Of a DNA stretch of 64,000 nucleotides, positions 1 to 64,000 are shown piece by piece. The DNA comes from Fidelibacterota bacterium UBA7301 (lineage in GTDB: Bacteria > Fidelibacterota > Marinisomatia > Marinisomatales > TCS55): positions 59,807-123,806 of the forward strand of contig DKQT01000018.1 of NCBI GenBank assembly GCA_002471845.1, in the 5' to 3' direction. Numbering within the stretch: position 1 is the stretch's first letter; the number at the start of each line of letters is the position of its first letter. The position numbers and the translations under genes are program-made. Under the pieces are notes generated by a model. It ran no database searches and was not told the origin of the DNA. It saw nothing but the letters and a program-made list of their open reading frames with translations.

Positions 1-1242
1 GTGCCCGGTGTTGTGAAAGGGTTAACCAAAGCATTATCTGAGCACGGCTCTCTTTCCAGGATTGCCGTTATGAGTCCCGCCATTGAAATCGCCGATAAGG
101 GACATTCATTGATTCCGGGTGAAGCCATCCGGTTAGCTTTAGTGAATGAACAGTTAAAAGAGTTTGAAGGGTCGCGCCAGCATTTTTTAAACAAAGATGG
201 GTCACCCCTCGTGCCGGGCGAATGGTTCGTTCAAAAAGATTTGGCAAAAGTATTAAAAGCTGTGGCAATAGAAGGTCCGGACGTATTTTATTCCGGTAGG
301 ATTGCAGAAAAACTTGTGGCTGATAACAAAGCCAATGGGGGTGTACTCAGTATGAAAGCAATGGCCGAATACGAAGCTAAAGATTCTCATATTGTTAAAG
401 GCTCCTATCGAGGCAATGAACTCACAGCCTTGTGGATGCCTTCCTTTGGCGCCATTACGATTGAAGCGCTACAAATCTTAGAATCCCTTTCTGATGATCT
501 ATCGGGTAATCAGACGTGGGGTGAAAATGTATTTCACGCTATCGAAGCCGCCTACCTGGATCGCCGGGAACAAAAGTCATTGTCCGATGCAGATCGCCTA
601 ACATCTAAAGATTGGGCCAAAAAGCGAGCGACTGAGGTCCATAATGAACAAGTATTTTTGGATTGGAACTCACTCCCGGAATCCTACACAGCGCCCATGG
701 GGCATACAACCCATCTCACCGTTGTGGATAAAAATGGTATGATCGTTTCCTTAACACAAACGGTAGGCACCATAATGGGTTCTAAAGTAGCCACGCCGGG
801 ATTGGGGTTTGTTTATGCCCAAACGCTGGGCGGATATTTAGGTGAAGTGAAGGGGGGAGATAGAGCGCCGTCCCACATTTCACCCATTATTGTTTCAAAA
901 GATGAAAATCCGATTTTGGCACTAGGTGCCGCAGGCGGTTCTCGGATTCCATCATCCATTGTGGCAGTGATCAGTCGTGTGATTGATCAGGATCAGTCCC
1001 TGGAGAACGCTGTGGCATTGCCGAGAGTCCAGCCCACAAAAGATGGTGTGGATATTGAATTTACCGGTCCAAATGGCTTCACGTTATCAGACAGTACTTA
1101 TTTTGCATCATTGGGTCATATGGTTACTGTCCAGCGCCAAAAAGCGCGGTTCGGCCGCGTTCATGCCGTCATGAAAAGTGAAAATGGTTGGGTTGGTGTG
1201 GCGGATCCCGATTGGGAAGGCAGCGCAGGTTCGCCTAAATAA
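1..1242 (+). CDS. ggt: gamma-glutamyltransferase, C-terminal part (5' end outside window)
   Basis: ORF open at the window edge. The Ntn-hydrolase nucleophile region GHTTHLTVVDKNGMIVSLTQT and the GAAGGSRIPS segment are typical of gamma-glutamyltranspeptidases. Confidence 0.9.
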   Translation: MPGVVKGLTKALSEHGSLSRIAVMSPAIEIADKGHSLIPGEAIRLALVNEQLKEFEGSRQHFLNKDGSPLVPGEWFVQKDLAKVLKAVAIEGPDVFYSGRIAEKLVADNKANGGVLSMKAMAEYEAKDSHIVKGSYRGNELTALWMPSFGAITIEALQILESLSDDLSGNQTWGENVFHAIEAAYLDRREQKSLSDADRLTSKDWAKKRATEVHNEQVFLDWNSLPESYTAPMGHTTHLTVVDKNGMIVSLTQTVGTIMGSKVATPGLGFVYAQTLGGYLGEVKGGDRAPSHISPIIVSKDENPILALGAAGGSRIPSSIVAVISRVIDQDQSLENAVALPRVQPTKDGVDIEFTGPNGFTLSDSTYFASLGHMVTVQRQKARFGRVHAVMKSENGWVGVADPDWEGSAGSPK

Positions 1243-1244
1243 AA

Positions 1245-2279
1245 ATGAAATTATCTTATACCTCTTATCGAGTTCAATGTACCCATCCCTTTGGGATATC
1301 TCGAAGCACCCATGATCACTATGATGTAGTTTATGTCTATTTGGAGCAGGATGGTATCCTGGGTCGAGGAGAGGCTGCCCCTTCAGGGAGGTATAATGAG
1401 TATGCCAGCGATATAATAGGTGTTCTGGATAATGGTATTGTGCTACCCGAATCCATGGATGATCCGATTGCATTCTCTGAAAAAGTTTTGCCTCAATGTA
1501 AAGGCATCAAAGCATTAGAAGTGGCATTCTCAATGGCCATCCTGGATTGGTGGTGTCAAAAGGAAGGAATGCCATTATATCAATATTTAGGCGCGGACCC
1601 CAGTAAAGCCCCTAAAACGTCATTTACCATATCCATTGGGGATATGGATCTCATTCCTGAGAAAGTCAAAGAGGGCGCGCTTTTTCATATCTTGAAGGTG
1701 AAAATCGGTATGGGGATGGAGAAGGATAAGGCCATCATGAATGCCATCCGCCAGGAGACGGATCAGCTGATTCGCGTGGATGCCAACGAAGGGTGGGACC
1801 TTGATACGGGTATTGAAATGTGCGAATGGCTGGCGGACCGCAACGTGGAATTTGTTGAGCAGCCGTTTAAATCCATAAATTTGAAGGACACCGCTGAGCT
1901 AAGGAAGAAATCGCCCTTACCCCTGATCGCCGATGAGAACAGCCTGAATTCTGGCGATATCCCTGGAATTGAAGGTGTGTTTGATGGAATCAATATAAAG
2001 CTCATGAAATGCGGTAGTCTGATCGAAGGGTTAAAGATGGTAAAAATGGCCAGAGAACGGGATATGCAGATCATGTTGGGGTGCATGATCGAATCCTCCG
2101 TGGGCATCACCGCTGCGGCCCATTTATCACCTCTTGTGGACTATGCCGATTTAGATGGGAATCTATTGATAAATAACGATCCTTATCGCGGTGTATTGGT
2201 GGAAGATGGAAAACTGGTTTTACCCCGTGGGAATGGCCTCGGTGTTTCTTTAAATTCTATTGAAGAAAAATTAATATAG
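1245..2279 (+). CDS. dipeptide epimerase (L-Ala-D/L-Glu epimerase type), enolase superfamily
   Basis: 344 aa. Carries the MR/MLE-type motifs KVKIG, RVDANEGW, VEQP, IADE and GCMIES. Starts 2 nt after the ggt stop. Confidence 0.8.
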   Translation: MKLSYTSYRVQCTHPFGISRSTHDHYDVVYVYLEQDGILGRGEAAPSGRYNEYASDIIGVLDNGIVLPESMDDPIAFSEKVLPQCKGIKALEVAFSMAILDWWCQKEGMPLYQYLGADPSKAPKTSFTISIGDMDLIPEKVKEGALFHILKVKIGMGMEKDKAIMNAIRQETDQLIRVDANEGWDLDTGIEMCEWLADRNVEFVEQPFKSINLKDTAELRKKSPLPLIADENSLNSGDIPGIEGVFDGINIKLMKCGSLIEGLKMVKMARERDMQIMLGCMIESSVGITAAAHLSPLVDYADLDGNLLINNDPYRGVLVEDGKLVLPRGNGLGVSLNSIEEKLI

Positions 2280-2282
2280 TAA

Positions 2283-2302
2283 AGACGCATTGCAATGCGT
2301 CT
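2283..2302. promoter_or_regulatory. perfect 20-nt palindrome AGACGCATTGCAATGCGTCT between epimerase and VOC-family gene (hairpin/attenuator or operator)
   Basis: Read directly: the two halves, agacgcattg and caatgcgtct, are exact reverse complements. No downstream T-run, so it is not a classical terminator. Confidence 0.4.
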
Positions 2303-2314
2303 CTACAAAATTAT

Positions 2315-2719
2315 ATGAAAATACTCGGCATAGAACATATCGGTATTGCGGTAAACGACCTGGATACGAATGCGCCTTTTTGGAAGCATATTCTAAACAT
2401 TCAACATCGAAGTACAGAGGTGGTAGAAGATCAGGGTGTTACCACCGATATCTATGATACAGGGCAAGGCAAAGTTGAATTATTAGAAGCTACCGACTCA
2501 GATACGCCTATCGGGAAATTTATTCAAAAAAGAGGTCCTGGTGTACATCATGTATGTTTTGAAGTAGACGATATAACCAAAGCAATAATAGAACTTAAAG
2601 AATCATATATTCAAATTTTATCCGATGAGCCAACTGTTGGGGCAGAAGGGTATAAAGCAGTGTTTATCCACCCCAAAAGTACCGGCGGTGTATTGGTAGA
2701 ACTGGCTGAAAAATTATAA
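2315..2719 (+). CDS. mce: methylmalonyl-CoA epimerase / VOC (glyoxalase-fold) family protein
   Basis: 134 aa. N-terminal IEHIGIAV, central GPGVHHVCFEVDD and C-terminal FIHPKSTGGVLVEL match the pattern of methylmalonyl-CoA epimerases. Confidence 0.7.
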   Translation: MKILGIEHIGIAVNDLDTNAPFWKHILNIQHRSTEVVEDQGVTTDIYDTGQGKVELLEATDSDTPIGKFIQKRGPGVHHVCFEVDDITKAIIELKESYIQILSDEPTVGAEGYKAVFIHPKSTGGVLVELAEKL

Positions 2720-2729
2720 GAAATGGTGT

Positions 2730-2793
2730 GCAATGATGAGCGAAAGTGAATCATTGCTGTACTCGCAAAAATTCAACTTCGTTTCATTTTTGC
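2730..2793. terminator. two tandem hairpins between convergent genes (candidate bidirectional terminators)
   Basis: GCAATGAT-N12-ATCATTGC at 2730-2757 and GCAAAAAT-N13-ATTTTTGC at 2765-2793. They lie between the + gene ending at 2719 and the - gene ending at 2798. Confidence 0.45.
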
Positions 2794-2797
2794 AATC

Positions 2798-4243
2798 CTA
2801 ATGGTTGGCCTCTTCTAATTCATCCACTATCTTAGATATAAATTTCCAAGTCTTTTTCAAATGATCCAATGTGGTGGTAGCCTGCCCCACAGAAATCCTT
2901 ATAACGAACTGATCATTCAATTTCGTGTGTGTCAGATACAGCCGACCGCTTTCATTTAGAGTATGGAGTAATTTTTCATTGAATCCATCCCCGTTTTTGT
3001 GACGGAAGCAGATCAAAATCAGTGGTGCTGACACCATCAGTTCAAACCGCTCATCCGCCTCGATCCAAGATCTTAATTCCTGTGCATTGGCCACGTGACT
3101 ACGGATATATTTCTGCAATCCCACAACACCATAATAATTGATCACGTGCCACAGTTTCAATGCACGGAAGCGCCGGCCTAAGGGAATGCCCCAATCGCGA
3201 TAGTCAAAAACAGCACCCGATTCAGTGCCCTTGTTCTTGAGATATTCCGGTAAAATAGACATGGCATCGATTAGCGTTTTTCTATCTGCGACATAAAACA
3301 CACTGCAGTCGAAATTAGTGAGCATCCATTTATGGGGATTAAATGTGTAGCTGTCCGCGAATTCTATTCCTTTGTGGATAAAACGTAACTCTGGGCATAA
3401 GGCCGCCGGTCCAGCCATGGCCGCATCCACGTGAAGCCAAATATTAAACTCAGCACAGATTTTACCAATTTCGCCAATTGGGTCAAAAGCCGTGCTGGAA
3501 GTAGTCCCGGCGGTGGCACAAACAAAGGCCGGCGTAAATCCATTGGCGATATCAGCTTCGATTAAAGCTCTAAGATGATTGGTACTCATGGCAAAGCTCT
3601 CATCCACATTCACTAGACGAAGGCTGTTTTTACCCATTCCTGCGATCTTTACAGCCTTTTCTATGGAAGAGTGGGCTTGGGTTGAGGTATACACTGTTAG
3701 CTTCCCATTATAGCCTTTTTCATTGATATTACCGTTGGATGCCTTTTCACGGGCAGCGATAAGGGCCACGAGACTAGAAGATGAAGCCGTATCCTGGAGG
3801 ACACCTCCACCGGTGGAGGTGGATTTGAATTTCTTGGGTAAATCCATCATATCCACTAGCCAATCTAAAACGTGGGTTTCCACTTCAGTGCAGGCGGGAC
3901 TAGTGGCCCAGATCATGCCCTGGATGCCCAACCCTGTGGAAATGAGATCGCCTAAAATAGCGGGACCGCTGGTGGCGCAGGGGAAATAGGCGTGGAAATT
4001 GGGGGACTGCCAATGGGTGATTCCCGGCATAAAGGAATCCATATCGGCTAGGATTTCTTCGTAAGACCGCCCTTTTTGCGGTGCTGAATCGGGGAGGTTT
4101 GAGCGGATATCCCCAGGCTGAACTTGAGAGAGGACAGGAAAGTCCTCGATATGGTCATAATAATCGGCAATCCAGTCAATGACTGCATGGCCCTGTTTTC
4201 GAAATTCCTCTGTTGTCATATGGAGGTTTGAGTTTTTATTCAT
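2798..4243 (-). CDS. aromatic-L-amino-acid decarboxylase-like, PLP-dependent group II decarboxylase
   Basis: 481 aa. PLP-lysine motif SYTFNPHKWMLTNFDCS and the HWQSPNFHAYFP region match DDC/tyrosine-decarboxylase-type enzymes. Confidence 0.85.
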   Translation of the reverse strand: MNKNSNLHMTTEEFRKQGHAVIDWIADYYDHIEDFPVLSQVQPGDIRSNLPDSAPQKGRSYEEILADMDSFMPGITHWQSPNFHAYFPCATSGPAILGDLISTGLGIQGMIWATSPACTEVETHVLDWLVDMMDLPKKFKSTSTGGGVLQDTASSSSLVALIAAREKASNGNINEKGYNGKLTVYTSTQAHSSIEKAVKIAGMGKNSLRLVNVDESFAMSTNHLRALIEADIANGFTPAFVCATAGTTSSTAFDPIGEIGKICAEFNIWLHVDAAMAGPAALCPELRFIHKGIEFADSYTFNPHKWMLTNFDCSVFYVADRKTLIDAMSILPEYLKNKGTESGAVFDYRDWGIPLGRRFRALKLWHVINYYGVVGLQKYIRSHVANAQELRSWIEADERFELMVSAPLILICFRHKNGDGFNEKLLHTLNESGRLYLTHTKLNDQFVIRISVGQATTTLDHLKKTWKFISKIVDELEEANH

Positions 4244-4397
4244 TTTATACCGTATTGTTTTACGTTTGTCAGTGTTATAAGTAATAAATCTACTCCAGTA
4301 TATGCATTGTAGGGGTCACAATAATGCGTCCCCTATATCATTATTTTTCTATGAACAAAACAAGGATTTTAACAAGGTAAACACTTTATATTTCAGT

Positions 4398-5336
4398 ATG
4401 GTAACACTAAAAGATATTGAATCGGCCCACGATCGTATTCGCCCATTTATCCATCGCACACCGGTGATGACGAATCAAAATCTAAATATTCTCAGCGGCG
4501 CGTCCCTCTATTTCAAATGTGATAATTTTCAAAAAGCAGGATCATTCAAGATCCGCGGCGCCACTAATATTGTTGAGCAACTTTCTCAAGTTGAATTGGA
4601 TCGAGGCGTGGCCACCACATCATCGGGGAATCATGGTGCGGCCCTATCCATGGCAGTGACCAGGCGAGGCGGTAAAACGAAAGTGGTGATGCCCCACAAT
4701 ACACCCCAGATGAAAGTAAACAATGTGGAGCGCAACGGCGGTGAAGTGGTCTGGTGCGATCCGGATCAGCCATCACGTGAACGTGTTCTAGGGGAATTGG
4801 TGAATAAAACGGGCGCAACGGTTGCGCACCCTTATAACGATGAACGAATCGTAGCGGGTCAGGGTACCGCCGCCAAAGAATTGATAGAAGATTATCCGGA
4901 CTTGGATGTGATCATTTCTCCTGTGAGTGGGGGCGGATTGTTGAGTGGCACTTTACTGGCAGCGAAAGGAATGAAGCCGGAGATAGTGGTGTATGGGGCA
5001 GAACCATCAGAAGCGGATGATGCCTACCGATCCTTGCAAAAAGGGGAAATTGTTGCTAACGAAACCATTGATACGATCTGTGATGGACTGCGAGCCCAGA
5101 TTGGTACCATTACTTTTCCAATTATTCAAAAATATGTGGATAGTATCATTACCGTAACCGAAACGGAGATTATTGAAGCGATGAAAATGGTTTGGGAGCG
5201 TATGAAGATAATCGCCGAACCATCCAGTGTGATCACCCTTGGGGCTTTGTTAAAAAGTAAAGACAGGTTTTCCGGAAAGAAAGTTGGATTAATTCTCTCT
5301 GGTGGGAATGTGGATTTAAATCAATTACCTTGGTAA
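4398..5336 (+). CDS. serine/threonine dehydratase family protein (serine racemase-like, PLP fold type II)
   Basis: Motifs SFKIRGA (PLP Lys), SSGNHG and SGGGLLSG. I prefer the ATG at 4398 (MVTLKDIESAHDRIRPFIHRTPV) because the upstream extension from 4302 has no family counterpart. Confidence 0.8.
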   Translation: MVTLKDIESAHDRIRPFIHRTPVMTNQNLNILSGASLYFKCDNFQKAGSFKIRGATNIVEQLSQVELDRGVATTSSGNHGAALSMAVTRRGGKTKVVMPHNTPQMKVNNVERNGGEVVWCDPDQPSRERVLGELVNKTGATVAHPYNDERIVAGQGTAAKELIEDYPDLDVIISPVSGGGLLSGTLLAAKGMKPEIVVYGAEPSEADDAYRSLQKGEIVANETIDTICDGLRAQIGTITFPIIQKYVDSIITVTETEIIEAMKMVWERMKIIAEPSSVITLGALLKSKDRFSGKKVGLILSGGNVDLNQLPW

Positions 5337-5343
5337 AATAAAA

Positions 5344-6174
5344 ATGAATTATCGATTTGTTGTTTTTTTCTGTTTAGTGGTAAATATATCAGCCCAAACC
5401 CAAGTTGTGGTTCAGGAGGTCATGTTCATGGACGCGCCTTACGTTGGTGAAGTCACAACTACGACCACAAAATATGCTTCCGATGGACTTTTTCGCCAGG
5501 AATCATCCATAGAAGTGGATCGTTTTTTGATTAGAATGGCTATGGGTGGGAATAAAAAACTCGGGAGTGTCTTGGATGGGAAATCAGAATCCCGAATAGT
5601 CTATGATGCAAATGATGAAGAATATGCCATGGAGACATTTAATACCATCCGTGCAAATGATGGGACTCCGACGTTGAAAACTACCATGGGTAGAATGAAC
5701 ATGGGAGGTGGCTCTAGCGAAGGGCGGGAAAATAACAATTCGGATGAAGAAGAGGAAAAATCCGAATACGATCGTACTATTTCTGAATCAATGGAGCGTG
5801 TTGTTGGATTTGATGTACGAAAAGTAACTACAAAGATAAAAAGTAACGATGGGCTTGTGTTAATTGAAGAATGGTTAACCACCGATACAACTTTATTTCA
5901 TTTTGTATCAAAAGTGGAGGTAGATCTAGTGCAATCTTATGGAGGGGAGAAACGCAATACTCCAAGGAGTTTCTCTGAATCTATGTTAACCAGCGCAGAA
6001 CAGGAATTTGAATCCGTTCCAGGTCAGATGGTCAAATATACCATGGAAATGAAGGATGAAGATGATGATGGATTTAAGATGGTTTGGAAATTGAAATCGA
6101 TTACGGAAGTGCCATATAAAGCATCCGATTTTGAAATTTATAAATCATTTAAAAAGGTGGATGAATTAGATTGA
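5344..6174 (+). CDS. hypothetical exported protein, acidic, unknown function
   Basis: 276 aa with an N-terminal signal-like segment (FVVFFCLVVNISAQ) and an acidic low-complexity patch (SDEEEEKSE). No recognisable catalytic motif. Confidence 0.55.
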   Translation: MNYRFVVFFCLVVNISAQTQVVVQEVMFMDAPYVGEVTTTTTKYASDGLFRQESSIEVDRFLIRMAMGGNKKLGSVLDGKSESRIVYDANDEEYAMETFNTIRANDGTPTLKTTMGRMNMGGGSSEGRENNNSDEEEEKSEYDRTISESMERVVGFDVRKVTTKIKSNDGLVLIEEWLTTDTTLFHFVSKVEVDLVQSYGGEKRNTPRSFSESMLTSAEQEFESVPGQMVKYTMEMKDEDDDGFKMVWKLKSITEVPYKASDFEIYKSFKKVDELD

Positions 6175-6465
6175 TGTAACCATCATAATATTCTTTGAAT
6201 TAGTGATGTTGATGCCTTGTGCCCCTTCATCTTGGCCGGTAAAGGAGAGGATAGATTTGTCCATGCTAAAACCTTTTATTACCAAAATATTTTTACCCTC
6301 AATAGATAGGGTTCCACGAATGGAATAGGTTCCTTCCGGTATGTAAATAATATCTACCGGTACAGACAAAATAAATTGGGTTTGGAGCTTTTTCTCGATA
6401 TTAGATACAAAAAGAATCGATACTGAAAAGATTGTGAATGCCGATAATTTAATTAGGTATTTCAT
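6166..6465 (-). CDS. small exported protein resembling only the N-terminus of parallel beta-helix (NosD/pectate-lyase-fold) proteins; possible gene remnant
   Basis: About 99 aa from the ATG at 6465. Signal peptide MKYLIKLSAFTIFSVSILF, then IYIPEGTYSIRGTLSIEGKNILVIKGFSMDKSILSFTG..GINITNSKNI. It ends after about one beta-helix turn and overlaps the convergent gene by 9 nt. Confidence 0.35.
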   Translation of the reverse strand: MKYLIKLSAFTIFSVSILFVSNIEKKLQTQFILSVPVDIIYIPEGTYSIRGTLSIEGKNILVIKGFSMDKSILSFTGQDEGAQGINITNSKNIMMVTSI

Positions 6466-6497
6466 GAATAAATTCCATCGAAATACTACAAGTGTTA

Positions 6498-8324
6498 ATG
6501 ACATTGATTAAGAAAAGCAAAATACAACAGGTCCCCACCAAATCTGGAGTATACTTCTTCAAAGATGAATCCGGAGAGATCATCTATATCGGGAAAGCCA
6601 AAAACTTACGGAACCGGGTACGTTCCTATTTTCAAAGGAGCAAGCATCAGTCGGTAAAGAATATATCAATGATTAAACGGATTACCGATGTAGAATGGCT
6701 GGTTTTGCGGACGGAAGTGGAAGCTCTATTGACCGAAGCCAATCTTATTAAACAACATCAGCCCCATTATAATGTGAGTTTAAGGGATGATAAGTCATTT
6801 CCCTATATCCGGATCACAAAAGAGCCTTATCCTCGTGTATTCATCACCCGAAATATTGTTCGGGATGGATCAAAATATTTTGGACCCTACACCGATGTAC
6901 TTCATTTAAGGCGATCTTTGAAAGCCGTGCATAAAATCTTTCCCGTGCGCAGCTGTGATTACATTATTGATGATGCATTCATCGCGGCGAAAAAGGTGAG
7001 TCTCTGCCTGGATTATCATATCAAGAAATGCCAGGGGCCCTGCGAAGGATTGGTATCCGAAAAGGATTATAATGAAATGATCAAACAGGTAATCCAGTTT
7101 TTGCAGGGACGAACGAAGGAGACGGAAGTTTATATTCATGAACAAATGGAGAGTGCGTCCTCCGAAATGCGGTTCGAAGATGCGGGGATGTACCGTGATC
7201 AGCTCCATGCCATTGGACGCTTCAAGGATCGTCAGCGAAAGGTCACGGCGGATTTCGAAGACAGGGATGTGTTTGCTTTAGCTAAAGAAGAAGATTATGG
7301 GATTGCTGTCATAGTGCGAATCCGTAACGGTCGTATCACCAGCCGCGAAAAAATATCGCTCCGAAATTTAGATGATTCAGACAGCGTTATGATGGAAACG
7401 ATCATCACCCGTTTTTATTTAGAATCGGATTTTATCCCAAAGGAAATATCATTGCCTGTTGAACCGGAAAACCAAGACCAATTGATCCTATGGCTTAAGG
7501 AAAAACGGAATGGTGCGATTCATCTTTTTATGCCCCAAAAAGGTGAGAAAGCTAAGGAAGTCCGTTTGGCCTTTCAAAATGCCAAGCTGCTTTTGGGCGA
7601 GTGGATGATCAATCGGAAAAAGCGTCGTGAACTGGTGCCGAAAATGGTGAATCAACTCCAGGAGGATTTGCAATTGAAAGTCCCACCGCGACGTATTGAA
7701 GCATTCGATATATCCCACTTAGGTGGCACAAATACGGTAGCATCCATGGTTTGTTTCATGGATGGAAAGACGAGAAAAAGTGAATACCGGAAATTTAAAG
7801 TAAAAACCGTGAAGAGTATTGACGATTACGCATCTATGCGGGAGATTGTCCACCGGCGCTATAAACGGGTGAAAGAAGAGGGCATAGGCTTACCTGATCT
7901 TATCCTGATCGATGGGGGAAAGGGACAATTATCCATGGCCGTGTCAGCCTTAAGGGAATTGGGATTAGATTATTTGCCTATTATTGGTTTGGCAAAGCGA
8001 TTGGAAGAAGTATTTGTGCCGGGGCAGTCTGAAGCACAATCCATTCATAAGCAATCACCAGGACTAATTCTACTTCGACGTATTCGCGATGAGGCTCATC
8101 GTTTTGCAATTACATTCCAGCGCAGCAAGCGTAAAGATAGCTTAACATCCATATTTAATGACATTGATGGAATGGGGCCAAAACGAATTCAAAAACTTCT
8201 GCAAGCCTTTGATTCCACTGAAATAATTGCCAATTCAGATCAAACAGAAATTTCCATAAAAACAGGCATCCCGAAAAAGATCGCTGTGGAAATAATCAAA
8301 ACTGCCAAAAAATTAACCAAATAA
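6498..8324 (+). CDS. uvrC: excinuclease ABC subunit C
   Basis: GIY-YIG motif GVYFFKDESGEIIYIGKAKNLRNRV, a UVR region, and a C-terminal endonuclease plus HhH domain (DEAHRFAI, GMGPKRIQKLL). The alternative GTG start is at 6492. Confidence 0.95.
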   Translation: MTLIKKSKIQQVPTKSGVYFFKDESGEIIYIGKAKNLRNRVRSYFQRSKHQSVKNISMIKRITDVEWLVLRTEVEALLTEANLIKQHQPHYNVSLRDDKSFPYIRITKEPYPRVFITRNIVRDGSKYFGPYTDVLHLRRSLKAVHKIFPVRSCDYIIDDAFIAAKKVSLCLDYHIKKCQGPCEGLVSEKDYNEMIKQVIQFLQGRTKETEVYIHEQMESASSEMRFEDAGMYRDQLHAIGRFKDRQRKVTADFEDRDVFALAKEEDYGIAVIVRIRNGRITSREKISLRNLDDSDSVMMETIITRFYLESDFIPKEISLPVEPENQDQLILWLKEKRNGAIHLFMPQKGEKAKEVRLAFQNAKLLLGEWMINRKKRRELVPKMVNQLQEDLQLKVPPRRIEAFDISHLGGTNTVASMVCFMDGKTRKSEYRKFKVKTVKSIDDYASMREIVHRRYKRVKEEGIGLPDLILIDGGKGQLSMAVSALRELGLDYLPIIGLAKRLEEVFVPGQSEAQSIHKQSPGLILLRRIRDEAHRFAITFQRSKRKDSLTSIFNDIDGMGPKRIQKLLQAFDSTEIIANSDQTEISIKTGIPKKIAVEIIKTAKKLTK

Positions 8325-8382
8325 ACTTTTACTTCTTACTTTCAGTAGGAGGAACAAAGCGGGCTTTTTTATTATATCATTA

Positions 8383-9336
8383 TTAAATATTAAATCCTTT
8401 TTCTTTCATCCATTTATCAGAAACAAATTTTCCCATATAGTTGCGAATACCGTCAGCCAGGATGCAGAGGCATTTTTGTCCTTCCTTTAAAGACTTTGCA
8501 GCTTGGAGTCCAGCCCAAACTACAGAACCACTGGAACCGCCGCAGAGGAGGCCCTCTTCTTTAATCAATCGTCGCGCCACATCGAAAGAATCCTGGTCAT
8601 TGATCTTTACATACTGATCCACTATTGAATTATCAAGAACATCAGGGAAAAAGTCATAACCTATACCTTCCACATGGTAAGGATAAATTTCATCACCGCC
8701 ACCAAGAATGGAGCCGTAAGGGTCAGCGCCAACAATTTGAATGTGGGGATTCTTTTCTTTCAGGTTTTTGGCGATGCCCGTGATGGTGCCGCCAGTTCCC
8801 ACACCTACAACAACCATATCCAAATCAGCACCAAAATCATTCCAAATTTCTTCCGCTGTTCCTTCATAGTGGGCGTCAGGGTTATCGGGATTTTCATATT
8901 GATCCAGAATATGGGCATTGGGGATTTCCTGCTGCATGCGCTTGGCCACTTCGATCAAACCGTCTGGATCATCGTGGGCTGCTTCTGTCGGTGTACGCAC
9001 AATTTTAGCCCCTAAAGCGCGGAGGGTGACTTCCTTCTCCATGCTCATTTTTTCAGGCATCACAATGATCATGCGATAACCCTTCACCGCTGCCGCCATG
9101 GCTAGGCCGATCCCTGTATTCCCGGAGGTGGGCTCGATTAATGTATCCCCCGGTTTAATGCGTCCAGAGTTTTCCGCATTTTCAACCATTCGGACGCCGA
9201 TACGGTCTTTGACCGACCCACCAGCATTGAAAAATTCGCATTTTCCATATAAGTCACAATTCAATTCTTTACCGATAGAATTCAGTTTTACAATTGGCGT
9301 ATTTCCTACAGCGCCTAAAATATTATTTAAGATCAT
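8383..9336 (-). CDS. cystathionine beta-synthase-type PLP enzyme (catalytic core only, no heme or Bateman module)
   Basis: Motifs [37 protein letters not shown] and LLCGGSSGS. From memory it is very close to the animal CBS core. The ATG at 9336 is preferred over the TTG at 9363. Confidence 0.85.
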
Positions 9337-9366
9337 TGGGTTCTTTCTTTCAATCCATTTCAAAAG

Positions 9367-9390
9367 GTAATTTCAATATAATGAAATTAC
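9367..9390. promoter_or_regulatory. 24-nt inverted repeat GTAATTTCA-ATATAA-TGAAATTAC in divergent promoter gap (candidate operator)
   Basis: Perfect 9-bp arms read directly. It is centred in the 72-nt gap between the CBS-type gene (-) and fabG (+). Confidence 0.4.
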
Positions 9391-9408
9391 AGAAATTATG
9401 ATGGAGTT

Positions 9409-10143
9409 ATGCCTATGAACTTACTAGAAGGTAAGGTTTGTATTATTACTGGGGCTGGTCGTGGGATCGGTAAAGCAACCGCAATTAAATTCGCGGAAGA
9501 AGGTGCTAAGGTTGTAGTGGCTGAATTTGATGAGACGTCCGGGCAATCCACTGCTGATGCAGTTGGGGGAGCCTTTGTCAAAACCAATGTTTCGGATAAA
9601 GATAATGTTGATGCGTTGATTCAATCTACCATGGATGCTTTTGGTCGTATAGATGTGTTGGTGAACAATGCGGGCATTCTCATGGACGGAACTTTGGCCA
9701 AGATGGAAGAAGACCAGTTTGACGCTGTGATCAATGTGAATTTAAAAGGGGTATACCTCTGCGGACGTGCAGTGTCGAACATCATGAAAGAACAGGGTAG
9801 CGGCGTTATTTTGAATGCATCTTCTGTGGTGGCCCATAACGGGAATTTCGGACAAACCAACTATGTGGCGACCAAATCAGGAGTTATTGGTATGACGAAA
9901 GTTTGGGCCCGTGAATTGGGCAAAGATGGGATACGTGTGAACGCCGTAGCACCGGGATTTATCAAGACTGACATGACAGCCCAAATGCCGGAAAAAATAA
10001 TCCAGATGATGGGGGACAAAGTCCCACTGAAGCGCTGGGGTGAACCTGAAGATATTGCCAATGTTTACTGCTTTTTGGCTAGCGATGAGGCATCTTATAT
10101 CAGTGGAACTGTGTTAAATGTAGACGGAGGTGTGGTGGTCTGA
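9409..10143 (+). CDS. fabG: 3-oxoacyl-ACP reductase (SDR family)
   Basis: 244 aa with the cofactor motif TGAGRGIG, NNAG, and the catalytic YVATK. Confidence 0.85.
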   Translation: MPMNLLEGKVCIITGAGRGIGKATAIKFAEEGAKVVVAEFDETSGQSTADAVGGAFVKTNVSDKDNVDALIQSTMDAFGRIDVLVNNAGILMDGTLAKMEEDQFDAVINVNLKGVYLCGRAVSNIMKEQGSGVILNASSVVAHNGNFGQTNYVATKSGVIGMTKVWARELGKDGIRVNAVAPGFIKTDMTAQMPEKIIQMMGDKVPLKRWGEPEDIANVYCFLASDEASYISGTVLNVDGGVVV

Positions 10144-10251
10144 TGGGACAAATGTTTTAGCACGGACAATTGTCGTGTCCAGCCGAAAACCCGTGAAAGA
10201 AGATTCAGCGAAGAGGACCCTCCAAAATTTGGTGGATCTCGTATAGGTTAT

Positions 10252-10277
10252 GTAGGGGATGTATGAGCACCCCCTAC
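10252..10277. terminator. hairpin GTAGGGG-N12-CCCCTAC followed by T-rich tract, between convergent fabG and hsp20
   Basis: 7-bp GC-rich stem read directly, followed by gatttattatt on the + strand. Confidence 0.45.
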
Positions 10278-10290
10278 GATTTATTATTAA

Positions 10291-10725
10291 TTAGCCAATT
10301 TTGATTTGACGAACGTCGGGCTTAACCTCTTCAGCTTTGAGCAAAGTAATGGTCAATGAACCGTTTTTGAATTTAGCTTCAATTTCATTTTCCAATACAT
10401 TCTCCGGCAGGGAGAAACTGCGGCTGAAAGAACCATACCTACGCTCCCGAATGCGAAACGCACCATCATCGGATTTTTTATCCAATTTTCGTTCAGCACT
10501 AAGGGTTAACACACCATCTTCAACGGAAAGATTTACATCTTTTTTATCAAATCCCGGAAAATCTGCTGTGAGGATGAATTCCTTTTTATTTTCAGAAATA
10601 TCCACAGCCGGTGAATGAGATCGGTAGGAAGGTGTTAAGTTCCAGCCATCATTGAAGATGCCATCGAGCATACGATCGAAATCAGTAATCAATGAGCGAT
10701 TTGGTGTCCATTTTACTAAAGTCAT
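10291..10725 (-). CDS. Hsp20/alpha-crystallin family small heat-shock protein
   Basis: 144 aa. Alpha-crystallin domain (AVDISENKKEFILTADFPGFDKKDVNLSVEDGVLTLSAER ... FSRSFSLPENV). SD AAAGGAG lies upstream of the ATG. Confidence 0.9.
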   Translation of the reverse strand: MTLVKWTPNRSLITDFDRMLDGIFNDGWNLTPSYRSHSPAVDISENKKEFILTADFPGFDKKDVNLSVEDGVLTLSAERKLDKKSDDGAFRIRERRYGSFSRSFSLPENVLENEIEAKFKNGSLTITLLKAEEVKPDVRQIKIG

Positions 10726-10956
10726 GATTGACTCCTTTGTTTTTAGTTTGAAAAAATCTTTATCCTTTTATATTCAATCCGTGTACCAAATTCCTTTTAT
10801 TGCCTCATTTTCAGGCTTAACTGCCCATATGACAATGTGGTTTGTAAATATGACATACCATTATGAAGTAACGACATAGACAAATGGATGATTGGTGTTC
10901 ATTTTATTAATTCAGTAATTTGATTTCTTAATAGTAAAGGATTTATAAGTAAAATC

Positions 10957-12183
10957 ATGTCAAAACTTGCAATTCATGGCGGTGACCCGGTGCGCACCAA
11001 ACCATTCCCGGAATGGCCGCGTCCCACTTCAGAATTAAAGGATGTCATCATTGCTACTCTGGAAAATGAAGGCTGGGGGGTAGGGAGTGAGGCCATCAGC
11101 CGTTTTGAAGACAGGTTTGCTGAGTTTCATGATGCCAAATACTGCATAAGTACCAGTTCTGGCACTACAGCCCTATGGGTGATGCTCAAAGCTGCCGGTG
11201 TAAAAGCAGGGGATGAAGTAATCGTCCCGCCCTATACATTTATTGCTACTGCATCTGCGGTACTCATGGCCAACGCTGTACCGGTTTTCGTGGATATTGA
11301 TTCCGATACATTTAATATCGATCCAGACTTGATCGAGGCTGCCATCACTGGAAAGACCAAAGCTATAATGCCCGTGCATATTGCCGGGAATCCCGCAGAC
11401 ATGGATGCTATTTTAGCCATCGGGGAAAAACATGGCATTGCCATTCTTGAGGATGCGGCCCAAGCTCACGGTGCTGAATGGAACGGGTCAAAAGTTGGTG
11501 CTCTCGGTTTAGGCGGTATTTTTAGTTTTCAAACATCCAAAAATATGTCTGCCGGTGAAGGGGGTGCCATCATATCCAATGATGAAGCCTTTTATGAGAC
11601 TTGTTTTTCATATCATAACTGCGGTCGAACAAAAGGAGGCGAATTTTATGAGCACCAAATTTTGGGTGGAAATTTTCGTCTTAATGCGATGGCCAGCAGT
11701 ATGTTGTTACCCCAGATTAATTCGTTGCCAAATGATATGGAATTGCGGGATAAGAATCGGAAAAAACTAGATGATGCTTTAATTCAGATTGACGGCCTTA
11801 CCATAAATGGCAATTACAGCGGCGCAACACGGCAATCAAATCATTTATATCTTACAAAGTATGATGCGGCAAAATTCAATGATATTCCGCGGGAAAGATT
11901 TTTCAAAGCCATGCAGGCGGAAGGTATTTATACCTATATGGGATATACACCTTTATATCGTGAAAAATTATTTGTTACTGATTCGGAAGAATATCCCTGG
12001 CTCAAGGGATATGATTTTAGTTCAATGAAGATGCCGATGACTGAAAAGATAGCCGATAAAGAAGCGGTGTGGTTGAAACAGAACTATTTATTGGGAAATA
12101 ATGATGATACCAGGGATATTATTGATGCATTTGAAAAAGTAACGACTACGCTACACACTAAACCGGAATTATTTCAGGATTAA
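10957..12183 (+). CDS. DegT/DnrJ/EryC1/StrS family PLP-dependent sugar aminotransferase
   Basis: 408 aa with FEDRFAEFH, DEVIVPPYTFIATA and FSFQTSKNMSAGEGG (PLP Lys region). Confidence 0.8.
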   Translation: MSKLAIHGGDPVRTKPFPEWPRPTSELKDVIIATLENEGWGVGSEAISRFEDRFAEFHDAKYCISTSSGTTALWVMLKAAGVKAGDEVIVPPYTFIATASAVLMANAVPVFVDIDSDTFNIDPDLIEAAITGKTKAIMPVHIAGNPADMDAILAIGEKHGIAILEDAAQAHGAEWNGSKVGALGLGGIFSFQTSKNMSAGEGGAIISNDEAFYETCFSYHNCGRTKGGEFYEHQILGGNFRLNAMASSMLLPQINSLPNDMELRDKNRKKLDDALIQIDGLTINGNYSGATRQSNHLYLTKYDAAKFNDIPRERFFKAMQAEGIYTYMGYTPLYREKLFVTDSEEYPWLKGYDFSSMKMPMTEKIADKEAVWLKQNYLLGNNDDTRDIIDAFEKVTTTLHTKPELFQD

Positions 12184-12217
12184 AGCATACATTTCAAAAG
12201 TTAAATGAATATATTTG

Positions 12218-12301
12218 TGCCCGAGACTGGAGTCGAACCAGCACGTTCTTGCGAACACTAGACCCTGAACCTAGCGCGTCTACCAATTCCGCCACCCGGG
12301 C
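12218..12301 (-). tRNA. tRNA-Leu (anticodon CAG), class II with long variable arm; CCA not encoded
   Basis: Folded by hand. Acceptor GCCCGGG/CTCGGGC (one G-U pair), anticodon stem CTAGG/TCTAG with loop TTCAGGG, variable stem GTTC/GAAC, T-loop GGTTCGACTCC. Confidence 0.9.
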
Positions 12302-12405
12302 TTCAAAAAGCGCGCTGAAATTACATTTTCGATCCCAGCCTCAGCAAGGAATAAACTTGGAAGGCCTTAGCATAATCCCGTATTTTTCCTGTCGGATTCT
12401 TGCTT

Positions 12406-12858
12406 ATGAATAAACAGATTGTCGCCACCAATCGCAAAGCCTTTCATGAATATCATATACTGGATAAATTTGAAGCCGGTATTGAACTTTTAGGCAGTGA
12501 GGTTAAAAGTCTTCGGGAAGGTAATGCCAACTTAAAGGAAGCTTATATTGTCATTCGAAAAGGACAGGCAAGGGCAGTTGGTATACATATCAGTCCCTAT
12601 TCTCATACAGGATTTGAAGGACATGAACCGGTAAGGGGTCGTCGTTTATTACTTCATAAACGGGAGATCCAAAAAATTAAAAATTCGTTGGATCAAAAAG
12701 GATTAACTGCAGTTCCACTCCAGTTATATTTCAATCCCAAAGGATGGGCAAAACTGGAATTTGGAATTGCCAAAGGCAAAAAGATTTACGATAAAAAAGA
12801 AGCAATTCGCGAAAGAGATATTAAACGGGACGCTGACAGAGAATTACGGAATAGATAA
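12406..12858 (+). CDS. smpB: SsrA-binding protein
   Basis: Begins IVATNRKAFHEYHILDKFEAGIELLGSEVKSLR and ends in a basic tail. The alternative TTG start is at 12400. Confidence 0.95.
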   Translation: MNKQIVATNRKAFHEYHILDKFEAGIELLGSEVKSLREGNANLKEAYIVIRKGQARAVGIHISPYSHTGFEGHEPVRGRRLLLHKREIQKIKNSLDQKGLTAVPLQLYFNPKGWAKLEFGIAKGKKIYDKKEAIRERDIKRDADRELRNR

Positions 12859-14063
12859 TGGCATTTTTAAGTGTGGATCAACAATGGGAACTTATCAGCC
12901 GCGGCGCTGAAGAGATTCTTCCTGAAGAAGAACTCAGGCAAAAATTAGAAAAATCAAGGAAAAGTGAAACTCCGCTCAATGTAAAACTCGGATGTGATCC
13001 AAGTTGTCCGGACTTACATGTAGGGCATGGTGTCGTCCTGCGCAAACTACGGCATTTCCAGGACCTGGGACATCAGGCTATTCTGGTCATTGGTGATTTT
13101 ACGGCTATGATCGGTGATCCCTCTGGACGTAATAAAACACGGCCTCAATTGACACTGGAAGAAACGAAGGCCAACGCAAAATCCTATATTGCACAGGCGG
13201 GACTTATCCTGGATATTGATACATTAAAAATTGTTTATAATTCAGATTGGCTGGATGCCATGAATTTCAGTGATGTAATTCGTCTTTCCAGCCATTATAC
13301 CATCGCCCGCATGCTGGAAAGAGATGATTTTACCAAAAGGTATCAATCCGAAACTCCGATTTCAATTCATGAATTTATGTACCCTCTGGCCCAAGGTATG
13401 GATTCTGTTGAACTTAAAGCGGATGTTGAATTGGGTGGAACAGACCAGAAATTCAATTTATTGGTCGGTCGTAATTTACAAAGAGAATATGATCAGGATC
13501 CCCAGGTTATTATCACACTTCCACTGTTGGAAGGTACCGACGGAAATGAAAAGATGTCAAAATCATACGGTAATGATATTGGGTTAACGGATAAGCCGGA
13601 AGATATGTATGGGAAATCCATGTCTATCTCAGACGAAATGATTGAAAAATATTTTATCCTTGCTATAGATGCAGATGCCGATACAGTTTCCAAAGTAAAA
13701 AAACAGTTGCAGGATTCTTCCGTAAATCCGAGGGATGTAAAACGTGCACTGGGACGGGCTATTGTTAAACTATACCATGGAGAAGAAGCATCACTCGCGG
13801 CGGAACAACACTTTGATCAAGTGATTGTTAATAAAGATGCTCCGGAAGAAATGGACGAAATTATATTAGATTCAGATACGTTAATTATTGATATTATTAC
13901 AGAAAATGAATTGACTAAAAGCAAAGGTGAAGCGCGTAGATTGGTGAAGCAGGGTGCGGTTCGTATTGATAATGAAAAGATTTCTGATATGAATTTCGTT
14001 CTCAATCCCGGAAAAGAAGTGATCGTTAAAGTAGGAAAAAGAAAGTTTTTGAGAGTGAAATGA
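12858..14063 (+). CDS. tyrS: tyrosine--tRNA ligase
   Basis: HIGH-type motif DLHVGHG, KMSKS present, C-terminal S4-like domain. The start overlaps the smpB stop by 1 nt (TAATG). Confidence 0.95.
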   Translation: MAFLSVDQQWELISRGAEEILPEEELRQKLEKSRKSETPLNVKLGCDPSCPDLHVGHGVVLRKLRHFQDLGHQAILVIGDFTAMIGDPSGRNKTRPQLTLEETKANAKSYIAQAGLILDIDTLKIVYNSDWLDAMNFSDVIRLSSHYTIARMLERDDFTKRYQSETPISIHEFMYPLAQGMDSVELKADVELGGTDQKFNLLVGRNLQREYDQDPQVIITLPLLEGTDGNEKMSKSYGNDIGLTDKPEDMYGKSMSISDEMIEKYFILAIDADADTVSKVKKQLQDSSVNPRDVKRALGRAIVKLYHGEEASLAAEQHFDQVIVNKDAPEEMDEIILDSDTLIIDIITENELTKSKGEARRLVKQGAVRIDNEKISDMNFVLNPGKEVIVKVGKRKFLRVK

Positions 14064-15661
14064 AAAGGTGGATTTTCTGGCCGCTGACCGCGGCTATTTT
14101 TTTGTATGGATTTATCCCATATATCGATAAACCAAAACTCGTCGTATTTATTGCTGTTGATCAGGGTCAACAGTCTTTACTGAAAAAATATAATCATTTA
14201 TTTACAGGTGGATATCGTTGGCTGATAGATCATGGGATTCAATTTGAGAATGCTTATCATAACCATGGATATACGACTACAGGTCCAGGGCACTATACAT
14301 TGGCTTCGGGACGCTATCCTGGAAAGGGTGGTATTATCACAAATCAATGGTTTGATAGAAACCTTAAGCGTGGTTGGTATTGCGTCGAAGATACTTCTTC
14401 TATAGAACTTGTAGATGGATCAACTGGACGATCATATAAATATATCAATAATACTGCATTGGGCGATTGGGTGAAAGCAGTCAATCCTAATTCAAAAGTT
14501 ATTTCGATCTCTGGAAAAGATCGTGCCGCTGTATTATTGGGTGGAAAAAACCCTGATATGGTTCTTTGGAATGATAAGCAAGGTGGATATACAACATCAA
14601 CATATTACGCTGATTCACTCCCAGTATGGGTTAAAGAAGAAATAGATAAAATGAATATACCATCCTATATCGATTCGACATGGGAGCGGATATTGCCTGA
14701 AAACGTTTACAGTAATATTACAAGGGCGGACAATACGTATGGTGAAGCTGATTGGACAATGAAAAATGGATATAACCCAACGTTCCCAATTATATTTAAT
14801 GAATTGGAATTATCTACAATGTTAGAGTTATTTTACATTACACCTTTTGGAGATGAGGCTACAATTCAACTTGGGAAACGGTCTTTGGCAGAATATGACA
14901 TGGGCACAGATGATAAACCTGATATCTTATTTTTAGAGTTATCTGCTACAGATGGGATTGGACACAGCTTTGGGCCACATTCTCAAGAACAAATGGACAA
15001 CTATCTAAGGTTAGATCGAAACTTGGGGCAGTTTATTCATTATATAGAACAATCAATTGGAGAGGGGAATGTTCTATATGTATTGACTAGCGATCACGGT
15101 GTAATTGCACTCCCGGAATATTTGCAATCTATGGGCGTTGATTCAGGGCGAATTCCAAAACCCACACGCGATTCTTTATATACTAAAGCCATGAACGAAA
15201 TCAATCAACGAATTGGTTCAGATAAAGTGTATCGTTATGGGAATTCTTTCTATTATGCAAATTCAATCAATTCCTTGGAACGTAAAGTGGCAACGGATAT
15301 ACTCAAGACCCAATTAACTAAATTAGAGGGAATCCGTTCCGTGATTACGAAAGAGGATATACTTCAGGGCGGTAATAGCGACTATCAACGCCGGTTAAAG
15401 AATATGATTCATCCAGAAAAAAGCCCGGATATTTATTTAATCCCGAAAAAATACTGGACTTGGCGCTACCCCTACGGGGCCAGCCACGGTACACCGTACG
15501 ATTATGATGTCCACGTTCCATTGATCTTTGCCCGCGGAGGGCAAAAGGCTAAAGTGAAGGCGGAGCGGGTGATGACCGTGGATATCGCCCCCACGGTAGC
15601 CAACATACTTGGTTTGGATTATCCAAAGGACGTGGATGGTAAAGTATTATCGATCAAATAA
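14060..15661 (+). CDS. alkaline-phosphatase-superfamily protein (type I phosphodiesterase/nucleotide pyrophosphatase-like)
   Basis: 533 aa with an N-terminal hydrophobic segment and the motifs ISGKDRAAVLLGG, TDGIGHSFGPHS and LTSDHG. ATGA overlap with tyrS. Confidence 0.75.
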   Translation: MKRWIFWPLTAAIFLYGFIPYIDKPKLVVFIAVDQGQQSLLKKYNHLFTGGYRWLIDHGIQFENAYHNHGYTTTGPGHYTLASGRYPGKGGIITNQWFDRNLKRGWYCVEDTSSIELVDGSTGRSYKYINNTALGDWVKAVNPNSKVISISGKDRAAVLLGGKNPDMVLWNDKQGGYTTSTYYADSLPVWVKEEIDKMNIPSYIDSTWERILPENVYSNITRADNTYGEADWTMKNGYNPTFPIIFNELELSTMLELFYITPFGDEATIQLGKRSLAEYDMGTDDKPDILFLELSATDGIGHSFGPHSQEQMDNYLRLDRNLGQFIHYIEQSIGEGNVLYVLTSDHGVIALPEYLQSMGVDSGRIPKPTRDSLYTKAMNEINQRIGSDKVYRYGNSFYYANSINSLERKVATDILKTQLTKLEGIRSVITKEDILQGGNSDYQRRLKNMIHPEKSPDIYLIPKKYWTWRYPYGASHGTPYDYDVHVPLIFARGGQKAKVKAERVMTVDIAPTVANILGLDYPKDVDGKVLSIK

Positions 15662-15777
15662 TGTTAATTTTGTCCCATCCCGGACGCAGAATAAAAATCT
15701 GTTAATTTGTATTTTTTACAATCGGTTAAATCGGCTAAGTTTCCTGCCCCTTTTTAACCTCGAATGAAGGAGATGAT

Positions 15778-16107
15778 GTGTCAGAAAATATCAAAGAGCT
15801 CACCTCAGTGAATTTTGATGCTGAAGTATTGAAATCCGATATACCTGTGCTTGTAGATTTTTGGGCCGAATGGTGCGGACCATGTCGTGCTATTGCTCCT
15901 ATAATAGATGAAGTTGCCAGCGAATATAATGGAAAATTAAAAGTTGGCAAATTAAACGTGGACCAAGAAAATCAAATGGCCACACAATACGGCGTCAGAA
16001 GTATTCCTACGCTGTTGGTATTCAACAATGGTACGGTCGCTAATCAACTCATTGGGTCCGTCCCAAAATCAAGAATAACTGATTTTATAGATTCAGTTAT
16101 TCATTAA
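15778..16107 (+). CDS. trxA: thioredoxin
   Basis: 109 aa with active site [11 protein letters not shown] start sits 5 nt after AAGGAG. Confidence 0.95.
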
Positions 16108-16122
16108 TAATTAATTCAAAGA

Positions 16123-17052
16123 ATGAATCGAAAGGTTATTATTATCGGCTCGGGTCCAGCCGGCTTAACTGCGGCTTTATACGCGGCCAGGGCTAATTTG
16201 AATCCGTTGGTTTTAGAAGGCAGCCAGCCCGGCGGTCAATTGACCATTACAACTGATGTGGAAAATTATCCCGGATTTCCAACAGGAATTATGGGTCCTG
16301 AACTCATGGATAAATTCCGTAAACAGGCCACACGGTTTGGGGCCGAATGCCATTTTAAACATGTCACCAAGATTGATTTCAGTAAGCGCCCATATAGAGT
16401 TTGGGTAGCTGATGAATCGTACACCGCTGAGACAATCATTATTGCCACAGGGGCCTCAGCTAAAATGCTGGGCCTTGAAAGCGAAAAAGAGCTCATGGGT
16501 TATGGTGTTTCTGCCTGTGCAACCTGTGATGGATTTTTCTTTCGTGATAAGAAAGTACTTGTCATCGGCGGTGGAGATTCTGCTATGGAAGAGGCAACCT
16601 ATCTTACAAAGTTTGCTTCGGAAGTGGTGATTGTTCATCGGCGGGACGAATTTCGTGCATCAAAAATCATGATTAATCGTACAATGGATAATCCTAAGAT
16701 TTCAGTTGCATGGAACTCAACTATTGCGGAAATCCTGGGCACACAGGAAAAAGGTGTTAATGGTGTCGTTATGAAAGATACACAAACGGGTAAAACAAGG
16801 AAAGAAGCCTGTGATGGTGTATTTATGGCCATCGGCCATAAACCGAATACGGAATTATTCAGAGATTTTTTAAAGGCCGATAAAACTGGCTATTTAATCA
16901 CGAAAAATGGCAGTACAGTAACCAATTTAGATGGTGTTTTTGCCTGTGGTGATGTCCAGGACCATGTGTATAGGCAGGCGGTGACGGCCGCTGGTTCCGG
17001 TTGCATGGCAGCTATTGATGCAGAACGGTTTTTAGAAAGCCAACCTAACTAG
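16123..17052 (+). CDS. trxB: thioredoxin-disulfide reductase
   Basis: GSGPAG FAD motif, redox CATCDG, and GGGDSA NADPH motif. Confidence 0.95.
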
Positions 17053-17089
17053 ACTACCTTTCGATTCATCCTTTCCTAACTATGGAGAT

Positions 17090-17839
17090 ATGATGAGTCA
17101 AAAATCAACTTTAATTTACGAACTAAAGAGTCTGCAAAAGACCTATAGGGAAGATACAGTATTAAACATTGGTCGCCTCCAATTTCATCGCGGGACGATC
17201 TATGGGGTGATTGGTCCTATCGGGTCAGGGAAATCCACCCTGTTCAATATTATGGCAGGATTAGATAGACAATCTGAGGGGACTGTTAAATATGATGATG
17301 GAGAATTTGAAACTAATTGGCTGGGTAAAATAAAACAAAACCCGGAAATCAAATTGGCTCAAATCAACGGTTTGCCTAAAGGGTCTAAAGTATCTGATGT
17401 CATTGATGGACACCAGGGCAAACTTGCTGATCAAATCTTGGCAAAATACTTTAAAAACAGGTCGTGGAAAGCATTATTATCCCGGAATATATCCAACCTT
17501 TCAAATGGTGAATTGGCGTGGCTGAATCTGGTTAATGCCATAGAGACGGATCCGCGAGTCCTGTTGGTTGATGATTATGGTGTTTTCTTTGACAATATTT
17601 TGGAAGGTGAATTCCGCAGAAAACTGAATCAAATGAATAAGGAATTAGGTACAACTATTATCCTCTCTGCGCAATCAGATCAGAATTTAAAACGAATCGC
17701 TTCAGTTCTTATTTACCTGGATAATGGCCATATTGCTAAAATTCGTCCAGGTGCGGGCAGGGGATTTAAACGAATTCCCAATCAACGAACCTCTAATCAG
17801 CGCCGATCTAAAAATCGAAAATCCAAGGGATCGCGTTAA
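17090..17839 (+). CDS. ABC-type ATPase with degenerate catalytic motifs and basic C-terminal tail; no adjacent permease
   Basis: Walker A GPIGSGKST is intact. Signature is LSNGE instead of LSGGQ, Walker B is LLVDD-D (Asp where the catalytic Glu is expected), and SAQSD sits where the H-loop His is expected. The tail is RGFKRIPNQRTSNQRRSKNRKSKGSR. Confidence 0.7.
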   Translation: MMSQKSTLIYELKSLQKTYREDTVLNIGRLQFHRGTIYGVIGPIGSGKSTLFNIMAGLDRQSEGTVKYDDGEFETNWLGKIKQNPEIKLAQINGLPKGSKVSDVIDGHQGKLADQILAKYFKNRSWKALLSRNISNLSNGELAWLNLVNAIETDPRVLLVDDYGVFFDNILEGEFRRKLNQMNKELGTTIILSAQSDQNLKRIASVLIYLDNGHIAKIRPGAGRGFKRIPNQRTSNQRRSKNRKSKGSR

Positions 17840-17881
17840 AGATCAATGCACTGATTGGATCGGTTTGTGTAAATTATAATC

Positions 17882-18505
17882 ATGAAGCGGGTAAGGAGAT
17901 CCAGGACTGACCGCATTCTTACAGGAGTGTGCGGAGGTGTAGCGCAATATTTTGTAGTGGATTCAACAATTGTCCGGCTTATATGGATATTTTTTACCCT
18001 TTTTGGAGGATCAGGGTTGATAATCTATATCATTGCAGCTATCATTATACCGGATGAACATACACAAGAGCGAACTTTCAATTTAGATTCATTGAAAAAT
18101 AATCCGCTCTGGGGTATCCTGTTTATATTTGTGGGAATTGTTCTTTTTTTCCAATATAATCATGTTCTTTTCCTATTCTGGGGTTCTTTTTGGGATAATT
18201 TTCTGAATATTTTAGTTGCTTTTATTTTGCTTGGGGTAGGGATATACTTGCTCTACAATCGGCGGATTGAAATTAAAAAAACAACCGAGTATAATATCGG
18301 GGAGGAACCACTGCATTTATCAATAGAAGATAAAAAGTTGGCTGGCGTGTGCGGCGGATTTGGTGAATCATTAAATCTCGATCCCAACCTGGTGCGTGTT
18401 TTATGGATATTCGGAACATTAATGAGTGTTGGTATAGGTATATTACTATACATTGTCTTAGCATTGGTGCTGCCTGAAAGGGCTATAGTATCTGAAGATA
18501 TTTAA
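17882..18505 (+). CDS. membrane protein with two PspC domains
   Basis: Two copies of the PspC signature: DRILTGVCGGVAQYF..VRLIWIFF and KKLAGVCGGFGESLNLDPNLVRVLWIF. They are separated by TM segments. Confidence 0.8.
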   Translation: MKRVRRSRTDRILTGVCGGVAQYFVVDSTIVRLIWIFFTLFGGSGLIIYIIAAIIIPDEHTQERTFNLDSLKNNPLWGILFIFVGIVLFFQYNHVLFLFWGSFWDNFLNILVAFILLGVGIYLLYNRRIEIKKTTEYNIGEEPLHLSIEDKKLAGVCGGFGESLNLDPNLVRVLWIFGTLMSVGIGILLYIVLALVLPERAIVSEDI

Positions 18506-18508
18506 ACC

Positions 18509-19483
18509 ATGGATTTAGATCGTTTTAAAGAAATAACCTCCGGGTTTGGGGACAAAAAAGTACTCGTCGTAGGAGACCTCATGCTGGACACTTATTTATG
18601 GGGTTATGCTGACCGCATTTCACCTGAAGCTCCGGTCCCGGTTGTGAAGGTCAGTAAAATTGAACACAATCCTGGGGGTGCAGCCAACGTGGCCTTAAAC
18701 TTGGCTTCATTAGGCTGCCAGGTATCGGTCATCGGGTTGATAGGTCCTGATGCTGAAGGAAAAATTTTAACGGGACTACTCGACCAAAAGAATATTGTCT
18801 GCACAAACCTAGTGGAAAGTGAAAACCGCCCTACAACCGTTAAGTCCAGGATTATTGCCCATAACCAGCAAGTCGTACGGGCAGATCGAGAAGTCAATTC
18901 AGATTTGTCAGAAGCGTCCAATGAAGCCTTAACAGAATCTGTCAAATCAAATTTAAAGGACGTTGATGCTGTGGTTTTGGAAGATTATAACAAAGGAGTT
19001 TTGAATTCAGTTTCGATTAGGAAATTGATTGAAATGGCCAATCAAGCGGGTAAACCAATTTATGTCGACCCGAAAAAAGCCAATTTCAATTCATATAAAA
19101 AAATCCGCCTCTTTAAGCCGAATTTGTTTGAATTCAGGAATGCCTATGCAGAGAACGAATCCCTGGAAGCAGCCGGATTTAAACTCAAAAATGAGTTAAA
19201 TGCAGAAATTCTTATGATCACCCGGGGTGCGGATGGTGTTTCGTTGTTTGTGGGTTCTGACTATCACCATATTCCCACCAAAGCCCGCCAGGTCCACGAT
19301 GTTTCCGGGGCTGGGGATACTGTTATTGCCACTTTTACCATGTCCGATCTATGTGGGGCCACACCGGAGGAATCTGTTACCCTATCCAATTTTGCTGCCG
19401 GACGTGTCTGTGAAGAAGTGGGCGTAGTGCCCATCACCATTGAAATGTTGAATGAAATGCTGGATCACCATAACAGCGTTTAA
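18509..19483 (+). CDS. D-glycero-beta-D-manno-heptose-7-phosphate kinase-like (RfaE/HldE domain I type, pfkB family)
   Basis: 324 aa with VLVVGDLMLDTYLWG, NPGGAANVA and DVSGAGDTVIA. No adenylyltransferase domain is attached. Confidence 0.75.
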   Translation: MDLDRFKEITSGFGDKKVLVVGDLMLDTYLWGYADRISPEAPVPVVKVSKIEHNPGGAANVALNLASLGCQVSVIGLIGPDAEGKILTGLLDQKNIVCTNLVESENRPTTVKSRIIAHNQQVVRADREVNSDLSEASNEALTESVKSNLKDVDAVVLEDYNKGVLNSVSIRKLIEMANQAGKPIYVDPKKANFNSYKKIRLFKPNLFEFRNAYAENESLEAAGFKLKNELNAEILMITRGADGVSLFVGSDYHHIPTKARQVHDVSGAGDTVIATFTMSDLCGATPEESVTLSNFAAGRVCEEVGVVPITIEMLNEMLDHHNSV

Positions 19484-19531
19484 TCCAAACATTTCTCGCA
19501 TTAAATTCTAATCAACCCGATTTCAAACAAC

Positions 19532-21145
19532 ATGATTCGTCGTACCATTACAGCCATATTATTAGTAGGACTTGCTCTCGGCCAACCTGAACTAAGATTC
19601 CACCCCTTTGACTGGGTACAATACCGTCAGACTGGCAAAGTGAATTCAATTTCTTTCGGAGACCGTTACGCTTACATCGGTACGCAATCCGGCGGTGTAC
19701 TGCGTTTTAACAGGTATTCAGAAAGATTTGAAGCACCCATCACCCGCGCCCAGGGATTACGAAGCAATACAATCACAGCTGTTCACCGGTCTTCAAATGG
19801 TATATTGTGGGCCGCATCTCCACTGGGGGTTGAATTCAGTTTTACTGAAGAAGGTGACTGGCGTTTTATAGATCGGTATCAATTAAATCTTCCTTTGGGT
19901 ATTTTTGTGGAAAGAATCGGTGAATCAGATAACAATGTTTGGCTGGATACCCCGGGATTGATCTATAAACTGGACGCTATAACCGGAATTGTTGTGGGTA
20001 TAATGCCTAATCCGGATGAAGCAGTTACATGGAGTTCGGGACTAATTCGCTTTCGTCAAGATCTTTCTGATTTATTCATTGATTATTCTTTCATGGACGG
20101 CTGGATGACGGACCTCCAATCATTGATTCATCCAGATGGTCGTCAAATGAATGTTACAACGTTAATAAAAAATAATTTTAATGAAGTTTGGATCGGTACA
20201 GAGGACGGTACATTTTTCCGGGGTGACAATACGATGAAAACGTTTACCCCTTTCCGATTCAGCCTGGCGGGGAATGATATCCAAGCCATCCGTGGTAATG
20301 ATTCATTCTGGCTGGGGGGACGGCTGGGGCATTACCAATCGGGAATTTCTTATTTTGATATTGATCGGCATATTGCTGATGAATATTTATTCAGTGAAGT
20401 GATTAATATGGATCAAACATCTATTTTTTCAATTATTGAATTGAAAAAGGAAGTTTGGTTTGGCAGCGAGGATGCACTCCTGGTGTATGAGAAAAAAAAG
20501 GACTTATGGAGAACTTATGGCTTGCAAATCGGGGGAAGAAAGAGTTGGGCTAATACAATGCTGAAAGTTGAAGACCATGTTTGGATTGGGAGTCCCAACG
20601 GTATTTCAATCTTGAAAATAGACGATAAAAAGCCTATCAATTCAAAGGTAGAGAAATACTTCAGAAATATTTTTATTTATGATTTAGCCTTAGCCCAAAA
20701 CCAGGTGTGGATCGGAACGGAAACGGGTTTATTCTTATATGACATTGAGAAAGATATAATCAGGAATTATCGTCAATACGGATATGAAAACAAGGATGTT
20801 ATTTTCCCGATCAGGATTACTGAGTTTACCGCTTTTACCGAGGATAGTAATCAAATTCTGGCTGCCAACCGTACTGGCGTTCTTGCATTTAATTTTCGAG
20901 AAAGGGAATGGTCTAATGCTGTAAATCCATCTATTTTTGGTGGATTGGAAATCAGAGCAATGGCCTTGAAAAAAAATACAGTATTTATTGCGACGGAAAA
21001 TGGAATCATCCAATATGATATGAAAAAAAACCTGGCTGATATGTTTAATTATTCATTTATTGGTCAGGTGAACGACATGTATATTAAGGGTAGAAGATTA
21101 TGGCTGGGAACATCCGAAGGACTGATCTCGTACCGTTACAAGTGA
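19532..21145 (+). CDS. exported beta-propeller protein (two-component-regulator-propeller / Reg_prop-like repeats), no kinase or CTD
   Basis: 537 aa with a signal peptide. At least 8 repeats of the xVWxGTxxGL type (EVWIGTEDGTF, HVWIGSPNGIS, QVWIGTETGLF, RLWLGTSEGLI). Confidence 0.7.
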   Translation: MIRRTITAILLVGLALGQPELRFHPFDWVQYRQTGKVNSISFGDRYAYIGTQSGGVLRFNRYSERFEAPITRAQGLRSNTITAVHRSSNGILWAASPLGVEFSFTEEGDWRFIDRYQLNLPLGIFVERIGESDNNVWLDTPGLIYKLDAITGIVVGIMPNPDEAVTWSSGLIRFRQDLSDLFIDYSFMDGWMTDLQSLIHPDGRQMNVTTLIKNNFNEVWIGTEDGTFFRGDNTMKTFTPFRFSLAGNDIQAIRGNDSFWLGGRLGHYQSGISYFDIDRHIADEYLFSEVINMDQTSIFSIIELKKEVWFGSEDALLVYEKKKDLWRTYGLQIGGRKSWANTMLKVEDHVWIGSPNGISILKIDDKKPINSKVEKYFRNIFIYDLALAQNQVWIGTETGLFLYDIEKDIIRNYRQYGYENKDVIFPIRITEFTAFTEDSNQILAANRTGVLAFNFREREWSNAVNPSIFGGLEIRAMALKKNTVFIATENGIIQYDMKKNLADMFNYSFIGQVNDMYIKGRRLWLGTSEGLISYRYK

Positions 21146-22407
21146 AGCAAAATATTAAAAAATTAATTGTAGTCGGAATAGCTTTGTGCAATTTTTTACC
21201 GGCACAGATAAATCCGAACAATCGCCGTGGAGAGGAAATTATACGGCAATATGGATTTTCCATATACAGTGTAGCGGACGAAAATTCAGATTCAATCCGA
21301 GTTTTATCCTATGTTTCTGTACCCAACCACGTTTTACAGTTCATTAAATCAAAAGATAGGTTTGCTGCGGAATATGAAGCCACAATTACCCTCAAAAGAA
21401 AAAAGGGAAATCAAATAGGGCGCCGGAATTGGTCTAATACTTTAAAAACAAATGATTATATAGAATCCACTTCCAAAAAAATTATCACGATTCACCACCA
21501 TGAATTTAAAGTTTTGCCCGGAGATTATATTATATCGGCCGAGGTGCTTGATAAAGATTCCAATGATAGTGGGGTGCAGACAAAGGAATTAAAATATTCA
21601 AAGCATAGGGGAGGTTTGGCTTTATATACACCATTTTTAGTTGATTATCTTTCCGGGGACTGGGGGTTGGAAGAAAATGAAATTCCCATGTTTCAAAATG
21701 TAATGGGAGAAAAGATCACCAGGGCTACTGTTTTTGTTTCGGGGAAAATAAAACCCGGTCCCTACATTTTGGATGTTACCGTGTCTAATTCCAAGAAAAA
21801 GGAATTATGGAAAAAAGAATTTCAATCCGAAGGGGAGAATAATTATTTCCACCAGCGGATTATCATCCCGGATGACGTCGCTAAACAGGGATTAAGAAAA
21901 AAAATTGATATTGTTTTAAAACAAGGGAATGATAAGGAAACTGAATCGGTGATTTTATCCTTGAGCAGGGTGGGAATTTCCCACTCCATAACCAATATCG
22001 CCCAGGCAGTTGAAAATATGCGGTACATCCTTCATGACGATGAATGGAAAAAATTAAGTAAAGCTAAAGATACAGATAAAGAAGTCCTTTTCTTGGAATA
22101 CTGGGAGGGACGGGATCCAACGCCGGGTACACCGGATAACGAGATAATGGATGAATATTTTTCAAGGGTGAACTATTCCAACGGCAATTTTAAATCATAT
22201 ATGCCCGGATGGAAAACAGATATGGGTATGATATATATTTTGTTTGGGCCGCCTGATGATTTAGAAGTTTATAATGATCCTATGAGCCGATTGTATTCCC
22301 AACGCTGGCATTATTATCGGATAAATAAATATTTTGATTTTATTGATGAAAATGGATTTGGTGATTACCGCTTGTCCACACCTTTTTTCAGAGGGCGAAC
22401 CTGGTGA
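21142..22407 (+). CDS. GWxTD domain-containing protein
   Basis: C-terminal GWKTDMGMIYILFGPPD and WHYY match the GWxTD domain. A GTG at 21142 gives a GTGA overlap with the upstream stop and a signal-like N-terminus (KKLIVVGIALCNFLPAQ). Confidence 0.75.
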   Translation: MKQNIKKLIVVGIALCNFLPAQINPNNRRGEEIIRQYGFSIYSVADENSDSIRVLSYVSVPNHVLQFIKSKDRFAAEYEATITLKRKKGNQIGRRNWSNTLKTNDYIESTSKKIITIHHHEFKVLPGDYIISAEVLDKDSNDSGVQTKELKYSKHRGGLALYTPFLVDYLSGDWGLEENEIPMFQNVMGEKITRATVFVSGKIKPGPYILDVTVSNSKKKELWKKEFQSEGENNYFHQRIIIPDDVAKQGLRKKIDIVLKQGNDKETESVILSLSRVGISHSITNIAQAVENMRYILHDDEWKKLSKAKDTDKEVLFLEYWEGRDPTPGTPDNEIMDEYFSRVNYSNGNFKSYMPGWKTDMGMIYILFGPPDDLEVYNDPMSRLYSQRWHYYRINKYFDFIDENGFGDYRLSTPFFRGRTW

Positions 22408-23447
22408 AAATTCTTCTCATTCCCGGTGATGGTGTCGGGAGTGAATTAGCGGCCGAAGTCCATAAACTCATTTCCACCATTCAATCCGTTTTCAATATCA
22501 AGATTTCAACCCAGACCCTTGATATCGGTGAAACCCATTTTCAAGAAACCAATATTCTTATACCTAAAGTAATGGATCAAATGGGAAGTGAGGCAGATTC
22601 AATTTGGCTGGGGCCGATCACCAATCAATCTAAACTTAAAGCATACAATAGAAATAAGATAGTCCAGGAAATCTGCTCTAATCAGGGATTTGAATTTTAT
22701 TACCGGCATTTTAGGCCCTTGGCATCTCTTCAAGAAATCCAATCTGATAATCTCATTGACGTATTGCTGATTGAAAATAATTTTTATTCACACACTGTGG
22801 CCAGTGAACTACCGGCTAGTTTTGTCAGTGAAAAAAAGCTGGACGTAATGACGACCTACTATTCCCAAAATCATTTAGAATCTATATTTGCCGAAGCAGA
22901 ACGGTTACTTAAGGAGGGCGTCCGTCATAAATTGCAAATTGTTTTACCGGACGAACTCCGGCAGAGAGAGAGTCCATGGGTTTTACCGGCTAGTCAATTG
23001 GCTGATTTGGGATATAATGTTCAGTGGTCTTCCGTCGATCAATTTTTTTATCACCTGCTGCGAACCCCGGATCAATATGATTTAGTGTTGACTGTATCTC
23101 CTTTTGGTAGAATATTTTCAAAATTGGTATCCGCCATTGAAGGTGGATTGGGCAACGCATACGAGTATCATCGTTCAACAGATAATAAATCAATGTTTCA
23201 TATACTCCATCCATCCAGCCGGCGGTTTGTGGGCCGGGATGCAAGTAATCCTATTGGAGCGATCCTTTCTATTGCGGAATTCATGAATGGACAAAAAAAG
23301 CCAACTATTAGTAAAGCAATTCGTGTTACCGTTGAAGAAGCCATAAATGCAGGATGGGTTACTCGTGATTTGGGCGGGAGTATGGGTACAATTGAAATGG
23401 GTGATTTCATTTGTTCCAAATTATCAGAAAATATTGCAATATCCTGA
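22404..23447 (+). CDS. isocitrate/isopropylmalate dehydrogenase-family protein with substituted active-site residues (probable pseudoenzyme)
   Basis: Family framework is present: ILLIPGDGVGSE, HFRP, GRDASNPIGAILSIAEFM. However GDILSD is replaced by GRIFSK, VRE(N/L)TEG by IENNFYS, and HGSAPDIAG by HPSSRRFVG. GTGA overlap with the upstream gene. Confidence 0.7.
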   Translation: MKILLIPGDGVGSELAAEVHKLISTIQSVFNIKISTQTLDIGETHFQETNILIPKVMDQMGSEADSIWLGPITNQSKLKAYNRNKIVQEICSNQGFEFYYRHFRPLASLQEIQSDNLIDVLLIENNFYSHTVASELPASFVSEKKLDVMTTYYSQNHLESIFAEAERLLKEGVRHKLQIVLPDELRQRESPWVLPASQLADLGYNVQWSSVDQFFYHLLRTPDQYDLVLTVSPFGRIFSKLVSAIEGGLGNAYEYHRSTDNKSMFHILHPSSRRFVGRDASNPIGAILSIAEFMNGQKKPTISKAIRVTVEEAINAGWVTRDLGGSMGTIEMGDFICSKLSENIAIS

Positions 23448-23511
23448 TCTACAATAGATTTCGACGATAGCCTTGGTGTAACTTTTATTTCATTTTTAGA
23501 ATGATCCAACC

Positions 23512-24300
23512 ATGATTGAACGATTTTCCTACAGCAGTCTCGAAACATATAAAAAATGTCCGGCCCAATTTCGCTTTCGGTATATAGATAAAATAGCTAA
23601 AACCGATGAGGGTATTGAAGCATTTATGGGCAAAAGGGTACACGAAGCACTGGAATTTTTATACAACGAGGTCATGTCCGGTAGGTTAATTTTCCTGGAT
23701 GGGGTCATAGAAAAATACTATGAGTCGTGGGAACAGCATTGGCATGGTAGGATCGCCATCGTGCGGAAGAAAAATAAACCCAAATTTTATTTTGAGTTGG
23801 GGGGACGCTGTATTGCAGCCTATTATCGAACATATAGCCCTTTTACTCAGCCGGCGATTGGTACTGAAGTTGAATATATTTTTTCTGTGGACGGTTCTGC
23901 GGATTATATGATGAAAGGTATAATGGATCGCCTTGACCATGATGGTAATGGAAATTTTGATATTCATGATTACAAGAGTGGTAAAAGGATGATGAACCAA
24001 TATAATGCAGATCGGGATGGCCAATTGGCACTGTATCAAATTGCACTTCAAAATCATCGGGACGATGTGCAGACTGTAAAACTTGTTTGGCACTTTCTAC
24101 AGCATAATCAGAAAGTTGAATCTTTCAGGAGTGAAACTCAACTCAATCAATTGAAAAATCAGACTAAATCACGAATTGATGAAATCCGCAGCCATATTCA
24201 AAATGGAGGTGCTTTTAAACCGAAAGAAAGTATTCTTTGCAATTGGTGCTACTATTGGGAAGAATGTTCCATAAAAGAAGGGTCCAACCCCTATGTTTAA
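23512..24300 (+). CDS. PD-(D/E)XK nuclease, RecB/Cas4-like with Fe-S-type cysteines
   Basis: 262 aa with DRLD ... IHDYKSGK ... QLALYQ, and cysteines C16 plus CNWCYYWEEC at the C-terminus. Confidence 0.75.
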   Translation: MIERFSYSSLETYKKCPAQFRFRYIDKIAKTDEGIEAFMGKRVHEALEFLYNEVMSGRLIFLDGVIEKYYESWEQHWHGRIAIVRKKNKPKFYFELGGRCIAAYYRTYSPFTQPAIGTEVEYIFSVDGSADYMMKGIMDRLDHDGNGNFDIHDYKSGKRMMNQYNADRDGQLALYQIALQNHRDDVQTVKLVWHFLQHNQKVESFRSETQLNQLKNQTKSRIDEIRSHIQNGGAFKPKESILCNWCYYWEECSIKEGSNPYV

Positions 24301-24306
24301 GATAAT

Positions 24307-24816
24307 ATGAAATTAAACCAGCAAGAAGTTAAAGCATTGAAAGAACTCCTTTCTGATCCCCAAAACCGGGCGGATGAAACAATGGAGCAATTATACCAAA
24401 AAATGGCATCAAACAGTGAAGTCAGTTTATTTATAGATGGGGCGGCTGATTTGAATTCAAAGACAGCCGGAATTGGCGGTGTAATCCTGAAAGATGGTGA
24501 AGAAGTTTATTCTTTTTCAGAATACCTTCATGATGCTACCAATAATGAAGCTGAATATACCGCCCTTATTATGGGTTTAAAGTTATTGATTGACATAAAC
24601 ATGCTAAACGTCAAAATATATTCAGATAGCGAATTGGTCGTTAAGCAAATAAACAATGAGTATAAAGTAAAAAATCCCCGAATGCAAAAATTACATCAAC
24701 AGGCTATGGCTCATTTTCGTCAATTGGATAGTTGGACTTTTAGTCATGTGAAACGGGATGAAAATGCAGCTGCAGATCGTTTGGCAAAGGCGGGCCGGTT
24801 GAAAAAGGAAAAATAA
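24307..24816 (+). CDS. ribonuclease H family protein (type 1, with ~45-aa N-terminal extension)
   Basis: DEDD pattern: FIDGAA, NNEAEYTAL, IYSDSELVV and RDENAAADRLAK. Confidence 0.75.
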   Translation: MKLNQQEVKALKELLSDPQNRADETMEQLYQKMASNSEVSLFIDGAADLNSKTAGIGGVILKDGEEVYSFSEYLHDATNNEAEYTALIMGLKLLIDINMLNVKIYSDSELVVKQINNEYKVKNPRMQKLHQQAMAHFRQLDSWTFSHVKRDENAAADRLAKAGRLKKEK

Positions 24817-24862
24817 ATGCAAATCTTCTTTTTAATTGATGAATCCAAAGGGTGATTTAAAT

Positions 24863-24870
24863 TAGATTTG
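24863..24870 (+). promoter_or_regulatory. candidate Bacteroidota-style -7 promoter element TAGATTTG upstream of mreB
   Basis: Exact match to TAnnTTTG, 42 nt upstream of the mreB start. A TTG lies 24 nt further upstream. This is a single-motif match only. Confidence 0.25.
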
Positions 24871-24911
24871 CAGGCATTAATCCGAGCATAAATTTTTGAA
24901 AAGCAACTACA

Positions 24912-25940
24912 GTGGGTCTATTAAAGTCCTATACTAATCCCCTCAATTGGATATCAGGTGATATCGCCATTGATTTAGGTACGGCCAATACCCTTGTCTA
25001 TATCAAAGGTAAGGGCGTCATGATCAATGAACCATCCATCGTCGCCATTTCTGTCCATGATGATAAAATTATTGCCGTTGGATACGAGGCCAAAGCCATG
25101 GTGGGTAGGACCCATAGAGAAATTGAAACGATTCGACCCTTGCGGGACGGGGTCATTGCGGATTTCACTATGACCGACGGATTACTCCAGGGATTTATTA
25201 ATAAAATCAATATGAACCGTTTAGCCCGTCCCCGTATGGTAATTTGTGTGCCTTCCGGTGTGACAGAAGTAGAACGGCGGGCGGTACGGGATTCGGGTGA
25301 AAGAGCCAATGCCCGGGAAGTTTTTTTGATTGAAGAACCGGTAGCGGCGGCCATCGGAATGGGACTTGACATTTCGAAACCGATTGGAAATATCATCGTG
25401 GATGTCGGCGGCGGCACGACGGAAATCGCAGTTATTGCCCTCAATGGTGTGGTCACTAAGGAAACCATCCGTGTGGCGGGAGATGAAATGGATGAAGCCA
25501 TTATCCAGTGGTTTCGCAATGAACATAAGTTGGAGATTGGTTCATCTACCGCAGAATCAATTAAGAAATCAGTCGGATCAGCCATGCGGGTCAAAAGCGA
25601 AATGATTGGTGTAAAAGGTCGTGACCTTGTTTCAGGAATTCCGAAGACAATTGAAGTCTCCTCGGATGAAATCCGTCAGGCATTAAAAGATCCCATCAAT
25701 GCCATTGTTGAGGCTGTTAAGCGCGCCTTGGAACAAACACCTCCTGAACTTTCGGCAGATATAATTGACAGGGGGATCATAATGACAGGCGGCGGAAGTA
25801 TGCTGCAAGGAATTGATCAATTGATCCGTGAAAGAACCAATGTGCCTGTCAATATTGCCGAAGAACCCCTTTTATCCGTGGTCAAAGGAACGGGAAAAGT
25901 ACTCGAAAATATTAAAAAATATGAGTCTGTCCTGATTTAA
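24912..25940 (+). CDS. mreB: rod shape-determining protein MreB
   Basis: Actin-fold motifs IAIDLGTANTLVY, DVGGGTTEIAV and IIMTGGGS. GTG start. Confidence 0.95.
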   Translation: MGLLKSYTNPLNWISGDIAIDLGTANTLVYIKGKGVMINEPSIVAISVHDDKIIAVGYEAKAMVGRTHREIETIRPLRDGVIADFTMTDGLLQGFINKINMNRLARPRMVICVPSGVTEVERRAVRDSGERANAREVFLIEEPVAAAIGMGLDISKPIGNIIVDVGGGTTEIAVIALNGVVTKETIRVAGDEMDEAIIQWFRNEHKLEIGSSTAESIKKSVGSAMRVKSEMIGVKGRDLVSGIPKTIEVSSDEIRQALKDPINAIVEAVKRALEQTPPELSADIIDRGIIMTGGGSMLQGIDQLIRERTNVPVNIAEEPLLSVVKGTGKVLENIKKYESVLI

Positions 25941-25948
25941 TCCATTGA

Positions 25949-26749
25949 ATGCGGAATTTCTACCTATCTCTTCTACGATATAAAGACCATTTAATTTTTC
26001 TGATAGCGGTAACGCTGTCTCTAACAATACTCCTTAAAAATGATTCTCCGGATATTTTAATCATCCGTGGGAAATTCAGCGATTATTTTTCCTTTATTTC
26101 CTCTCCATTTGCTTGGGTAAAAAGTATGGCTCAACTCCAGGAAGAGACCCAGCTTCTCCGTGAAAAGAATATCCAATTAACCATGGAATTGGAAGCAATG
26201 TTAAGGGCACAGGAGGAAAATAATGGATTACGGGATTTGATAAAATTTAAACGGGAGAGCCAATTAAAATTATTGGCTGCGAAAGTTGTGAATATGGGCG
26301 CTTCATCAAATTTATCTTCAATTACCTTAGATATTGGTTCGAATCACGGGGTCAAGGAGAATCAGCCTGTGTTGGTGCCGGAAGGCGTCATTGGCAAAAC
26401 AGTTGTCGTGGGTGAGAAGTCCACCGTTGTTCAAATCATCAATGATGTGAACTACAGGCTATCAGTAAGAATTCTACCTTCTGGCAATGCCGGTATCCTA
26501 CAATTCATTTCCAATGATGTTTGCGAAGTCAGGGAATTGCAAAAGCATGCCGAAATATCTATTGGCGATAAAGTTGTTACTTCAGGATTCAGTCAAATTT
26601 ACCCTAATAACCTCCCCGTCGGTGAAGTAGTTGAAGTGATAGATGAACGCGGCAGTTTTCAAAAAGTGGCCAAAGTGCGGATCAAACCCAAGTTGGGCGC
26701 TTTATTAAATGTGTTTATTGTTGTCGAGGAAATCAATGAAGTGGATTAA
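25949..26749 (+). CDS. mreC: rod shape-determining protein MreC
   Basis: 266 aa with an N-terminal TM, a coiled coil (LQEETQLLREKNIQLTMELE), and C-terminal GVIGKTV / PVGEVVEV motifs. Sits between mreB and mreD. Confidence 0.85.
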   Translation: MRNFYLSLLRYKDHLIFLIAVTLSLTILLKNDSPDILIIRGKFSDYFSFISSPFAWVKSMAQLQEETQLLREKNIQLTMELEAMLRAQEENNGLRDLIKFKRESQLKLLAAKVVNMGASSNLSSITLDIGSNHGVKENQPVLVPEGVIGKTVVVGEKSTVVQIINDVNYRLSVRILPSGNAGILQFISNDVCEVRELQKHAEISIGDKVVTSGFSQIYPNNLPVGEVVEVIDERGSFQKVAKVRIKPKLGALLNVFIVVEEINEVD

Positions 26750-27227
26750 TGTGTTATTACCCGCTATTGGTGTATTCCTGGCCCAATTTTTTTTGGTGGA
26801 TTTCTTGTCACTGAATATGATACGCCCAGATTTTCTTGTGGTTTATGTTTTTTATATCAGCCTCGTTTTTGGAAAAACACCCGGTGTGGTTACTGGATTT
26901 ATACTTGGTCTTTTATCCGATTTATCAGGAGTAGGATCTTTTTTCGGATTAGCGCCATTGACCCTATCTGTAACGGCATATTTCTCCGGTTATTTAACTG
27001 GGAAGTATGAACGGTTATTGCCCTATGTATTTCATGGGGCGTGGATATTGATCGTCGCATTTCATTTTCTGATAATTTCTTTTGTTCGTTTTCAAACGGT
27101 ATTTGTCTCAAATCCAATCGAATTCTGGATAAAATGGTTGTTCTCTTTTTCTTATACAATGATGTTTTTCCTGGTCACCCAATTCTTTTATCCTGTTAGG
27201 GAAGCATCCCGTGCTGAAATCACCTAA
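26736..27227 (+). CDS. mreD: rod shape-determining protein MreD
   Basis: About 163 aa polytopic membrane protein in the mreBCD position. The ATG at 26736 overlaps the mreC end by 14 nt. Confidence 0.75.
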   Translation: MKWINVLLPAIGVFLAQFFLVDFLSLNMIRPDFLVVYVFYISLVFGKTPGVVTGFILGLLSDLSGVGSFFGLAPLTLSVTAYFSGYLTGKYERLLPYVFHGAWILIVAFHFLIISFVRFQTVFVSNPIEFWIKWLFSFSYTMMFFLVTQFFYPVREASRAEIT

Positions 27228-28977
27228 TACCGTATCAAAGTCAAAGTATTGGACAATGGTTGCATTTGTTATTGCCGTCCATGCAGTTTTGGCCTATCGG
27301 TTTTTTCAATTACAAATCCTGGATTTTGAGTTATACAGTGAACGGGCAGAAAGTAATCGAATTCGAGCCATGTCAATACCGGCACCACGGGGACTAATTC
27401 TTGACCGTCATGGTGAAATTATAGTTGATAATTACCCAACTTATATCCTGTATGGTATTGGGGCAGAGATAGGTGATAAGGAGAAGAATTTTAATGTCAT
27501 CAGCCGAACAACCGGAATTGATACATCCATATTATTTAAGAATTATAAAAATTATTACCGCAATCGGTTTCTGCCCACGCGACTCGCCAAGGACTTAACA
27601 ATCAGCCAATTGAGTCGTCTGGAAGAGGCAAAAAATAATTTGAGCGGAATCATTTATAAACAATTTCCAGAACGAATTTATAATCCAAAAATTCGCGCAT
27701 CCCATGTTTTAGGTTATTTAAAAGAAATAGATCAGGAAATGATTCAAGAACAAATTTTCATGGGTGATTATGAATACGGTGATTTGGTAGGCTGGTCAGG
27801 ACTCGAACAGGAATACGAGCCGGTTTTGAGGGGTAAAAAAGGTGTCACTTATTTCCAGGTGGATACTTATGGTCGCGAAGCGGGAAGACTGGAAGACCAG
27901 GGTGATTTACTATCCCATCCAGGGAAAAATATTACAACAACTCTTGATGTTTCACTCCAAGAAATGCTCGAAACCGAATTTAAAGGAAAAAGTGGTGTTG
28001 GAATTGTGTCTCGTCCCGCGACAGGGGGAATTTTAGCCTATGTGAGTGCGCCGGACTACAAACCTGATCTTTTCACAGGTTTGATTTCCAATACGGATTG
28101 GCAGACTGTTATTGCCGATTCTAACCGGCCATTATTGAACCGCGCCGCGAACGGCACTTATCCGCCAGGATCTATCTTTAAAATGGTGGTTCTAGCTGAA
28201 TTGTTAGAAAAGAATCTTGTTTCTCCCCAGGAAGAAGTTTTTTGCTCTGGATCTTATGAATTTTATGACCGAACTTTTGGCTGCTGGAATGAGTTTGGCC
28301 ATGGGAAAACTGATCTCGAACAAGCTATCGTACAATCATGCGATGTATATTTTTATCATATGATACAAAAAGTGAAGTTGAATGATTTAGCAGCTATGGC
28401 GAAACAATTTAGAATTGGTCTGGAAACACAAGTGGACTTGCCGGCTGAAATGAAAGGACGAATGCCTGATCGTCAATTTATGAATCGACTTTACGGTCGA
28501 TGGGGGTGGGCCCAGGGTGCACTATTGAATATGTCTATTGGCCAAGGTGAAATTTTAGTAACACCACTTCAAATGGCTGCGTATACCCATCTCTTAGCCA
28601 CGAGCGGAAATGTGCCAAAATTGCATTTGGTAAAACCAAAAGAAGGTAACCATCAAAAACCAAATATCAGCCCCTCCACCTGGAGATTTATTCAAAAATA
28701 CATGCGCAATGTTGTTGTCCATCCAAAAGGCACAGGCCGTCGTTCTGACCCCAAAATCTCGGGTTTGAAAATTTCCGGCAAAACGGGAACATCTGAAAAT
28801 CCCCATGGGGAACCCCACGCATGGTTTATCGCTTATGGTGAAAAAGATGGCGACATGATTTCTGTTGTAATTATGATTGAAAATGGCGGGAGCGGTGGAG
28901 AAGTGGCGGCACCCCTGGCACGAAAAGTGTTTCAACATTATTTTAATCCGGTTCCTTCAAAATTGGCAAAATCCTGA
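27211..28977 (+). CDS. mrdA: penicillin-binding protein 2 (elongasome transpeptidase)
   Basis: N-terminal TM, SxxK (GSIFK), SxD (SCD) and KTG (GKTGT). Confidence 0.9.
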   Translation: MLKSPNTVSKSKYWTMVAFVIAVHAVLAYRFFQLQILDFELYSERAESNRIRAMSIPAPRGLILDRHGEIIVDNYPTYILYGIGAEIGDKEKNFNVISRTTGIDTSILFKNYKNYYRNRFLPTRLAKDLTISQLSRLEEAKNNLSGIIYKQFPERIYNPKIRASHVLGYLKEIDQEMIQEQIFMGDYEYGDLVGWSGLEQEYEPVLRGKKGVTYFQVDTYGREAGRLEDQGDLLSHPGKNITTTLDVSLQEMLETEFKGKSGVGIVSRPATGGILAYVSAPDYKPDLFTGLISNTDWQTVIADSNRPLLNRAANGTYPPGSIFKMVVLAELLEKNLVSPQEEVFCSGSYEFYDRTFGCWNEFGHGKTDLEQAIVQSCDVYFYHMIQKVKLNDLAAMAKQFRIGLETQVDLPAEMKGRMPDRQFMNRLYGRWGWAQGALLNMSIGQGEILVTPLQMAAYTHLLATSGNVPKLHLVKPKEGNHQKPNISPSTWRFIQKYMRNVVVHPKGTGRRSDPKISGLKISGKTGTSENPHGEPHAWFIAYGEKDGDMISVVIMIENGGSGGEVAAPLARKVFQHYFNPVPSKLAKS

Positions 28978-30203
28978 TGTTTCTCGGTTTTAAAAATAAA
29001 ATCATTACATCGCCCCTTAGTTTACTCCTAAGCGTCATTGGATTGCTTACCCTGGGGCTTATAACGTTAAATAGTATTACCGTTACTCAGGGTCAGGCAC
29101 CCCCAAATGCCTTTTCAAAACAACTGATTTTTTTACTGCCCGCGTTCCTATTAATGGTGGCCATGCAGCTCACATCCAAGCGTATGATTCATAAATATAT
29201 CTTTGTCGCTTATGGCATTGTTATTATCGCTGTTTTGTTACCCTTCGCGGGAGAAAAAATAGCCGGGACACATCGTTGGATTAACTTAGGATTGCCTTTT
29301 GGCCTGCAGCCTTCCGAAATTGCAAAATGGGTAATTGTTATTACCCTGGCCAGGTATTTATCAGACCACAACCTCCAAATGAGAAATTTTGGTTCCAATA
29401 TTGTTCCATTTATCATTGTTTTGATTCCCACGTTTATTGTTCTGAGTCAACCTGATTTGGGGACTGCCTTCGTGATGCTTACGCCGATTATACCAATGTT
29501 AATTTGGGTGGGAGCACGCCCCTTCCATTTATTTTTAATCGTTGCACCTTTATTGAGTATACTTGCAGCTTTTAATGTTCTGGTGTTCTCAATCTGGGCC
29601 GGAATCATGGCCATTGTTATTTTCTTTTCCAGACCAAAATTATGGCATGCAATTGGACTTTATTTCGGAAATATTTTTCTGGGGTTAATCTTTCCATTGA
29701 TGTGGAATACGCTCAGGCCCTTCCAGCAAAATCGAATTTTGACTTTTGTTAATCCCGAATTGGATCCTTTGGGCGCCGGTTATCAAATTATACAGAGTAA
29801 AACTGCTTTAGGATCAGGTGGTTTAATGGGGAAAGGTTGGGGGCGTGGTACTCAAACCCATTTAAAATTCCTGCCTGTGCAGGAATCAGATTTTATCGTC
29901 AGTGTCATCGGTGAAGAACTGGGCTTTATAACTTTGATGATCATGCTGGTACTGTTTTTGTGGCTGCTTATCAAATTGATTCGCTTAGCCCTTAATGCAT
30001 CGGACCGTTTTTCAGGACTGGTTATAATTGGCATAGCGACTATATTTCTCGCCCATGTATTTGTGAACTGTGCTATGACTGTAGGTATGATCCCGGTTAA
30101 AGGTTTGCCCCTACCATTTATTTCCTATGGGGGATCATTTTTATTATCCAGTTTTATGATGATTGGATTGGTCATGAATTTCGGCCGGGAAGAATTGGAT
30201 TGA
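28977..30203 (+). CDS. rodA: rod shape-determining protein RodA (SEDS family)
   Basis: Polytopic, with QPSEIAKW, PVQESDFI and GLPLPFISYGGS. 1-nt overlap with mrdA (TGATG). Confidence 0.9.
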   Translation: MFLGFKNKIITSPLSLLLSVIGLLTLGLITLNSITVTQGQAPPNAFSKQLIFLLPAFLLMVAMQLTSKRMIHKYIFVAYGIVIIAVLLPFAGEKIAGTHRWINLGLPFGLQPSEIAKWVIVITLARYLSDHNLQMRNFGSNIVPFIIVLIPTFIVLSQPDLGTAFVMLTPIIPMLIWVGARPFHLFLIVAPLLSILAAFNVLVFSIWAGIMAIVIFFSRPKLWHAIGLYFGNIFLGLIFPLMWNTLRPFQQNRILTFVNPELDPLGAGYQIIQSKTALGSGGLMGKGWGRGTQTHLKFLPVQESDFIVSVIGEELGFITLMIMLVLFLWLLIKLIRLALNASDRFSGLVIIGIATIFLAHVFVNCAMTVGMIPVKGLPLPFISYGGSFLLSSFMMIGLVMNFGREELD

Positions 30204-30291
30204 TTCTTCCTGAAAAAGATAATGACGTGTAGGGTGTAAAGGCGGTAAATTCCAATCCTCAATTTGATTGTTTAATCCGAGGCTGATATTC

Positions 30292-31113
30292 ATGACGAAG
30301 CGCATTCTTAATTTCACGGCAACCTTGTTAATTCTTACATCATTTAGTTTTGTATCCGGGCAGGATGCGGCTACAAAACGCGAATTAAAACGACTCAATG
30401 CAAAAATTGATCGTGAAAATGTGCGCGTAGATTCATTAGATACCCAGATTAGATTATTGCTGCCGGAACTTCAAAATGCCCTGAAGGCAAACCTGAAAGC
30501 CAAGGAACAAACCGATTCTGTAGCCATTCTTTTGATCAACCGGATTAATACAATTCAAAATAAAATGCGGCTGATGGAAGATAAGGCTGCCTATATTGAC
30601 AGTGTAAATTTTGAAATTCTGGCCCAATTGGTCATGATTGAGAATAAAATTGTAACCCTGACAAACAGTTTTACTGAAATGTATAATTTAAAAAATAACA
30701 AAGTCGGGGATAAGGTCAGCGCCAAAATAAGCCCGGTCGAATATAAAAAAACTTACATTGATGCATTATCAGCTTATCAAAATGGTGAATTTGAAAAGGC
30801 TGTAACTGGATTTGCCGGTCTGGTGATGAGTGATCCCTTGAACGATTTAGCGGATAACAGTCAATATTGGCTGGCGGAATGTTATTACACCATGAAAAAC
30901 TACAAGCGAGCGATTATTGAATTTGAAAAAGTTTTCACCTTCCCTGGGACCGATAAGGATGATGACGCACAGCTCAAGTTAGGTCATTGTCACCGCAGTA
31001 TGGGTAATATTAATAAAGCCCGTGAAGAATACAAGCGCTTGATTGATTATTTCCCCGGTTCTGAATTTTATGAAAAAGCCCGGGAATCCCTCAAACAACT
31101 AAAAGTACAATAA
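30292..31113 (+). CDS. cpoB: Tol-Pal associated CpoB/YbgF-like protein (coiled coil + TPR)
   Basis: Signal peptide, N-terminal coiled coil, and a C-terminal YbgF-type TPR (YQNGEFEKAV ... SQYWLAECYYTMKNYKRAI ... YFPGSEFYEKA). Confidence 0.7.
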   Translation: MTKRILNFTATLLILTSFSFVSGQDAATKRELKRLNAKIDRENVRVDSLDTQIRLLLPELQNALKANLKAKEQTDSVAILLINRINTIQNKMRLMEDKAAYIDSVNFEILAQLVMIENKIVTLTNSFTEMYNLKNNKVGDKVSAKISPVEYKKTYIDALSAYQNGEFEKAVTGFAGLVMSDPLNDLADNSQYWLAECYYTMKNYKRAIIEFEKVFTFPGTDKDDDAQLKLGHCHRSMGNINKAREEYKRLIDYFPGSEFYEKARESLKQLKVQ

Positions 31114-31126
31114 ACATAGAGAACAC

Positions 31127-31954
31127 ATGTCTTTAAAACTTTTTTATCTCACAACGGAGATATCGCCCTTTGCAAATACATCCCATTTAGGAAAATACTC
31201 TGTCGATGTTCCTTTAGCTTTACAAACAATGGGACATGATATCAGAACCATGATTCCAAAATACGGTTTTGTCAGTGAAAGAAAATACATCCTGAGGGAA
31301 GTGATCCGTCTGCGGGAAATTCCCTTTGAGTTTAATGGTGAGGATGTAGTCACTTCAGCTAAAAGCGCTTTTATACCCAAAACAAGAGTCCAGGTTTATT
31401 TCCTGGAAAATGTCAAATGGTTCAAATCATTATCAAATTTGCTTTATAAGGCCAAGAATGGGCGTGTACTCCCGGATAATGATCAACGCTATGCTTATTT
31501 TTCAAAAGCGGCCATTGCAACTTTACCCCATTTGTTTTGGAAACCTGACATTGTGATCTGTAATGGTTGGCAGAGCGCATATGTGCCGTTGATCTATCAG
31601 CAGATCTATGATTCAGAAGAATTCTACGGGGATATTAAAACGGTTCTCACGGTTCATTCAGTTGATGAATATTGCACTTTTTCAAAGGGGGCCTATGATA
31701 AAGCAGGTGTATCCCTGCCTGATGGCATTACCGGGAAAAAGGTAAATTGTTACGAGGCAGCCGCACCTTTTGCCGATTTAATCGTAGCCGTGGATTCACC
31801 CTCTAACGATGTGACGAATAAACTTTTAGCATTACCTGGAATTAAAGCCCATAAAAAGAAACTTGTATCAATTGCACTCGATGATGATGAGTCACCGAAT
31901 TTTAACGCTACCGCCGCTGCGCTCAACGAAGAATTGGCGAAACATTTCGCCTAA
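31127..31954 (+). CDS. glycogen/starch synthase N-terminal-domain-only protein with degenerate KTGGL motif
   Basis: 275 aa. It follows the GlgA N-domain (LFYLTTEISPFANTSHLGKY.. MGHDIRTMIPKYG .. PDIVICNGWQSA .. TVHS), but KTGGL is replaced by NTSHL and the second Rossmann domain is absent. Confidence 0.65.
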   Translation: MSLKLFYLTTEISPFANTSHLGKYSVDVPLALQTMGHDIRTMIPKYGFVSERKYILREVIRLREIPFEFNGEDVVTSAKSAFIPKTRVQVYFLENVKWFKSLSNLLYKAKNGRVLPDNDQRYAYFSKAAIATLPHLFWKPDIVICNGWQSAYVPLIYQQIYDSEEFYGDIKTVLTVHSVDEYCTFSKGAYDKAGVSLPDGITGKKVNCYEAAAPFADLIVAVDSPSNDVTNKLLALPGIKAHKKKLVSIALDDDESPNFNATAAALNEELAKHFA

Positions 31955-31987
31955 TTCATCGTAGCACTACTTCCAATAATTCCTTCC

Positions 31988-33220
31988 ATGAATAAAACAT
32001 TTCTGAACACTGCAATCCGTTTATGTATGATCGGTTTAACTTTCTTTTCAGCCTGCGAAGAAGCAGCTATCCCTGTTGATGGAGATGGTACACCAATGAA
32101 ATTGGACACGATTTCATTTCCTGTTGTTAAAGCAGTATCTTACAGAACACCCCCCGAAATGGGTAATACTGAATATTTATATTTCGGGAAAAAAGATGAT
32201 TATAATTTTAAGTATAACCTGATCAAATTTGATAGCAGTAGCATGACGGCTCAGACGCCTTTTTCATATTATAATGATTCTTTAGTAGTTGTAGACAGTT
32301 TCATGATGTCTTTACGATTTGAAAAAGATTCTATTGAGAATAATAATCCTGAATTTCAATTGCGTTATTTCCCCGACGGAGGCGATTCAGTCTTTAGTGA
32401 GTTCGAATCCAATTATCTCAATTTTGATAATACCATTGCTTCGCCGGTGGTAAGCACGGCCCGCATGGAGGCTGATACAACCGATTCAAACAGTACCAAA
32501 GTATATTTGAACTTTAAGTTGGATACGACAATCCTGAAGGTTTTTAAAGATACAAATGTCACTGATTTTAACCGGTCTTTCCTGGTTGAATTGGCAAGTG
32601 AAGAAACGGAATCGTTCAATTTTATCAGTGTGGACAAAGGTGATGGAAATGGTCCACAATTGACTGTATTCTACCGCCAGTTTTTATCCGATACGGTTGT
32701 TTTGGATACGGCTCAGAGGCTATATAATTCTGTTGGGGATTTATCCATCGTCATACCGCCCGAAGTATCAAATGAAGAAACTTCTTTTTTAGCGGTAGGA
32801 ATGGCTATGGGTTTAAAGTCTATTGTATTGGTTGACATGGGAGGATGGGTACTGCCGCCGAAATCCGTGGTCAGTTCAGCCGAATTAATTTTTCAGCGGG
32901 CTCAAAGTGATACTTTAAAAAACTATAACATAATATCCCATCCTATAATAAATGAAGGGGCCTTTCAATCTTTTTCCTCGTTTGCTGAGGATCCTTATAA
33001 AGAAGAGCATAATTTTTACACTGCATCTCCCGTAGTGAATAATATTTTGAAAATCAACCATCGTAAAGCGGCTACCGAAATCGGACGTGCAAAACTCACT
33101 AATTATGGTTTCAAACTACAAACTTCGATCAGTAATGATCCTTTTACCACTGTGTTATTTCACAGTCTGAATAGTTCTGATTCATACCCGGTTATGAGAG
33201 TGATATATGTTTTACCTTAG
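31988..33220 (+). CDS. lipoprotein of unknown function (position and size reminiscent of DUF4270 partners of short GlgA-like genes)
   Basis: 410 aa with lipobox LTFFSAC and a Ser/Thr/Asn/Asp-rich beta-type sequence. The family call is from recalled synteny only. Confidence 0.45.
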   Translation: MNKTFLNTAIRLCMIGLTFFSACEEAAIPVDGDGTPMKLDTISFPVVKAVSYRTPPEMGNTEYLYFGKKDDYNFKYNLIKFDSSSMTAQTPFSYYNDSLVVVDSFMMSLRFEKDSIENNNPEFQLRYFPDGGDSVFSEFESNYLNFDNTIASPVVSTARMEADTTDSNSTKVYLNFKLDTTILKVFKDTNVTDFNRSFLVELASEETESFNFISVDKGDGNGPQLTVFYRQFLSDTVVLDTAQRLYNSVGDLSIVIPPEVSNEETSFLAVGMAMGLKSIVLVDMGGWVLPPKSVVSSAELIFQRAQSDTLKNYNIISHPIINEGAFQSFSSFAEDPYKEEHNFYTASPVVNNILKINHRKAATEIGRAKLTNYGFKLQTSISNDPFTTVLFHSLNSSDSYPVMRVIYVLP

Positions 33221-34463
33221 AAAAATAATTTTATTATTATTTGTCACTGGGCTCAGTGCCCAATCTATTTTTAATGCCTATGGATTAGGATTATCTAAAA
33301 GTATTTACAATACCTCATCCGCAGGGGCGGGCAGTATCGGACTTGTACCTACATTTCATCCCGGTGTTTCTTTGGATAATCCGGCAACATGGCCGGGATT
33401 AAAGTACACGTTTATCAGTGGTTCTTATGGGAGTCGTTCTGTGGGAACCAATAAGAATAACAGCAAAAATAACGGAAACGGGTTTGAAAAAATTCAGTTT
33501 GTTATTCCCATAAGAGAGCGCTTTGGATTTGGTGTTTCTATTAAACCGGTAAACAACCATAATTCATTTTTTAGAACAGATACATCCACTATTGATTTTC
33601 AGGGAAAACCTATCACTGCGAATAAAGAATTTCGTTCGGGCGGCGGTATAATGGCAGGTTCAGTTGGGTTAGCCCTACCGCTGAATAAAAAAATGGGTTT
33701 AGGCCTTTCAATAGACAGATTATTCGGATCCTCACGGGATGAGCATTCAATGGTATTAAATTCAATATCCTACCGGTTATTTAACATCCGCACATATAAC
33801 GGTTCAACCTTCAACCTAGACTTTGCAGGGCAGTTTTTTAAAAATGATAAAATGATGGTTTTGGGATTTGCCAGAATCAGTGTCAGCGGAAAGCCGGTGT
33901 CAGGAACTTTGTACCAATTTGATTTATTCGAAGATAAAAATGATAATTATGTTTTTGATTCAGGGGATTTTCCTTCAACCGTAAGCGTGGACACAAATAA
34001 GGTGTCTGACATTTATGCACCAAACAGTTTTAGTTTTGGTTTGAATGTAGGATTCAAGAATGATTTAAATGTATTCGGCGAGTTCCAAATGTGGAATGAC
34101 GAAGCGTTAAATGCAGACTATGCCAGTATCTATATGGATCAAATAGGTTCAAAAACACATATCGGTGGGGGACTGGTCAGGTTCGGTAATATGGGCGCCC
34201 GATCCTGGCAGGATAAAATAACATTTCGTGCAGGTGCTTTTAGGGAATCTTATAGTTTGAAGTACAGTGGAAAAACCATAAATGAGAATGGCTTATCTAT
34301 AGGGTTTGGATTTAAATTCGCCGCCACCGGAAATCAGTTAGATTTCTCTTATCGGACTGGATCCAGATCAATTGATGGGGGTTATAAAGAATTAATGCAA
34401 GATTTTACAATAGGAGTGAGTCTGGGAGATGTATGGTTTCTCAGAAGGAGAGGAAAACAATGA
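33207..34463 (+). CDS. predicted outer-membrane beta-barrel protein (weak PorV/PorQ/FadL-like N-terminal NPA motif)
   Basis: 418 aa with signal peptide LLFVTGLSAQ, alternating beta-strand pattern with Gly/aromatic girdles, and SAGAGSIGL..LDNPATW near the N-terminus. Confidence 0.5.
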   Translation: MFYLRKIILLLFVTGLSAQSIFNAYGLGLSKSIYNTSSAGAGSIGLVPTFHPGVSLDNPATWPGLKYTFISGSYGSRSVGTNKNNSKNNGNGFEKIQFVIPIRERFGFGVSIKPVNNHNSFFRTDTSTIDFQGKPITANKEFRSGGGIMAGSVGLALPLNKKMGLGLSIDRLFGSSRDEHSMVLNSISYRLFNIRTYNGSTFNLDFAGQFFKNDKMMVLGFARISVSGKPVSGTLYQFDLFEDKNDNYVFDSGDFPSTVSVDTNKVSDIYAPNSFSFGLNVGFKNDLNVFGEFQMWNDEALNADYASIYMDQIGSKTHIGGGLVRFGNMGARSWQDKITFRAGAFRESYSLKYSGKTINENGLSIGFGFKFAATGNQLDFSYRTGSRSIDGGYKELMQDFTIGVSLGDVWFLRRRGKQ

Positions 34464-35725
34464 GCCGAAGGAAGATTATTCATAAAATAGTAATCATGGG
34501 TGTATCGTCTGTTTTTATGACGATGTGTACACCGCCTGAACAGTCCACTGTAGATGCAGATGCAACAGAACAAGCTCGACTGGATTCTATACGGAAAATA
34601 CGCTGCCCGAGGATTTTTAGCAGTGCGGCTGAATTTTATAAAAACCGTGATTGGGAAGCCACCGTTCGTGCGTATGACGAATTAACAGATTTGGGCTGCG
34701 ATCGCGATGATCCCCAGGAAGTTTACCTGTATTATGCCATTGCCTATGAATATATGGGAAAATATGACAGTTCTGAAATCGTGTTGCTGAAGGGGCTTTC
34801 CTTACTCCAGGATAATATTGACTTGAGAAAACGTCTGGCTTTTGCTTATGATAAACAAGGTAAAACAGAATTACGCATGGATGAATTGGACCGTTTATCC
34901 TTTCTTGCTCCAGAAGATACTGATATAAAAATTGAATTGGCTAAACTGTATGGCGAACAGGAACGTTATGATGATCAGATTGCTGTTTTAAAAGATCTCC
35001 TTGAAATACAACCCAACAATGAAGGGGGCCAAAGTGATTTAGCACGCGCTTATGAACTAAGCGGGCGCGATCCATTGGATGTATATAAAAATAGATTTGA
35101 GAATAATCCAGATAATATTTCTTATGGCTTGGATTATGCGGACAAATTAGTTGCTGCCGACCGTCCCGATGATGCCACTGATGTACTAAAGCATGTAGTG
35201 GCGGCAGATCCTACCAGCAAAGTGGCCTATCGTAAATTGGCCAACGCCTATGATTCCGCTAATAAATTATCTGCCGCAGCCAAAACTTATGAACGGCTGT
35301 TTCGTCTCGACCCGCGGGATTTTCGTGTGGCTATAAAAATCGCGGAGGTTTATGTTGAAGACCAGAATTACAGTTCGGCCTATGATTGGGCAGATAAAGC
35401 AGTGGCCATTTCCGGTGAAGGTGAAACCTACGGAGCAAAAGGGAATGTTTATTACAAGGCCTTCCAGGATTGCCGTTCACCAGATATATCCATTGATGAC
35501 AGGGTAGTCGCAACTTTGGCCCACCAATTATTTGAAGAGGCAGAAGATAAAGGTTTTTCCAGGTACAGCCGCTCAAAAGGATGGTTGAAAGAAAATGAGG
35601 TATTGTTCGGCAAGGCTCAATGGTTTATGATGGATGCGGATATAAAAAACCGCGGTTATGTAAAGGCAGAAGGTGGATGTTATAAATGGATATCCGAACG
35701 GCTGAATAAAGAAAAAGACTGGTAA
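34460..35725 (+). CDS. TPR-repeat lipoprotein
   Basis: Lipobox FMTMC and several TPR-like repeats (AIAYEYMGKYDSS, LAKLYGEQERYDD, LANAYDSANKLSAA). ATGA overlap with the upstream gene and an AGGAGAGG SD. Confidence 0.65.
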   Translation: MSRRKIIHKIVIMGVSSVFMTMCTPPEQSTVDADATEQARLDSIRKIRCPRIFSSAAEFYKNRDWEATVRAYDELTDLGCDRDDPQEVYLYYAIAYEYMGKYDSSEIVLLKGLSLLQDNIDLRKRLAFAYDKQGKTELRMDELDRLSFLAPEDTDIKIELAKLYGEQERYDDQIAVLKDLLEIQPNNEGGQSDLARAYELSGRDPLDVYKNRFENNPDNISYGLDYADKLVAADRPDDATDVLKHVVAADPTSKVAYRKLANAYDSANKLSAAAKTYERLFRLDPRDFRVAIKIAEVYVEDQNYSSAYDWADKAVAISGEGETYGAKGNVYYKAFQDCRSPDISIDDRVVATLAHQLFEEAEDKGFSRYSRSKGWLKENEVLFGKAQWFMMDADIKNRGYVKAEGGCYKWISERLNKEKDW

Positions 35726-35728
35726 TAA

Positions 35729-37048
35729 GTGGCCTCTGGCAAAGGGGCGTTTACCTTTTTAAAAAACGCCGATTCTAAACTATATGAAATCTTAATGCGG
35801 GAAGTCTCCAGGGAAGACTATACCCTGGAACTGATTGCCTCAGAAAATTTTGTCAGTTATCCAATCCTGGAAATGGCTGGCGGCGTCATGACTAATAAAT
35901 ACGCTGAGGGGTATCCAGGGGCACGTTATTACGGCGGATGCGAACACGTGGATGAAGCTGAGAATTTGGCCCGGGACCGCGCCAAACAGTTATTCAATTG
36001 CGAATATGTCAATGTGCAGCCCCATTCCGGTTCCCAGGCGAATATGGCTGCCTTAATGACTTTTATCAAGGTAGGTGATACAATTATGGGATTGGACCTG
36101 GCCCACGGCGGTCACTTAACCCACGGCAGTCCGGTGAACTTTTCCGGGAAACTGTATAACGTCGTTTCGTATCAAGTGAGTCGGGAAACCGGCCGCGTTG
36201 ATTTTACGGAAGTCCGTAAACTAGCCAAAGAACATAAGCCTAAACTGGTCATTTGCGGAGGCAGCGCCTATCCCCGCCATATTGAATTTGAACAGTTTCG
36301 TGAAATTGCCGATGAAATCGGCGCTTTCCTCATGGCGGATATTGCCCATCCTGCTGGACTCGTGGCTACTGGACTTCATCCATCGCCCATGCCCTATTGT
36401 GATGTGGTTACGACTACCACCCATAAAACATTGCGCGGACCCCGGGGCGGAATGATAATGATGGGTAAGGATGTGGAAAACCCCTGGGGTGTGGTTGCGC
36501 CTAAATCAGGGCGGACAAAAATGGTGTCTGAATTACTAAATTCAACGGTGATGCCGGGTATCCAGGGCGGACCTCTGATGCACATTATTGCCGCCAAAGC
36601 GGTTGCTTTCGGTGAAGCATTGGAACCGAAATTCAAATTGTATACCCAGGAGGTCGTCAATAATGCCCAAGCCATGGCTGATGCTTTGTTAAGCAAAGAT
36701 TATCAGTTGGTTTCCGGCGGCACGGATACTCATGTTATACTGATTGATCTGACTAATAAAGATGTGACCGGAAAAGCAGCGGAAAAAGCGCTGGAAAAAG
36801 CCGGCATTACGGTGAACAAAAACATGGTACCCTTTGATCAGCGCAGTCCCTTTATAACCAGTGGCATGCGTGTGGGGACACCTGCAATTACTACCCGCGG
36901 CATGGGCAAAGACGAAATGAATCGAATTGTTGATCTCATTGATGATGTTGTGGCAGATGTGGAAAACGCGGCTACCATCAAACGCGTAAAAGCGGAAGTA
37001 AAAGTCCTTTGTGAATCTTTCCCGTTATATCAGGAACTGCACAATTAA
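35729..37048 (+). CDS. glyA: serine hydroxymethyltransferase
   Basis: [20 protein letters not shown] and the PLP site [14 protein letters not shown]. Confidence 0.95.
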
Positions 37049-37919
37049 GATTTCACACCAGTCCCCGCATCCTCTCTCCAAATTTTTTACTAGTCTAATC
37101 CTGTTTGCAGGAATAGCTTGTAGCCCGGCTGTTGTTGTTTTAGAACATAAGCCGGAACTGGCAAAAAGTACTTACCGCTATTTCGCAGACCGCTCTGAAA
37201 AGCTGATTGCCATATCTCCAGAAAATCCTGAACGGTTGATCGACGGTTGTGAAACCCTGACGAAATATGCCTTCGGTTTCACCATGGAAGAAGCGGATCG
37301 TTTGGTGATGGAGGACTATAAAGGAGGGAAGTTACTACACGAAAAAGCCAACCAAACTTTTGCCAAGGCCGTTGCTTACGGTGATCGTGCACTAAGCATA
37401 AAATATCCCACTTATTATGACTGGCTTTTGGGGAGGGTGGTGGCTATGCCGGAATTCGATCCAGCTGATACACCTTATTTATTTTGGACTGCCGGTGCTT
37501 ATGGTGGTGCCATTAAATCCAGCGGAGGAAATCCAGAGTGGGTGATCCTGTTGCCAAGGGTTGGCCGTTTGCTTGAGGCGGGCCTGTCAGTGGATCCCAA
37601 TTGGAATAAGGGTGCTTTATACAGTGCCATGATATCCTATACCATTAGTCGGCATGACGCTCCAAAAAATAAAGCAGAAATTGCCCGGGATTATTTTGAA
37701 AAAGCGGTAAAATCATCCAATGGGCAGGATTTAGGTCCGTACGTAACAATGGCCGAAAGTGTCTCCATAGCAACCCAAAACAAGAACGAATTCACTAATT
37801 TGTTATATAAAGCATTAAATATTGATATAAAGGCTGACCCTGATTTACGTTTGACGAATCATATCAACCGAAATCGGGCTCAATGGCTCCTGGATAACAT
37901 TGACGAATTCTTTTATTAA
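37011..37919 (+). CDS. TRAP transporter TatT-component family TPR lipoprotein
   Basis: Lipobox LFAGIAC and a helical TPR-like body. The C-terminal [29 protein letters not shown] pattern matches the TatT family. The start is uncertain: the GTG at 37011 overlaps glyA by 38 nt. Confidence 0.6.
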
Positions 37920-37931
37920 AGCATAATTCCC

Positions 37932-38921
37932 ATGAAGCGACTCACCACAATATTATTAATCTGTTTATCTGTCCAAGTATTATGGGCTAAAAAAATTGTT
38001 GTCAAAATGGCCACTTTGGCTCCCGAGGGGACTGAATGGCACGGCATCCTAGTGGACTTAGGTCAGCAGTGGAAAGCGGCTACGGACGGTGAAGTTCGGT
38101 TGCGAATTTATCCCGGTGGCGTTGTAGGCGATGAACCGGACATGATCCGTAAAATGCGAATCGGTCAAATCCACGGTGCTGCAATTACCAATGAGGGAAT
38201 GACAGAACTTAATCCATATTTCAGCGCATTTTATATGCCTATGCTGTATCAATCCTATGATGAAGTTGATTTTGTCCGCGCCCGGCTGAATAATGATTTA
38301 ATATCTGTAACGGAAAAGAATGGATTTAAAATATTAACAATGGTTGATGTGGGATGGGCTTACTGGTTTACAACCAAACCGGTGTACACGCCTAAAGACC
38401 TGAAAGAAACAAAAATTTTTATCTGGGCCGGGGATTACCAATCTACCAAACTTTATGAAAACCATGGATACCAACCTGTGCCTTTGGCCATGACAGATGT
38501 ACTGTCCGGTCTGCAAACTGGATTAATCAATTCTCTCGGGTTTAATCCCATGTACGCCTTATCCCAGCAAATATTCGGGATAGCTGATAATATGCTCGAC
38601 ATGAAATGGGGTAACCTAACCGCCGCTATTGTGATTGATATGAGAACCTGGAAGCGCATAAAGCCGGATCACCAAAAGGCCATGCTTAGAATTGCTCAAA
38701 ATATCGGTAATAAATTTCAGGAGAAAAACAGGCATGAAACAGACAAGGCGGTAGAAGTGATGAAACAATACGGTCTGAAAGTGAACACGCCGACCGTGGA
38801 ACAGGTGGAAGAATGGAAGGAACTCATTAAACAGATGTATCCCGATATCAGGGGAACACTCATTGATGAAAAGGCATTTGACAAATTGATGGAAATCAAA
38901 AAAGAAATGGAATCCCGTTAA
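37932..38921 (+). CDS. dctP: TRAP transporter substrate-binding protein (DctP family)
   Basis: 329 aa with a signal peptide and a DctP-like pattern (KMATLAPEGTEWH, RIYPGGVVGDE). Adjacent to a fused DctQM. Confidence 0.8.
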   Translation: MKRLTTILLICLSVQVLWAKKIVVKMATLAPEGTEWHGILVDLGQQWKAATDGEVRLRIYPGGVVGDEPDMIRKMRIGQIHGAAITNEGMTELNPYFSAFYMPMLYQSYDEVDFVRARLNNDLISVTEKNGFKILTMVDVGWAYWFTTKPVYTPKDLKETKIFIWAGDYQSTKLYENHGYQPVPLAMTDVLSGLQTGLINSLGFNPMYALSQQIFGIADNMLDMKWGNLTAAIVIDMRTWKRIKPDHQKAMLRIAQNIGNKFQEKNRHETDKAVEVMKQYGLKVNTPTVEQVEEWKELIKQMYPDIRGTLIDEKAFDKLMEIKKEMESR

Positions 38922-38938
38922 AACGAATTTTTCTTCCC

Positions 38939-40732
38939 TTGGCTTATTTTAACATCAAAACCCTCGAGCAGTATTTTACCCTATTTGTTTTTATTGCTCT
39001 CGTTTTTCTTCCGGCCACGGAAGTAATTACTCGATTATTCGGCACCACTGGCGTGGTCGCTTCTTCGGTTCTGGTACAGCATTTTACTTTATGGATTGGT
39101 TTTGCGGGGGCTGTAATTGCCGCCCGCCGGAACAGGCTTTTATCCCTGACCACAAAACCGCTGTTCGAAACTGAAACCAACATTGATTGGTTCAAATTCA
39201 TCGGCAAGGTGACCACCATATTTATTGTATTGGCCCTGGCTTATGGCAGTTGGGGATTGGTCAAAATGGAAATGGATTATCCGGTGAAGATCGCACCGCT
39301 TCTGCCCAGATGGGGTGCACAAATGATTATGCCCGTGGGATTCATTTTTATCGCAATCCACATGTTTCTGAATGGTTATGACAGTTGGAAAAACAGGGGT
39401 ATCCTTTTTGGTTCTATTATCACAATCATCCTTTTGACTCGGTATGTGGAACCCCTACAGGAATCCCCGTTATTCATGTGGCTGGCAATCCTGCTTATCC
39501 TATTCTCGCTCATCAAGGGAGCGCCTATTTTTATCGGTTTGGGCGGTTTAGCAATCCTCTTTTTTTGGCGGGACTTTATTTCATTATCTGCAATTCCAGC
39601 GGAAGCCTATCGCATCGTTGTTTCGCCCACCTTACCGACAATTCCTTTATTTACTTTAGCAGGATACATATTAGCTGAGAGTAAGGCATCGGAACGGCTT
39701 GTCCGATTATTCAGGGCATTGTTTGGGTGGATACCGGGGGGCACGCCGGTGATACTCGTTCTTCTATGCGGATTTTTCACCGCTTTAACCGGCGGTTCAG
39801 GCGTAACCATCCTGGCCTTGGGCGGATTGCTGTTTCCATTGTTGATCCGGGAAGGATATTCAAAACATTTTTCATTGGGTCTCATCACCGTAGCCGGGTC
39901 ATTGGGATTATTATTTCCCCCGAGTTTACCTTTGATTATTTACGGTGTTACAGCTGCTGTTTCCGTGAAAGCCATATTTTTAGCGGGCATAATACCGGGG
40001 TTTATTCGGGTTGCCATGATTGGGGGATGGGCCGTTTGGCAGGGTAAGGTGCAGTCCGTGAAGCGCCACAGGTTAAACCTGGGTGATATTAAAACGTCCC
40101 TTTGGGATGCGAAGTGGGAAGCGATAATTCCCTTTTTTATTCTATTCGGGATATTCGGCGGATTCACCACTTTGGTAGAAACAGCCGCCATGACCGCCGT
40201 ATATGTCTTTATTGTCGAAGTATTTGTTTATAAGGACTTGAATTGGCGGGATATGAAAAAGATCATCCTGGATTGTTCAACACTTATAGGTGGTGTGCTG
40301 ATCATTCTCGGCGTTGCCATGGGGTTGACCAGCTATTTAGTGGATGCTCAAATTCCCATAAAACTTTTGGCCTGGGTCAAGACCGCCATTTCCTCAAAAA
40401 TAGTATTTCTTTTATTATTGAATCTTTTCCTTTTGGCAGTGGGCTGCATGATGGATATCTTTTCAGCCATCATTATTGTAGTGCCGTTAATCACACCATT
40501 GGGGGTCTATTTCGGAATTGATCCCGTTCATCTGGCGATCATTTTTATTGCCAACCTTGAATTGGGTTTTTTAACACCCCCCGTGGGGATGAATCTCTTT
40601 TTATCTGCCTATCGCTTTGAGGAGGATATGCCCACAATCTATAAATCCACTTTGCCGTTTTTTATGGTCATGCTAGTGAGTGTTTTGGTGATTACATATA
40701 TCCCGATTTTGTCCACTTGGGGGGGAAATTAA
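38939..40732 (+). CDS. TRAP transporter fused small/large permease (DctQ-DctM)
   Basis: 597 aa. About 4 N-terminal TM (DctQ-like) then about 12 TM (DctM-like) with FFTALTGGSGVTI and LELGFLTPPVGMNLF. Confidence 0.85.
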   Translation: MAYFNIKTLEQYFTLFVFIALVFLPATEVITRLFGTTGVVASSVLVQHFTLWIGFAGAVIAARRNRLLSLTTKPLFETETNIDWFKFIGKVTTIFIVLALAYGSWGLVKMEMDYPVKIAPLLPRWGAQMIMPVGFIFIAIHMFLNGYDSWKNRGILFGSIITIILLTRYVEPLQESPLFMWLAILLILFSLIKGAPIFIGLGGLAILFFWRDFISLSAIPAEAYRIVVSPTLPTIPLFTLAGYILAESKASERLVRLFRALFGWIPGGTPVILVLLCGFFTALTGGSGVTILALGGLLFPLLIREGYSKHFSLGLITVAGSLGLLFPPSLPLIIYGVTAAVSVKAIFLAGIIPGFIRVAMIGGWAVWQGKVQSVKRHRLNLGDIKTSLWDAKWEAIIPFFILFGIFGGFTTLVETAAMTAVYVFIVEVFVYKDLNWRDMKKIILDCSTLIGGVLIILGVAMGLTSYLVDAQIPIKLLAWVKTAISSKIVFLLLLNLFLLAVGCMMDIFSAIIIVVPLITPLGVYFGIDPVHLAIIFIANLELGFLTPPVGMNLFLSAYRFEEDMPTIYKSTLPFFMVMLVSVLVITYIPILSTWGGN

Positions 40733-40842
40733 TTATATATTACATTCTCTTGCCTCGTTTGAGGAGAACAGGGTAATTTCAAGCAAATTACAGGAGCGCC
40801 CATAAATAAACGCTAACGGTTGAATCGTTTCAAACATCATCG

Positions 40843-40862
40843 AAGGTTTTGAAAAACCTTTT
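40843..40862 (+). terminator. weak hairpin AAGGTTT-TGAA-AAACCTT + TT after TRAP permease gene
   Basis: 7-bp AT-rich stem read directly, followed by only a short T tract. Confidence 0.3.
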
Positions 40863-40898
40863 AAACATTATACCCCGAATCGGGGAAAGGACATTTCT

Positions 40899-42260
40899 AT
40901 GAAACGGATATATTCAATTGTGGCGGCGCTTCTGCTCCTGAGCAATCCGTCCCTCAATGCACAAAGTGAAGCAGGTGCGATATTTCTGCTCATATCGCCC
41001 GGTGCCCGTGCCGGCGGGATGGGTGAGGCACAGGTGGCTATCGCTAATGATGCCTATGCCAGTTATTGGAATCCTGCGGGATTGGCCTTCCAGGATGGTT
41101 CCGAAATTGCCTTCATGCACGTGAATTGGTTGCCGAATTTAGCCGATGACCTGTACTATGAATTCTTGGGATTCCGAAAACATTACCCGAACCTGGGGAC
41201 GCTGGGTGGTCATTTAATCTACCTCAACCTGGGAGAACAGGTGCGTATGGATGAATTCGCCCAATACCAGGGAAAATTCACTTCCTACATGATGGCAGCA
41301 GCCCTGTCCTACAGTTCTAAATTATCATCCACCTCTTCCTTTGGGATGAATGCCAAAATTTCTTACCAGCATTTGGTTGAAATTGCCACCGGTTCTGAGA
41401 AGGGAAAAGGTACTTCCATTGATTTTGGTTTTGATCTTGGATATATGAATAAAAGCTGGCTAACGCCCCGCATGGATTTGGGTGTAACCATGACCAATAT
41501 CGGGCCGAAAGTTTCTTTTATTGATCCGGACCAGGCCGATCCCCAACCGACAAATTTAACTTTTGGACTGGCTTATGAGGTGATTAGAAATGACTTTAAT
41601 AGTCTGAAGTTGGTCTATGATGTGGACAAACTGTTAGTGGCCTCATACCCGGATATGGATTGGGACGGGGACGGTATGATAGGCGGTTTTAACAAAAATG
41701 GAAAAGAAGGCACAAAAAATTCAGATTATAACCGCAATGGAAAACTGGAAGCAGCCCATAAGGATCCGATCTATAAAGCCATATTTACTTCCTGGGTGGA
41801 TGACTGGCTTCTCGGCGGCGATATTGACAGGGCCATACCTGGTGAGGTTACCGATAAAAAAATCGGCGGTTGGGAATGGGCCGGCGACGCTAACGGAAAT
41901 GAAAAGCTGGACCCTGAAGAAATGATAGACACCGCCAAGGAATACGGCGCTGTTTTCGGTGATGATAACTGGGGCATTTATAATGAGTGGGGCCAAAAAG
42001 AAGTGGGCTCGGCCAAGGATCGTACCATTCAGAATGAACTTGATAAGCTCGTTCACAACTTCGGTATGGAATACTGGTATTCATCCTATTTTGCCCTCCG
42101 CACGGGATACTATTTCGACAAAACGGGTAAGATTCAAAACCCTACCTTTGGTGTAGGATTGCGTTTTTCTAACTACGGATTTGATTTTGGATATACATCT
42201 GGAGCACCCGGTCATCCACTGACCAATACCATGCGGTTCTCCATGAACATTCAGTTATAG
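40899..42260 (+). CDS. porV: PorV/PorQ-family outer-membrane beta-barrel (T9SS shuttle-type) with large internal insertion
   Basis: Signal peptide, then the family-typical AGAIFLLISPGARAGGMGEAQVAIANDAYASYWNPAGLA. Ends in beta strands (MRFSMNIQL). A roughly 140-aa insertion carries DxDxDG-like loops. Confidence 0.75.
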   Translation: MKRIYSIVAALLLLSNPSLNAQSEAGAIFLLISPGARAGGMGEAQVAIANDAYASYWNPAGLAFQDGSEIAFMHVNWLPNLADDLYYEFLGFRKHYPNLGTLGGHLIYLNLGEQVRMDEFAQYQGKFTSYMMAAALSYSSKLSSTSSFGMNAKISYQHLVEIATGSEKGKGTSIDFGFDLGYMNKSWLTPRMDLGVTMTNIGPKVSFIDPDQADPQPTNLTFGLAYEVIRNDFNSLKLVYDVDKLLVASYPDMDWDGDGMIGGFNKNGKEGTKNSDYNRNGKLEAAHKDPIYKAIFTSWVDDWLLGGDIDRAIPGEVTDKKIGGWEWAGDANGNEKLDPEEMIDTAKEYGAVFGDDNWGIYNEWGQKEVGSAKDRTIQNELDKLVHNFGMEYWYSSYFALRTGYYFDKTGKIQNPTFGVGLRFSNYGFDFGYTSGAPGHPLTNTMRFSMNIQL

Positions 42261-42271
42261 ATAAAGGTTAA

Positions 42272-45085
42272 ATGAACCGCTTTCCCAAATGCAGATGGGC
42301 TTTGGCCTTTCTGCTTTTTGCATATTTACCCATGGATGCCCAAGTTCTCGGGGACTTAATAGTGGCTCTCATCCGCGTTTCATTTCCGCCGGGGGATTAT
42401 CCTGGATTTACAGGAAATGGCAATTACGAATATGTTCAAAATGAAGTTTGCGGCGACTATACTATTGATCCTGCTCCCCATGATAAAAACTATTTTCAAT
42501 CCCACCTAGAAGCGGTGAATAATTATTTCCGGAAGGTCTCTTATGGAAAATTCGGGATTGATTTACATAATTCCACCGTATTTCCCATGGAGAATGAGTC
42601 CAGTTATTTAATCAATAAACCCATGAACTATTACCATGAGATTAGTCACGATGAAGTTCATGAAAAACGGATTACTGAATTATTAAGGGATGCGGTTAAT
42701 AAAGCATTTGAAGTCGATAACATTGCTTTCAGTAAATATGACCTTGTTATTGTCGTCCATCCCGGTGTTGGACAGGATTTCAAATTACCATTTCTCGATC
42801 CGACGCCAGAAGATATTCCCTCAACATACGTGGATAATAATATGGTTAACACCCATTTAGGAGGACCGATCCAAGTTGGACGCATGTTCGTCCCCCATGG
42901 TATTATTGTTCCAGAAACGCAGAATCATCTTTTTTACGATGAATCAATATTTAGTCAATTATCTAGCCCTTGTGATGTACAATACAGCCTGACGGGTACC
43001 CTGACTATGATGATTGGCTTTGCCATAGGGTTGCCACCGCTTTGGGACTTAGAAACGGGTCAATCGGGAGTAGCCGTATTTAGTCTTATGGATCAGGGGT
43101 CGAATAATGGTCGCGGGATTATCCCTGCACCACCGGATGCATGGACGCGGATCTTTGCCGGTTGGGAGGAAGCCACAACATTTCAATATCCCGGGAAGAT
43201 TTCTATTCAAAGTGACATGCAAAACAGTATCGCCAAGGTCCCCATCAGCGCCGATGAATATTTTCTGATCGAAAACAGAAATAACTGGTTCCGGAATGGG
43301 GTCAGTATTGATTCGGCTCGCTATGCTGTTTGGGAAAAGGCGAATGAACATCCGCCGTTTATTAATGTAATGATTGATTCAGTTAGAGTAGGAAAGGATG
43401 AAAATGGCGTTATAACCGATATCCCCAATTATGATTTGGGTTTGCCCGCTTCGGGTCTTTTGATCTGGCATATTGATGAACAAAAAATACGAGGTGGGAT
43501 CAATTCATTTTTAATTAATGCTGACCGAAAACATCGTGGTATTGATCTTGAAGAAGCGGATGGTGCCCAGGATATTGGTTATGTATCCAATTTATTGACG
43601 GACCCTTCTTCCGGTTATTGGGGTGATATGTGGTTTACTGAGAATAAAGAATATTTCCGCGCCAATGCTGAGGGGAGTATGGATTTCTCCTCATTCACCT
43701 ATCCCAATACAAAATCCAATTCCGGCGCAAATTCAGGGATCCATATTAGCAATATCTCCAAAGCGGGGAAGATAATGACTTTTAATTTTTCATCCAGTTA
43801 TGATGTGGCCTATTTGAAGGATGAGAATAAATCAATTCTTTTTCAATGGGATGTGGATGGTGATGGTGATTTGGATTTTGTGGGCGAAGGGGATTCGCTT
43901 TGGTGGGGGGATGACCTTAATGAAGTGAATGCATTTAATAAAAATGATGGTGAAAATCTTCAAGTTTGCATTGTTCAAAATTCGAATCCTACAGCGATTG
44001 CCATAGCAAAACGAATGGGTACAGAACAAATTTTTGAGTGGTTTGAGTATGATCCATCTAATAAAAAATTGTTTCTGAAGTGGAAGAATAAAAAAGAGAC
44101 AGTCAACATTTTTAATCTTTTCAAAGCGGAAGCCGATGAGGAAAGAATCATCATCCAGGATGGCACCTCCTTCTACCAGGTTAAAAATGAAAACATTTCA
44201 TCTATCGATCCCAATGAGGAGTTATTTCCCTTAACCGTTTTTGATGGGAGTTGGACCTTTCAAAATGATCAGTATTTCTCTTATGAAAAATTCCCAATTC
44301 TGACAATTCGAGGGATAGAATCCCATTTTGAAAATGTGTCTTTATTAGATTTAGAAAATGACGGCCACGCTGAAATAGTCGTTGTTGACCATGAAGGGAA
44401 TATTCATGCCTTATCTGAAGGATCAATATATAAAAACGGATTTCCAATTTCAGCAATGGCGGTAGGACCTGTGTTAGGTATGGATCTATTGGATGACAGA
44501 AAAAGGGAACTCATATATCAGCATCAGGATGGGACGATTCGAATTTTAGATTTTGAAGGCGCGGAATTAGAAAGAATTGCCACATCTGGGTCATTAAAAG
44601 GATTGAGTAATTATAACGATAAACATGTGATACTGACAGGAAATAATCTCATCTCCTTCAAGGAAAATTGGGATGGGGCTGTTAATGAATGGGCTTATCC
44701 TAATGGAACAGCTGATCGGTCATCATTGTTACTAACTGGAGACTATACACCCCTAATCCCCTTTTTATTAGATCAAGAACAATCCTATGCCTATCCAAAT
44801 CCTTCTTATGGTGAGGATGTCATTTTTAGGATTCATGTTGGAGAAGCTAAAACTATTAATATTAATATTTTTGATTTGGCTGGTTTTCCTGTTGAGACAT
44901 TGAAAAAAGAAACAATTATCTCTCAGCCAACTGGTTCAAATTCTAGATTTTATATTTTGAGAAATTCCATTGAAATACCATGGTCGGTTTCAAATATTAA
45001 CTCAGGTGTATATTTCGCTCGTGTGGTGGTTAAGTTAGGAGGCCAGTCGGAAGAAAAGATCATCAAAGTAGGCGTTATTAAATAA
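42272..45085 (+). CDS. T9SS-sorted M6 (immune inhibitor A)-like protein with all zinc-site residues substituted; FG-GAP-like repeats; C-terminal sorting domain
   Basis: M6-like collinear blocks: LIVALIRVSFPP, YFRKVSYGKF, DLVIVVHPGVGQD, FSLMDQGSNNG, EYFLIENRNN, GLLIWHIDEQ, IDLEEADGAQD. The HExxHxxGxxD position reads MMIGFAIGLPP (43007-43039). FG-GAP-like WDVDGDGDLDF and LENDGHAEIVVVD are present. The last ~100 aa (44783-45082: YAYPNPS...SGVYFARVV...VGVIK) fit a Por_Secre_tail CTD. Confidence 0.7.
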   Translation: MNRFPKCRWALAFLLFAYLPMDAQVLGDLIVALIRVSFPPGDYPGFTGNGNYEYVQNEVCGDYTIDPAPHDKNYFQSHLEAVNNYFRKVSYGKFGIDLHNSTVFPMENESSYLINKPMNYYHEISHDEVHEKRITELLRDAVNKAFEVDNIAFSKYDLVIVVHPGVGQDFKLPFLDPTPEDIPSTYVDNNMVNTHLGGPIQVGRMFVPHGIIVPETQNHLFYDESIFSQLSSPCDVQYSLTGTLTMMIGFAIGLPPLWDLETGQSGVAVFSLMDQGSNNGRGIIPAPPDAWTRIFAGWEEATTFQYPGKISIQSDMQNSIAKVPISADEYFLIENRNNWFRNGVSIDSARYAVWEKANEHPPFINVMIDSVRVGKDENGVITDIPNYDLGLPASGLLIWHIDEQKIRGGINSFLINADRKHRGIDLEEADGAQDIGYVSNLLTDPSSGYWGDMWFTENKEYFRANAEGSMDFSSFTYPNTKSNSGANSGIHISNISKAGKIMTFNFSSSYDVAYLKDENKSILFQWDVDGDGDLDFVGEGDSLWWGDDLNEVNAFNKNDGENLQVCIVQNSNPTAIAIAKRMGTEQIFEWFEYDPSNKKLFLKWKNKKETVNIFNLFKAEADEERIIIQDGTSFYQVKNENISSIDPNEELFPLTVFDGSWTFQNDQYFSYEKFPILTIRGIESHFENVSLLDLENDGHAEIVVVDHEGNIHALSEGSIYKNGFPISAMAVGPVLGMDLLDDRKRELIYQHQDGTIRILDFEGAELERIATSGSLKGLSNYNDKHVILTGNNLISFKENWDGAVNEWAYPNGTADRSSLLLTGDYTPLIPFLLDQEQSYAYPNPSYGEDVIFRIHVGEAKTININIFDLAGFPVETLKKETIISQPTGSNSRFYILRNSIEIPWSVSNINSGVYFARVVVKLGGQSEEKIIKVGVIK

Positions 45086-48015
45086 TGAAACTTCGTTTTA
45101 TTTTATTAGTTTCTTTAGCTTTAGGACAAGTGAGTTATAACCATCCCGAACTGGATTGGAAAACCATAGAGACGGATCATTTTCGGATCCATTTTTATGG
45201 TGAAACCGAACAGTCCGCACTAGAGGGCGCATATGTGGCTGAACGGATCTATCCCTTTGTCACCAACCTCTACCTATACGAACCATTCGATAAGACCGAT
45301 ATTGTCTTCACTGATGTGGATGATATTTCCAACGGCGCCGCCTATTTTTACGATAATAAAATTGTCATCTGGACTAGTCCATTGGATTTTGAATTACGGG
45401 GTTCCCATCGTTGGCTCCAAAATGTGATCACCCATGAATTCACCCATATTGTCTCTATCCAGCGTGCCCAAAAGTTTGGTAAGTCCGTCCCCGGGGGATA
45501 CCTCCAATGGATAGGCTACGAAAAAGAGAAACGGCCAGATGTGCTCTATGGTTACCCTAATACGCTGGTGAGTTATCCCATCCCCGGAACAGTGGTGCCG
45601 CCGTGGCTGGCTGAAGGGGCGGCCCAGTTTATGTATCCCGGGGCGGATTGGGATAACTGGGATTCGGTCCGTGATATGATCTTGCGTGACAGGGTGTTAA
45701 ATAATAATATGCTTTCATGGCGGGAGATGAATACTTTTGGCAAAAGTGGCATCGGAAATGAATCGGTATATAATGCAGGCTTTGCATTAGCTCGATATTT
45801 GGCGGTGAAGTACGGTCCGGAATCCTTAGAAAAGATTATGGCATCTCTGAGTAAGCCCATGAATTATTCCATTAATCGCGCCTTCAAAGATGCTACGGGT
45901 AGAGAAGGAAAACTGGTTTATGATGAGTTTGAAACTGTTTTAAAAACGCGGTATGAAACCCTCACCGAATCGGTCATAGAAAATGAATTGAAAGGCAGAA
46001 TCATCCACGAAAGGGGAACGGTCAATTTTTTTCCTATCTGGAATGAAGACGGCACTAAAATTGCCTATATCTCAAACCAGGATCATGATTATTTCGGCAG
46101 CACCGATTTGTTTATCTATCATTTGGAATCAAAGATTTCTGAGAAGATAATTGACGGAGTTTATTCGAAACCGACTTGGAATGGGAAAAAAATATACTAT
46201 GCAAAGAAAGGTAAAATGCCCAATAAGGTGGGATCTAAGTTTTATGATCTTTATGAATATGACCTTTCGACTCAAAAAGAATTTCGGCTAACGAAGGATG
46301 CGCGGTCATTTTTTCCAGTTTATAGCGCAACGGATAGTGCCTTATTTTATCTTGCAACTCATGATGGAACCCAAAATATTTTCAAGATCGATCTTCAGAC
46401 CAAGTCCACTGAAAAACTGACTGATTTTAATAATCGAGAAATAATTGGTGGACTGAATTATGATGAAGAAAACGACCGCCTTATTTTTGACATGACCACC
46501 CACCATTTTCGAAATATCCATTATTTAAGTTTGGAAGATTCAATATCAGGTACGGTATTAAATAATGAACTGTGGGATGAGCGCCAAAGTGACCATGTAA
46601 AAAATGGAATGGTTTACAGTGACGATCGGTCCGGAATTTTTAATCTGTATTTCATCGGGAAAGATAAACAAGGCTATTTGACCAATGTTTCCGGTGGTGC
46701 CTTCATGGCGGATATCCATGAGAACGGAAAGGTGGTTTATGCCCTTTTTACAAATGGACAGTATAAGCTCGCTATTCTTGATTCTATTCAAATTGCGGAT
46801 GACGCCAATGTGGGGTATACGCCACTGTATTTCCAGCGGAATAAGAACTTGAGTCCGGCCATAACTGAAACGGTTCGTGCTAATCCAAAAAAATATAAAG
46901 ACCATTTTCCACCCATGTTTACCATGCCCCGCATGGCCATGGATTACGGCACCTTCAAACCAGGGATCTATTTTTATTCCTCAGAAATATTGGACAAAGT
47001 AACGGTGACCGGTGGTGCGTCTGTGAACCGATCCAAAGATTTGGACCTGTTCTTTTTATTTGAGTATAAACATTTATTCCCAACACTGTTTTTTGAAACA
47101 TTTTATTTAACACGGAATACCGAGGAGAGCACGGCCTATTCTGTTTATAAATTGGACAATAATCTTAAATTTCGTCTCATTGAATTTCAAGGCGGATTGC
47201 GGATTCCATTTTATGGTACACAGTTTGAATTGTATGGCAGTTGGTCCCAGTACCGGGCATCCATTAAAGAGCAGGTTGTGGGAAAACCCCAGCTTCGATC
47301 AGGTTTTGGATATGATTATTTTAAGGGGACGGAAGCGGGGATCAATTGGAATTTGAGGCAATTTAAACGACGTATCGATCAGGATATCAATCCGGTGGGA
47401 TATGAGGTGGATGTGCAGGTAGGGAAGGAATGGAATCAATTTATTGACGGGCTGGACTTGTCGGAGTCCGGAACATTAATTTCAAAATTTAATAAGCACA
47501 ATTTTGTTCAGTCTGATATCAGGGGAAAATATTTGTGGGAAATTCCAAAGACAAACAGATGGACCGTATCCATTGGAGGACAGGCGGGATGGATATCCAA
47601 TGCGTCTGCCGATTCATTTTTTCACTTTTTCGCCGGCGGTATGCCCGGGCTTAAAGGGTATCCATTCTATTCGTTGGAGGGAACAAACATGGTCATAGGA
47701 GAATTGGGATTACGAATTCCTATATTCAGGGAAAAGCATATTCCAATGGGTTGGTTCACATTGCAGCATTCCACTATTGGTTTGGTGGGACAAATGGGAG
47801 ACGCCTGGAATCGTGATCAATCCAAATTCAGTGCGAAATCCTCCGCAGGTATAGAATTTCGTTTGGCCGGCTATTCATTTTATAATTATCCCACTTCCAT
47901 TGGATTAGAGCTGCACCGAGGCTTAGCTACATTTAAAATGGATATTGGGGATGGTAAAACACTAAAATATGGTGGTGAAAACCGATTTTATTTTACAGTA
48001 TTGTTCGGATTTTGA
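45085..48015 (+). CDS. outer-membrane fusion protein: gluzincin (HExxH+E) domain + TolB/PD40-like beta-propeller + Omp85-type beta-barrel without POTRA
   Basis: Signal peptide; HEFTH at 45433-45447; WLAEGAAQF with the Glu at 45613-45615. PD40-like repeats (FFPIWNEDGTKIAYISNQD, FFPVYSATDSALFYLATHDGTQNIF). Omp85-like FFAGGMPGLKGY (VRGY-type loop-6 motif) and a terminal FYFTVLFGF. Confidence 0.65.
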   Translation: MKLRFILLVSLALGQVSYNHPELDWKTIETDHFRIHFYGETEQSALEGAYVAERIYPFVTNLYLYEPFDKTDIVFTDVDDISNGAAYFYDNKIVIWTSPLDFELRGSHRWLQNVITHEFTHIVSIQRAQKFGKSVPGGYLQWIGYEKEKRPDVLYGYPNTLVSYPIPGTVVPPWLAEGAAQFMYPGADWDNWDSVRDMILRDRVLNNNMLSWREMNTFGKSGIGNESVYNAGFALARYLAVKYGPESLEKIMASLSKPMNYSINRAFKDATGREGKLVYDEFETVLKTRYETLTESVIENELKGRIIHERGTVNFFPIWNEDGTKIAYISNQDHDYFGSTDLFIYHLESKISEKIIDGVYSKPTWNGKKIYYAKKGKMPNKVGSKFYDLYEYDLSTQKEFRLTKDARSFFPVYSATDSALFYLATHDGTQNIFKIDLQTKSTEKLTDFNNREIIGGLNYDEENDRLIFDMTTHHFRNIHYLSLEDSISGTVLNNELWDERQSDHVKNGMVYSDDRSGIFNLYFIGKDKQGYLTNVSGGAFMADIHENGKVVYALFTNGQYKLAILDSIQIADDANVGYTPLYFQRNKNLSPAITETVRANPKKYKDHFPPMFTMPRMAMDYGTFKPGIYFYSSEILDKVTVTGGASVNRSKDLDLFFLFEYKHLFPTLFFETFYLTRNTEESTAYSVYKLDNNLKFRLIEFQGGLRIPFYGTQFELYGSWSQYRASIKEQVVGKPQLRSGFGYDYFKGTEAGINWNLRQFKRRIDQDINPVGYEVDVQVGKEWNQFIDGLDLSESGTLISKFNKHNFVQSDIRGKYLWEIPKTNRWTVSIGGQAGWISNASADSFFHFFAGGMPGLKGYPFYSLEGTNMVIGELGLRIPIFREKHIPMGWFTLQHSTIGLVGQMGDAWNRDQSKFSAKSSAGIEFRLAGYSFYNYPTSIGLELHRGLATFKMDIGDGKTLKYGGENRFYFTVLFGF

Positions 48016-48016
48016 T

Positions 48017-48844
48017 ATGAAAAGATTTGCACCAGCAATTTTCATATTATCGGTTGGGTTTTCCCAATTCAACCACTACGATTTAGCCAACTATCCTGTT
48101 CAGCGGGATACGATTGGTCTGCCTGGTCCAGCCAAGGCTATGTTTAAATCATTCATCGTTCCGGGGTGGGGACAGATTCAAAATAAGGATTCATGGTGGA
48201 AGCCCCTTTTATTTGCCGGCGTTGAAACAGTGGGTTTGTTATCATCTTTTAATTATGGCAGGCGTGCTGAAAATATACGTCGGGATTTTGAATCCTATGG
48301 TGATGAACATTGGGCCTTGGCGCGATGGTATTCAAATACACAAAGAATATTTCCTAACCAATGGCGGGAAATACTGATCGGCACTCATAAATTGGAACTG
48401 AAGATCGGCAGTAATTATTACCATACGAACCAATTGGGTGAACTGGTTAAGCAATATGCATGGTCCGAAATCACTGTAATCCGGGATCGGGATTTTTATG
48501 AAAATATTGGTAAGTATGATCAGTTTGTGGGGGGCTGGGATGATGATTATGACGATCCATTTGATGCGGCAGGGAATTGGTTTACGGTGAAAAAAGGTGA
48601 TGTGGAATCTATTATTTTAACCAAACGAAAAGATTATTACCGCGATCTCCGCCACGAAAGTAATTTATTGAAACATTATTCCCGTTATGCCGTAACGGTG
48701 GTGATGTTTAACCATCTTACCAGTGGATTGGAAGCAGGGTGGTCGGCAAAGAAAAAGGTAAAAAATTCCTCCGAATTCAGCTTGAATTACAATCCAATGA
48801 ATAAGTGGGGAGTTGGGGGTGTACGAATCACCTTTACGTGGTAA
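48017..48844 (+). CDS. DUF5683-like membrane-associated protein
   Basis: Signal-like N-terminus, then the FIVPGWGQIQNKDSWWKPLLFAG motif typical of the family (recalled). Confidence 0.55.
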   Translation: MKRFAPAIFILSVGFSQFNHYDLANYPVQRDTIGLPGPAKAMFKSFIVPGWGQIQNKDSWWKPLLFAGVETVGLLSSFNYGRRAENIRRDFESYGDEHWALARWYSNTQRIFPNQWREILIGTHKLELKIGSNYYHTNQLGELVKQYAWSEITVIRDRDFYENIGKYDQFVGGWDDDYDDPFDAAGNWFTVKKGDVESIILTKRKDYYRDLRHESNLLKHYSRYAVTVVMFNHLTSGLEAGWSAKKKVKNSSEFSLNYNPMNKWGVGGVRITFTW

Positions 48845-48881
48845 ATTCCCCGCTCAAAAATTGATAGAAAGAAGCCAGTTA

Positions 48882-49646
48882 ATGCGTGTAGCAGCAGCTA
48901 TTTTATTGTGTACGGCATTGATAATATCAGGATGTGCCGGAAATAAATCCATTCAAGATATTGACTATAATGCAGAATTTGAAAAGGGAAAAACTGCATT
49001 AGCGAAAAAGAAATATACTAAAGCACAATCCCTGTTTAATAATGTGGTCATTGGCGCCTCCCATACAGAACTGGGAGATGATGCGCTGTTTTTTCTGGGG
49101 GAATCATATTATTTTTCCAAGGAGTATTTATTGGCGATTGCGGAATATGATCGCTTGATCCGACGTATGCCCTTTAGTCCATTTGTTGAGCAGTCACGAT
49201 ACCGAATATGTGAGGCTTACGTCCTTTTATCCCCCAAATATTTCCAGGACCAGACCTATTCTGAAAAAGCGCTGGGGAAACTCCAGGAATTCATAGATGA
49301 TTATCCCAATTCCAAGCACCAGGAAAAAATGCAGGCTGATATTAAAAAATTGAGAAATAAATTATCCCATAAATCATACGAATCTGCTGTTCTTTACATA
49401 AAGATGGAAGAATATAAAGCAGCCCTATTGGCTTTGCAGCAAGTGACGGACTTATATTATGATACAGATTATATTGACCAGGCCCATTTAAAAAAAATTG
49501 AATGCTATATTCATCGCGGTGAGATGGATAAGGCGCAGGAATATTTTGATGCGAAACGAAAACATATTGAAAACCTAAAGTTGGCTGATTTTGTTGAAAA
49601 ATGGTTTGACCAGGGTCGAGTTTTAAGCCAGATTGAAGTCGAATGA
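48882..49646 (+). CDS. bamD: outer membrane protein assembly factor BamD (YfiO)
   Basis: Lipobox LIISGC and BamD-type TPRs (FEKGKTALAKKKYTKAQSLF, ALFFLGESYYFSKEYLLAIAEYDRLI, YPNSKH). Confidence 0.8.
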   Translation: MRVAAAILLCTALIISGCAGNKSIQDIDYNAEFEKGKTALAKKKYTKAQSLFNNVVIGASHTELGDDALFFLGESYYFSKEYLLAIAEYDRLIRRMPFSPFVEQSRYRICEAYVLLSPKYFQDQTYSEKALGKLQEFIDDYPNSKHQEKMQADIKKLRNKLSHKSYESAVLYIKMEEYKAALLALQQVTDLYYDTDYIDQAHLKKIECYIHRGEMDKAQEYFDAKRKHIENLKLADFVEKWFDQGRVLSQIEVE

Positions 49647-50224
49647 AAACCTGTCTTTTCGGCGGCACCTTTGATCCACCACATTTTGGCCACTTAATCG
49701 TTGCCCAGACGATATTTGAGGCGGAACATTTTGATAAAATCGTTTTTATCCCTGCCCATATTGCGCCCCATAAAAAAGATAGAAAATTGTCTTCCGTGGA
49801 TCTCCGTCTTGAAATGCTTCAAATCGCCACCAAGGATAATCCGAATTTTGAAATATCCGATATTGAAATCAAGCGTGGTGGTATTTCTTATTCCCTGGAT
49901 ACAATCCGCGCCTACAAGAAAGAGTCTGGTTTGTCCAAAAATGATTTATATTATTTAATCGGAAGTGATTCCCTGAAACTGTTTTATTCCTGGCAAAAGC
50001 CTGAATCCATTTTAAAGGAATGTCAATTAATTGTGGCCATTCGCCCCGGTTTTCGTCCCAGCGATATTTCAAACTGGATTTTAGCCAAAGTGCAGTTTGC
50101 CAATATACCCCGGATAGAAATTTCTTCAACCCAGATACGTAACCGTTGGGTGGAGGATAAAACAATCCGGTATATGGTGACCCAGCCCGTGTGGGAATTC
50201 ATCAACAAACACAACTTGTATTAA
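49643..50224 (+). CDS. nadD: nicotinate-nucleotide adenylyltransferase
   Basis: GGTFDPPHFGH and ISSTQIR motifs. ATGA overlap with bamD. Confidence 0.9.
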   Translation: MKTCLFGGTFDPPHFGHLIVAQTIFEAEHFDKIVFIPAHIAPHKKDRKLSSVDLRLEMLQIATKDNPNFEISDIEIKRGGISYSLDTIRAYKKESGLSKNDLYYLIGSDSLKLFYSWQKPESILKECQLIVAIRPGFRPSDISNWILAKVQFANIPRIEISSTQIRNRWVEDKTIRYMVTQPVWEFINKHNLY

Positions 50225-50228
50225 TGCC

Positions 50229-51149
50229 ATGCTCATGAGCCTTTTGTTTTTAGCCGCTGGTTCCATCATGCTGTATTACGGCGCAGAATGGATCGTGAAA
50301 GGCGGTGTCAGTATTTCCCGTCGTTTGGGAATTTCCACTTTGGTTATTGGATTAACGGTCGTTGCATTTGGTACATCTCTACCGGAATTAGTTGTCAGTA
50401 TCATAGCTGCTTTGGAGGGGAGTTCGTCCATAGCTATTGGCAATGTTGTGGGTTCAAATATTGCCAACGTAGGATTGGTTCTGGGGTTGAGTGCACTCAT
50501 TTTTCCCATCTCGGTCCATTTTGGGTATTTAAAGCGGGATTTATTCATATACATGGGTGTGTGTGCAATATTTGTTCTTTTTGCCTTTGACGGTCGTTTA
50601 AGCCGCTTTGAAGGGGCAGTATTATTTATCAGTCTCATTTTTTATGTACTTTTATGTATTAAAAACCCCCAAGGTGAAGAACCTTTACCGGATGAAGGCG
50701 GGGAAGAATCAATCGGAAAATTGGTATTATATATTATTGCGGGAATTATTATGTTAGCGTTCGGTGCTGATTTATTCGTGGATGGTGCCATTTTCCTGGC
50801 ACGCTTTTTGGACGTGCCTGAAGTTGTGATCGGCATGAGTGTGGTTGCCTTTGGAACCTCTCTCCCTGAATTGGCTACTTCGGCTATAGCAGCCTTCCGT
50901 AAGGAAAGCGCTATTTCTGTCGGTAACATTATCGGTTCGAATATTTTTAATATTTTGTCCGTATTGGGCTTAGCATCAATAATACAACCACTGGATTCTC
51001 CCAAAACAATTATGGGTTTAGAAGTTCCTTTTATGATTGGTTACGGGCTGGCGATGATTTTTATTGCCAAAATTCACCAACCGATTCATCGTATTGTCTC
51101 CGCCATTTTATTAACAGGCTATTTTGTTTTTCTTTATCTCCTATTTTAA
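50229..51149 (+). CDS. calcium/sodium antiporter (CaCA / YrbG family)
   Basis: Two alpha-repeats, GTSLPELVVS and GTSLPELATS, in a 10-TM-type protein. Confidence 0.85.
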   Translation: MLMSLLFLAAGSIMLYYGAEWIVKGGVSISRRLGISTLVIGLTVVAFGTSLPELVVSIIAALEGSSSIAIGNVVGSNIANVGLVLGLSALIFPISVHFGYLKRDLFIYMGVCAIFVLFAFDGRLSRFEGAVLFISLIFYVLLCIKNPQGEEPLPDEGGEESIGKLVLYIIAGIIMLAFGADLFVDGAIFLARFLDVPEVVIGMSVVAFGTSLPELATSAIAAFRKESAISVGNIIGSNIFNILSVLGLASIIQPLDSPKTIMGLEVPFMIGYGLAMIFIAKIHQPIHRIVSAILLTGYFVFLYLLF

Positions 51150-51178
51150 CCTGGAAAAAATCAGATTAGATTAATCCC

Positions 51179-51832
51179 ATGATTCGACTGGATAATGTAT
51201 CTTATTCCTACGCAAAAGGTGGCGGTGTTTCCAATGTGAATCTGAATATCGCCGATGATGAATATGCATTTCTCATTGGCCCCACTGGTTCCGGCAAGAC
51301 AACACTCCTGCGGCTGGTCTATATGGATTTGATGCCCCAAGTCGGAAAAGTGGTGGTGGATAAATTCAATTCCGATAAGATAAAACCACGCAAAATCCCA
51401 TACTTGCGGAGAAAAATCGGTATGGTGTTTCAGGATTATCATTTATTGAATGACCGCAACCTGTTTGAAAATACAGCCTTGCCTTTGCATGTGGTCGGGT
51501 GTGATCAGGAAGAAATTGTTGACCGTGTCATTGAATCATTGGAAGAAGTAGGTCTGGATGGAAAAGAAGAGCATTTTCCGGAAGAATTATCCGGCGGGGA
51601 GCAACAGCGCGCCTGTGTGGCCCGGGCCCTTGTTAAAGATCCGGATATAATTTTAGCCGACGAGCCTACGGGTAATCTTGATCCTGTGACATCTTTCGAA
51701 TTGATAAAATTGTTGGAAGAAATTAACCGGGAAGGCACCACCATTCTGATGGCATCCCATAATTATAATTTGATTAAAGGTCGGGGGCACCGCATCATTG
51801 AAATCCAGAATGGAAGTGTAAGGCAATCCTGA
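51179..51832 (+). CDS. ftsE: cell division ATP-binding protein FtsE
   Basis: Walker A GPTGSGKTT, signature LSGGEQQR, Walker B ILADEPTGNLD. Followed by ftsX. Confidence 0.9.
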   Translation: MIRLDNVSYSYAKGGGVSNVNLNIADDEYAFLIGPTGSGKTTLLRLVYMDLMPQVGKVVVDKFNSDKIKPRKIPYLRRKIGMVFQDYHLLNDRNLFENTALPLHVVGCDQEEIVDRVIESLEEVGLDGKEEHFPEELSGGEQQRACVARALVKDPDIILADEPTGNLDPVTSFELIKLLEEINREGTTILMASHNYNLIKGRGHRIIEIQNGSVRQS

Positions 51833-52701
51833 TGGATAAAATGATGTTTCTTTTATCTGAAGGGATGAAAAATCTTTGGCGCCATAAGCTCACAGCTTTC
51901 ACGGCTATTTTTTCTGCATTTTTAACCTTGGCCGTTGCCGGTTCACTGATCATTGTCACTCAAAATACTAATAAGTTAATTGAGTACCTTCGGGACAAGT
52001 ATAAAATTGAAGTTTTTTTCAAAGAGGGTGTTAAAGAAGAGCGTGTGGTTGAACTGGTAAAAGAATTTAAAAAAATCAATGGTGTCCGTTCGACCACTAT
52101 GATTACCAAGGCGGATGCGGAAAAAATCTTCGAATCCCAGTTTGGGGAAAATATTTTAGACCTAGTGGGGTATAATCCGCTGCCCGCCAGCTGTGTGGTT
52201 AATGTGGTTAGGAAGCGGGAAACCAAATTGAATGTAAATCCGATTATTAAGCGGATAAAAAGTTATCCTGAAGTAGATGAAATCAGTTACCAAGGGAGAT
52301 TAATCATCCGCATTGAATCCTATTATCAGAAATTTGTTAAGGGTATGAGCATAATCCTAATCCTTGTTCTGGTAATTTCGGTTTTTATCATTTCCAACAC
52401 GGTCCGCCTAACGATTTATGCAAAAAAGGAATTGATTCAGGCGCTGCAGCTGATTGGAGCCACGCGGTTATTTGTTAAAGCGCCCTTCATCATTGAAGGT
52501 GTATTCCACGGATTAATCGGCGCTCTGCTTGCCTCCGGATTACTGATAGGCGGGTTGGAATTCAGTTCAAACCTTATTTACTCAATGGCCAAAATTAAGG
52601 TGGAATATGAGCCGCTAATTTTAGTCGGTATTTTATTATCCATTAGTGTAGTTATCAGTTATCTCGGTAGCAGCCGAGCCATCTCGCGATTTTTAAAATA
52701 A
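51832..52701 (+). CDS. ftsX: cell division permease-like protein FtsX
   Basis: 289 aa with TM1, a periplasmic domain and 3 TM. 1-nt overlap with ftsE (TGATG). Confidence 0.85.
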   Translation: MDKMMFLLSEGMKNLWRHKLTAFTAIFSAFLTLAVAGSLIIVTQNTNKLIEYLRDKYKIEVFFKEGVKEERVVELVKEFKKINGVRSTTMITKADAEKIFESQFGENILDLVGYNPLPASCVVNVVRKRETKLNVNPIIKRIKSYPEVDEISYQGRLIIRIESYYQKFVKGMSIILILVLVISVFIISNTVRLTIYAKKELIQALQLIGATRLFVKAPFIIEGVFHGLIGALLASGLLIGGLEFSSNLIYSMAKIKVEYEPLILVGILLSISVVISYLGSSRAISRFLK

Positions 52702-52758
52702 TTCTCTTATGATTCCTTTCTTGATTGATGATGATTAAACCATCTAATTTTCCTAGTT

Positions 52759-53790
52759 ATGTCAGGTAATAAAACATCCAGGTTAACAGAACGTGCAGCT
52801 ACCATTCTTTTGGCAGTCGTAGAGGAATACATTGCCTCCGGAACGCCCGTTTCTTCCGTTCATCTCAAAAAATATTGCGGACTTAAAGTTTCCCCGGCGA
52901 CAATTCGAAATGTAATGGCATCCCTTGAGCAAAAAGGATATTTAACCCATTTTCATACATCTGGGGGACGTGTGCCGACGGATTTGGGATACCGCTTTTA
53001 TGTAAATACAATTCCTGAATTTCGTTCATTGAATGATTCTTTTTCTGAAGGTATCGAGCAGGAACTTTTAACCATTTCAAATAATGTGGATGAATTACTC
53101 AATGCGACTGCTTTCATGCTGGCTAAAGTGAGCCGGATGTTTGGTGTTATATTTATCTCTGAATATCAAAAAAGCATTTTAACCGATATTGAACTGGTAT
53201 CACTCAAAGGAAACCGTATCATGCTTGTTCTGGCTATGGATACTGGATTGGTGAAATCCATCGTACTCAACCTGGACCTGGATATCAAACCGGTATTCAT
53301 GGATAAAATCACTCAGATATTTAAGGATAGGTTGGTTGGGTGCACTCTCAAGGAAATTCATAAAACAATTAAAGTACGGCTGATCGACACAGAAATGTAT
53401 TCCCATGAGCTGGTCCAGGTATTGGTAAATGATTGTTTAAAGTATTTTCGTATTGATAATAATAAATTGATTTATACATCATCATATGATGTATTGCTTG
53501 AACAACCTGAATTCCAGGATTTAGCCAATTTTCAACGGTTGTTACCGGCCTTGGATAAAGCGTATTTAAACCAACATTTTAAAGATAATTTTAATGATTA
53601 TTCAGACCTGACCTTGATAGGAAAGGAAAACAAAGATAAACTTCTGAATGATTGTTCGATTATGACCACCCAGTTTGACAGCGGGTTGATCACAGGTAAA
53701 GTTGGGGTTCTCGGTCCAAAACGAATTCCCTATGGTTCTGTTCAATCCATATTAGAAAAATTTGCGGAGATTATACAAAGTGCCCTCTAA
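52759..53790 (+). CDS. hrcA: heat-inducible transcription repressor HrcA
   Basis: N-terminal wHTH (LTERAATILLAVVEEYIASGTPVSS) and GYLTHFHTSGGRVPTDLGYRFYV. Confidence 0.9.
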   Translation: MSGNKTSRLTERAATILLAVVEEYIASGTPVSSVHLKKYCGLKVSPATIRNVMASLEQKGYLTHFHTSGGRVPTDLGYRFYVNTIPEFRSLNDSFSEGIEQELLTISNNVDELLNATAFMLAKVSRMFGVIFISEYQKSILTDIELVSLKGNRIMLVLAMDTGLVKSIVLNLDLDIKPVFMDKITQIFKDRLVGCTLKEIHKTIKVRLIDTEMYSHELVQVLVNDCLKYFRIDNNKLIYTSSYDVLLEQPEFQDLANFQRLLPALDKAYLNQHFKDNFNDYSDLTLIGKENKDKLLNDCSIMTTQFDSGLITGKVGVLGPKRIPYGSVQSILEKFAEIIQSAL

Positions 53791-54319
53791 AGAAAAAACT
53801 GCCCAAGCATCAAGAAAGAAAAAACCCCTTAAAAAGTCACCGACGGCAAAATTGAAAGACCAGATTGATGCGCTTAAAAGCGATTTAGAAACCCAAAACG
53901 ATAAATATTTACGCTTAAAAGCAGAGTTTGACAACTACCGTCGTCGCAAAGAAAAAGAGACTATTAACCTCCTGAAGTATGACGGTGAATCTGTGATTAA
54001 ACAATTTTTATCCGTTCTGGATGACTTGGATCGCCTGGCTAGGGCATCGGAAGAAAACGGCAATGAAAATACGGAAAAAATAAAAGAAGGCATTGACCTG
54101 ATCTTGAATAAGATCAAAAAACGATTTAATGAACTTGAAGTGGTTTCTTTCACCGAAGCAGGGGATATCGCCGATCCTGAACTCCATGACGCCCTTATGA
54201 TGCGTTCTGAAGAAGGAAAAAATGAGAATGAAATCTTGGAAGTATTTGAAAAAGGTTACCGCTACAAAGACCGGGTGATTAGACACGCCAAGGTTGTAGT
54301 TAATCAAACACCATCATGA
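53762..54319 (+). CDS. grpE: nucleotide exchange factor GrpE
   Basis: [13 protein letters not shown] and a C-terminal [14 protein letters not shown]. The start is either the TTG at 53762 or the GTG at 53780; both overlap the hrcA end. Confidence 0.9.
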
Positions 54320-55440
54320 GAGACTTATACGATATTATCGGTGTAGGTAAAAACGCCTCTGATAGTGAAATTAAAAAGGCGTATAGAAAAATCGCCATGA
54401 AATACCATCCGGACAAAAATCCAGGTGACACTGAGGCAGAACAAAAATTTAAAGAAGCGGCAGAAGCTTACTCTGTATTGTCGGATAACCAGAAAAGACG
54501 GCAATACGATCAGTTTGGCCATGCCGGTGTCGGATTAGGTGATCAACCCGGCGGTGGTGGTTTCCAGGGCCATATGTCTATGGAAGATATTTTCAGTAGT
54601 TTTGGCGATATTTTCGGCGGGGATTTCGATCCTTTTGGGGGTATCTTTGGCGGTGGCGGAAGAAGGCGTCGCGTCAAGAAAGCGCGAGATCTCAAAGTTT
54701 CATTAAAATTGGATTATAAGGATATTGTAAAGGGTACGGATAAAACCATAAAAATTAAACGCCATGAAACTTGTGATACCTGTTCCGGTAGTGGGGCCCA
54801 GTCGGGCACAATGCCCACATCTTGCCGGCAATGTGGGGGCTCGGGTCAAATTCGCCAAATGTCCCAATCCTTTTTCGGGCAGTCTGTCACCGTAAGGGAA
54901 TGCCCAGTATGTAATGGGTCGGGGGAAATGATTGAAAAACCATGTCGAAGCTGTGCCGGTAATGGCATTCAGAGGAAAACAGTTGAAATTAAAGTGAAGG
55001 TCCCAGCCGGTATTACGGAGGGCAATTACATGACCCTCAACCGTCAGGGAAATAAAGGGCCGAAAGGGTATGAGTCCGGAGATCTAATAATCTTTTTTGA
55101 AGAAAAGGCACACCCGGTTTTCACTCGCAATGGTGAAGATGTCATTACGGAAGCCCGAATCCAGTTTTACCAGGCAGCCTTAGGGTTGACTCTGGAAGTC
55201 CCCACATTGGAAGGAAAAGCAAAACTAAAAATTCCTGCCGGTATTCAATCCGGTCAGATTTTACGTATGCGGGGAAAAGGATTTCCAAAAGTAAGAGGTT
55301 CGTCAAGAGGTGATCAACTGGTTCGGGTCCAGGTGCAAACACCGAAATCCCTTTCGCGTCAACAGAAGAAATTACTAGAAGAATTATCCTCTTTGAATGG
55401 GCAATCAGAACCGGTATTTAAACGGGTAGAACTGGATTGA
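54316..55440 (+). CDS. dnaJ: molecular chaperone DnaJ
   Basis: J domain with HPD (KYHPDKNP), a G/F-rich region, and four CxxCxGxG repeats ([32 protein letters not shown]). Confidence 0.95.
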
Positions 55441-55844
55441 GTGTTTTCACCCAGCAGGAAAAACTAATCATTAAATTCCTGTTAGGGATGATTTCATTGG
55501 GCATTGTTGTTACCGGTTACCGCTATTGGTTTGGTAAGGAAGTCCCATCAGCTGAAGACGATATCTTAGCCTTTAGGGCCGCGGTTAAACGGGTAGCGGA
55601 AGAAAAGGAAAAAAATCCTGCTGAAAAGAGGCAGAATCAGTTCCAGAAAAGTGTTAATATCAACACTTCGAATAAAGCGGATTTAATGTCAATCCCCGGG
55701 ATTGGCCCGGTAACCGCCGAAAGAATTATTCTTCATCGTGAGGATTATGGATTGTATCAATCCGTCGAAGGCTTATTAGAGGTAAGGGGAATTGGCCCAA
55801 AAACATTTGACAAAATTAAAGCGTATATTAAGATAGTGGATTGA
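55437..55844 (+). CDS. comEA: ComEA family DNA-binding protein (helix-hairpin-helix)
   Basis: N-terminal TM and C-terminal tandem HhH ([32 protein letters not shown]). TTGA overlap with dnaJ. Confidence 0.8.
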
Positions 55845-56623
55845 CATTAATGACTGAACATAATCAATCAGAATTATCCAAACAGAGAAGAATGTATTCT
55901 GATCTTTTGGAATTATCGATTGTAGGTGCTTTTATATTTTTAATTATCAGTATTTATGTACCCAGAGCTATTTGGAATGAAGAAGAAACATTTGAAAATA
56001 AAAGCCATTTCTACATGGAAAACATGTACGATATTCAAAATTTTTATAAGACACTTATGGGTGAATTCAATCCCGATGGACTGAAGGCGATGGAGGTTGT
56101 TAATTCAGTACGGGATTCTTTAACCGGTGATTCAACTTACCTTAATACACAATCCATTACCTTGAATGGTAACACATTTTCAGTCAATGTTCCCAAAGGA
56201 TACGATGTTGATTTTGATACCACCTTCGGATTTCCCATGACTCGCCGAGATACCATTCTGGATACGACAGCAACCATAGTCATGTTTTCCGAGGATTTAT
56301 CCCGTAATGATACGACCTATATACAGAAAAAACGACTGGCCCAATTCCAGGGGGATACAAACTTTGTGACCCTGCTGGAAGAAGTGGAATCAGAACGGGT
56401 TGAAGTGGTGAATTATTATGATTCTTATATGCCAGATACAACCATGTATTTTTGTCCCGTAACGGAAAAACCCTATTTAATCACCATCAAGGACGAAGGT
56501 AATACAGTCCGTGTAGACAGCCCTATAGAAGATACAGTCGTTCGGAAACGGTATGTCATTTTTGCTTTTAAGGCTGATAATCACGGTTTTGTGGATGACG
56601 GAAGCAAAAGTTGGGATAGGTAA
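55841..56623 (+). CDS. bitopic protein with type-IV-pilin-like N-terminal helix lacking the canonical Gly(-1); unknown function
   Basis: Residues 19-41, YSDLLELSIVGAFIFLIISIYVP (55895-55963), parallel the pilin consensus FTLIELMIVVAIIGILAAIAIP. A later CPVTEKPY resembles the CPxGGxY motif of some pseudopilins. Alternative ATG starts are at 55850 and 55892. Confidence 0.45.
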   Translation: MTLMTEHNQSELSKQRRMYSDLLELSIVGAFIFLIISIYVPRAIWNEEETFENKSHFYMENMYDIQNFYKTLMGEFNPDGLKAMEVVNSVRDSLTGDSTYLNTQSITLNGNTFSVNVPKGYDVDFDTTFGFPMTRRDTILDTTATIVMFSEDLSRNDTTYIQKKRLAQFQGDTNFVTLLEEVESERVEVVNYYDSYMPDTTMYFCPVTEKPYLITIKDEGNTVRVDSPIEDTVVRKRYVIFAFKADNHGFVDDGSKSWDR

Positions 56624-56633
56624 TTATTTTTAA

Positions 56634-58367
56634 GTGATCCATCTCGCAATATCGGATAGCCATCTTTCATGTGCGCAGTGGTCGGAAAAAGATGGTCATC
56701 CGCTGCTCACTTCTTTTACTTATAAATCATTCCCAAGACCCATAAGCGTTTTTAATAACGCTGAAACCGAAATTATATCAGTGTTTAATGCGGGCTTGCA
56801 TTTAATCCGTGAAGATATTCCCTTTGAAGGAGATAAGGTATATGTAACCCTTCCCGATGATTTTTGTCAATCTGTTTCCGTTCCCATGGATACTGATATG
56901 ACTGAAAGTGACGGCTGGGAGTTTGGGCGTTGGAGTTTGAACCAGCGGTGGCATTCTGAAGATTCGTTTGAATATTTCGGCCGGCATTTTGCAGATCAAC
57001 CGCAATCCGTTTTTGTAATACGTGTTTCAACCATCTTCACTGAACCGATTAAACTGGCCATCCAGGAATTGGGTGGCGAAGCGGTTTGGATGGGAACAGA
57101 ATCCAGTGCTTTTTTCGGTTTAAGTCCCGAGGCAGGGTGTACCGTATTTCACCCGGGAAAAAACGGTTATCAATATTACCATTACTCCCCAGGTAATTTT
57201 TTACGCGGGTCAGCTAGATATTTGAAAAACCAATGGAAAATTCATCCTTTGGTTGGAAGTGGGTCTCTAGAAGATGTTTTCAGTGGTCAGTTAATTTTTG
57301 CAGGACAATTGTCGGAAAAAAGAAAAGCCCATTTCAAAAGTCGGGAAATCAAACAATTGACTGCTTTGGATGGCATAAAGGTTGAGGGGGATTTGATTCC
57401 AAAAGAAATCCGGGAAGAGGATCTTTATGTTTTAACCTCTATTGCCACCGGGAATATTGTAGGTGTTACGCTCAATTTTTTCTGGAGAACAGGGCTTCAA
57501 AAATATGAATTTGAAAAACCGATTGATGTAGTAAAACCCAAAACTGGATCGGCAAAACCTGATAAGAAAAGGAAGAAAACAGTAAAAAAGAAAACAAAAC
57601 AGCCCAAGAAAAAAATAAATTTGCTTCAACCGTTCCTGTATTTATTCTTCTTCACTACTATTGCTATCATGCTCACCTACGACCAAAAACCGGAATTATT
57701 TGATTCCATCTTGAAATTGAATATTAAAGAATTATTACTGGTTAAAAACCCTGATCCAGTGGTTGTGAAAGCGCCGCCTGTTAAGGTAAAGAAAATCCCG
57801 GAGGGCGTAGACCAGGTTCCAGGCTATTTGATTCAATCGCAAAGTTTACTGTCCACTGCGACCCGCACGATTGAATTATCTGGTACTAACAATATTCTTT
57901 TAATGTCCCTGAGCGACGGCAGGATGGATTTAGAATTGGTCGGGAGTAAAACAATGGCGACACCTATTGATTCTTTAGGTGATGTCCTAAACTATTCCCT
58001 ACGTCAAGTTAACGGCAATAATCAATTTCAACACGGCTATCTGGTGAATTATCCTTCCCGTGGCCCGGTTGATATCCACCCGGATTTAGCCATTGATGAG
58101 TTGCATTCATTTATTTCTGAAATAGATCAGTCATTCATCAAATCTCTCGAACCTATCGAGCGGGAAGATAAAATACAAATCCCCACGATTGTACAGATAA
58201 GGGGTGTTAAAAATATCAATCAATTATTAGGATATTTATCATCGACCGGTAAAAACCTGGCTATAGAAAAATTTGTATTCACCAACAACCTTGAGAACAC
58301 AAACCCATCTGCAGTTTTTTATATTTCCATATTTACCCAACCACAACCTAAACCCGTCAAGGAATAG
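56634..58367 (+). CDS. bitopic protein with GspL / PilM-PilN-PilO-like architecture (cytoplasmic domain, Lys-rich linker, TM, periplasmic domain)
   Basis: 577 aa from a GTG start. The ~290-aa N-terminal soluble domain begins IHLAISDSHLS (PilM-like start). It has a Lys-rich linker (KPDKKRKKTVKKKTKQPKKK), one TM (57618-57680), and a ~230-aa C-terminal domain. The assignment rests on architecture only. Confidence 0.4.
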   Translation: MIHLAISDSHLSCAQWSEKDGHPLLTSFTYKSFPRPISVFNNAETEIISVFNAGLHLIREDIPFEGDKVYVTLPDDFCQSVSVPMDTDMTESDGWEFGRWSLNQRWHSEDSFEYFGRHFADQPQSVFVIRVSTIFTEPIKLAIQELGGEAVWMGTESSAFFGLSPEAGCTVFHPGKNGYQYYHYSPGNFLRGSARYLKNQWKIHPLVGSGSLEDVFSGQLIFAGQLSEKRKAHFKSREIKQLTALDGIKVEGDLIPKEIREEDLYVLTSIATGNIVGVTLNFFWRTGLQKYEFEKPIDVVKPKTGSAKPDKKRKKTVKKKTKQPKKKINLLQPFLYLFFFTTIAIMLTYDQKPELFDSILKLNIKELLLVKNPDPVVVKAPPVKVKKIPEGVDQVPGYLIQSQSLLSTATRTIELSGTNNILLMSLSDGRMDLELVGSKTMATPIDSLGDVLNYSLRQVNGNNQFQHGYLVNYPSRGPVDIHPDLAIDELHSFISEIDQSFIKSLEPIEREDKIQIPTIVQIRGVKNINQLLGYLSSTGKNLAIEKFVFTNNLENTNPSAVFYISIFTQPQPKPVKE

Positions 58368-58370
58368 GAT

Positions 58371-58883
58371 TTGCAAATCCAGGCCGGTATTTACAAAGGC
58401 CGTCGGGTAAAAACGGTACGAAATGCACCTTATCGTCCAACAACATCTTTAGTACGCAAAAGCCTTTTTGATATTCTTGGAAATTTATCCGGATACCATG
58501 TACTGGATCTTTTTGCCGGATCAGGGATCATCGGGTTTGAGGCTGCCAGCCGCGGTGCTGAATCCGTGACTTTTGTGGATTCCAGTATGCGGGTTACATC
58601 CCTGTTAAAAATGAATGGATCTTTTTTTACCCAAACCAAAATTAATTATTTTAGAATGGATGCACTCAAATTCCTGGATAGTTGTGAAACCTACGATTTA
58701 ATTTTGGCTGACCCGCCATACCGATATCCTGATACGACAATGGTTATTGAAACAGGAATAAATCGGCTAAATGAAGGCATGTTTTTAATACTTGAATCTT
58801 CACCCAGGGAATACCCAATTTCACCTGCGAGAGTAAAGCTTTACGGCGACACACAATTAACATTTTGGAAAAAAGAGAAATGA
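58371..58883 (+). CDS. rsmD: 16S rRNA (guanine966-N2)-methyltransferase RsmD
   Basis: IQAGIYKGRRV, DLFAGSG and ADPPY motifs. TTG start. Confidence 0.85.
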   Translation: MQIQAGIYKGRRVKTVRNAPYRPTTSLVRKSLFDILGNLSGYHVLDLFAGSGIIGFEAASRGAESVTFVDSSMRVTSLLKMNGSFFTQTKINYFRMDALKFLDSCETYDLILADPPYRYPDTTMVIETGINRLNEGMFLILESSPREYPISPARVKLYGDTQLTFWKKEK

Positions 58884-59362
58884 GAAGCGTCATTTACCCG
58901 GGGACATTTGATCCCATCCACAGCGGCCACATTGATATTGCCGAAAGGGCTTCAACCCTTTTTGATAAGTTGATTTTTGCGGTAGCGGTAAACGCGGAAA
59001 AAAATACGTTATTCAATCCTAAAGAGAGGATTGAAATGATAATCGGTGCCACGGAACATATTCCTAATGTTGAGGCTTATTCCACTGATGGCCTGGTAGC
59101 TGATTTTGCCCGCAAACATAAAGCGATAGCCCTTATCCGCGGTTTGCGCCATGTTTCCGACTTTGAATTTGAATTCCAAATGGCAACCATGAACCATCAT
59201 TTAAATCCGGATGTTTCAACTTTGCTCATGGTAACTGCGGAAAACTATATTCATTTGAATTCCAGTGTGGTAAAGGATGTGGCGCGTCTCAAGGGCGATG
59301 TGTCGAAATTTGTATCGATCAATGTGTTGCAAAAATTGAAAGAAAAATATAGCTTGTCCTGA
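58880..59362 (+). CDS. coaD: pantetheine-phosphate adenylyltransferase
   Basis: YPGTFDPIHSGH and the RGLR..SDFEFE pattern. ATGA overlap with rsmD. Confidence 0.9.
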   Translation: MRSVIYPGTFDPIHSGHIDIAERASTLFDKLIFAVAVNAEKNTLFNPKERIEMIIGATEHIPNVEAYSTDGLVADFARKHKAIALIRGLRHVSDFEFEFQMATMNHHLNPDVSTLLMVTAENYIHLNSSVVKDVARLKGDVSKFVSINVLQKLKEKYSLS

Positions 59363-59451
59363 TTTATTTTACTTTCGCCCACTTTAGCGAACGCAATAAT
59401 TCTTCATATTCTTTAAATTCCACGTCTAATTTTTAGGGATTTACAATACTA

Positions 59452-59715
59452 ATGCCTACATACGACTATAAATGTCAACAGTGTGAACATACATTCGAAT
59501 ATTTTCAAGCTATGTCTGATGCACGGCTTGAAAATTGCCCTGAATGCGAGGGTAAAGTACGTCGTTTAGTCAGTGGTGGATCTGGGCTGATTTTTAAGGG
59601 GAGTGGATTTTACCTTACGGATTATGCCAAAAAGGATTCCCCCGGCAAGAGTAAAGATTTGCCTAAGCCTGAAAAGAAAAAGAAAAAACCCGAAAAAGAA
59701 AGTGCAAAACCATGA
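59452..59715 (+). CDS. FmdB-family zinc-ribbon protein with Lys-rich tail
   Basis: [13 protein letters not shown] ... CPECEG (CxxC..CxxC) and a [12 protein letters not shown] tail. Confidence 0.75.
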
Positions 59716-60944
59716 ATACCGTGAAGCGGGGTAAAAGAATTACTTTAAACGGCGGGCAGTTAAATGTCCCAAGCCATCCTATTGTACCGTTTATTGAAGG
59801 GGATGGAATTGGGCCGGATATTTGGCATGCATCCCAAATGGTATTTAATGCGGCTGTAGAAAAAGCCTATAATGGGGAAAAATCAATAGTTTGGCAAGAA
59901 GTATTGGCGGGTGAAAAAGCAAATGACACAACCGGTTCTTGGCTCCCGGAAGATACCCTTGATACGATACGGGAATATTTAATTGCCATTAAAGGTCCCT
60001 TGACTACACCGGTTGGTAGAGGTATTCGCTCCCTAAATGTAGCTTTAAGGCAAATCCTGGATCTCTATGCCTGTGTGCGCCCTGTGAGGTGGTTCCCTGG
60101 TGTGCCTTCTCCGGTAAAGAAACCCGAAGTGATTGATATGATCATTTTTCGTGAAAATACAGAAGATATTTATGCTGGAATCGAATGGATGCACGGCACA
60201 GAAGAAGTTGAAAAGGTGAAATCATTTCTAATAGATGAAATGGGAGTTACCAATATTCGTTTTCCTGACACTGCATCCATTGGAATAAAACCGGTTTCGC
60301 GTGAGGGAACTGAACGAATTGTAAAGGCGGCATTGGATTATGCTATTGCCCATAACCGAGATACACTTACCTTGGTTCACAAGGGCAATATCATGAAATT
60401 CACAGAGGGCAAATTCAAGGAATGGGGATACGATTTAGCCAAACGTGAATATGGATCCCAGGATTATAAAGGCGGCCCTTGGCAGGTCATTAAAAATAAT
60501 GGTAAACACCTTATTGTTAAGGATGTAATCGCCGATGCTTTCATGCAGCAGATATTACTCCGTCCAGGTGAATATGACGTTATCGCCACGCTGAATTTAA
60601 ATGGTGACTATATATCCGATGCATTAGCGGCAATTGTCGGTGGTATAGGTATTGCCCCGGGCGCCAACATCAATTATACCACCGGCAATGCTATCTTTGA
60701 AGCTACCCATGGTACAGCGCCTAAATATGCCGGCAGGGATATGGTCAATCCATCTTCTGTTATTTTGTCCGGTGTAATGATGCTGGAATATATGGGTTGG
60801 CAGGAAGCGGCTGACTTAATCGTTAAAGGAATTAAGGGTGCCATTGAGGCCAAAATGGTCACCTATGATTTTCACCGCCTGATGGACGGAGCAACCAAGG
60901 TCTCCTGTTCGGGATTTGGGGAAGCGATTATTGCTAATATGTAA
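59712..60944 (+). CDS. icd: NADP-dependent isocitrate dehydrogenase (homodimeric type)
   Basis: [21 protein letters not shown] and [12 protein letters not shown] are all intact. ATGA overlap with the zinc-ribbon gene. Confidence 0.92.
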
Positions 60945-60969
60945 TCCATCGGTTTGAATAATTCTGAGG

Positions 60970-60999
60970 AAAGGTGTGTAAATGTTTGCGCGCCTTTTT
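60970..60999 (+). terminator. hairpin AAAGGTG-N14-CGCCTTT followed by TTATT after icd
   Basis: 7-bp stem including one G-U pair, read directly, plus a T-rich tail. Ends 11 nt before the obg ATG. Confidence 0.35.
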
Positions 61000-61009
61000 A
61001 TTATCAATT

Positions 61010-61984
61010 ATGTTTATCGATTATACAAAAGTAGAACTCCACGCCGGTAAAGGTGGTCCGGGATGTGTTTCGTTCCGTCGGGAAAAGTTTGTCTCAAAAG
61101 GGGGCCCGGACGGGGGTGATGGCGGCCGTGGCGGAAATATCATTGCCCATGGGGATCCCAACCTCCATACGTTGCAGGATATACGTTATGCAAAGGTATA
61201 TAAAGCAAAAAACGGTGCTCCCGGATCCTCCAGTTTAAAAACAGGAAAAAATGGGGGGGATATCCTGATCAAAGTGCCTTTAGGTACTGTCATTCGCAAA
61301 ATTAAATCCGATGTTATTGTGGCAGATCTTGTAGAAAAAGGCCAGGAATTTATTCTTTGTAAAGGCGGCAAAGGCGGCAAAGGTAATGTGAATTATAAAT
61401 CATCAACCCACCAAGCACCAAGATATGCCCAACCAGGGCAGGAAGGTGGGTCAGGACAATTTGAGTTTGAACTCAAAATATTAGCGGATGTGGGTTTGGT
61501 TGGATTTCCAAATGCGGGTAAGTCCACCTTGTTATCCGTATTATCAAAGGCAAGGCCCAAAATTGCTGATTACCCATTTACCACTCTGGAACCTCACTTG
61601 GGTATCGTAAAATCAGGAGAATTTAGATCCTTCCTCATGGCCGATATTCCAGGATTGATTGAAGGCGCCAGCGATGGAAAAGGGCTGGGACACCAATTTT
61701 TACGTCATATTGAACGCAACCGACTTCTATTATTCCTAATTGATGGTACAGATGAAAACCCTGCCGCCTCCTTTACGGCCCTGAACAATGAACTCAATTC
61801 TTATAATAAAGCACTAATAATGAAACAGAAAATTTTAGTCCGGACCAAGGGCGATATTTTGAATAACATTGAACAGGAAAAATGGACCGCAATCCCGGAA
61901 TATTTAATGGAAATATCTGCCGTGACCGGCGAGGGAATTCAGGATTTAGTGAAGGAAATATCAAATCGGCTCGATGCGGCCTGA
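61010..61984 (+). CDS. obg: GTPase Obg/CgtA
   Basis: MFIDYTKVELHAGKGGPGCVSFRREKF, G1 GFPNAGKST and G3 DIPGLIEGA. The ATG at 61010 is preferred over 60974. Confidence 0.92.
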   Translation: MFIDYTKVELHAGKGGPGCVSFRREKFVSKGGPDGGDGGRGGNIIAHGDPNLHTLQDIRYAKVYKAKNGAPGSSSLKTGKNGGDILIKVPLGTVIRKIKSDVIVADLVEKGQEFILCKGGKGGKGNVNYKSSTHQAPRYAQPGQEGGSGQFEFELKILADVGLVGFPNAGKSTLLSVLSKARPKIADYPFTTLEPHLGIVKSGEFRSFLMADIPGLIEGASDGKGLGHQFLRHIERNRLLLFLIDGTDENPAASFTALNNELNSYNKALIMKQKILVRTKGDILNNIEQEKWTAIPEYLMEISAVTGEGIQDLVKEISNRLDAA

Positions 61985-63068
61985 CAAACAAATTCAGATC
62001 CTCAACTTGTTGAAGGTTAAAGGCTTGGGTCCTCAAAGGGTCCGTTTAATTGTATCCCATTTCGGGATGGATTCAGATATATTTTCACTTTCATCCGAAG
62101 AAATTTGCAGCGTACCGGGAATTAACCTAAAAATCGCCAAGGCCATTCATACATATTCAGATCCGGATTTTGGTAAACAGGAATTGGATCGGTCACAGAA
62201 AGTCGGTGCATCAATTACCACCTTCTGGGATGATGATTATCCCCAGCTGCTGAAAAAAATTTATGACCCGCCGGCTGTACTATTTGTGAAGGGACAACCT
62301 TTGGCAAAAGAGATGGACTGCCTAGGTGTGGTAGGTACACGGAATATCACTGCCTACGGTAAAAAAATCACCAATTCGATTGTTTCAGAATTGGTTTCTT
62401 TTGATTTAACCATTGTTAGCGGGCTGGCCAGGGGGGTGGATAGTTTTGCCCACCGGAAAACGTTGAATTCAGAGGGTGTGACCCTTGCCGTTTTGGGCAA
62501 TGGGATTGATTTTATATATCCTGCCGAGAATAAAAAACTAGCTGAACTGATATGCGAAAACGGAACCGTTATATCAGAATTCTCAATTGGAACCCAGCCT
62601 GATGCAGGGAACTTCCCTCAACGTAACAGGATTATCAGTGGTTTATGTCACGGGACAATCGTTGTAGAAGCAGGCAATCGCAGTGGCGCCATCCTGACGG
62701 CATTGAATGCCATTGACCAAAACAGAGAAGTCTTTGCTGTCCCTGGGCGGTTGACAGATAAGATGAGTGTCGGTTGTAACCGGTTAATCCGCAACGGTGC
62801 TATCCCCGTCGATTCAGGCACTCAGGTTTTAGACCATATTAAGCACCAATTATTTTCTCCTAGGCATTCTGTTCAACAAAAGATGAAACTGCATCTATCC
62901 AGGGAGGAACACGCCCTGGTTGATCTCCTTGAGGATGATCCAAAGCATATTGATGACATTGTTTCTTTAGGAAATCTGGAAATGACCCACGCCCTGACAA
63001 TGCTGCTGAAATTAGAATTAAAGGGGGCTGTGGTTCAACTGAGTGGTAAACAGTTTACCCGCGCTTAG
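61974..63068 (+). CDS. dprA: DNA-processing protein DprA (Smf)
   Basis: N-terminal SAM/HhH-like region, Rossmann-type core (VVGTRNITAYG, SGLARGVDSFAH, NFPQRNRIISGL) and a C-terminal wHTH. 11-nt overlap with obg. Confidence 0.9.
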   Translation: MRPDKQIQILNLLKVKGLGPQRVRLIVSHFGMDSDIFSLSSEEICSVPGINLKIAKAIHTYSDPDFGKQELDRSQKVGASITTFWDDDYPQLLKKIYDPPAVLFVKGQPLAKEMDCLGVVGTRNITAYGKKITNSIVSELVSFDLTIVSGLARGVDSFAHRKTLNSEGVTLAVLGNGIDFIYPAENKKLAELICENGTVISEFSIGTQPDAGNFPQRNRIISGLCHGTIVVEAGNRSGAILTALNAIDQNREVFAVPGRLTDKMSVGCNRLIRNGAIPVDSGTQVLDHIKHQLFSPRHSVQQKMKLHLSREEHALVDLLEDDPKHIDDIVSLGNLEMTHALTMLLKLELKGAVVQLSGKQFTRA

Positions 63069-63137
63069 AATACTTTGTGTTCGATTTGATATATCTATTA
63101 AATTTCTAGCTGTTATTTGAATAAATAAAAATGATTT

Positions 63138-63226
63138 GGAGGGGTGGCCGAGCGGCTTAAGGCGGCACCCTGCTAAGGTGTTTTAGGTGAAATATCCTAA
63201 CGTGGGTTCGAATCCCACCCCCTCCG
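63138..63226 (+). tRNA. tRNA-Ser (anticodon GCT), class II; CCA not encoded
   Basis: Folded by hand. Acceptor GGAGGGG/CCCCTCC, anticodon loop CTGCTAA, variable stem TTAGG/CCTAA, T-loop GGTTCGAATCC. Confidence 0.9.
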
Positions 63227-63399
63227 CTTAGCTACATTCGCAGAGCTCATTATGATGAGCAAGCCGGGTGTAGAAAATTTTAAATTTATGCCAATTAACC
63301 TCCTCGAAGGTCTCATACATGAAGGAGATGAATGCCCCACACTTGAATTTCCCCTCAGTTTGCATAATGATCATTGCTTAATTTGCCCGTCAATTTTCT

Positions 63400-64000
63400 A
63401 TGTCAAATCTATCCGTAAAAGTTCGTTTCGCACCCAGCCCCACCGGTGAACTTCATATTGGCGGTGTTCGCACTGCCTTATTCAACTGGCTTTTTGCCAA
63501 AAACCAGGGGGGAAAATTCTATCTGCGTATCGAAGATACTGATGCGGAACGATCAAAAGAAAAATATATAGATCAAATATTGGAATCCCTGGAATGGCTG
63601 GGTCTCCATTGGGACCAGCCCCTCTTTTACCAATCGCAACGGTTGGATGATTATAAATCGCGCTCAAAGGATTTGCTCAACACGGGCCGGGTTTACCGCT
63701 GTTTTTGCACCAAGGATGATTTACAGTCCGCCCGGGATGCGGGCCACTACATTTATCCGGGCACCTGCCGGAATTTAACAGATGACGCAATTAAAGTCCG
63801 ATTGAACCAGGGGCAGAATTTCACCTTCCGCTTCCGCGTATTAGAAGGGGAAACTATATACAAAGATTTAATTTATGGCCAAATTCATGTAGATCATAAA
63901 GAACTGGATGATTTTATCGTTGTTCGCTCTGATGGTTCTCCAACCTACAATTATGTGAATGTGATTGACGATCATGATATGGGCATTACCCATGTGATCC
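63400..64000 (+). CDS. gltX: glutamate--tRNA ligase, N-terminal part (3' end outside window)
   Basis: This ORF is not in the supplied track because it runs off the window. My translation reads MSNLSVKVRFAPSPTGELHIGGVRTALFNWLFAKNQGGKFYLRIEDTD...SDGSPTYNYVNVIDDHDMGITHVI, with a HIGH-type motif. Confidence 0.9.
   Translation, partial: MSNLSVKVRFAPSPTGELHIGGVRTALFNWLFAKNQGGKFYLRIEDTDAERSKEKYIDQILESLEWLGLHWDQPLFYQSQRLDDYKSRSKDLLNTGRVYRCFCTKDDLQSARDAGHYIYPGTCRNLTDDAIKVRLNQGQNFTFRFRVLEGETIYKDLIYGQIHVDHKELDDFIVVRSDGSPTYNYVNVIDDHDMGITHVI

What the first reader, a model, noticed from the sequence alone, without database searches (positions are those of the whole stretch)
40899..49646. Non-canonical T9SS / outer-membrane module: PorV, a dead M6 cargo, a protease-propeller-Omp85 fusion, DUF5683 and BamD in one tight block
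Five same-strand genes sit with gaps of -1 to 36 nt:
- a PorV/PorQ-type barrel
- a 937-aa protein with an M6-like layout, no zinc site and a T9SS C-terminal sorting domain
- a 976-aa protein overlapping it by 1 nt (TAATG), with an intact HEFTH...WLAEG gluzincin domain, PD40-like propeller and Omp85-type barrel
- a DUF5683-like protein
- BamD

In Porphyromonas and Flavobacterium the gene next to porV is porU, a C25-type sortase that itself keeps a CTD. Here that position holds a CTD-bearing inactive metalloprotease scaffold followed by a membrane-embedded, apparently active one.

My inference is that this is an alternative cargo-processing or attachment module, or a dedicated surface-protein quality-control module, in an FCB lineage outside Bacteroidota. 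I do not know of a description of this arrangement.
Basis: partly seen in the sequence, partly recalled or inferred. Interest (0 to 1): 0.72.

Follow-up and report, generated by a model that had tools for sequence, protein, structure and literature searches.

The report
Secretion-linked outer-membrane protease gene cluster
In marine Marinimicrobia and related bacteria, a conserved gene cluster places the type IX secretion shuttle PorV next to a catalytically dead protease and a live protease fused to an outer-membrane barrel, which looks like an undescribed accessory part of that secretion system working alongside the known sortase PorU, not replacing it.

Summary
The five genes and their domain calls are real. 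They are PorV; a type IX secretion (T9SS) C-terminal-domain (CTD) protein with an M6-like domain lacking HExxH ("M6i"); a 976-aa zinc peptidase + TolB-like propeller + Omp85 barrel fusion ("MAprop"); DUF5683; and BamD. The organism is a Marinimicrobia (Fidelibacterota) MAG.

Synteny inside that phylum proves little, because unrelated flanking genes (TRAP, nadD, ftsE) are syntenic too. Outside it the evidence is strong.
- In 80 diverse metagenomic loci, PorV sits directly upstream of the M6-like gene in 60/64 evaluable cases.
- MAprop sits directly downstream in 51/64.
- DUF5683 follows MAprop in 33/33.
- A bona fide PorU sortase sits directly upstream of PorV in 29/54.

So the module extends the porU-porV locus and is not a general substitute for PorU. 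BamD follows only in Marinimicrobia-type loci; elsewhere that position holds a second DUF5683 paralogue.

New result: M6 site loss and MAprop presence are tightly coupled. Where HExxH is lost, MAprop is present (51 of 52). Where HExxH is kept, MAprop is absent (12 of 12). MAprop keeps HExxH in 146/146 loci. This suggests a pseudoenzyme/enzyme pair. No published description was found. Whether Marinimicrobia have PorU elsewhere could not be tested.

The parts
40899..42260 (+). porV: PorV-family outer-membrane barrel, 453 aa, with a signal peptide
   Evidence: NF033709 scores 246.8 bits (cutoff 90). The PorV equivalog scores 189.9 bits, below its 250 cutoff. PorQ and PorV2 score only 60 bits each. 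Homologues at the same position lie next to PorU in L085 and L088, and the L086 homologue passes the PorV equivalog cutoff.
41652..42050 (+). Lineage-specific insertion of about 105-130 aa in PorV, Asp/Gly-rich (DMDWDGDG...)
   Evidence: Window PorV aa 1-247 and 384-451 align to the 350-365-aa PorVs of L085-L087. The stretch between them is extra. It is shared with Fidelibacter PorV, which is 451 aa.
42272..45085 (+). M6i: an M6-like pseudo-metalloprotease with a middle FG-GAP-like region and a T9SS C-terminal sorting domain, 937 aa
   Evidence: NF052323 scores 392 bits (below the 600 cutoff). The M6 domain TIGR03296 scores 60 bits (below the 110.8 cutoff). The homologue at the same position in L086 scores 629 bits, above the 600 cutoff. 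See alignment A3.
43007..43021 (+). Degenerate zinc site: MMIGF where active M6 relatives have HEFGH
   Evidence: All 60 Marinimicrobia loci that cover this column lack HExxH. Of the metagenomic loci, 64 lack it and 15 keep it.
44792..45067 (+). T9SS type A C-terminal sorting domain (CTD) of M6i, aa 841-932
   Evidence: TIGR04183 scores 24.9 bits (cutoff 23). Pfam Por_Secre_tail scores 17 bits, below its cutoff. The C-terminal motifs are conserved in alignment A3.
45085..48015 (+). MAprop: signal peptide, MA-clan zinc peptidase domain, TolB-like beta-propeller and POTRA-less Omp85-type barrel, 976 aa
   Evidence: AlphaFold2 model with pLDDT 80 and pTM 0.76. The representatives search gave 3261 hits at E<=1e-3 and 334 at E<=1e-30.
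45142..45984 (+). MA (gluzincin-type) peptidase domain, aa about 20-300. HEFTH lies at 45433-45447 and WLAEG at 45604-45618.
   Evidence: Peptidase_MA_2 scores 33.1 bits on the domain alone (cutoff 32.4), and 14 of 14 diverse relatives match it. HExxH is kept in 94 of 94 full-length representatives and in 146 of 146 loci. The downstream EG is kept in 144 of 144.
45985..46794 (+). TolB/PD40-like beta-propeller, aa about 301-570
   Evidence: Foldseek top hits are TolB structures at E about 5e-9. The TolB model TIGR02800 matches weakly. PD40 is significant in relatives.
46912..48012 (+). Omp85-type barrel of about 16 strands, aa about 610-976. It ends ...FTVLFGF. An L6-like loop motif GGMPGLKGY lies at 47635-47661.
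   Evidence: Foldseek with the barrel-only model gives TamA at 4e-7, then B. thetaiotaomicron, F. johnsoniae, E. coli and D. radiodurans BamA, Toc75, Sam50 and FhaC. Pfam Omp85 scores 45.4 bits (cutoff 24) in the full-length homologue P0233. It is not detected by Pfam on the window sequence itself.
48017..48844 (+). DUF5683-family protein, 275 aa from the ATG at 48017, with a signal peptide, an SxxxPGWGQ motif and two hydrophobic segments
   Evidence: PF18935 scores 37.9 bits (cutoff 26.7). Homologues follow MAprop in 33 of 33 evaluable metagenomic loci. See alignment A5.
48882..49646 (+). bamD (lipoprotein with lipobox IISGC). It is a neighbour and not part of the cross-phylum module.
   Evidence: TIGR03302 scores 122 bits (cutoff 81). 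BamD follows DUF5683 only in Marinimicrobia-type loci: L001-L080, L082, L092, L134, L161, L162 and L167. Other lineages have a second DUF5683 paralogue there.

Best explanation
**What it is.** Genes 1-4 (porV, M6i, MAprop, DUF5683) are the Marinimicrobia version of a gene cluster conserved across several non-Bacteroidota FCB lineages. Its full form is porU - porV - M6-like CTD protein - MA-peptidase/propeller/Omp85 protein - DUF5683 - DUF5683. It is an accessory module of the type IX secretion 'attachment/sorting' locus. It works alongside the PorU sortase and is not a general substitute for it. bamD is a housekeeping neighbour found only in this phylum.

**Proposed mechanism (inferred).**
- M6i is exported by the T9SS through its CTD. 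Like PorU on PorV and PorZ on PorQ, it probably stays on the cell surface held by the PorV barrel encoded just upstream.
- M6i has lost its zinc site and acts as a binding scaffold.
- The proteolytic step that an active M6 enzyme performs in sister lineages is carried out here by the Omp85-anchored zinc peptidase encoded next to it.
- The propeller of that peptidase would gate or bind substrates.
- The DUF5683 membrane protein(s) are obligate partners.
- The likely substrates are T9SS cargo proteins or their sorting domains.

**Shown:** gene content, domain folds, catalytic-site states, cross-lineage gene order and PorU co-location.

**Inferred:** physical association, the side of the membrane on which the peptidase acts, and the substrates.
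For: **Domain identities:**

**Cross-lineage order with different flanking genes**
- L085 (Ca. Electryonea) and L088 carry PorU-PorV-M6i-MAprop-DUF5683-DUF5683.
- L086 (KSB1-like), L087 and L090 carry the same block without an adjacent PorU.

**80 metagenomic loci found through the M6-like protein**
- PorV is directly upstream in 60/64.
- PorU is directly upstream of PorV in 29/54.
- MAprop is directly downstream in 51/64.
- DUF5683 follows MAprop in 33/33.

**Complementarity of the two catalytic sites**
- HExxH lost and MAprop present: 51.
- HExxH lost and MAprop absent: 1. This is L150, which is interrupted directly after M6i by a DUF4160-like gene, a transposase-like gene and a CDC48-like ATPase gene.
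- HExxH kept and MAprop present: 0.
- HExxH kept and MAprop absent: 12. Eight of these are PorV-linked and are followed directly by DUF5683 genes.
- Naive Fisher p = 4e-12.

**Other support**
- The two HExxH-keeping proteins checked (L111, L160) match NF052323 and carry CTDs. L111 lies beside a PorU that passes the cutoff.
- MAprop keeps HExxH in 146/146 loci and the downstream EG in 144/144. M6i lacks HExxH in 60/60 Marinimicrobia loci.
- It is established knowledge that PorU and PorZ are CTD-retaining surface proteins held by PorV and PorQ. The role of PorZ is summarised in PMC8545088.
Against: - No physical or expression data exist for any component.
- By the Omp85 rule, N-terminal domains are periplasmic, whereas a CTD-exported M6 domain is extracellular. 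A direct hand-over of the same reaction needs either surface exposure of the MA domain (as in type Vd PlpD) or a different point of action. I could not inspect domain orientation in the model.
- The 80 loci are not independent samples. On a crude NJ tree the HExxH-keeping proteins sit on one side, implying only one or two transitions. The Fisher p value therefore overstates the evidence.
- MAprop homologues also occur alone in four loci (L083, L084, L089, L091), so the family is not strictly T9SS-bound.
- The taxonomy of most metagenomic loci is unknown.
- In this genome, PorU, SprA and PorKLMN were not located. The 64-kb window has none.
Confidence: 0.55

Rival explanations
1. In lineages such as Marinimicrobia the M6i + MAprop pair replaces the C25 sortase PorU as the cargo-processing and attachment enzyme next to PorV.
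For: - In the window and in all 80 Marinimicrobia loci the gene upstream of porV is a TRAP permease, not porU.
- Fidelibacter (L082) and Marinimicrobia-type metagenomic loci also lack an adjacent PorU.
- No C25 protein is encoded in the 64-kb window.
- Two protein searches seeded with PorU returned nothing labelled Marinimicrobia.
Against: - The same block lies directly downstream of porU-porV in L085, L088 and 29 of 54 evaluable metagenomic loci. The module therefore coexists with PorU where both can be seen.
- Non-adjacency of PorU also occurs in lineages such as L086, L087 and L090, and it says nothing about absence from the genome.
- The PorU searches were too insensitive to count as negative evidence. 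They did not return any hit labelled as Bacteroidota either.
- A zinc hydrolase is not an obvious substitute for a cysteine transpeptidase.
Confidence: 0.12
2. MAprop, DUF5683 and BamD form an outer-membrane-protein assembly or quality-control unit, a BepA-like protease fused to a BamA/BamB-like scaffold. PorV and M6i merely lie next to it.
For: - MAprop has an Omp85 barrel.
- Heinz & Lithgow 2014 likened WD40-Omp85 proteins to a BamA-BamB fusion (PMC4104836).
- bamD follows in this phylum.
- A BamG-like barrel (130 bits, below cutoff) and TPR proteins lie 6-8 kb upstream.
- BepA is a precedent for a BAM-associated zinc protease (established knowledge).
Against: - BamD adjacency is confined to Marinimicrobia-type loci, where unrelated genes (TRAP, nadD, Ca/Na antiporter, ftsE) are equally syntenic.
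- In other lineages the slot is a second DUF5683 gene.
- DUF5683 genes follow the M6 protein directly even where MAprop is absent (8 loci), which ties DUF5683 to the PorV/M6 side.
- No BAM genes flank MAprop where it occurs alone.
- The coupling of MAprop to the state of the M6 active site is not explained by this view.
Confidence: 0.13
3. MAprop is a self-exporting, surface-displayed nutritional protease of the type Vd/PlpD kind. It is co-transcribed with, but mechanistically independent of, the T9SS components.
For: - It has an Omp85 barrel with a non-POTRA N-terminal passenger-like region, which is an architecture analogy with PlpD (PMC4104836).
- About 45 residues link the propeller to the first barrel strand.
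- The family also occurs outside the block.
- T9SS cargo commonly includes secreted hydrolases such as peptidases (PMC11205867 abstract).
Against: - There is no POTRA domain, which PlpD-type proteins have.
- Near-obligate adjacency to M6i and DUF5683, and complementarity with the M6 active site, argue for a shared function and against mere co-regulation.
Confidence: 0.1
4. There is no functional link. The adjacency is inherited synteny in compact genomes.
For: - Within Marinimicrobia the whole nine-gene stretch, including unrelated housekeeping genes, is syntenic in 46 of 80 loci.
- Promoter and terminator scans are at chance level.
Against: The porV-M6i-MAprop-DUF5683 order persists in other lineages, including Ca. 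Electryonea and a KSB1-like contig, and in dozens of metagenomic contigs whose M6-like proteins are only 27-69% identical to the KSB1-like query. The five non-Marinimicrobia genome loci that carry the block have unrelated flanking genes.
Confidence: 0.05

Closest known systems
T9SS attachment complex PorU-PorV-PorQ-PorZ of Porphyromonas and Flavobacterium
   Same: - It has a PorV-family barrel, and in many relatives the PorU C25 sortase sits directly upstream.
- A large CTD-bearing protein with a beta-propeller-like region is encoded beside a PorV-family barrel, as PorU is with PorV and PorZ with PorQ.
- The CTDs of the M6-like proteins of L086 and L111 give faint hits to the PorZ CTD region.
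   Different: - The CTD protein is an M6-type pseudo-protease, not a C25 enzyme or a PorZ-type double propeller.
- Neither PorZ nor PorQ reached its NCBIfam cutoff for any product of the locus that was scanned.
- Two component types have no described T9SS counterpart: an Omp85-barrel zinc peptidase and DUF5683 proteins.
- The gene order is porV then the CTD protein.
NCBIfam NF052323 'T9SS-dependent M6-like inactivated metalloprotease' (neighbouring accessions are NF052324 PorU2 and NF052325 PorV2)
   Same: Gene 2 is a diverged member. The window protein scores 392 bits and the KSB1-like counterpart scores 629 bits, above the 600 cutoff. Both have an M6-like layout, a lost HExxH and a T9SS type A sorting domain.
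   Different: - The window protein is below the family cutoff.
- The name covers one protein only. No curated model matched MAprop, and I found no publication.
- The partner barrel here scores as PorV (190-265 bits), not as PorV2 (57-66 bits).
- Some relatives at the same position keep HExxH.
'WD40-Omp85' subfamily of Heinz & Lithgow 2014 (PMC4104836)
   Same: It has an Omp85 barrel preceded by a TolB-like beta-propeller instead of POTRA domains.
   Different: That paper, as read, described the propeller only, compared it with a BamA-BamB fusion, and left the function open. Here an N-terminal MA zinc peptidase domain is part of every member examined, and the gene is linked to porU, porV and M6i.
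BepA (M48 zinc protease with TPR domain, associated with BAM)
   Same: It is an envelope zinc metalloprotease joined to a protein-interaction domain and working at an Omp85 machine. This is a functional analogy.
   Different: The peptidase family differs (Peptidase_MA_2, not M48). The peptidase is fused to its own Omp85 barrel. The genomic link is to T9SS genes and not to BAM genes outside Marinimicrobia.
PlpD / type Vd secretion (Omp85 barrel with an N-terminal enzyme passenger)
   Same: An enzyme domain lies N-terminal to an Omp85-type barrel in one polypeptide.
   Different: PlpD has a POTRA domain and a patatin passenger. MAprop has no POTRA, and its topology is unknown.
M6 peptidases (immune inhibitor A type; TIGR03296 domain)
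   Same: M6i aligns to the M6 domain model at 60 bits (aa 251-337), and HExxH-keeping relatives score 74-97 bits. All are below the 110.8-bit cutoff.
   Different: The window protein has lost both His residues and the Glu of HExxH. It also carries a T9SS CTD and an FG-GAP-like middle region.

Membership tests
PorV (T9SS outer-membrane shuttle; NF033710 equivalog / NF033709 family) | Score above the curated HMM cutoff | tested here: inconclusive
   The family model NF033709 scores 246.8 bits against a cutoff of 90, so it is met. The equivalog NF033710 scores 189.9 bits against a cutoff of 250, so it is not met. The counterpart at the same position in L086 scores 264.6 bits, above 250. The window protein has an insertion of about 105-130 aa that breaks the match into two stretches.
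PorV (T9SS outer-membrane shuttle) | Closer to PorV than to the PorQ or PorV2 paralogues | tested here: met
   PorV scores 189.9 bits, PorQ 60.2 and PorV2 60.5.
PorV (T9SS outer-membrane shuttle) | Genomic pairing with the PorU sortase | tested here: not met
   In the window the upstream gene is a TRAP permease. The pairing is met for counterparts at the same position in L085, L088 and 29 of 54 evaluable metagenomic loci.
NF052323 T9SS-dependent M6-like inactivated metalloprotease | Score above the curated cutoff (600 bits) | tested here: not met
   The window protein scores 392.4 bits, covering model positions 40-559 of 1043. L086 scores 629.4 bits. The window protein is a diverged relative.
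NF052323 T9SS-dependent M6-like inactivated metalloprotease | M6-like domain with the HExxH zinc site lost | tested here: met
   MMIGF occupies the HEFGH column. All 60 Marinimicrobia loci covering that column lack HExxH.
NF052323 T9SS-dependent M6-like inactivated metalloprotease | T9SS type A C-terminal sorting domain | tested here: met
   TIGR04183 scores 24.9 bits against a cutoff of 23, at aa 841-932. This is marginal, but the C-terminal motifs are conserved in alignment A3.
Omp85 superfamily | 16-stranded C-terminal barrel with an Omp85 fold | tested here: met
   The AlphaFold2 models show about 16 strands. Foldseek with the barrel-only model gives Omp85 members for the top 18 hits (TamA, BamA, Toc75), then Sam50 and FhaC within the top 30, at E from 4e-7 to 2e-4 and TM about 0.45-0.57.
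Omp85 superfamily | Sequence match to Pfam PF01103 or PF19143 | tested here: inconclusive
   There is no hit on the window sequence. One of 11 close relatives hits Omp85_2 at E=0.007. The full-length homologue P0233 scores 45.4 bits against a cutoff of 24.
Omp85 superfamily | Conserved loop-6 (V/I)RG(F/Y)-type motif | tested here: met
   GGMPGLKGY lies at aa 851-859, in the long loop between barrel strands that holds helix 844-850. The pattern GGxxx[LIVM][KRQ]G[YF] is present in most block-type representatives. F. johnsoniae BamA has LRGY at this position (PMC12611786).
Omp85 superfamily (BamA/TamA/TpsB types) | Periplasmic POTRA domain(s) | tested here: not met
   There is no POTRA hit. The model has a peptidase domain and a propeller instead. 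This places the protein with the non-POTRA 'WD40-Omp85' group of PMC4104836.
MA-clan gluzincin metallopeptidase (Pfam Peptidase_MA_2) | HExxH plus a downstream Glu ligand, and a domain HMM match | tested here: met
   HEFTH and WLAEG are present. The domain alone scores 33.1 bits against a cutoff of 32.4, and 14 of 14 diverse relatives match. The motifs are invariant in 146/146 and 144/144 loci. Catalytic activity itself is not testable here.
BamD | TIGR03302 above cutoff, TPR lipoprotein | tested here: met
   It scores 122.4 bits against a cutoff of 81.4. The lipobox IISGC follows the ATG at 48882.
DUF5683 (PF18935) | Pfam score above the gathering cutoff | tested here: met
   It scores 37.9 bits against a cutoff of 26.7, over the N-terminal 44 residues of the domain only. 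Further motifs are conserved across lineages in alignment A5.
Complete T9SS in this genome (SprA/Sov, PorK/L/M/N, PorU) | Presence of the core genes | not testable with these tools
   None is encoded in the 64-kb window. The PorU protein searches were insensitive.

The most novel reading that the evidence does not exclude
[quoted passage not shown] In it an Omp85-family barrel carrying an active zinc peptidase, two DUF5683 membrane proteins and a PorV-tethered M6 (pseudo)protease act together with PorU to mature, release or quality-control secreted cargo. The catalytic role has moved during evolution from the secreted M6 subunit to the barrel-anchored subunit. This would be a new job for an Omp85 protein and a new class of T9SS components.
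Probability: 0.35. Interest if true: 0.85.

Novelty: new variant of a known kind. Interest (0 to 1): 0.7.

Why it matters
Almost all mechanistic knowledge of type IX secretion comes from Bacteroidota. How cargo is processed in the other FCB phyla, including the abundant ocean lineage Marinimicrobia, is essentially unstudied.

This cluster nominates three uncharacterised protein families as candidate T9SS-associated components: the M6-like CTD protein, the MA-peptidase/propeller/Omp85 fusion and DUF5683. It gives a testable rule, namely a dead M6 always with the Omp85 peptidase and a live M6 never with it. It also points to a cultured organism, Fidelibacter multiformis, that carries the block.

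It would extend the known repertoire of Omp85 proteins to a protease-bearing, POTRA-less form with a defined genomic partner set.

Tried and rejected
- **Sequence searches against solved structures.** I tried MAprop, M6i, a barrel profile, a DUF5683 profile and an MA-domain profile. They gave nothing useful beyond weak TolB hits.
- **Pfam on the barrels of close relatives.** No Omp85 call. Structure and a distant homologue were needed.
- **Search for PorU in Marinimicrobia.** The Electryonea PorU and a PorU profile returned only 29-31 proteins, with none labelled Bacteroidota. These searches are uninformative and are not negative evidence.
- **Taxonomic naming of unlabelled contigs through housekeeping neighbours.** No names were returned.
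- **Promoter and terminator scans.** Chance level.
- **Literature searches.** I searched for M6-like/T9SS, Marinimicrobia + T9SS, Omp85 + PorU/PorV, and DUF5683. No description of the cluster was found. The Fidelibacter description paper does not mention secretion.
- **Within-phylum synteny as evidence of function.** Rejected, because the flanking TRAP, nadD, antiporter and ftsE genes are equally syntenic.
- **'BamF' as a lead for DUF5683.** Rejected. The hits were the string 'BAMFj' in PMC12611786.
- **Not done.** Both structure-prediction jobs went to MAprop, so M6i, PorV and DUF5683 were not modelled. Domain orientation in the MAprop model could not be inspected.

Full report
**Observation**

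The window carries five consecutive + strand ORFs at 40899-49646.

- **Gene 1** is a PorV/PorQ-family barrel. NF033709 scores 246.8 bits (cutoff 90). It is much closer to PorV (189.9 bits) than to PorQ or PorV2 (60 bits each), although it is below the PorV equivalog cutoff of 250.
- **Gene 2** matches NCBIfam NF052323, 'T9SS-dependent M6-like inactivated metalloprotease', at 392 bits (cutoff 600). It also carries a T9SS type A sorting domain at 24.9 bits (cutoff 23). Where active relatives have HEFGH, it reads MMIGF.
- **Gene 3** overlaps gene 2 by one base (TAATG) and has HEFTH and WLAEG.
- **Gene 4** is DUF5683.
- **Gene 5** is BamD.

I make three small corrections.

- DUF5683 most likely starts at 48017 and BamD at 48882, which give a signal peptide and a lipobox respectively.
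- The tight spacing continues into nadD and a Ca/Na antiporter, so spacing alone does not define a five-gene unit.
- The surrounding 64 kb encodes housekeeping and cell-envelope genes (mreBC, PBP2, rodA, a BamG-like barrel, ftsEX, dnaJ/grpE) and contains no other T9SS gene.

**The 976-aa protein ('MAprop')**

An AlphaFold2 model built on 34 sequences (pLDDT 80, pTM 0.76) shows three parts: an N-terminal helical domain, a beta-propeller at about 300-570, and a C-terminal barrel of about 16 strands.

- Foldseek with the whole chain is dominated by TolB.
- A barrel-only model gives TamA, then BamA from B. thetaiotaomicron, F. johnsoniae, E. coli and D. radiodurans, then Toc75, Sam50 and FhaC.
- The long loop carries GGMPGLKGY, which resembles the Omp85 loop-6 motif. 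F. johnsoniae BamA has LRGY there (PMC12611786).
- The protein ends in ...FGF.
- Pfam does not see Omp85 in this sequence or in its close relatives. It does in a full-length homologue, at 45.4 bits against a cutoff of 24.
- The N-terminal domain alone passes Peptidase_MA_2, and 14 of 14 diverse relatives match it.
- HExxH is kept in 94 of 94 full-length cluster representatives and in 146 of 146 loci. The downstream EG is kept in 144 of 144.
- There is no POTRA domain.

Heinz & Lithgow (PMC4104836) already named an uncharacterised 'WD40-Omp85' subfamily with a TolB-like propeller. In the passages I read, the peptidase domain and the genomic context are not described.

**Organism and within-phylum synteny**

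The protein is 100% identical to one from a Candidatus Marinimicrobia MAG. The 80 best genomic relatives are all Marinimicrobia/Fidelibacterota, apart from one record labelled Winogradskyella.

In those loci the five genes occur in order in 52 cases, and no locus that reaches far enough lacks one. However, the flanking TRAP permease, nadD, antiporter and ftsE genes are syntenic as well, with all nine genes in order in 46 loci. Within-phylum synteny is therefore weak evidence for a functional unit.

**Outside the phylum**

Neighbourhoods of distant MAprop relatives are more informative.

- In Ca. Electryonea clarkiae (L085) and an 'FCB group' contig (L088) the order is C25 peptidase - PorV - CTD protein - MAprop - DUF5683 - a second DUF5683-like gene.
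- The L085 C25 protein is a bona fide PorU at 694 bits (cutoff 420).
- A KSB1-like contig (L086), L087 and L090 carry PorV-M6i-MAprop-DUF5683-DUF5683 with unrelated flanks.
- In L086, PorV and M6i pass their NCBIfam equivalog cutoffs.
- A Latescibacterota contig has M6i and MAprop only.
- Four distant homologues stand alone.
- Fidelibacter multiformis, the cultured member of the phylum, has the window's arrangement including BamD.

**Larger sample**

A metagenome scan seeded with the KSB1-like M6i returned 80 loci at 27-69% identity. The tabulation gave these counts.

| Feature | Count |
|---|---|
| PorV directly upstream of the M6-like gene | 60/64 |
| PorU directly upstream of PorV | 29/54 |
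| MAprop directly downstream of the M6-like gene | 51/64 |
| DUF5683 directly after M6, no MAprop | 8/64 |
| DUF5683 after MAprop | 33/33 |
| Next gene a second DUF5683 | 16/33 |
| Next gene BamD (Marinimicrobia-type loci) | 4/33 |

The conserved unit is therefore (porU)-porV-M6-like-MAprop-DUF5683(-DUF5683). The barrel in it behaves as the canonical PorV. BamD is a lineage-specific neighbour.

**Coupling of the two proteases**

At the zinc-site column, 64 loci lack HExxH and 15 keep HEFGH-type motifs. The cross-tabulation with MAprop is as follows.

| M6-like zinc site | MAprop present | MAprop absent |
|---|---|---|
| HExxH lost | 51 | 1 |
| HExxH kept | 0 | 12 |

- The single exception (L150) is interrupted immediately after M6i by a DUF4160-like gene, a transposase-like gene and a CDC48-type ATPase gene.
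- Eight of the twelve HExxH-keeping loci are PorV-linked and run straight into the DUF5683 genes.
- The two HExxH-keeping proteins checked (L111, L160) match NF052323 and carry CTDs, and L111 lies beside a PorU that passes the cutoff.
- A naive Fisher test gives p = 4e-12. The loci are related, though, and a crude NJ tree suggests only one or two transitions. I read the pattern as strong but not statistically independent.

**Interpretation**

The most economical reading is that this is an accessory module of the T9SS attachment/sorting locus in non-Bacteroidota FCB bacteria.

By analogy with PorU on PorV and PorZ on PorQ (established knowledge; PorZ role in PMC8545088), the CTD-bearing M6-like protein is probably held at the surface by the adjacent PorV. 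Where M6 is catalytically dead, an Omp85-anchored zinc peptidase is encoded next to it and presumably supplies the proteolytic step. DUF5683 proteins always accompany them.

Three things remain inferred: physical association, substrates, and the side of the membrane on which the MA domain acts. Omp85 precedent says periplasm, whereas the hand-over logic suggests the surface.

'An alternative to PorU' is not supported in general, because PorU is part of the same cluster in about half of the loci where this can be judged. For Marinimicrobia specifically it remains untested. PorU is not adjacent in any Marinimicrobia-type locus, and my two PorU searches were too insensitive to count.

'A surface-protein quality-control module' remains compatible with the data.

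A BAM-related reading (a BepA-like protease on a BamA/BamB-like scaffold beside BamD) is weakened on three counts. BamD adjacency is confined to one phylum. DUF5683 tracks the PorV/M6 side even without MAprop. The M6/MAprop coupling has no explanation under that view.

**Novelty**

NCBIfam already names the M6i family, and its accession neighbours are PorU2 and PorV2 models. Heinz & Lithgow named WD40-Omp85. I found no paper that describes the cluster, the peptidase domain of the Omp85 protein, its link to porU/porV, the DUF5683 association, or the catalytic-site complementarity.

I rate it a new variant of a known kind of system, of clear interest to T9SS and Omp85 specialists.

Noticed in passing
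window 41652-42050 (PorV aa about 252-384): The Marinimicrobia/Fidelibacter PorV is about 450 aa, against 350-365 aa elsewhere. The difference is an Asp/Gly-rich insertion (DMDWDGDG..., GDANGNEKLD) that looks like calcium-binding loops. In another lineage (L111) the PorV beside an HExxH-keeping M6 is 924 aa, with an even larger insertion.
   Followed up: partly
window 31988-35725: A BamG-like FadL-type barrel lies at 33207-34463 (NF053685, 130 bits, below the 250 cutoff). It is flanked by an unannotated 410-aa protein and a 430-aa TPR protein with a weak BepA-TPR match. At the corresponding upstream positions Fidelibacter (L082) has an unannotated 401-aa gene followed by a 424-aa TPR gene, whose homology to the window genes was not tested. 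These may be Bacteroidota-type BAM components.
   Followed up: no
L084 10001-13878: A stand-alone MAprop homologue is followed 3 nt later by a glutaminyl cyclase gene (Glu_cyclase_2). From my own knowledge, glutaminyl cyclase modifies the N-termini of T9SS cargo in P. gingivalis. This may be coincidence.
   Followed up: no
L150 13100-17263: This is the only locus with a dead M6i but no MAprop. A DUF4160-like gene, an IS200/REP-type transposase-like gene and a CDC48-like AAA ATPase gene sit directly after M6i. That suggests an insertion or rearrangement.
   Followed up: partly
L111 14930-19448: Downstream of the two DUF5683 genes in an 'active M6' locus lie a 318-aa NHL/beta-propeller protein and a 1179-aa protein with a faint local match to SprA/Sov (25.6 bits, far below cutoff).
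   Followed up: no
window 40873-40885: A perfect GC-rich hairpin (CCCCGAATCGGGG) lies 14 nt upstream of the porV start codon, inside the 166-nt intergenic region. The scan lists it only as a minus-strand terminator-like site.
   Followed up: no
window 19532-22407: A 537-aa protein with Reg_prop propeller repeats is followed, with an overlap, by a 435-aa GWxTD-domain protein. Both are uncharacterised envelope-type proteins.
   Followed up: no
L080 (CAXRJK010000135.1): A contig binned as 'Winogradskyella sp.' carries the Marinimicrobia-type MAprop-DUF5683-BamD-nadD-antiporter-ftsE order at 46-60% identity to the window. It is probably a mis-binned Marinimicrobia contig.
   Followed up: no
window 35729-52701 and L001-L080: The gene order from the TRAP permease to ftsE (TRAP-porV-M6i-MAprop-DUF5683-bamD-nadD-antiporter-ftsE) is kept across Marinimicrobia down to about 50% protein identity. 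Only the antiporter is occasionally inverted.
   Followed up: yes

Follow-up and report, generated by a model that had tools for sequence, protein, structure and literature searches.

A predicted inactive M6-like metalloprotease encoded between porV and an intact peptidase gene in Marinimicrobia

Described relatives of the M6i protein

What is known about type IX secretion systems (T9SS) comes almost entirely from Bacteroidia (Porphyromonas, Flavobacterium). In the attachment complex of Porphyromonas gingivalis, PorU is held on PorV, and PorZ on PorQ, through their C-terminal domains (CTDs). Marinimicrobia (SAR406) are abundant ocean bacteria for which we know of no genetic system, and literature searches found no paper on T9SS in this lineage. 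Here, we describe a protein, M6i, encoded in a 64,000-nucleotide stretch of contig DKQT01000018.1 from Fidelibacterota bacterium UBA7301 (the window), and compare it with the closest described systems.

The nearest of these is NCBIfam family NF052323.1 (T9SSA_dep_M6i, an equivalog), named 'T9SS-dependent M6-like inactivated metalloprotease', which M6i matches at E = 4.5e-117. The idea of an inactivated M6 protein is not new; NCBI already curates a family under this description, so the novelty is lower than an earlier sequence-only reading of this DNA had assumed. Literature searches found no publication on the family. M6i scores 392.4 bits, below the 600-bit cut-off, in two matching stretches that leave model positions 560-782 unmatched; the closest relatives among Marinisomatota attain about 560. 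On the basis of 392 versus 600 bits, we regard M6i as a divergent Marinimicrobia orthologue of NF052323. Members above the cut-off (618-964 bits; 964 in Melioribacteraceae, 644 in KSB1) sit in the same porV - M6i - peptidase - DUF5683 row, and M6i is orthologous to them, judged by genomic position. Shared features are the presumably dead M6-like domain, the propeller, the type-A CTD, a degenerate HExxH column, and a location between porV and a gene for a gluzincin/propeller protein; the middle domain of M6i, in contrast, is shorter and divergent. The cut-off misses every Marinisomatota orthologue tested, and sub-cut-off scores explain why the NCBI pipeline labels such proteins 'hypothetical' or 'T9SS type A sorting domain-containing protein'.

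M6i can also be set beside the M6 peptidases, or thuringilysins, of MEROPS (InhA2, structures 4yu5 and 4yu6), in which the third zinc ligand is Asp (PMC12237041). It resembles them in the fold of the catalytic domain and in its Met-turn and HAGxGxE, ENR, WHxD, and ExADG blocks. It differs in having other residues in place of the catalytic Glu and of the zinc ligands His, His, and Asp, in carrying a propeller and a T9SS CTD downstream of the catalytic-type domain, and in its occurrence in Gram-negative FCB bacteria.

The M6-like domain and its degenerate zinc site

The reading frame of M6i is unbroken over 937 codons, and the gene is single copy in the genome. Its features in the window are as follows:

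42272..45085, + strand: M6i gene, predicted secreted pseudo-metalloprotease of 937 aa (open reading frame and translation; NF052323 match)
42272..42340, + strand: probable Sec signal peptide, residues 1-23, MNRFPKCRWALAFLLFAYLPMDA, followed by QV (judged by reading of the sequence)
42341..43816, + strand: M6 (InhA/thuringilysin)-fold domain, residues 24-515 (AF2 model, PDB matches, TIGR03296, dN/dS)
43007..43039, + strand: MMIGFAIGLPP, a degenerate zinc motif where HExxHxxGLPD would stand, active-site helix (DNA reading, profile alignment, column statistics)
43079..43102, + strand: retained Met-turn block FSLMDQGS, residues 270-277 (M273, D274, and G276 invariant)
43817..44776, + strand: beta-propeller, residues ~516-835, FG-GAP-like (all-beta in AF2 model; Foldseek; PDB profile matches)
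44792..45067, + strand: T9SS type-A C-terminal sorting domain, residues 841-932 (TIGR04183, 24.9 bits; cut-off 23)

The N-terminus is hydrophobic with an A-Q junction, as seen by eye, and residues 4-17 form a helix of low pLDDT in the model. The propeller, assigned through Foldseek matches to propellers and profile matches to the CRTAC1 and PHL lectin propellers in the PDB, is the most variable region of M6i in both sequence and length. A scan for promoters and terminators returned sites no commoner than in shuffled sequence.

Homology to M6 is well above chance. The AlphaFold (AF2) model of residues 24-515 is of high confidence (pLDDT 87.7, pTM 0.90), and its only significant PDB matches are InhA2 chains (4yu6; Foldseek E = 4.4e-8 and 2.4e-7, TM 0.53-0.54). 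This domain-only model was required because a fold search with the full-length model was drowned by beta-propeller matches. Likewise, a phmmer search of the PDB with the lone M6i sequence gave spurious RecR matches only; this uninformative outcome made a family profile necessary for the PDB comparison. With TIGR03296 (M6 domain), the match is significant (E = 2.5e-16), but its 60.4 bits fall under the cut-off of 110.8; Pfam Peptidase_M6 gave no match at E <= 0.1. The flanking blocks listed in the sequence-only reading are present, as HPGVGQD, FSLMDQGS, LIENR, GLLIWHIDE, and EEADGAQDIG, and are strongly conserved in the family.

At the position of the zinc site, the codons of 43007-43039 are atg atg att ggc ttt gcc ata ggg ttg cca ccg and encode MMIGFAIGLPP (residues 246-256), within a segment that is helical in the model (helix 240-251). 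The HMM alignment of the family profile with InhA2 (4yu5) places '...GtlalllGnqlGlpdL' on 'GVFAHAFGHDLGLPDEY' and thereby sets the motif on HExxHxxGLPD, matching M246 to the first His, M247 to the catalytic Glu, F250 to the second His, and P256 to the Asp ligand. The two His, the catalytic Glu, and the Asp ligand have thus all been substituted, and at homologous columns rather than through misalignment, as had been claimed; the surrounding GxxLGLPxL context is retained. The family at large bears this out: none of 151 representatives has E in the Glu column, where M, L, N, or Q stands instead; the first His persists in 7, the second His in 19, and the Asp in 26. The canonical site decays stepwise within the family, from HQxxH through xMxxH to xMxxF, a progression typical of relaxed catalytic constraint. 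We conclude from sequence comparison that M6i is in all probability a catalytically dead homologue of the M6 (InhA/thuringilysin) metzincins.

Two other locations for a working site were considered. The motif HEISH (residues 122-126; 42635..42649, + strand), named earlier as the alternative that would count against a dead protein, proves to be a chance motif: a single one of 36 close orthologues has it (their consensus is NELGK), none of the 151 representatives does, and in the model it lies before a helix and does not form one. A new catalytic or metal site might otherwise have been built from other residues, since H70, H163, D181, E215, D274, E329, E334, H400, E428, and D434 show no variation across phyla. 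We judge such a cryptic enzyme very improbable. At least some of these residues belong to blocks shared with active M6 enzymes, as seen for HAGxGxE in the InhA2 alignment and for the Met-turn; sharing of ENR, WHxD, and ExADG is taken from the earlier block list and the TIGR03296 match. They are most simply read as ancestral structural features, and the stepwise decay of the canonical site also argues against a cryptic enzyme.

Loss of the site has not been accompanied by loss of the gene. In sequence pairs 72-89% identical, dN/dS is 0.14-0.18 overall, 0.08-0.12 in the M6 domain, and 0.14-0.30 in the propeller; near-identical metagenome variants are uninformative here because they carry just 1-4 differences. 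Purifying selection acts on M6i and is strongest in the dead domain. We found 1629 homologues, with orthologues in at least 4 phylum-level lineages. Within the phylum, 56 of 61 sampled genomes carry M6i, as do 36 of 38 genera, placing it among the phylum's most conserved proteins with predicted secretion. A decaying pseudogene or annotation artefact, for which the loss of catalytic residues and nothing further speaks, has a negligible chance of being correct given the intact 937-codon frame, the 1629 homologues in at least 4 lineages, and a dN/dS of about 0.15. Pairing with an active M6 paralogue was likewise rejected: the genome holds no second M6-like gene. The dead site, the retained CTD, purifying selection, and near-universality in the phylum together give good support to the earlier suggestion of a selected, non-catalytic role, and M6i offers a clean example of a pseudoenzyme, its apparently dead catalytic domain being under tighter constraint than its other domains.

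The gene cassette and type IX secretion

M6i belongs to a row of four genes, followed in Marinisomatota by bamD. The neighbours in the window are:

40899..42260, + strand: porV, ending 11 nt before M6i (NF033709, 246.8 bits; NF033710, 189.9 bits)
45085..48015, + strand: 976-aa protein with a gluzincin domain, a TolB-like propeller, and a C-terminus that is rich in beta structure and has Phe as its last residue
47969..48844, + strand: DUF5683 protein, fourth gene of the cassette (Pfam PF18935, 37.9 bits, cut-off 26.7; synteny)
48813..49646, + strand: bamD, after the cassette in Marinisomatota only (TIGR03302, 122 bits; synteny)

At least 5 PorV/PorQ paralogues are encoded, and the product of this porV gene resembles PorV most closely; the others reach at most 85 bits (NF033710). 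The 976-aa neighbour carries HEFTH (45433-45447) and a Glu (45613-45615), and the corresponding residues H117, E118, H121, and E177 (HExxH+E) are invariant in 16 orthologues. Its TolB match has E = 8e-18; an Omp85/TamA assignment of its C-terminus was dropped, the sequence giving it no support (TamA E = 0.6). Literature searches found no paper on the function of DUF5683.

All 20 of the diverse Marinisomatota genomes compared share the order porV - M6i - gluzincin/TolB-propeller protein - DUF5683. Outside the phylum, in KSB1, Calditrichia, Melioribacteraceae, and other loci from metagenome-assembled genomes, the cassette is complete in 14 of 16 cases and cut by a contig end in the other 2. Genes flanking the cassette differ entirely between phyla. 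In Melioribacteraceae (Ignavibacteria), porU lies directly upstream, so that porU, porV, and M6i stand in one row. The stop of M6i and the start of the peptidase gene overlap by 1 nt (TAATG). The two genes are also lost together: 5 genomes without M6i retain PorV and have no full-length peptidase orthologue, their best match reaching 162 bits versus more than 1300 in M6i-positive genomes.

Could this arrangement be no more than a conserved envelope operon? M6i would then be T9SS cargo like any other: with its propeller and dead cleft it would attach to polymers or particles, as an adhesin or binding protein of the surface that has no catalytic role and no specific partnership with PorV or the peptidase. 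Within the phylum, SHMT, BamD, and NadD are likewise syntenic, and synteny inside one phylum may partly reflect general conservation of gene order. The type-A CTD is of the kind found on about 15 further proteins of the genome, the variability of the propeller in sequence and length is what a ligand-binding surface protein would be expected to show, and M6i is dispensable in two PorV-bearing lineages. Nevertheless, we hold this explanation to be rather unlikely, for the four-gene order outlasts a complete change of flanking genes across phyla, the M6i stop overlaps the peptidase start, M6i and peptidase are lost jointly, and constraint is highest in the dead protease domain, not in the propeller.

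The genome encodes T9SS components, T9SS presence being judged by PorU together with PorV/PorQ family members. PorU is encoded on another contig (544 bits versus a cut-off of 420), and the idea of M6i as stand-in for a missing PorU sortase was accordingly discarded. The claim that M6i keeps a T9SS sorting domain is borne out by the TIGR04183 score and by the match of the M6i family profile to the PorU CTD (6za2; E = 2.2e-7, PDB); the Pfam version of the domain gives 17 bits, under its 27-bit cut-off.

Like PorU and PorZ of P. gingivalis, M6i is a large CTD-bearing protein whose gene adjoins one for a PorV-family barrel; like PorZ, it combines a propeller with a CTD, and in Ignavibacteria it comes directly after porU-porV. 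Unlike them, it is missing from some genomes with T9SS genes, and sequence and profile searches found no match between M6i and the PorU/PorZ families outside the CTD, with a genuine PorU elsewhere in the genome. The likeness raises the possibility that M6i is a PorZ-like, CTD-retaining attachment or sorting subunit on PorV that handles cargo or anchoring glycolipid for PorU and is not a peptidase partner. The propeller-plus-CTD layout, the location of M6i directly after the most PorV-like barrel gene, and the single porU-porV-M6i row of Melioribacteraceae fit this role. A search of the whole genome with PF21544 returned nothing, and no CTD-bearing PorZ was identified, yet a 537-aa Reg_prop propeller (window 19532-21145) reaches the PorZ_N Pfam cut-off (32 versus 27 bits) and weak matches occur in relatives; an apparent lack of PorZ thus speaks neither for nor against the role. 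Other observations make it distinctly unlikely. The M6i propeller has no sequence similarity to that of PorZ, and the genomes lacking M6i belong to two genera that keep PorV-family genes, one with about 21 PorV paralogues. Since these two lineages have T9SS genes, M6i is not essential for secretion.

A candidate partner of the neighbouring peptidase

Among the roles suggested in the sequence-only reading, a partnership with the active protease encoded next door is the best supported, through the TAATG overlap, synteny in at least 4 lineages, the invariant HExxH+E of the peptidase, and joint absence. We therefore favour an explanation, to which we assign a probability of roughly 0.6, in which M6i is a catalytically dead, PorV-linked partner of this peptidase, the physical association being proposed from the gene-level evidence.

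On this explanation, M6i would be exported via Sec and then T9SS, and would remain on the cell surface with its CTD docked to the adjacent PorV barrel, much as the Porphyromonas proteins PorU and PorZ are held by PorV and PorQ, respectively. The zinc-less cleft, the propeller, or both would act as a binding module that does not cut. M6i would partner, in fixed stoichiometry, the intact metallopeptidase to which it is translationally coupled, and its task might, for example, be to hold or present polypeptide substrates or T9SS cargo. Its constant place beside porV and the intact TolB-propeller peptidase makes M6i a candidate for a module accessory to type IX secretion or to the processing of surface proteins.

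A more specific proposal can be offered only tentatively: M6i may be a CTD-keeping, stoichiometric subunit of an undescribed outer-membrane module, part of a T9SS sorting or surface-processing apparatus of FCB phyla beyond the classical Bacteroidia, with the cleft holding a polypeptide for the peptidase. The members of the proposed module are PorV, the dead M6 protein, the gluzincin/TolB-propeller/beta-rich protein, and the DUF5683 protein.

An M6-like protein with a T9SS sorting domain

The source genome (1.87 Mb, ~96% complete) belongs to the Marinimicrobia/SAR406 lineage (GTDB Marinisomatota, now Fidelibacterota) and encodes a single copy of M6i, the M6-like protein under study; a search of this genome for a second M6-like gene found none. 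M6i lies in a cassette of four genes, listed below with the gene that follows.

Cassette genes in the window
40899-42260, + strand: porV, PorV-family barrel (NF033710, 190 bits), 11 nt upstream of M6i
42272-45085, + strand: M6i, intact ORF, 937 aa
45085-48015, + strand: 976-aa peptidase, overlapping M6i in TAATG
47969-48844: DUF5683 protein after the peptidase (Pfam, 37.9 bits)
next after DUF5683: BamD

No protease family in Pfam matched the M6i protein. Three NCBIfam models did: NF052323, T9SS-dependent M6-like inactivated metalloprotease (E = 4.5e-117; 392 bits, cut-off 600); TIGR03296, the M6 domain (E = 2.5e-16; 60 bits, cut-off 111); and TIGR04183, the T9SS type-A sorting domain (24.9 bits, cut-off 23), which bears out the sorting domain proposed in the sequence-only reading. 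By eye, the N-terminus resembles a Sec signal peptide. The full-length AlphaFold model (pLDDT 72) has an all-beta propeller spanning roughly residues 516-835, where Foldseek and PDB profile matches are propellers and FG-GAP-type proteins. A beta-sandwich C-terminal domain (CTD) follows, matched by the family profile to the PorU CTD (6za2, E = 2.2e-7). Promoter and terminator scans returned sites no commoner than in shuffled sequence.

The concept of a T9SS-dependent, inactivated M6-like metalloprotease is already curated as NF052323, and by its sequence M6i is a sub-threshold member of that family; we consider this identity very probable. Our literature search found no paper on the M6i family, nor on T9SS in Marinimicrobia. 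We add its phylum-wide conservation in Marinisomatota, a four-gene cassette shared across phyla, the co-loss of M6i with an intact neighboring peptidase, and dN/dS values that show the tightest constraint in the dead domain.

The degenerate zinc site

Re-reading the DNA at nt 43007-43039 gives M-M-I-G-F-A-I-G-L-P-P, the motif earlier proposed to occupy the HExxHxxGxxD position. A profile of 12 diverse N-terminal domains matched only one solved structure, the M6 peptidase InhA2 (4yu5), aligning '...GtlalllGnqlGlpdL' with 'GVFAHAFGHDLGLPDEY'. This alignment places M246 at the first His, M247 at the catalytic Glu, F250 at the second His and P256 at the Asp ligand, so that all 4 replaced residues sit at truly homologous positions. 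Asp serves as third ligand in the thuringilysins, which are metzincins (PMC12237041). AlphaFold modelled residues 24-515 confidently on 54 orthologues (pLDDT 87.7, pTM 0.90); this model had significant PDB matches only to the two chains of InhA2 4yu6 (E = 4.4e-8 and 2.4e-7; TM 0.53-0.54), and the helix at residues 240-251 of the full-length model is the counterpart of the zincin active-site helix.

We aligned 151 representatives, clustered at <=50% identity, with MAFFT. In the catalytic Glu column M occurs in 62, L in 50, N in 21 and Q in 12, and E in none. His is retained at the first ligand position in 7 sequences and at the second in 19, Asp is retained in 26, and HQFGH stands in a few. With Glu absent throughout and His and Asp surviving in scattered members, the family as a whole is, as judged from these columns, catalytically 'dead', with progressive decay of the motif. 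Other blocks are nearly invariant: the Met-turn (LMDQGS), HAGVGxD, ENR, WHID(E) and EEADGAQDIG. An enzyme with a re-invented active site is highly improbable. HEISH (42635-42649), the alternative site that the sequence-only reading had allowed for, was dismissed, being present in 1 of 36 close orthologues, whose consensus is NELGK.

Both His are kept, with Gln for the catalytic Glu (AHQFGHxLGLPS), in the distant members P0214, P0224, P0228, P0230, P0252, P0256 and P0264; in these, inactivation seems only partly complete, and they may still bind metal.

M6i is under purifying selection. Nei-Gojobori estimates for four orthologue pairs (72-89% identity) gave dN/dS of 0.14-0.18 for the whole gene, 0.08-0.12 for the dead M6 domain and 0.14-0.30 for the propeller, so constraint is tightest in the inactive domain; metagenome variants that were nearly identical had too few differences for useful estimates. 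A pseudogene, which the intact ORF already spoke against, is refuted. Among the candidates scored, 1629 were homologues at E <= 1e-3; a representative search with residues 1-520 gave 2942 proteins at the same E-value limit, 493 of them at E <= 1e-30.

A conserved cassette and a putative peptidase partner

The order porV-M6i-peptidase-DUF5683 is identical in all 20 diverse Marinisomatota genomes compared. The cassette also occurs in KSB1, Calditrichia, Melioribacteraceae (Ignavibacteriota) and MAGs labelled Cytophagia; all four genes are present at 14 of 16 loci examined in these groups, and contig ends cut the remaining 2. DUF5683, on which we found no functional paper, shares its first 47 nt with the 3' end of the peptidase gene and is conserved in all phyla checked. 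Flanks at these loci are unrelated (for example, acetyl-CoA carboxylase), and the cassette of Melioribacteraceae directly follows a genuine porU (952 bits). M6i proteins at the non-Marinisomatota loci score 480-964 bits against NF052323, 6 of 9 above cut-off; the window's M6i, though below threshold, shares their cassette position and is by that position orthologous to the curated family. One locus apparently has two DUF5683 copies.

In the 976-aa neighbor the gluzincin signature is intact: HEFTH and the Glu within WLAEGAAQF (H117, E118, H121 and E177) do not vary among 16 orthologues drawn from several phyla. A TolB-like propeller (E = 8e-18) makes up the middle of the protein, and its beta-rich C-terminus (~350 aa) ends in Phe (...LFGF), with insignificant similarity to Omp85/TamA (E = 0.6). 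The protein belongs to no curated family. Paralogues of ~1000 aa occur in related genomes.

Of 61 genomes sampled from the phylum, 56 carry M6i, and so do 36 of the 38 genera. The five genomes that lack it (three streamlined, ~1 Mb, of one genus; two of 4.4 Mb from another) all keep PorV-family genes, so M6i is not essential for T9SS. None holds a full-length peptidase orthologue: the best match, 162 bits and propeller-only, is to a paralogue also present in M6i-positive genomes, whereas a true orthologue exceeds 1300 bits. M6i thus travels with the peptidase. The likeliest reading, at a probability of about 0.4-0.5, is that M6i would dock on PorV and partner the adjacent peptidase without being catalytic itself. 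A plain surface adhesin, cargo of T9SS as the sorting domain would allow, is unlikely given this shared loss.

Other secretion genes in the genome

PorU is present elsewhere in the source genome, which rules out M6i as a sortase replacement. That M6i acts like PorZ, as part of the attachment complex, is still less probable. A six-frame search of the genome with PF21544 (PorZ) gave zero matches; relatives do yield weak ones. The exported 537-aa propeller at 19532-21145 (Reg_prop repeats, 41 bits) matches Pfam PorZ_N_b_propeller at the protein level (32 bits, cut-off 27). PorZ is longer than 537 aa; this product may be a propeller related to PorZ, or the match may be a cross-hit.

The source genome holds at least 5 further PorV/PorQ-family barrels (C11:6263-7285, C14:30233-31384, C34:32969-33931, C34:32143-33051 and C10:24931-25827). 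The barrel before M6i is the most PorV-like; the others score <=85 bits against NF033710. Two of them directly adjoin genes for CTD-bearing proteins (C14:31419-31700 and C34:33943-34218), an arrangement pointing to dedicated pairs of barrel and cargo. In another genus of the phylum, PorV paralogues number ~21 per genome. The window's PorV (453 aa, against 300-385 aa for its paralogues) matches its family in two parts (model positions 3-244 and 245-325), separated by ~70 codons of Asp/Gly/Asn-rich insertion at window ~41802-42011 (DMDWDGDGMIGGFNKNGKEG...).

Immediately upstream of porV, 37011-40732 encodes a TPR-protein-associated TRAP transporter: a TAtT-family TPR protein (PF16811, 141.6 bits), then a DctP binding protein, then a permease of the fused DctQM type. 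The window's own order is the only one in which this transporter separates SHMT from porV. A 418-aa protein at 33207-34463 has a sub-threshold resemblance to NCBIfam BamG (130 bits, cut-off 250); a TPR protein and SHMT come next, and it forms with them a trio that precedes the porV cassette in most Marinisomatota genomes examined.
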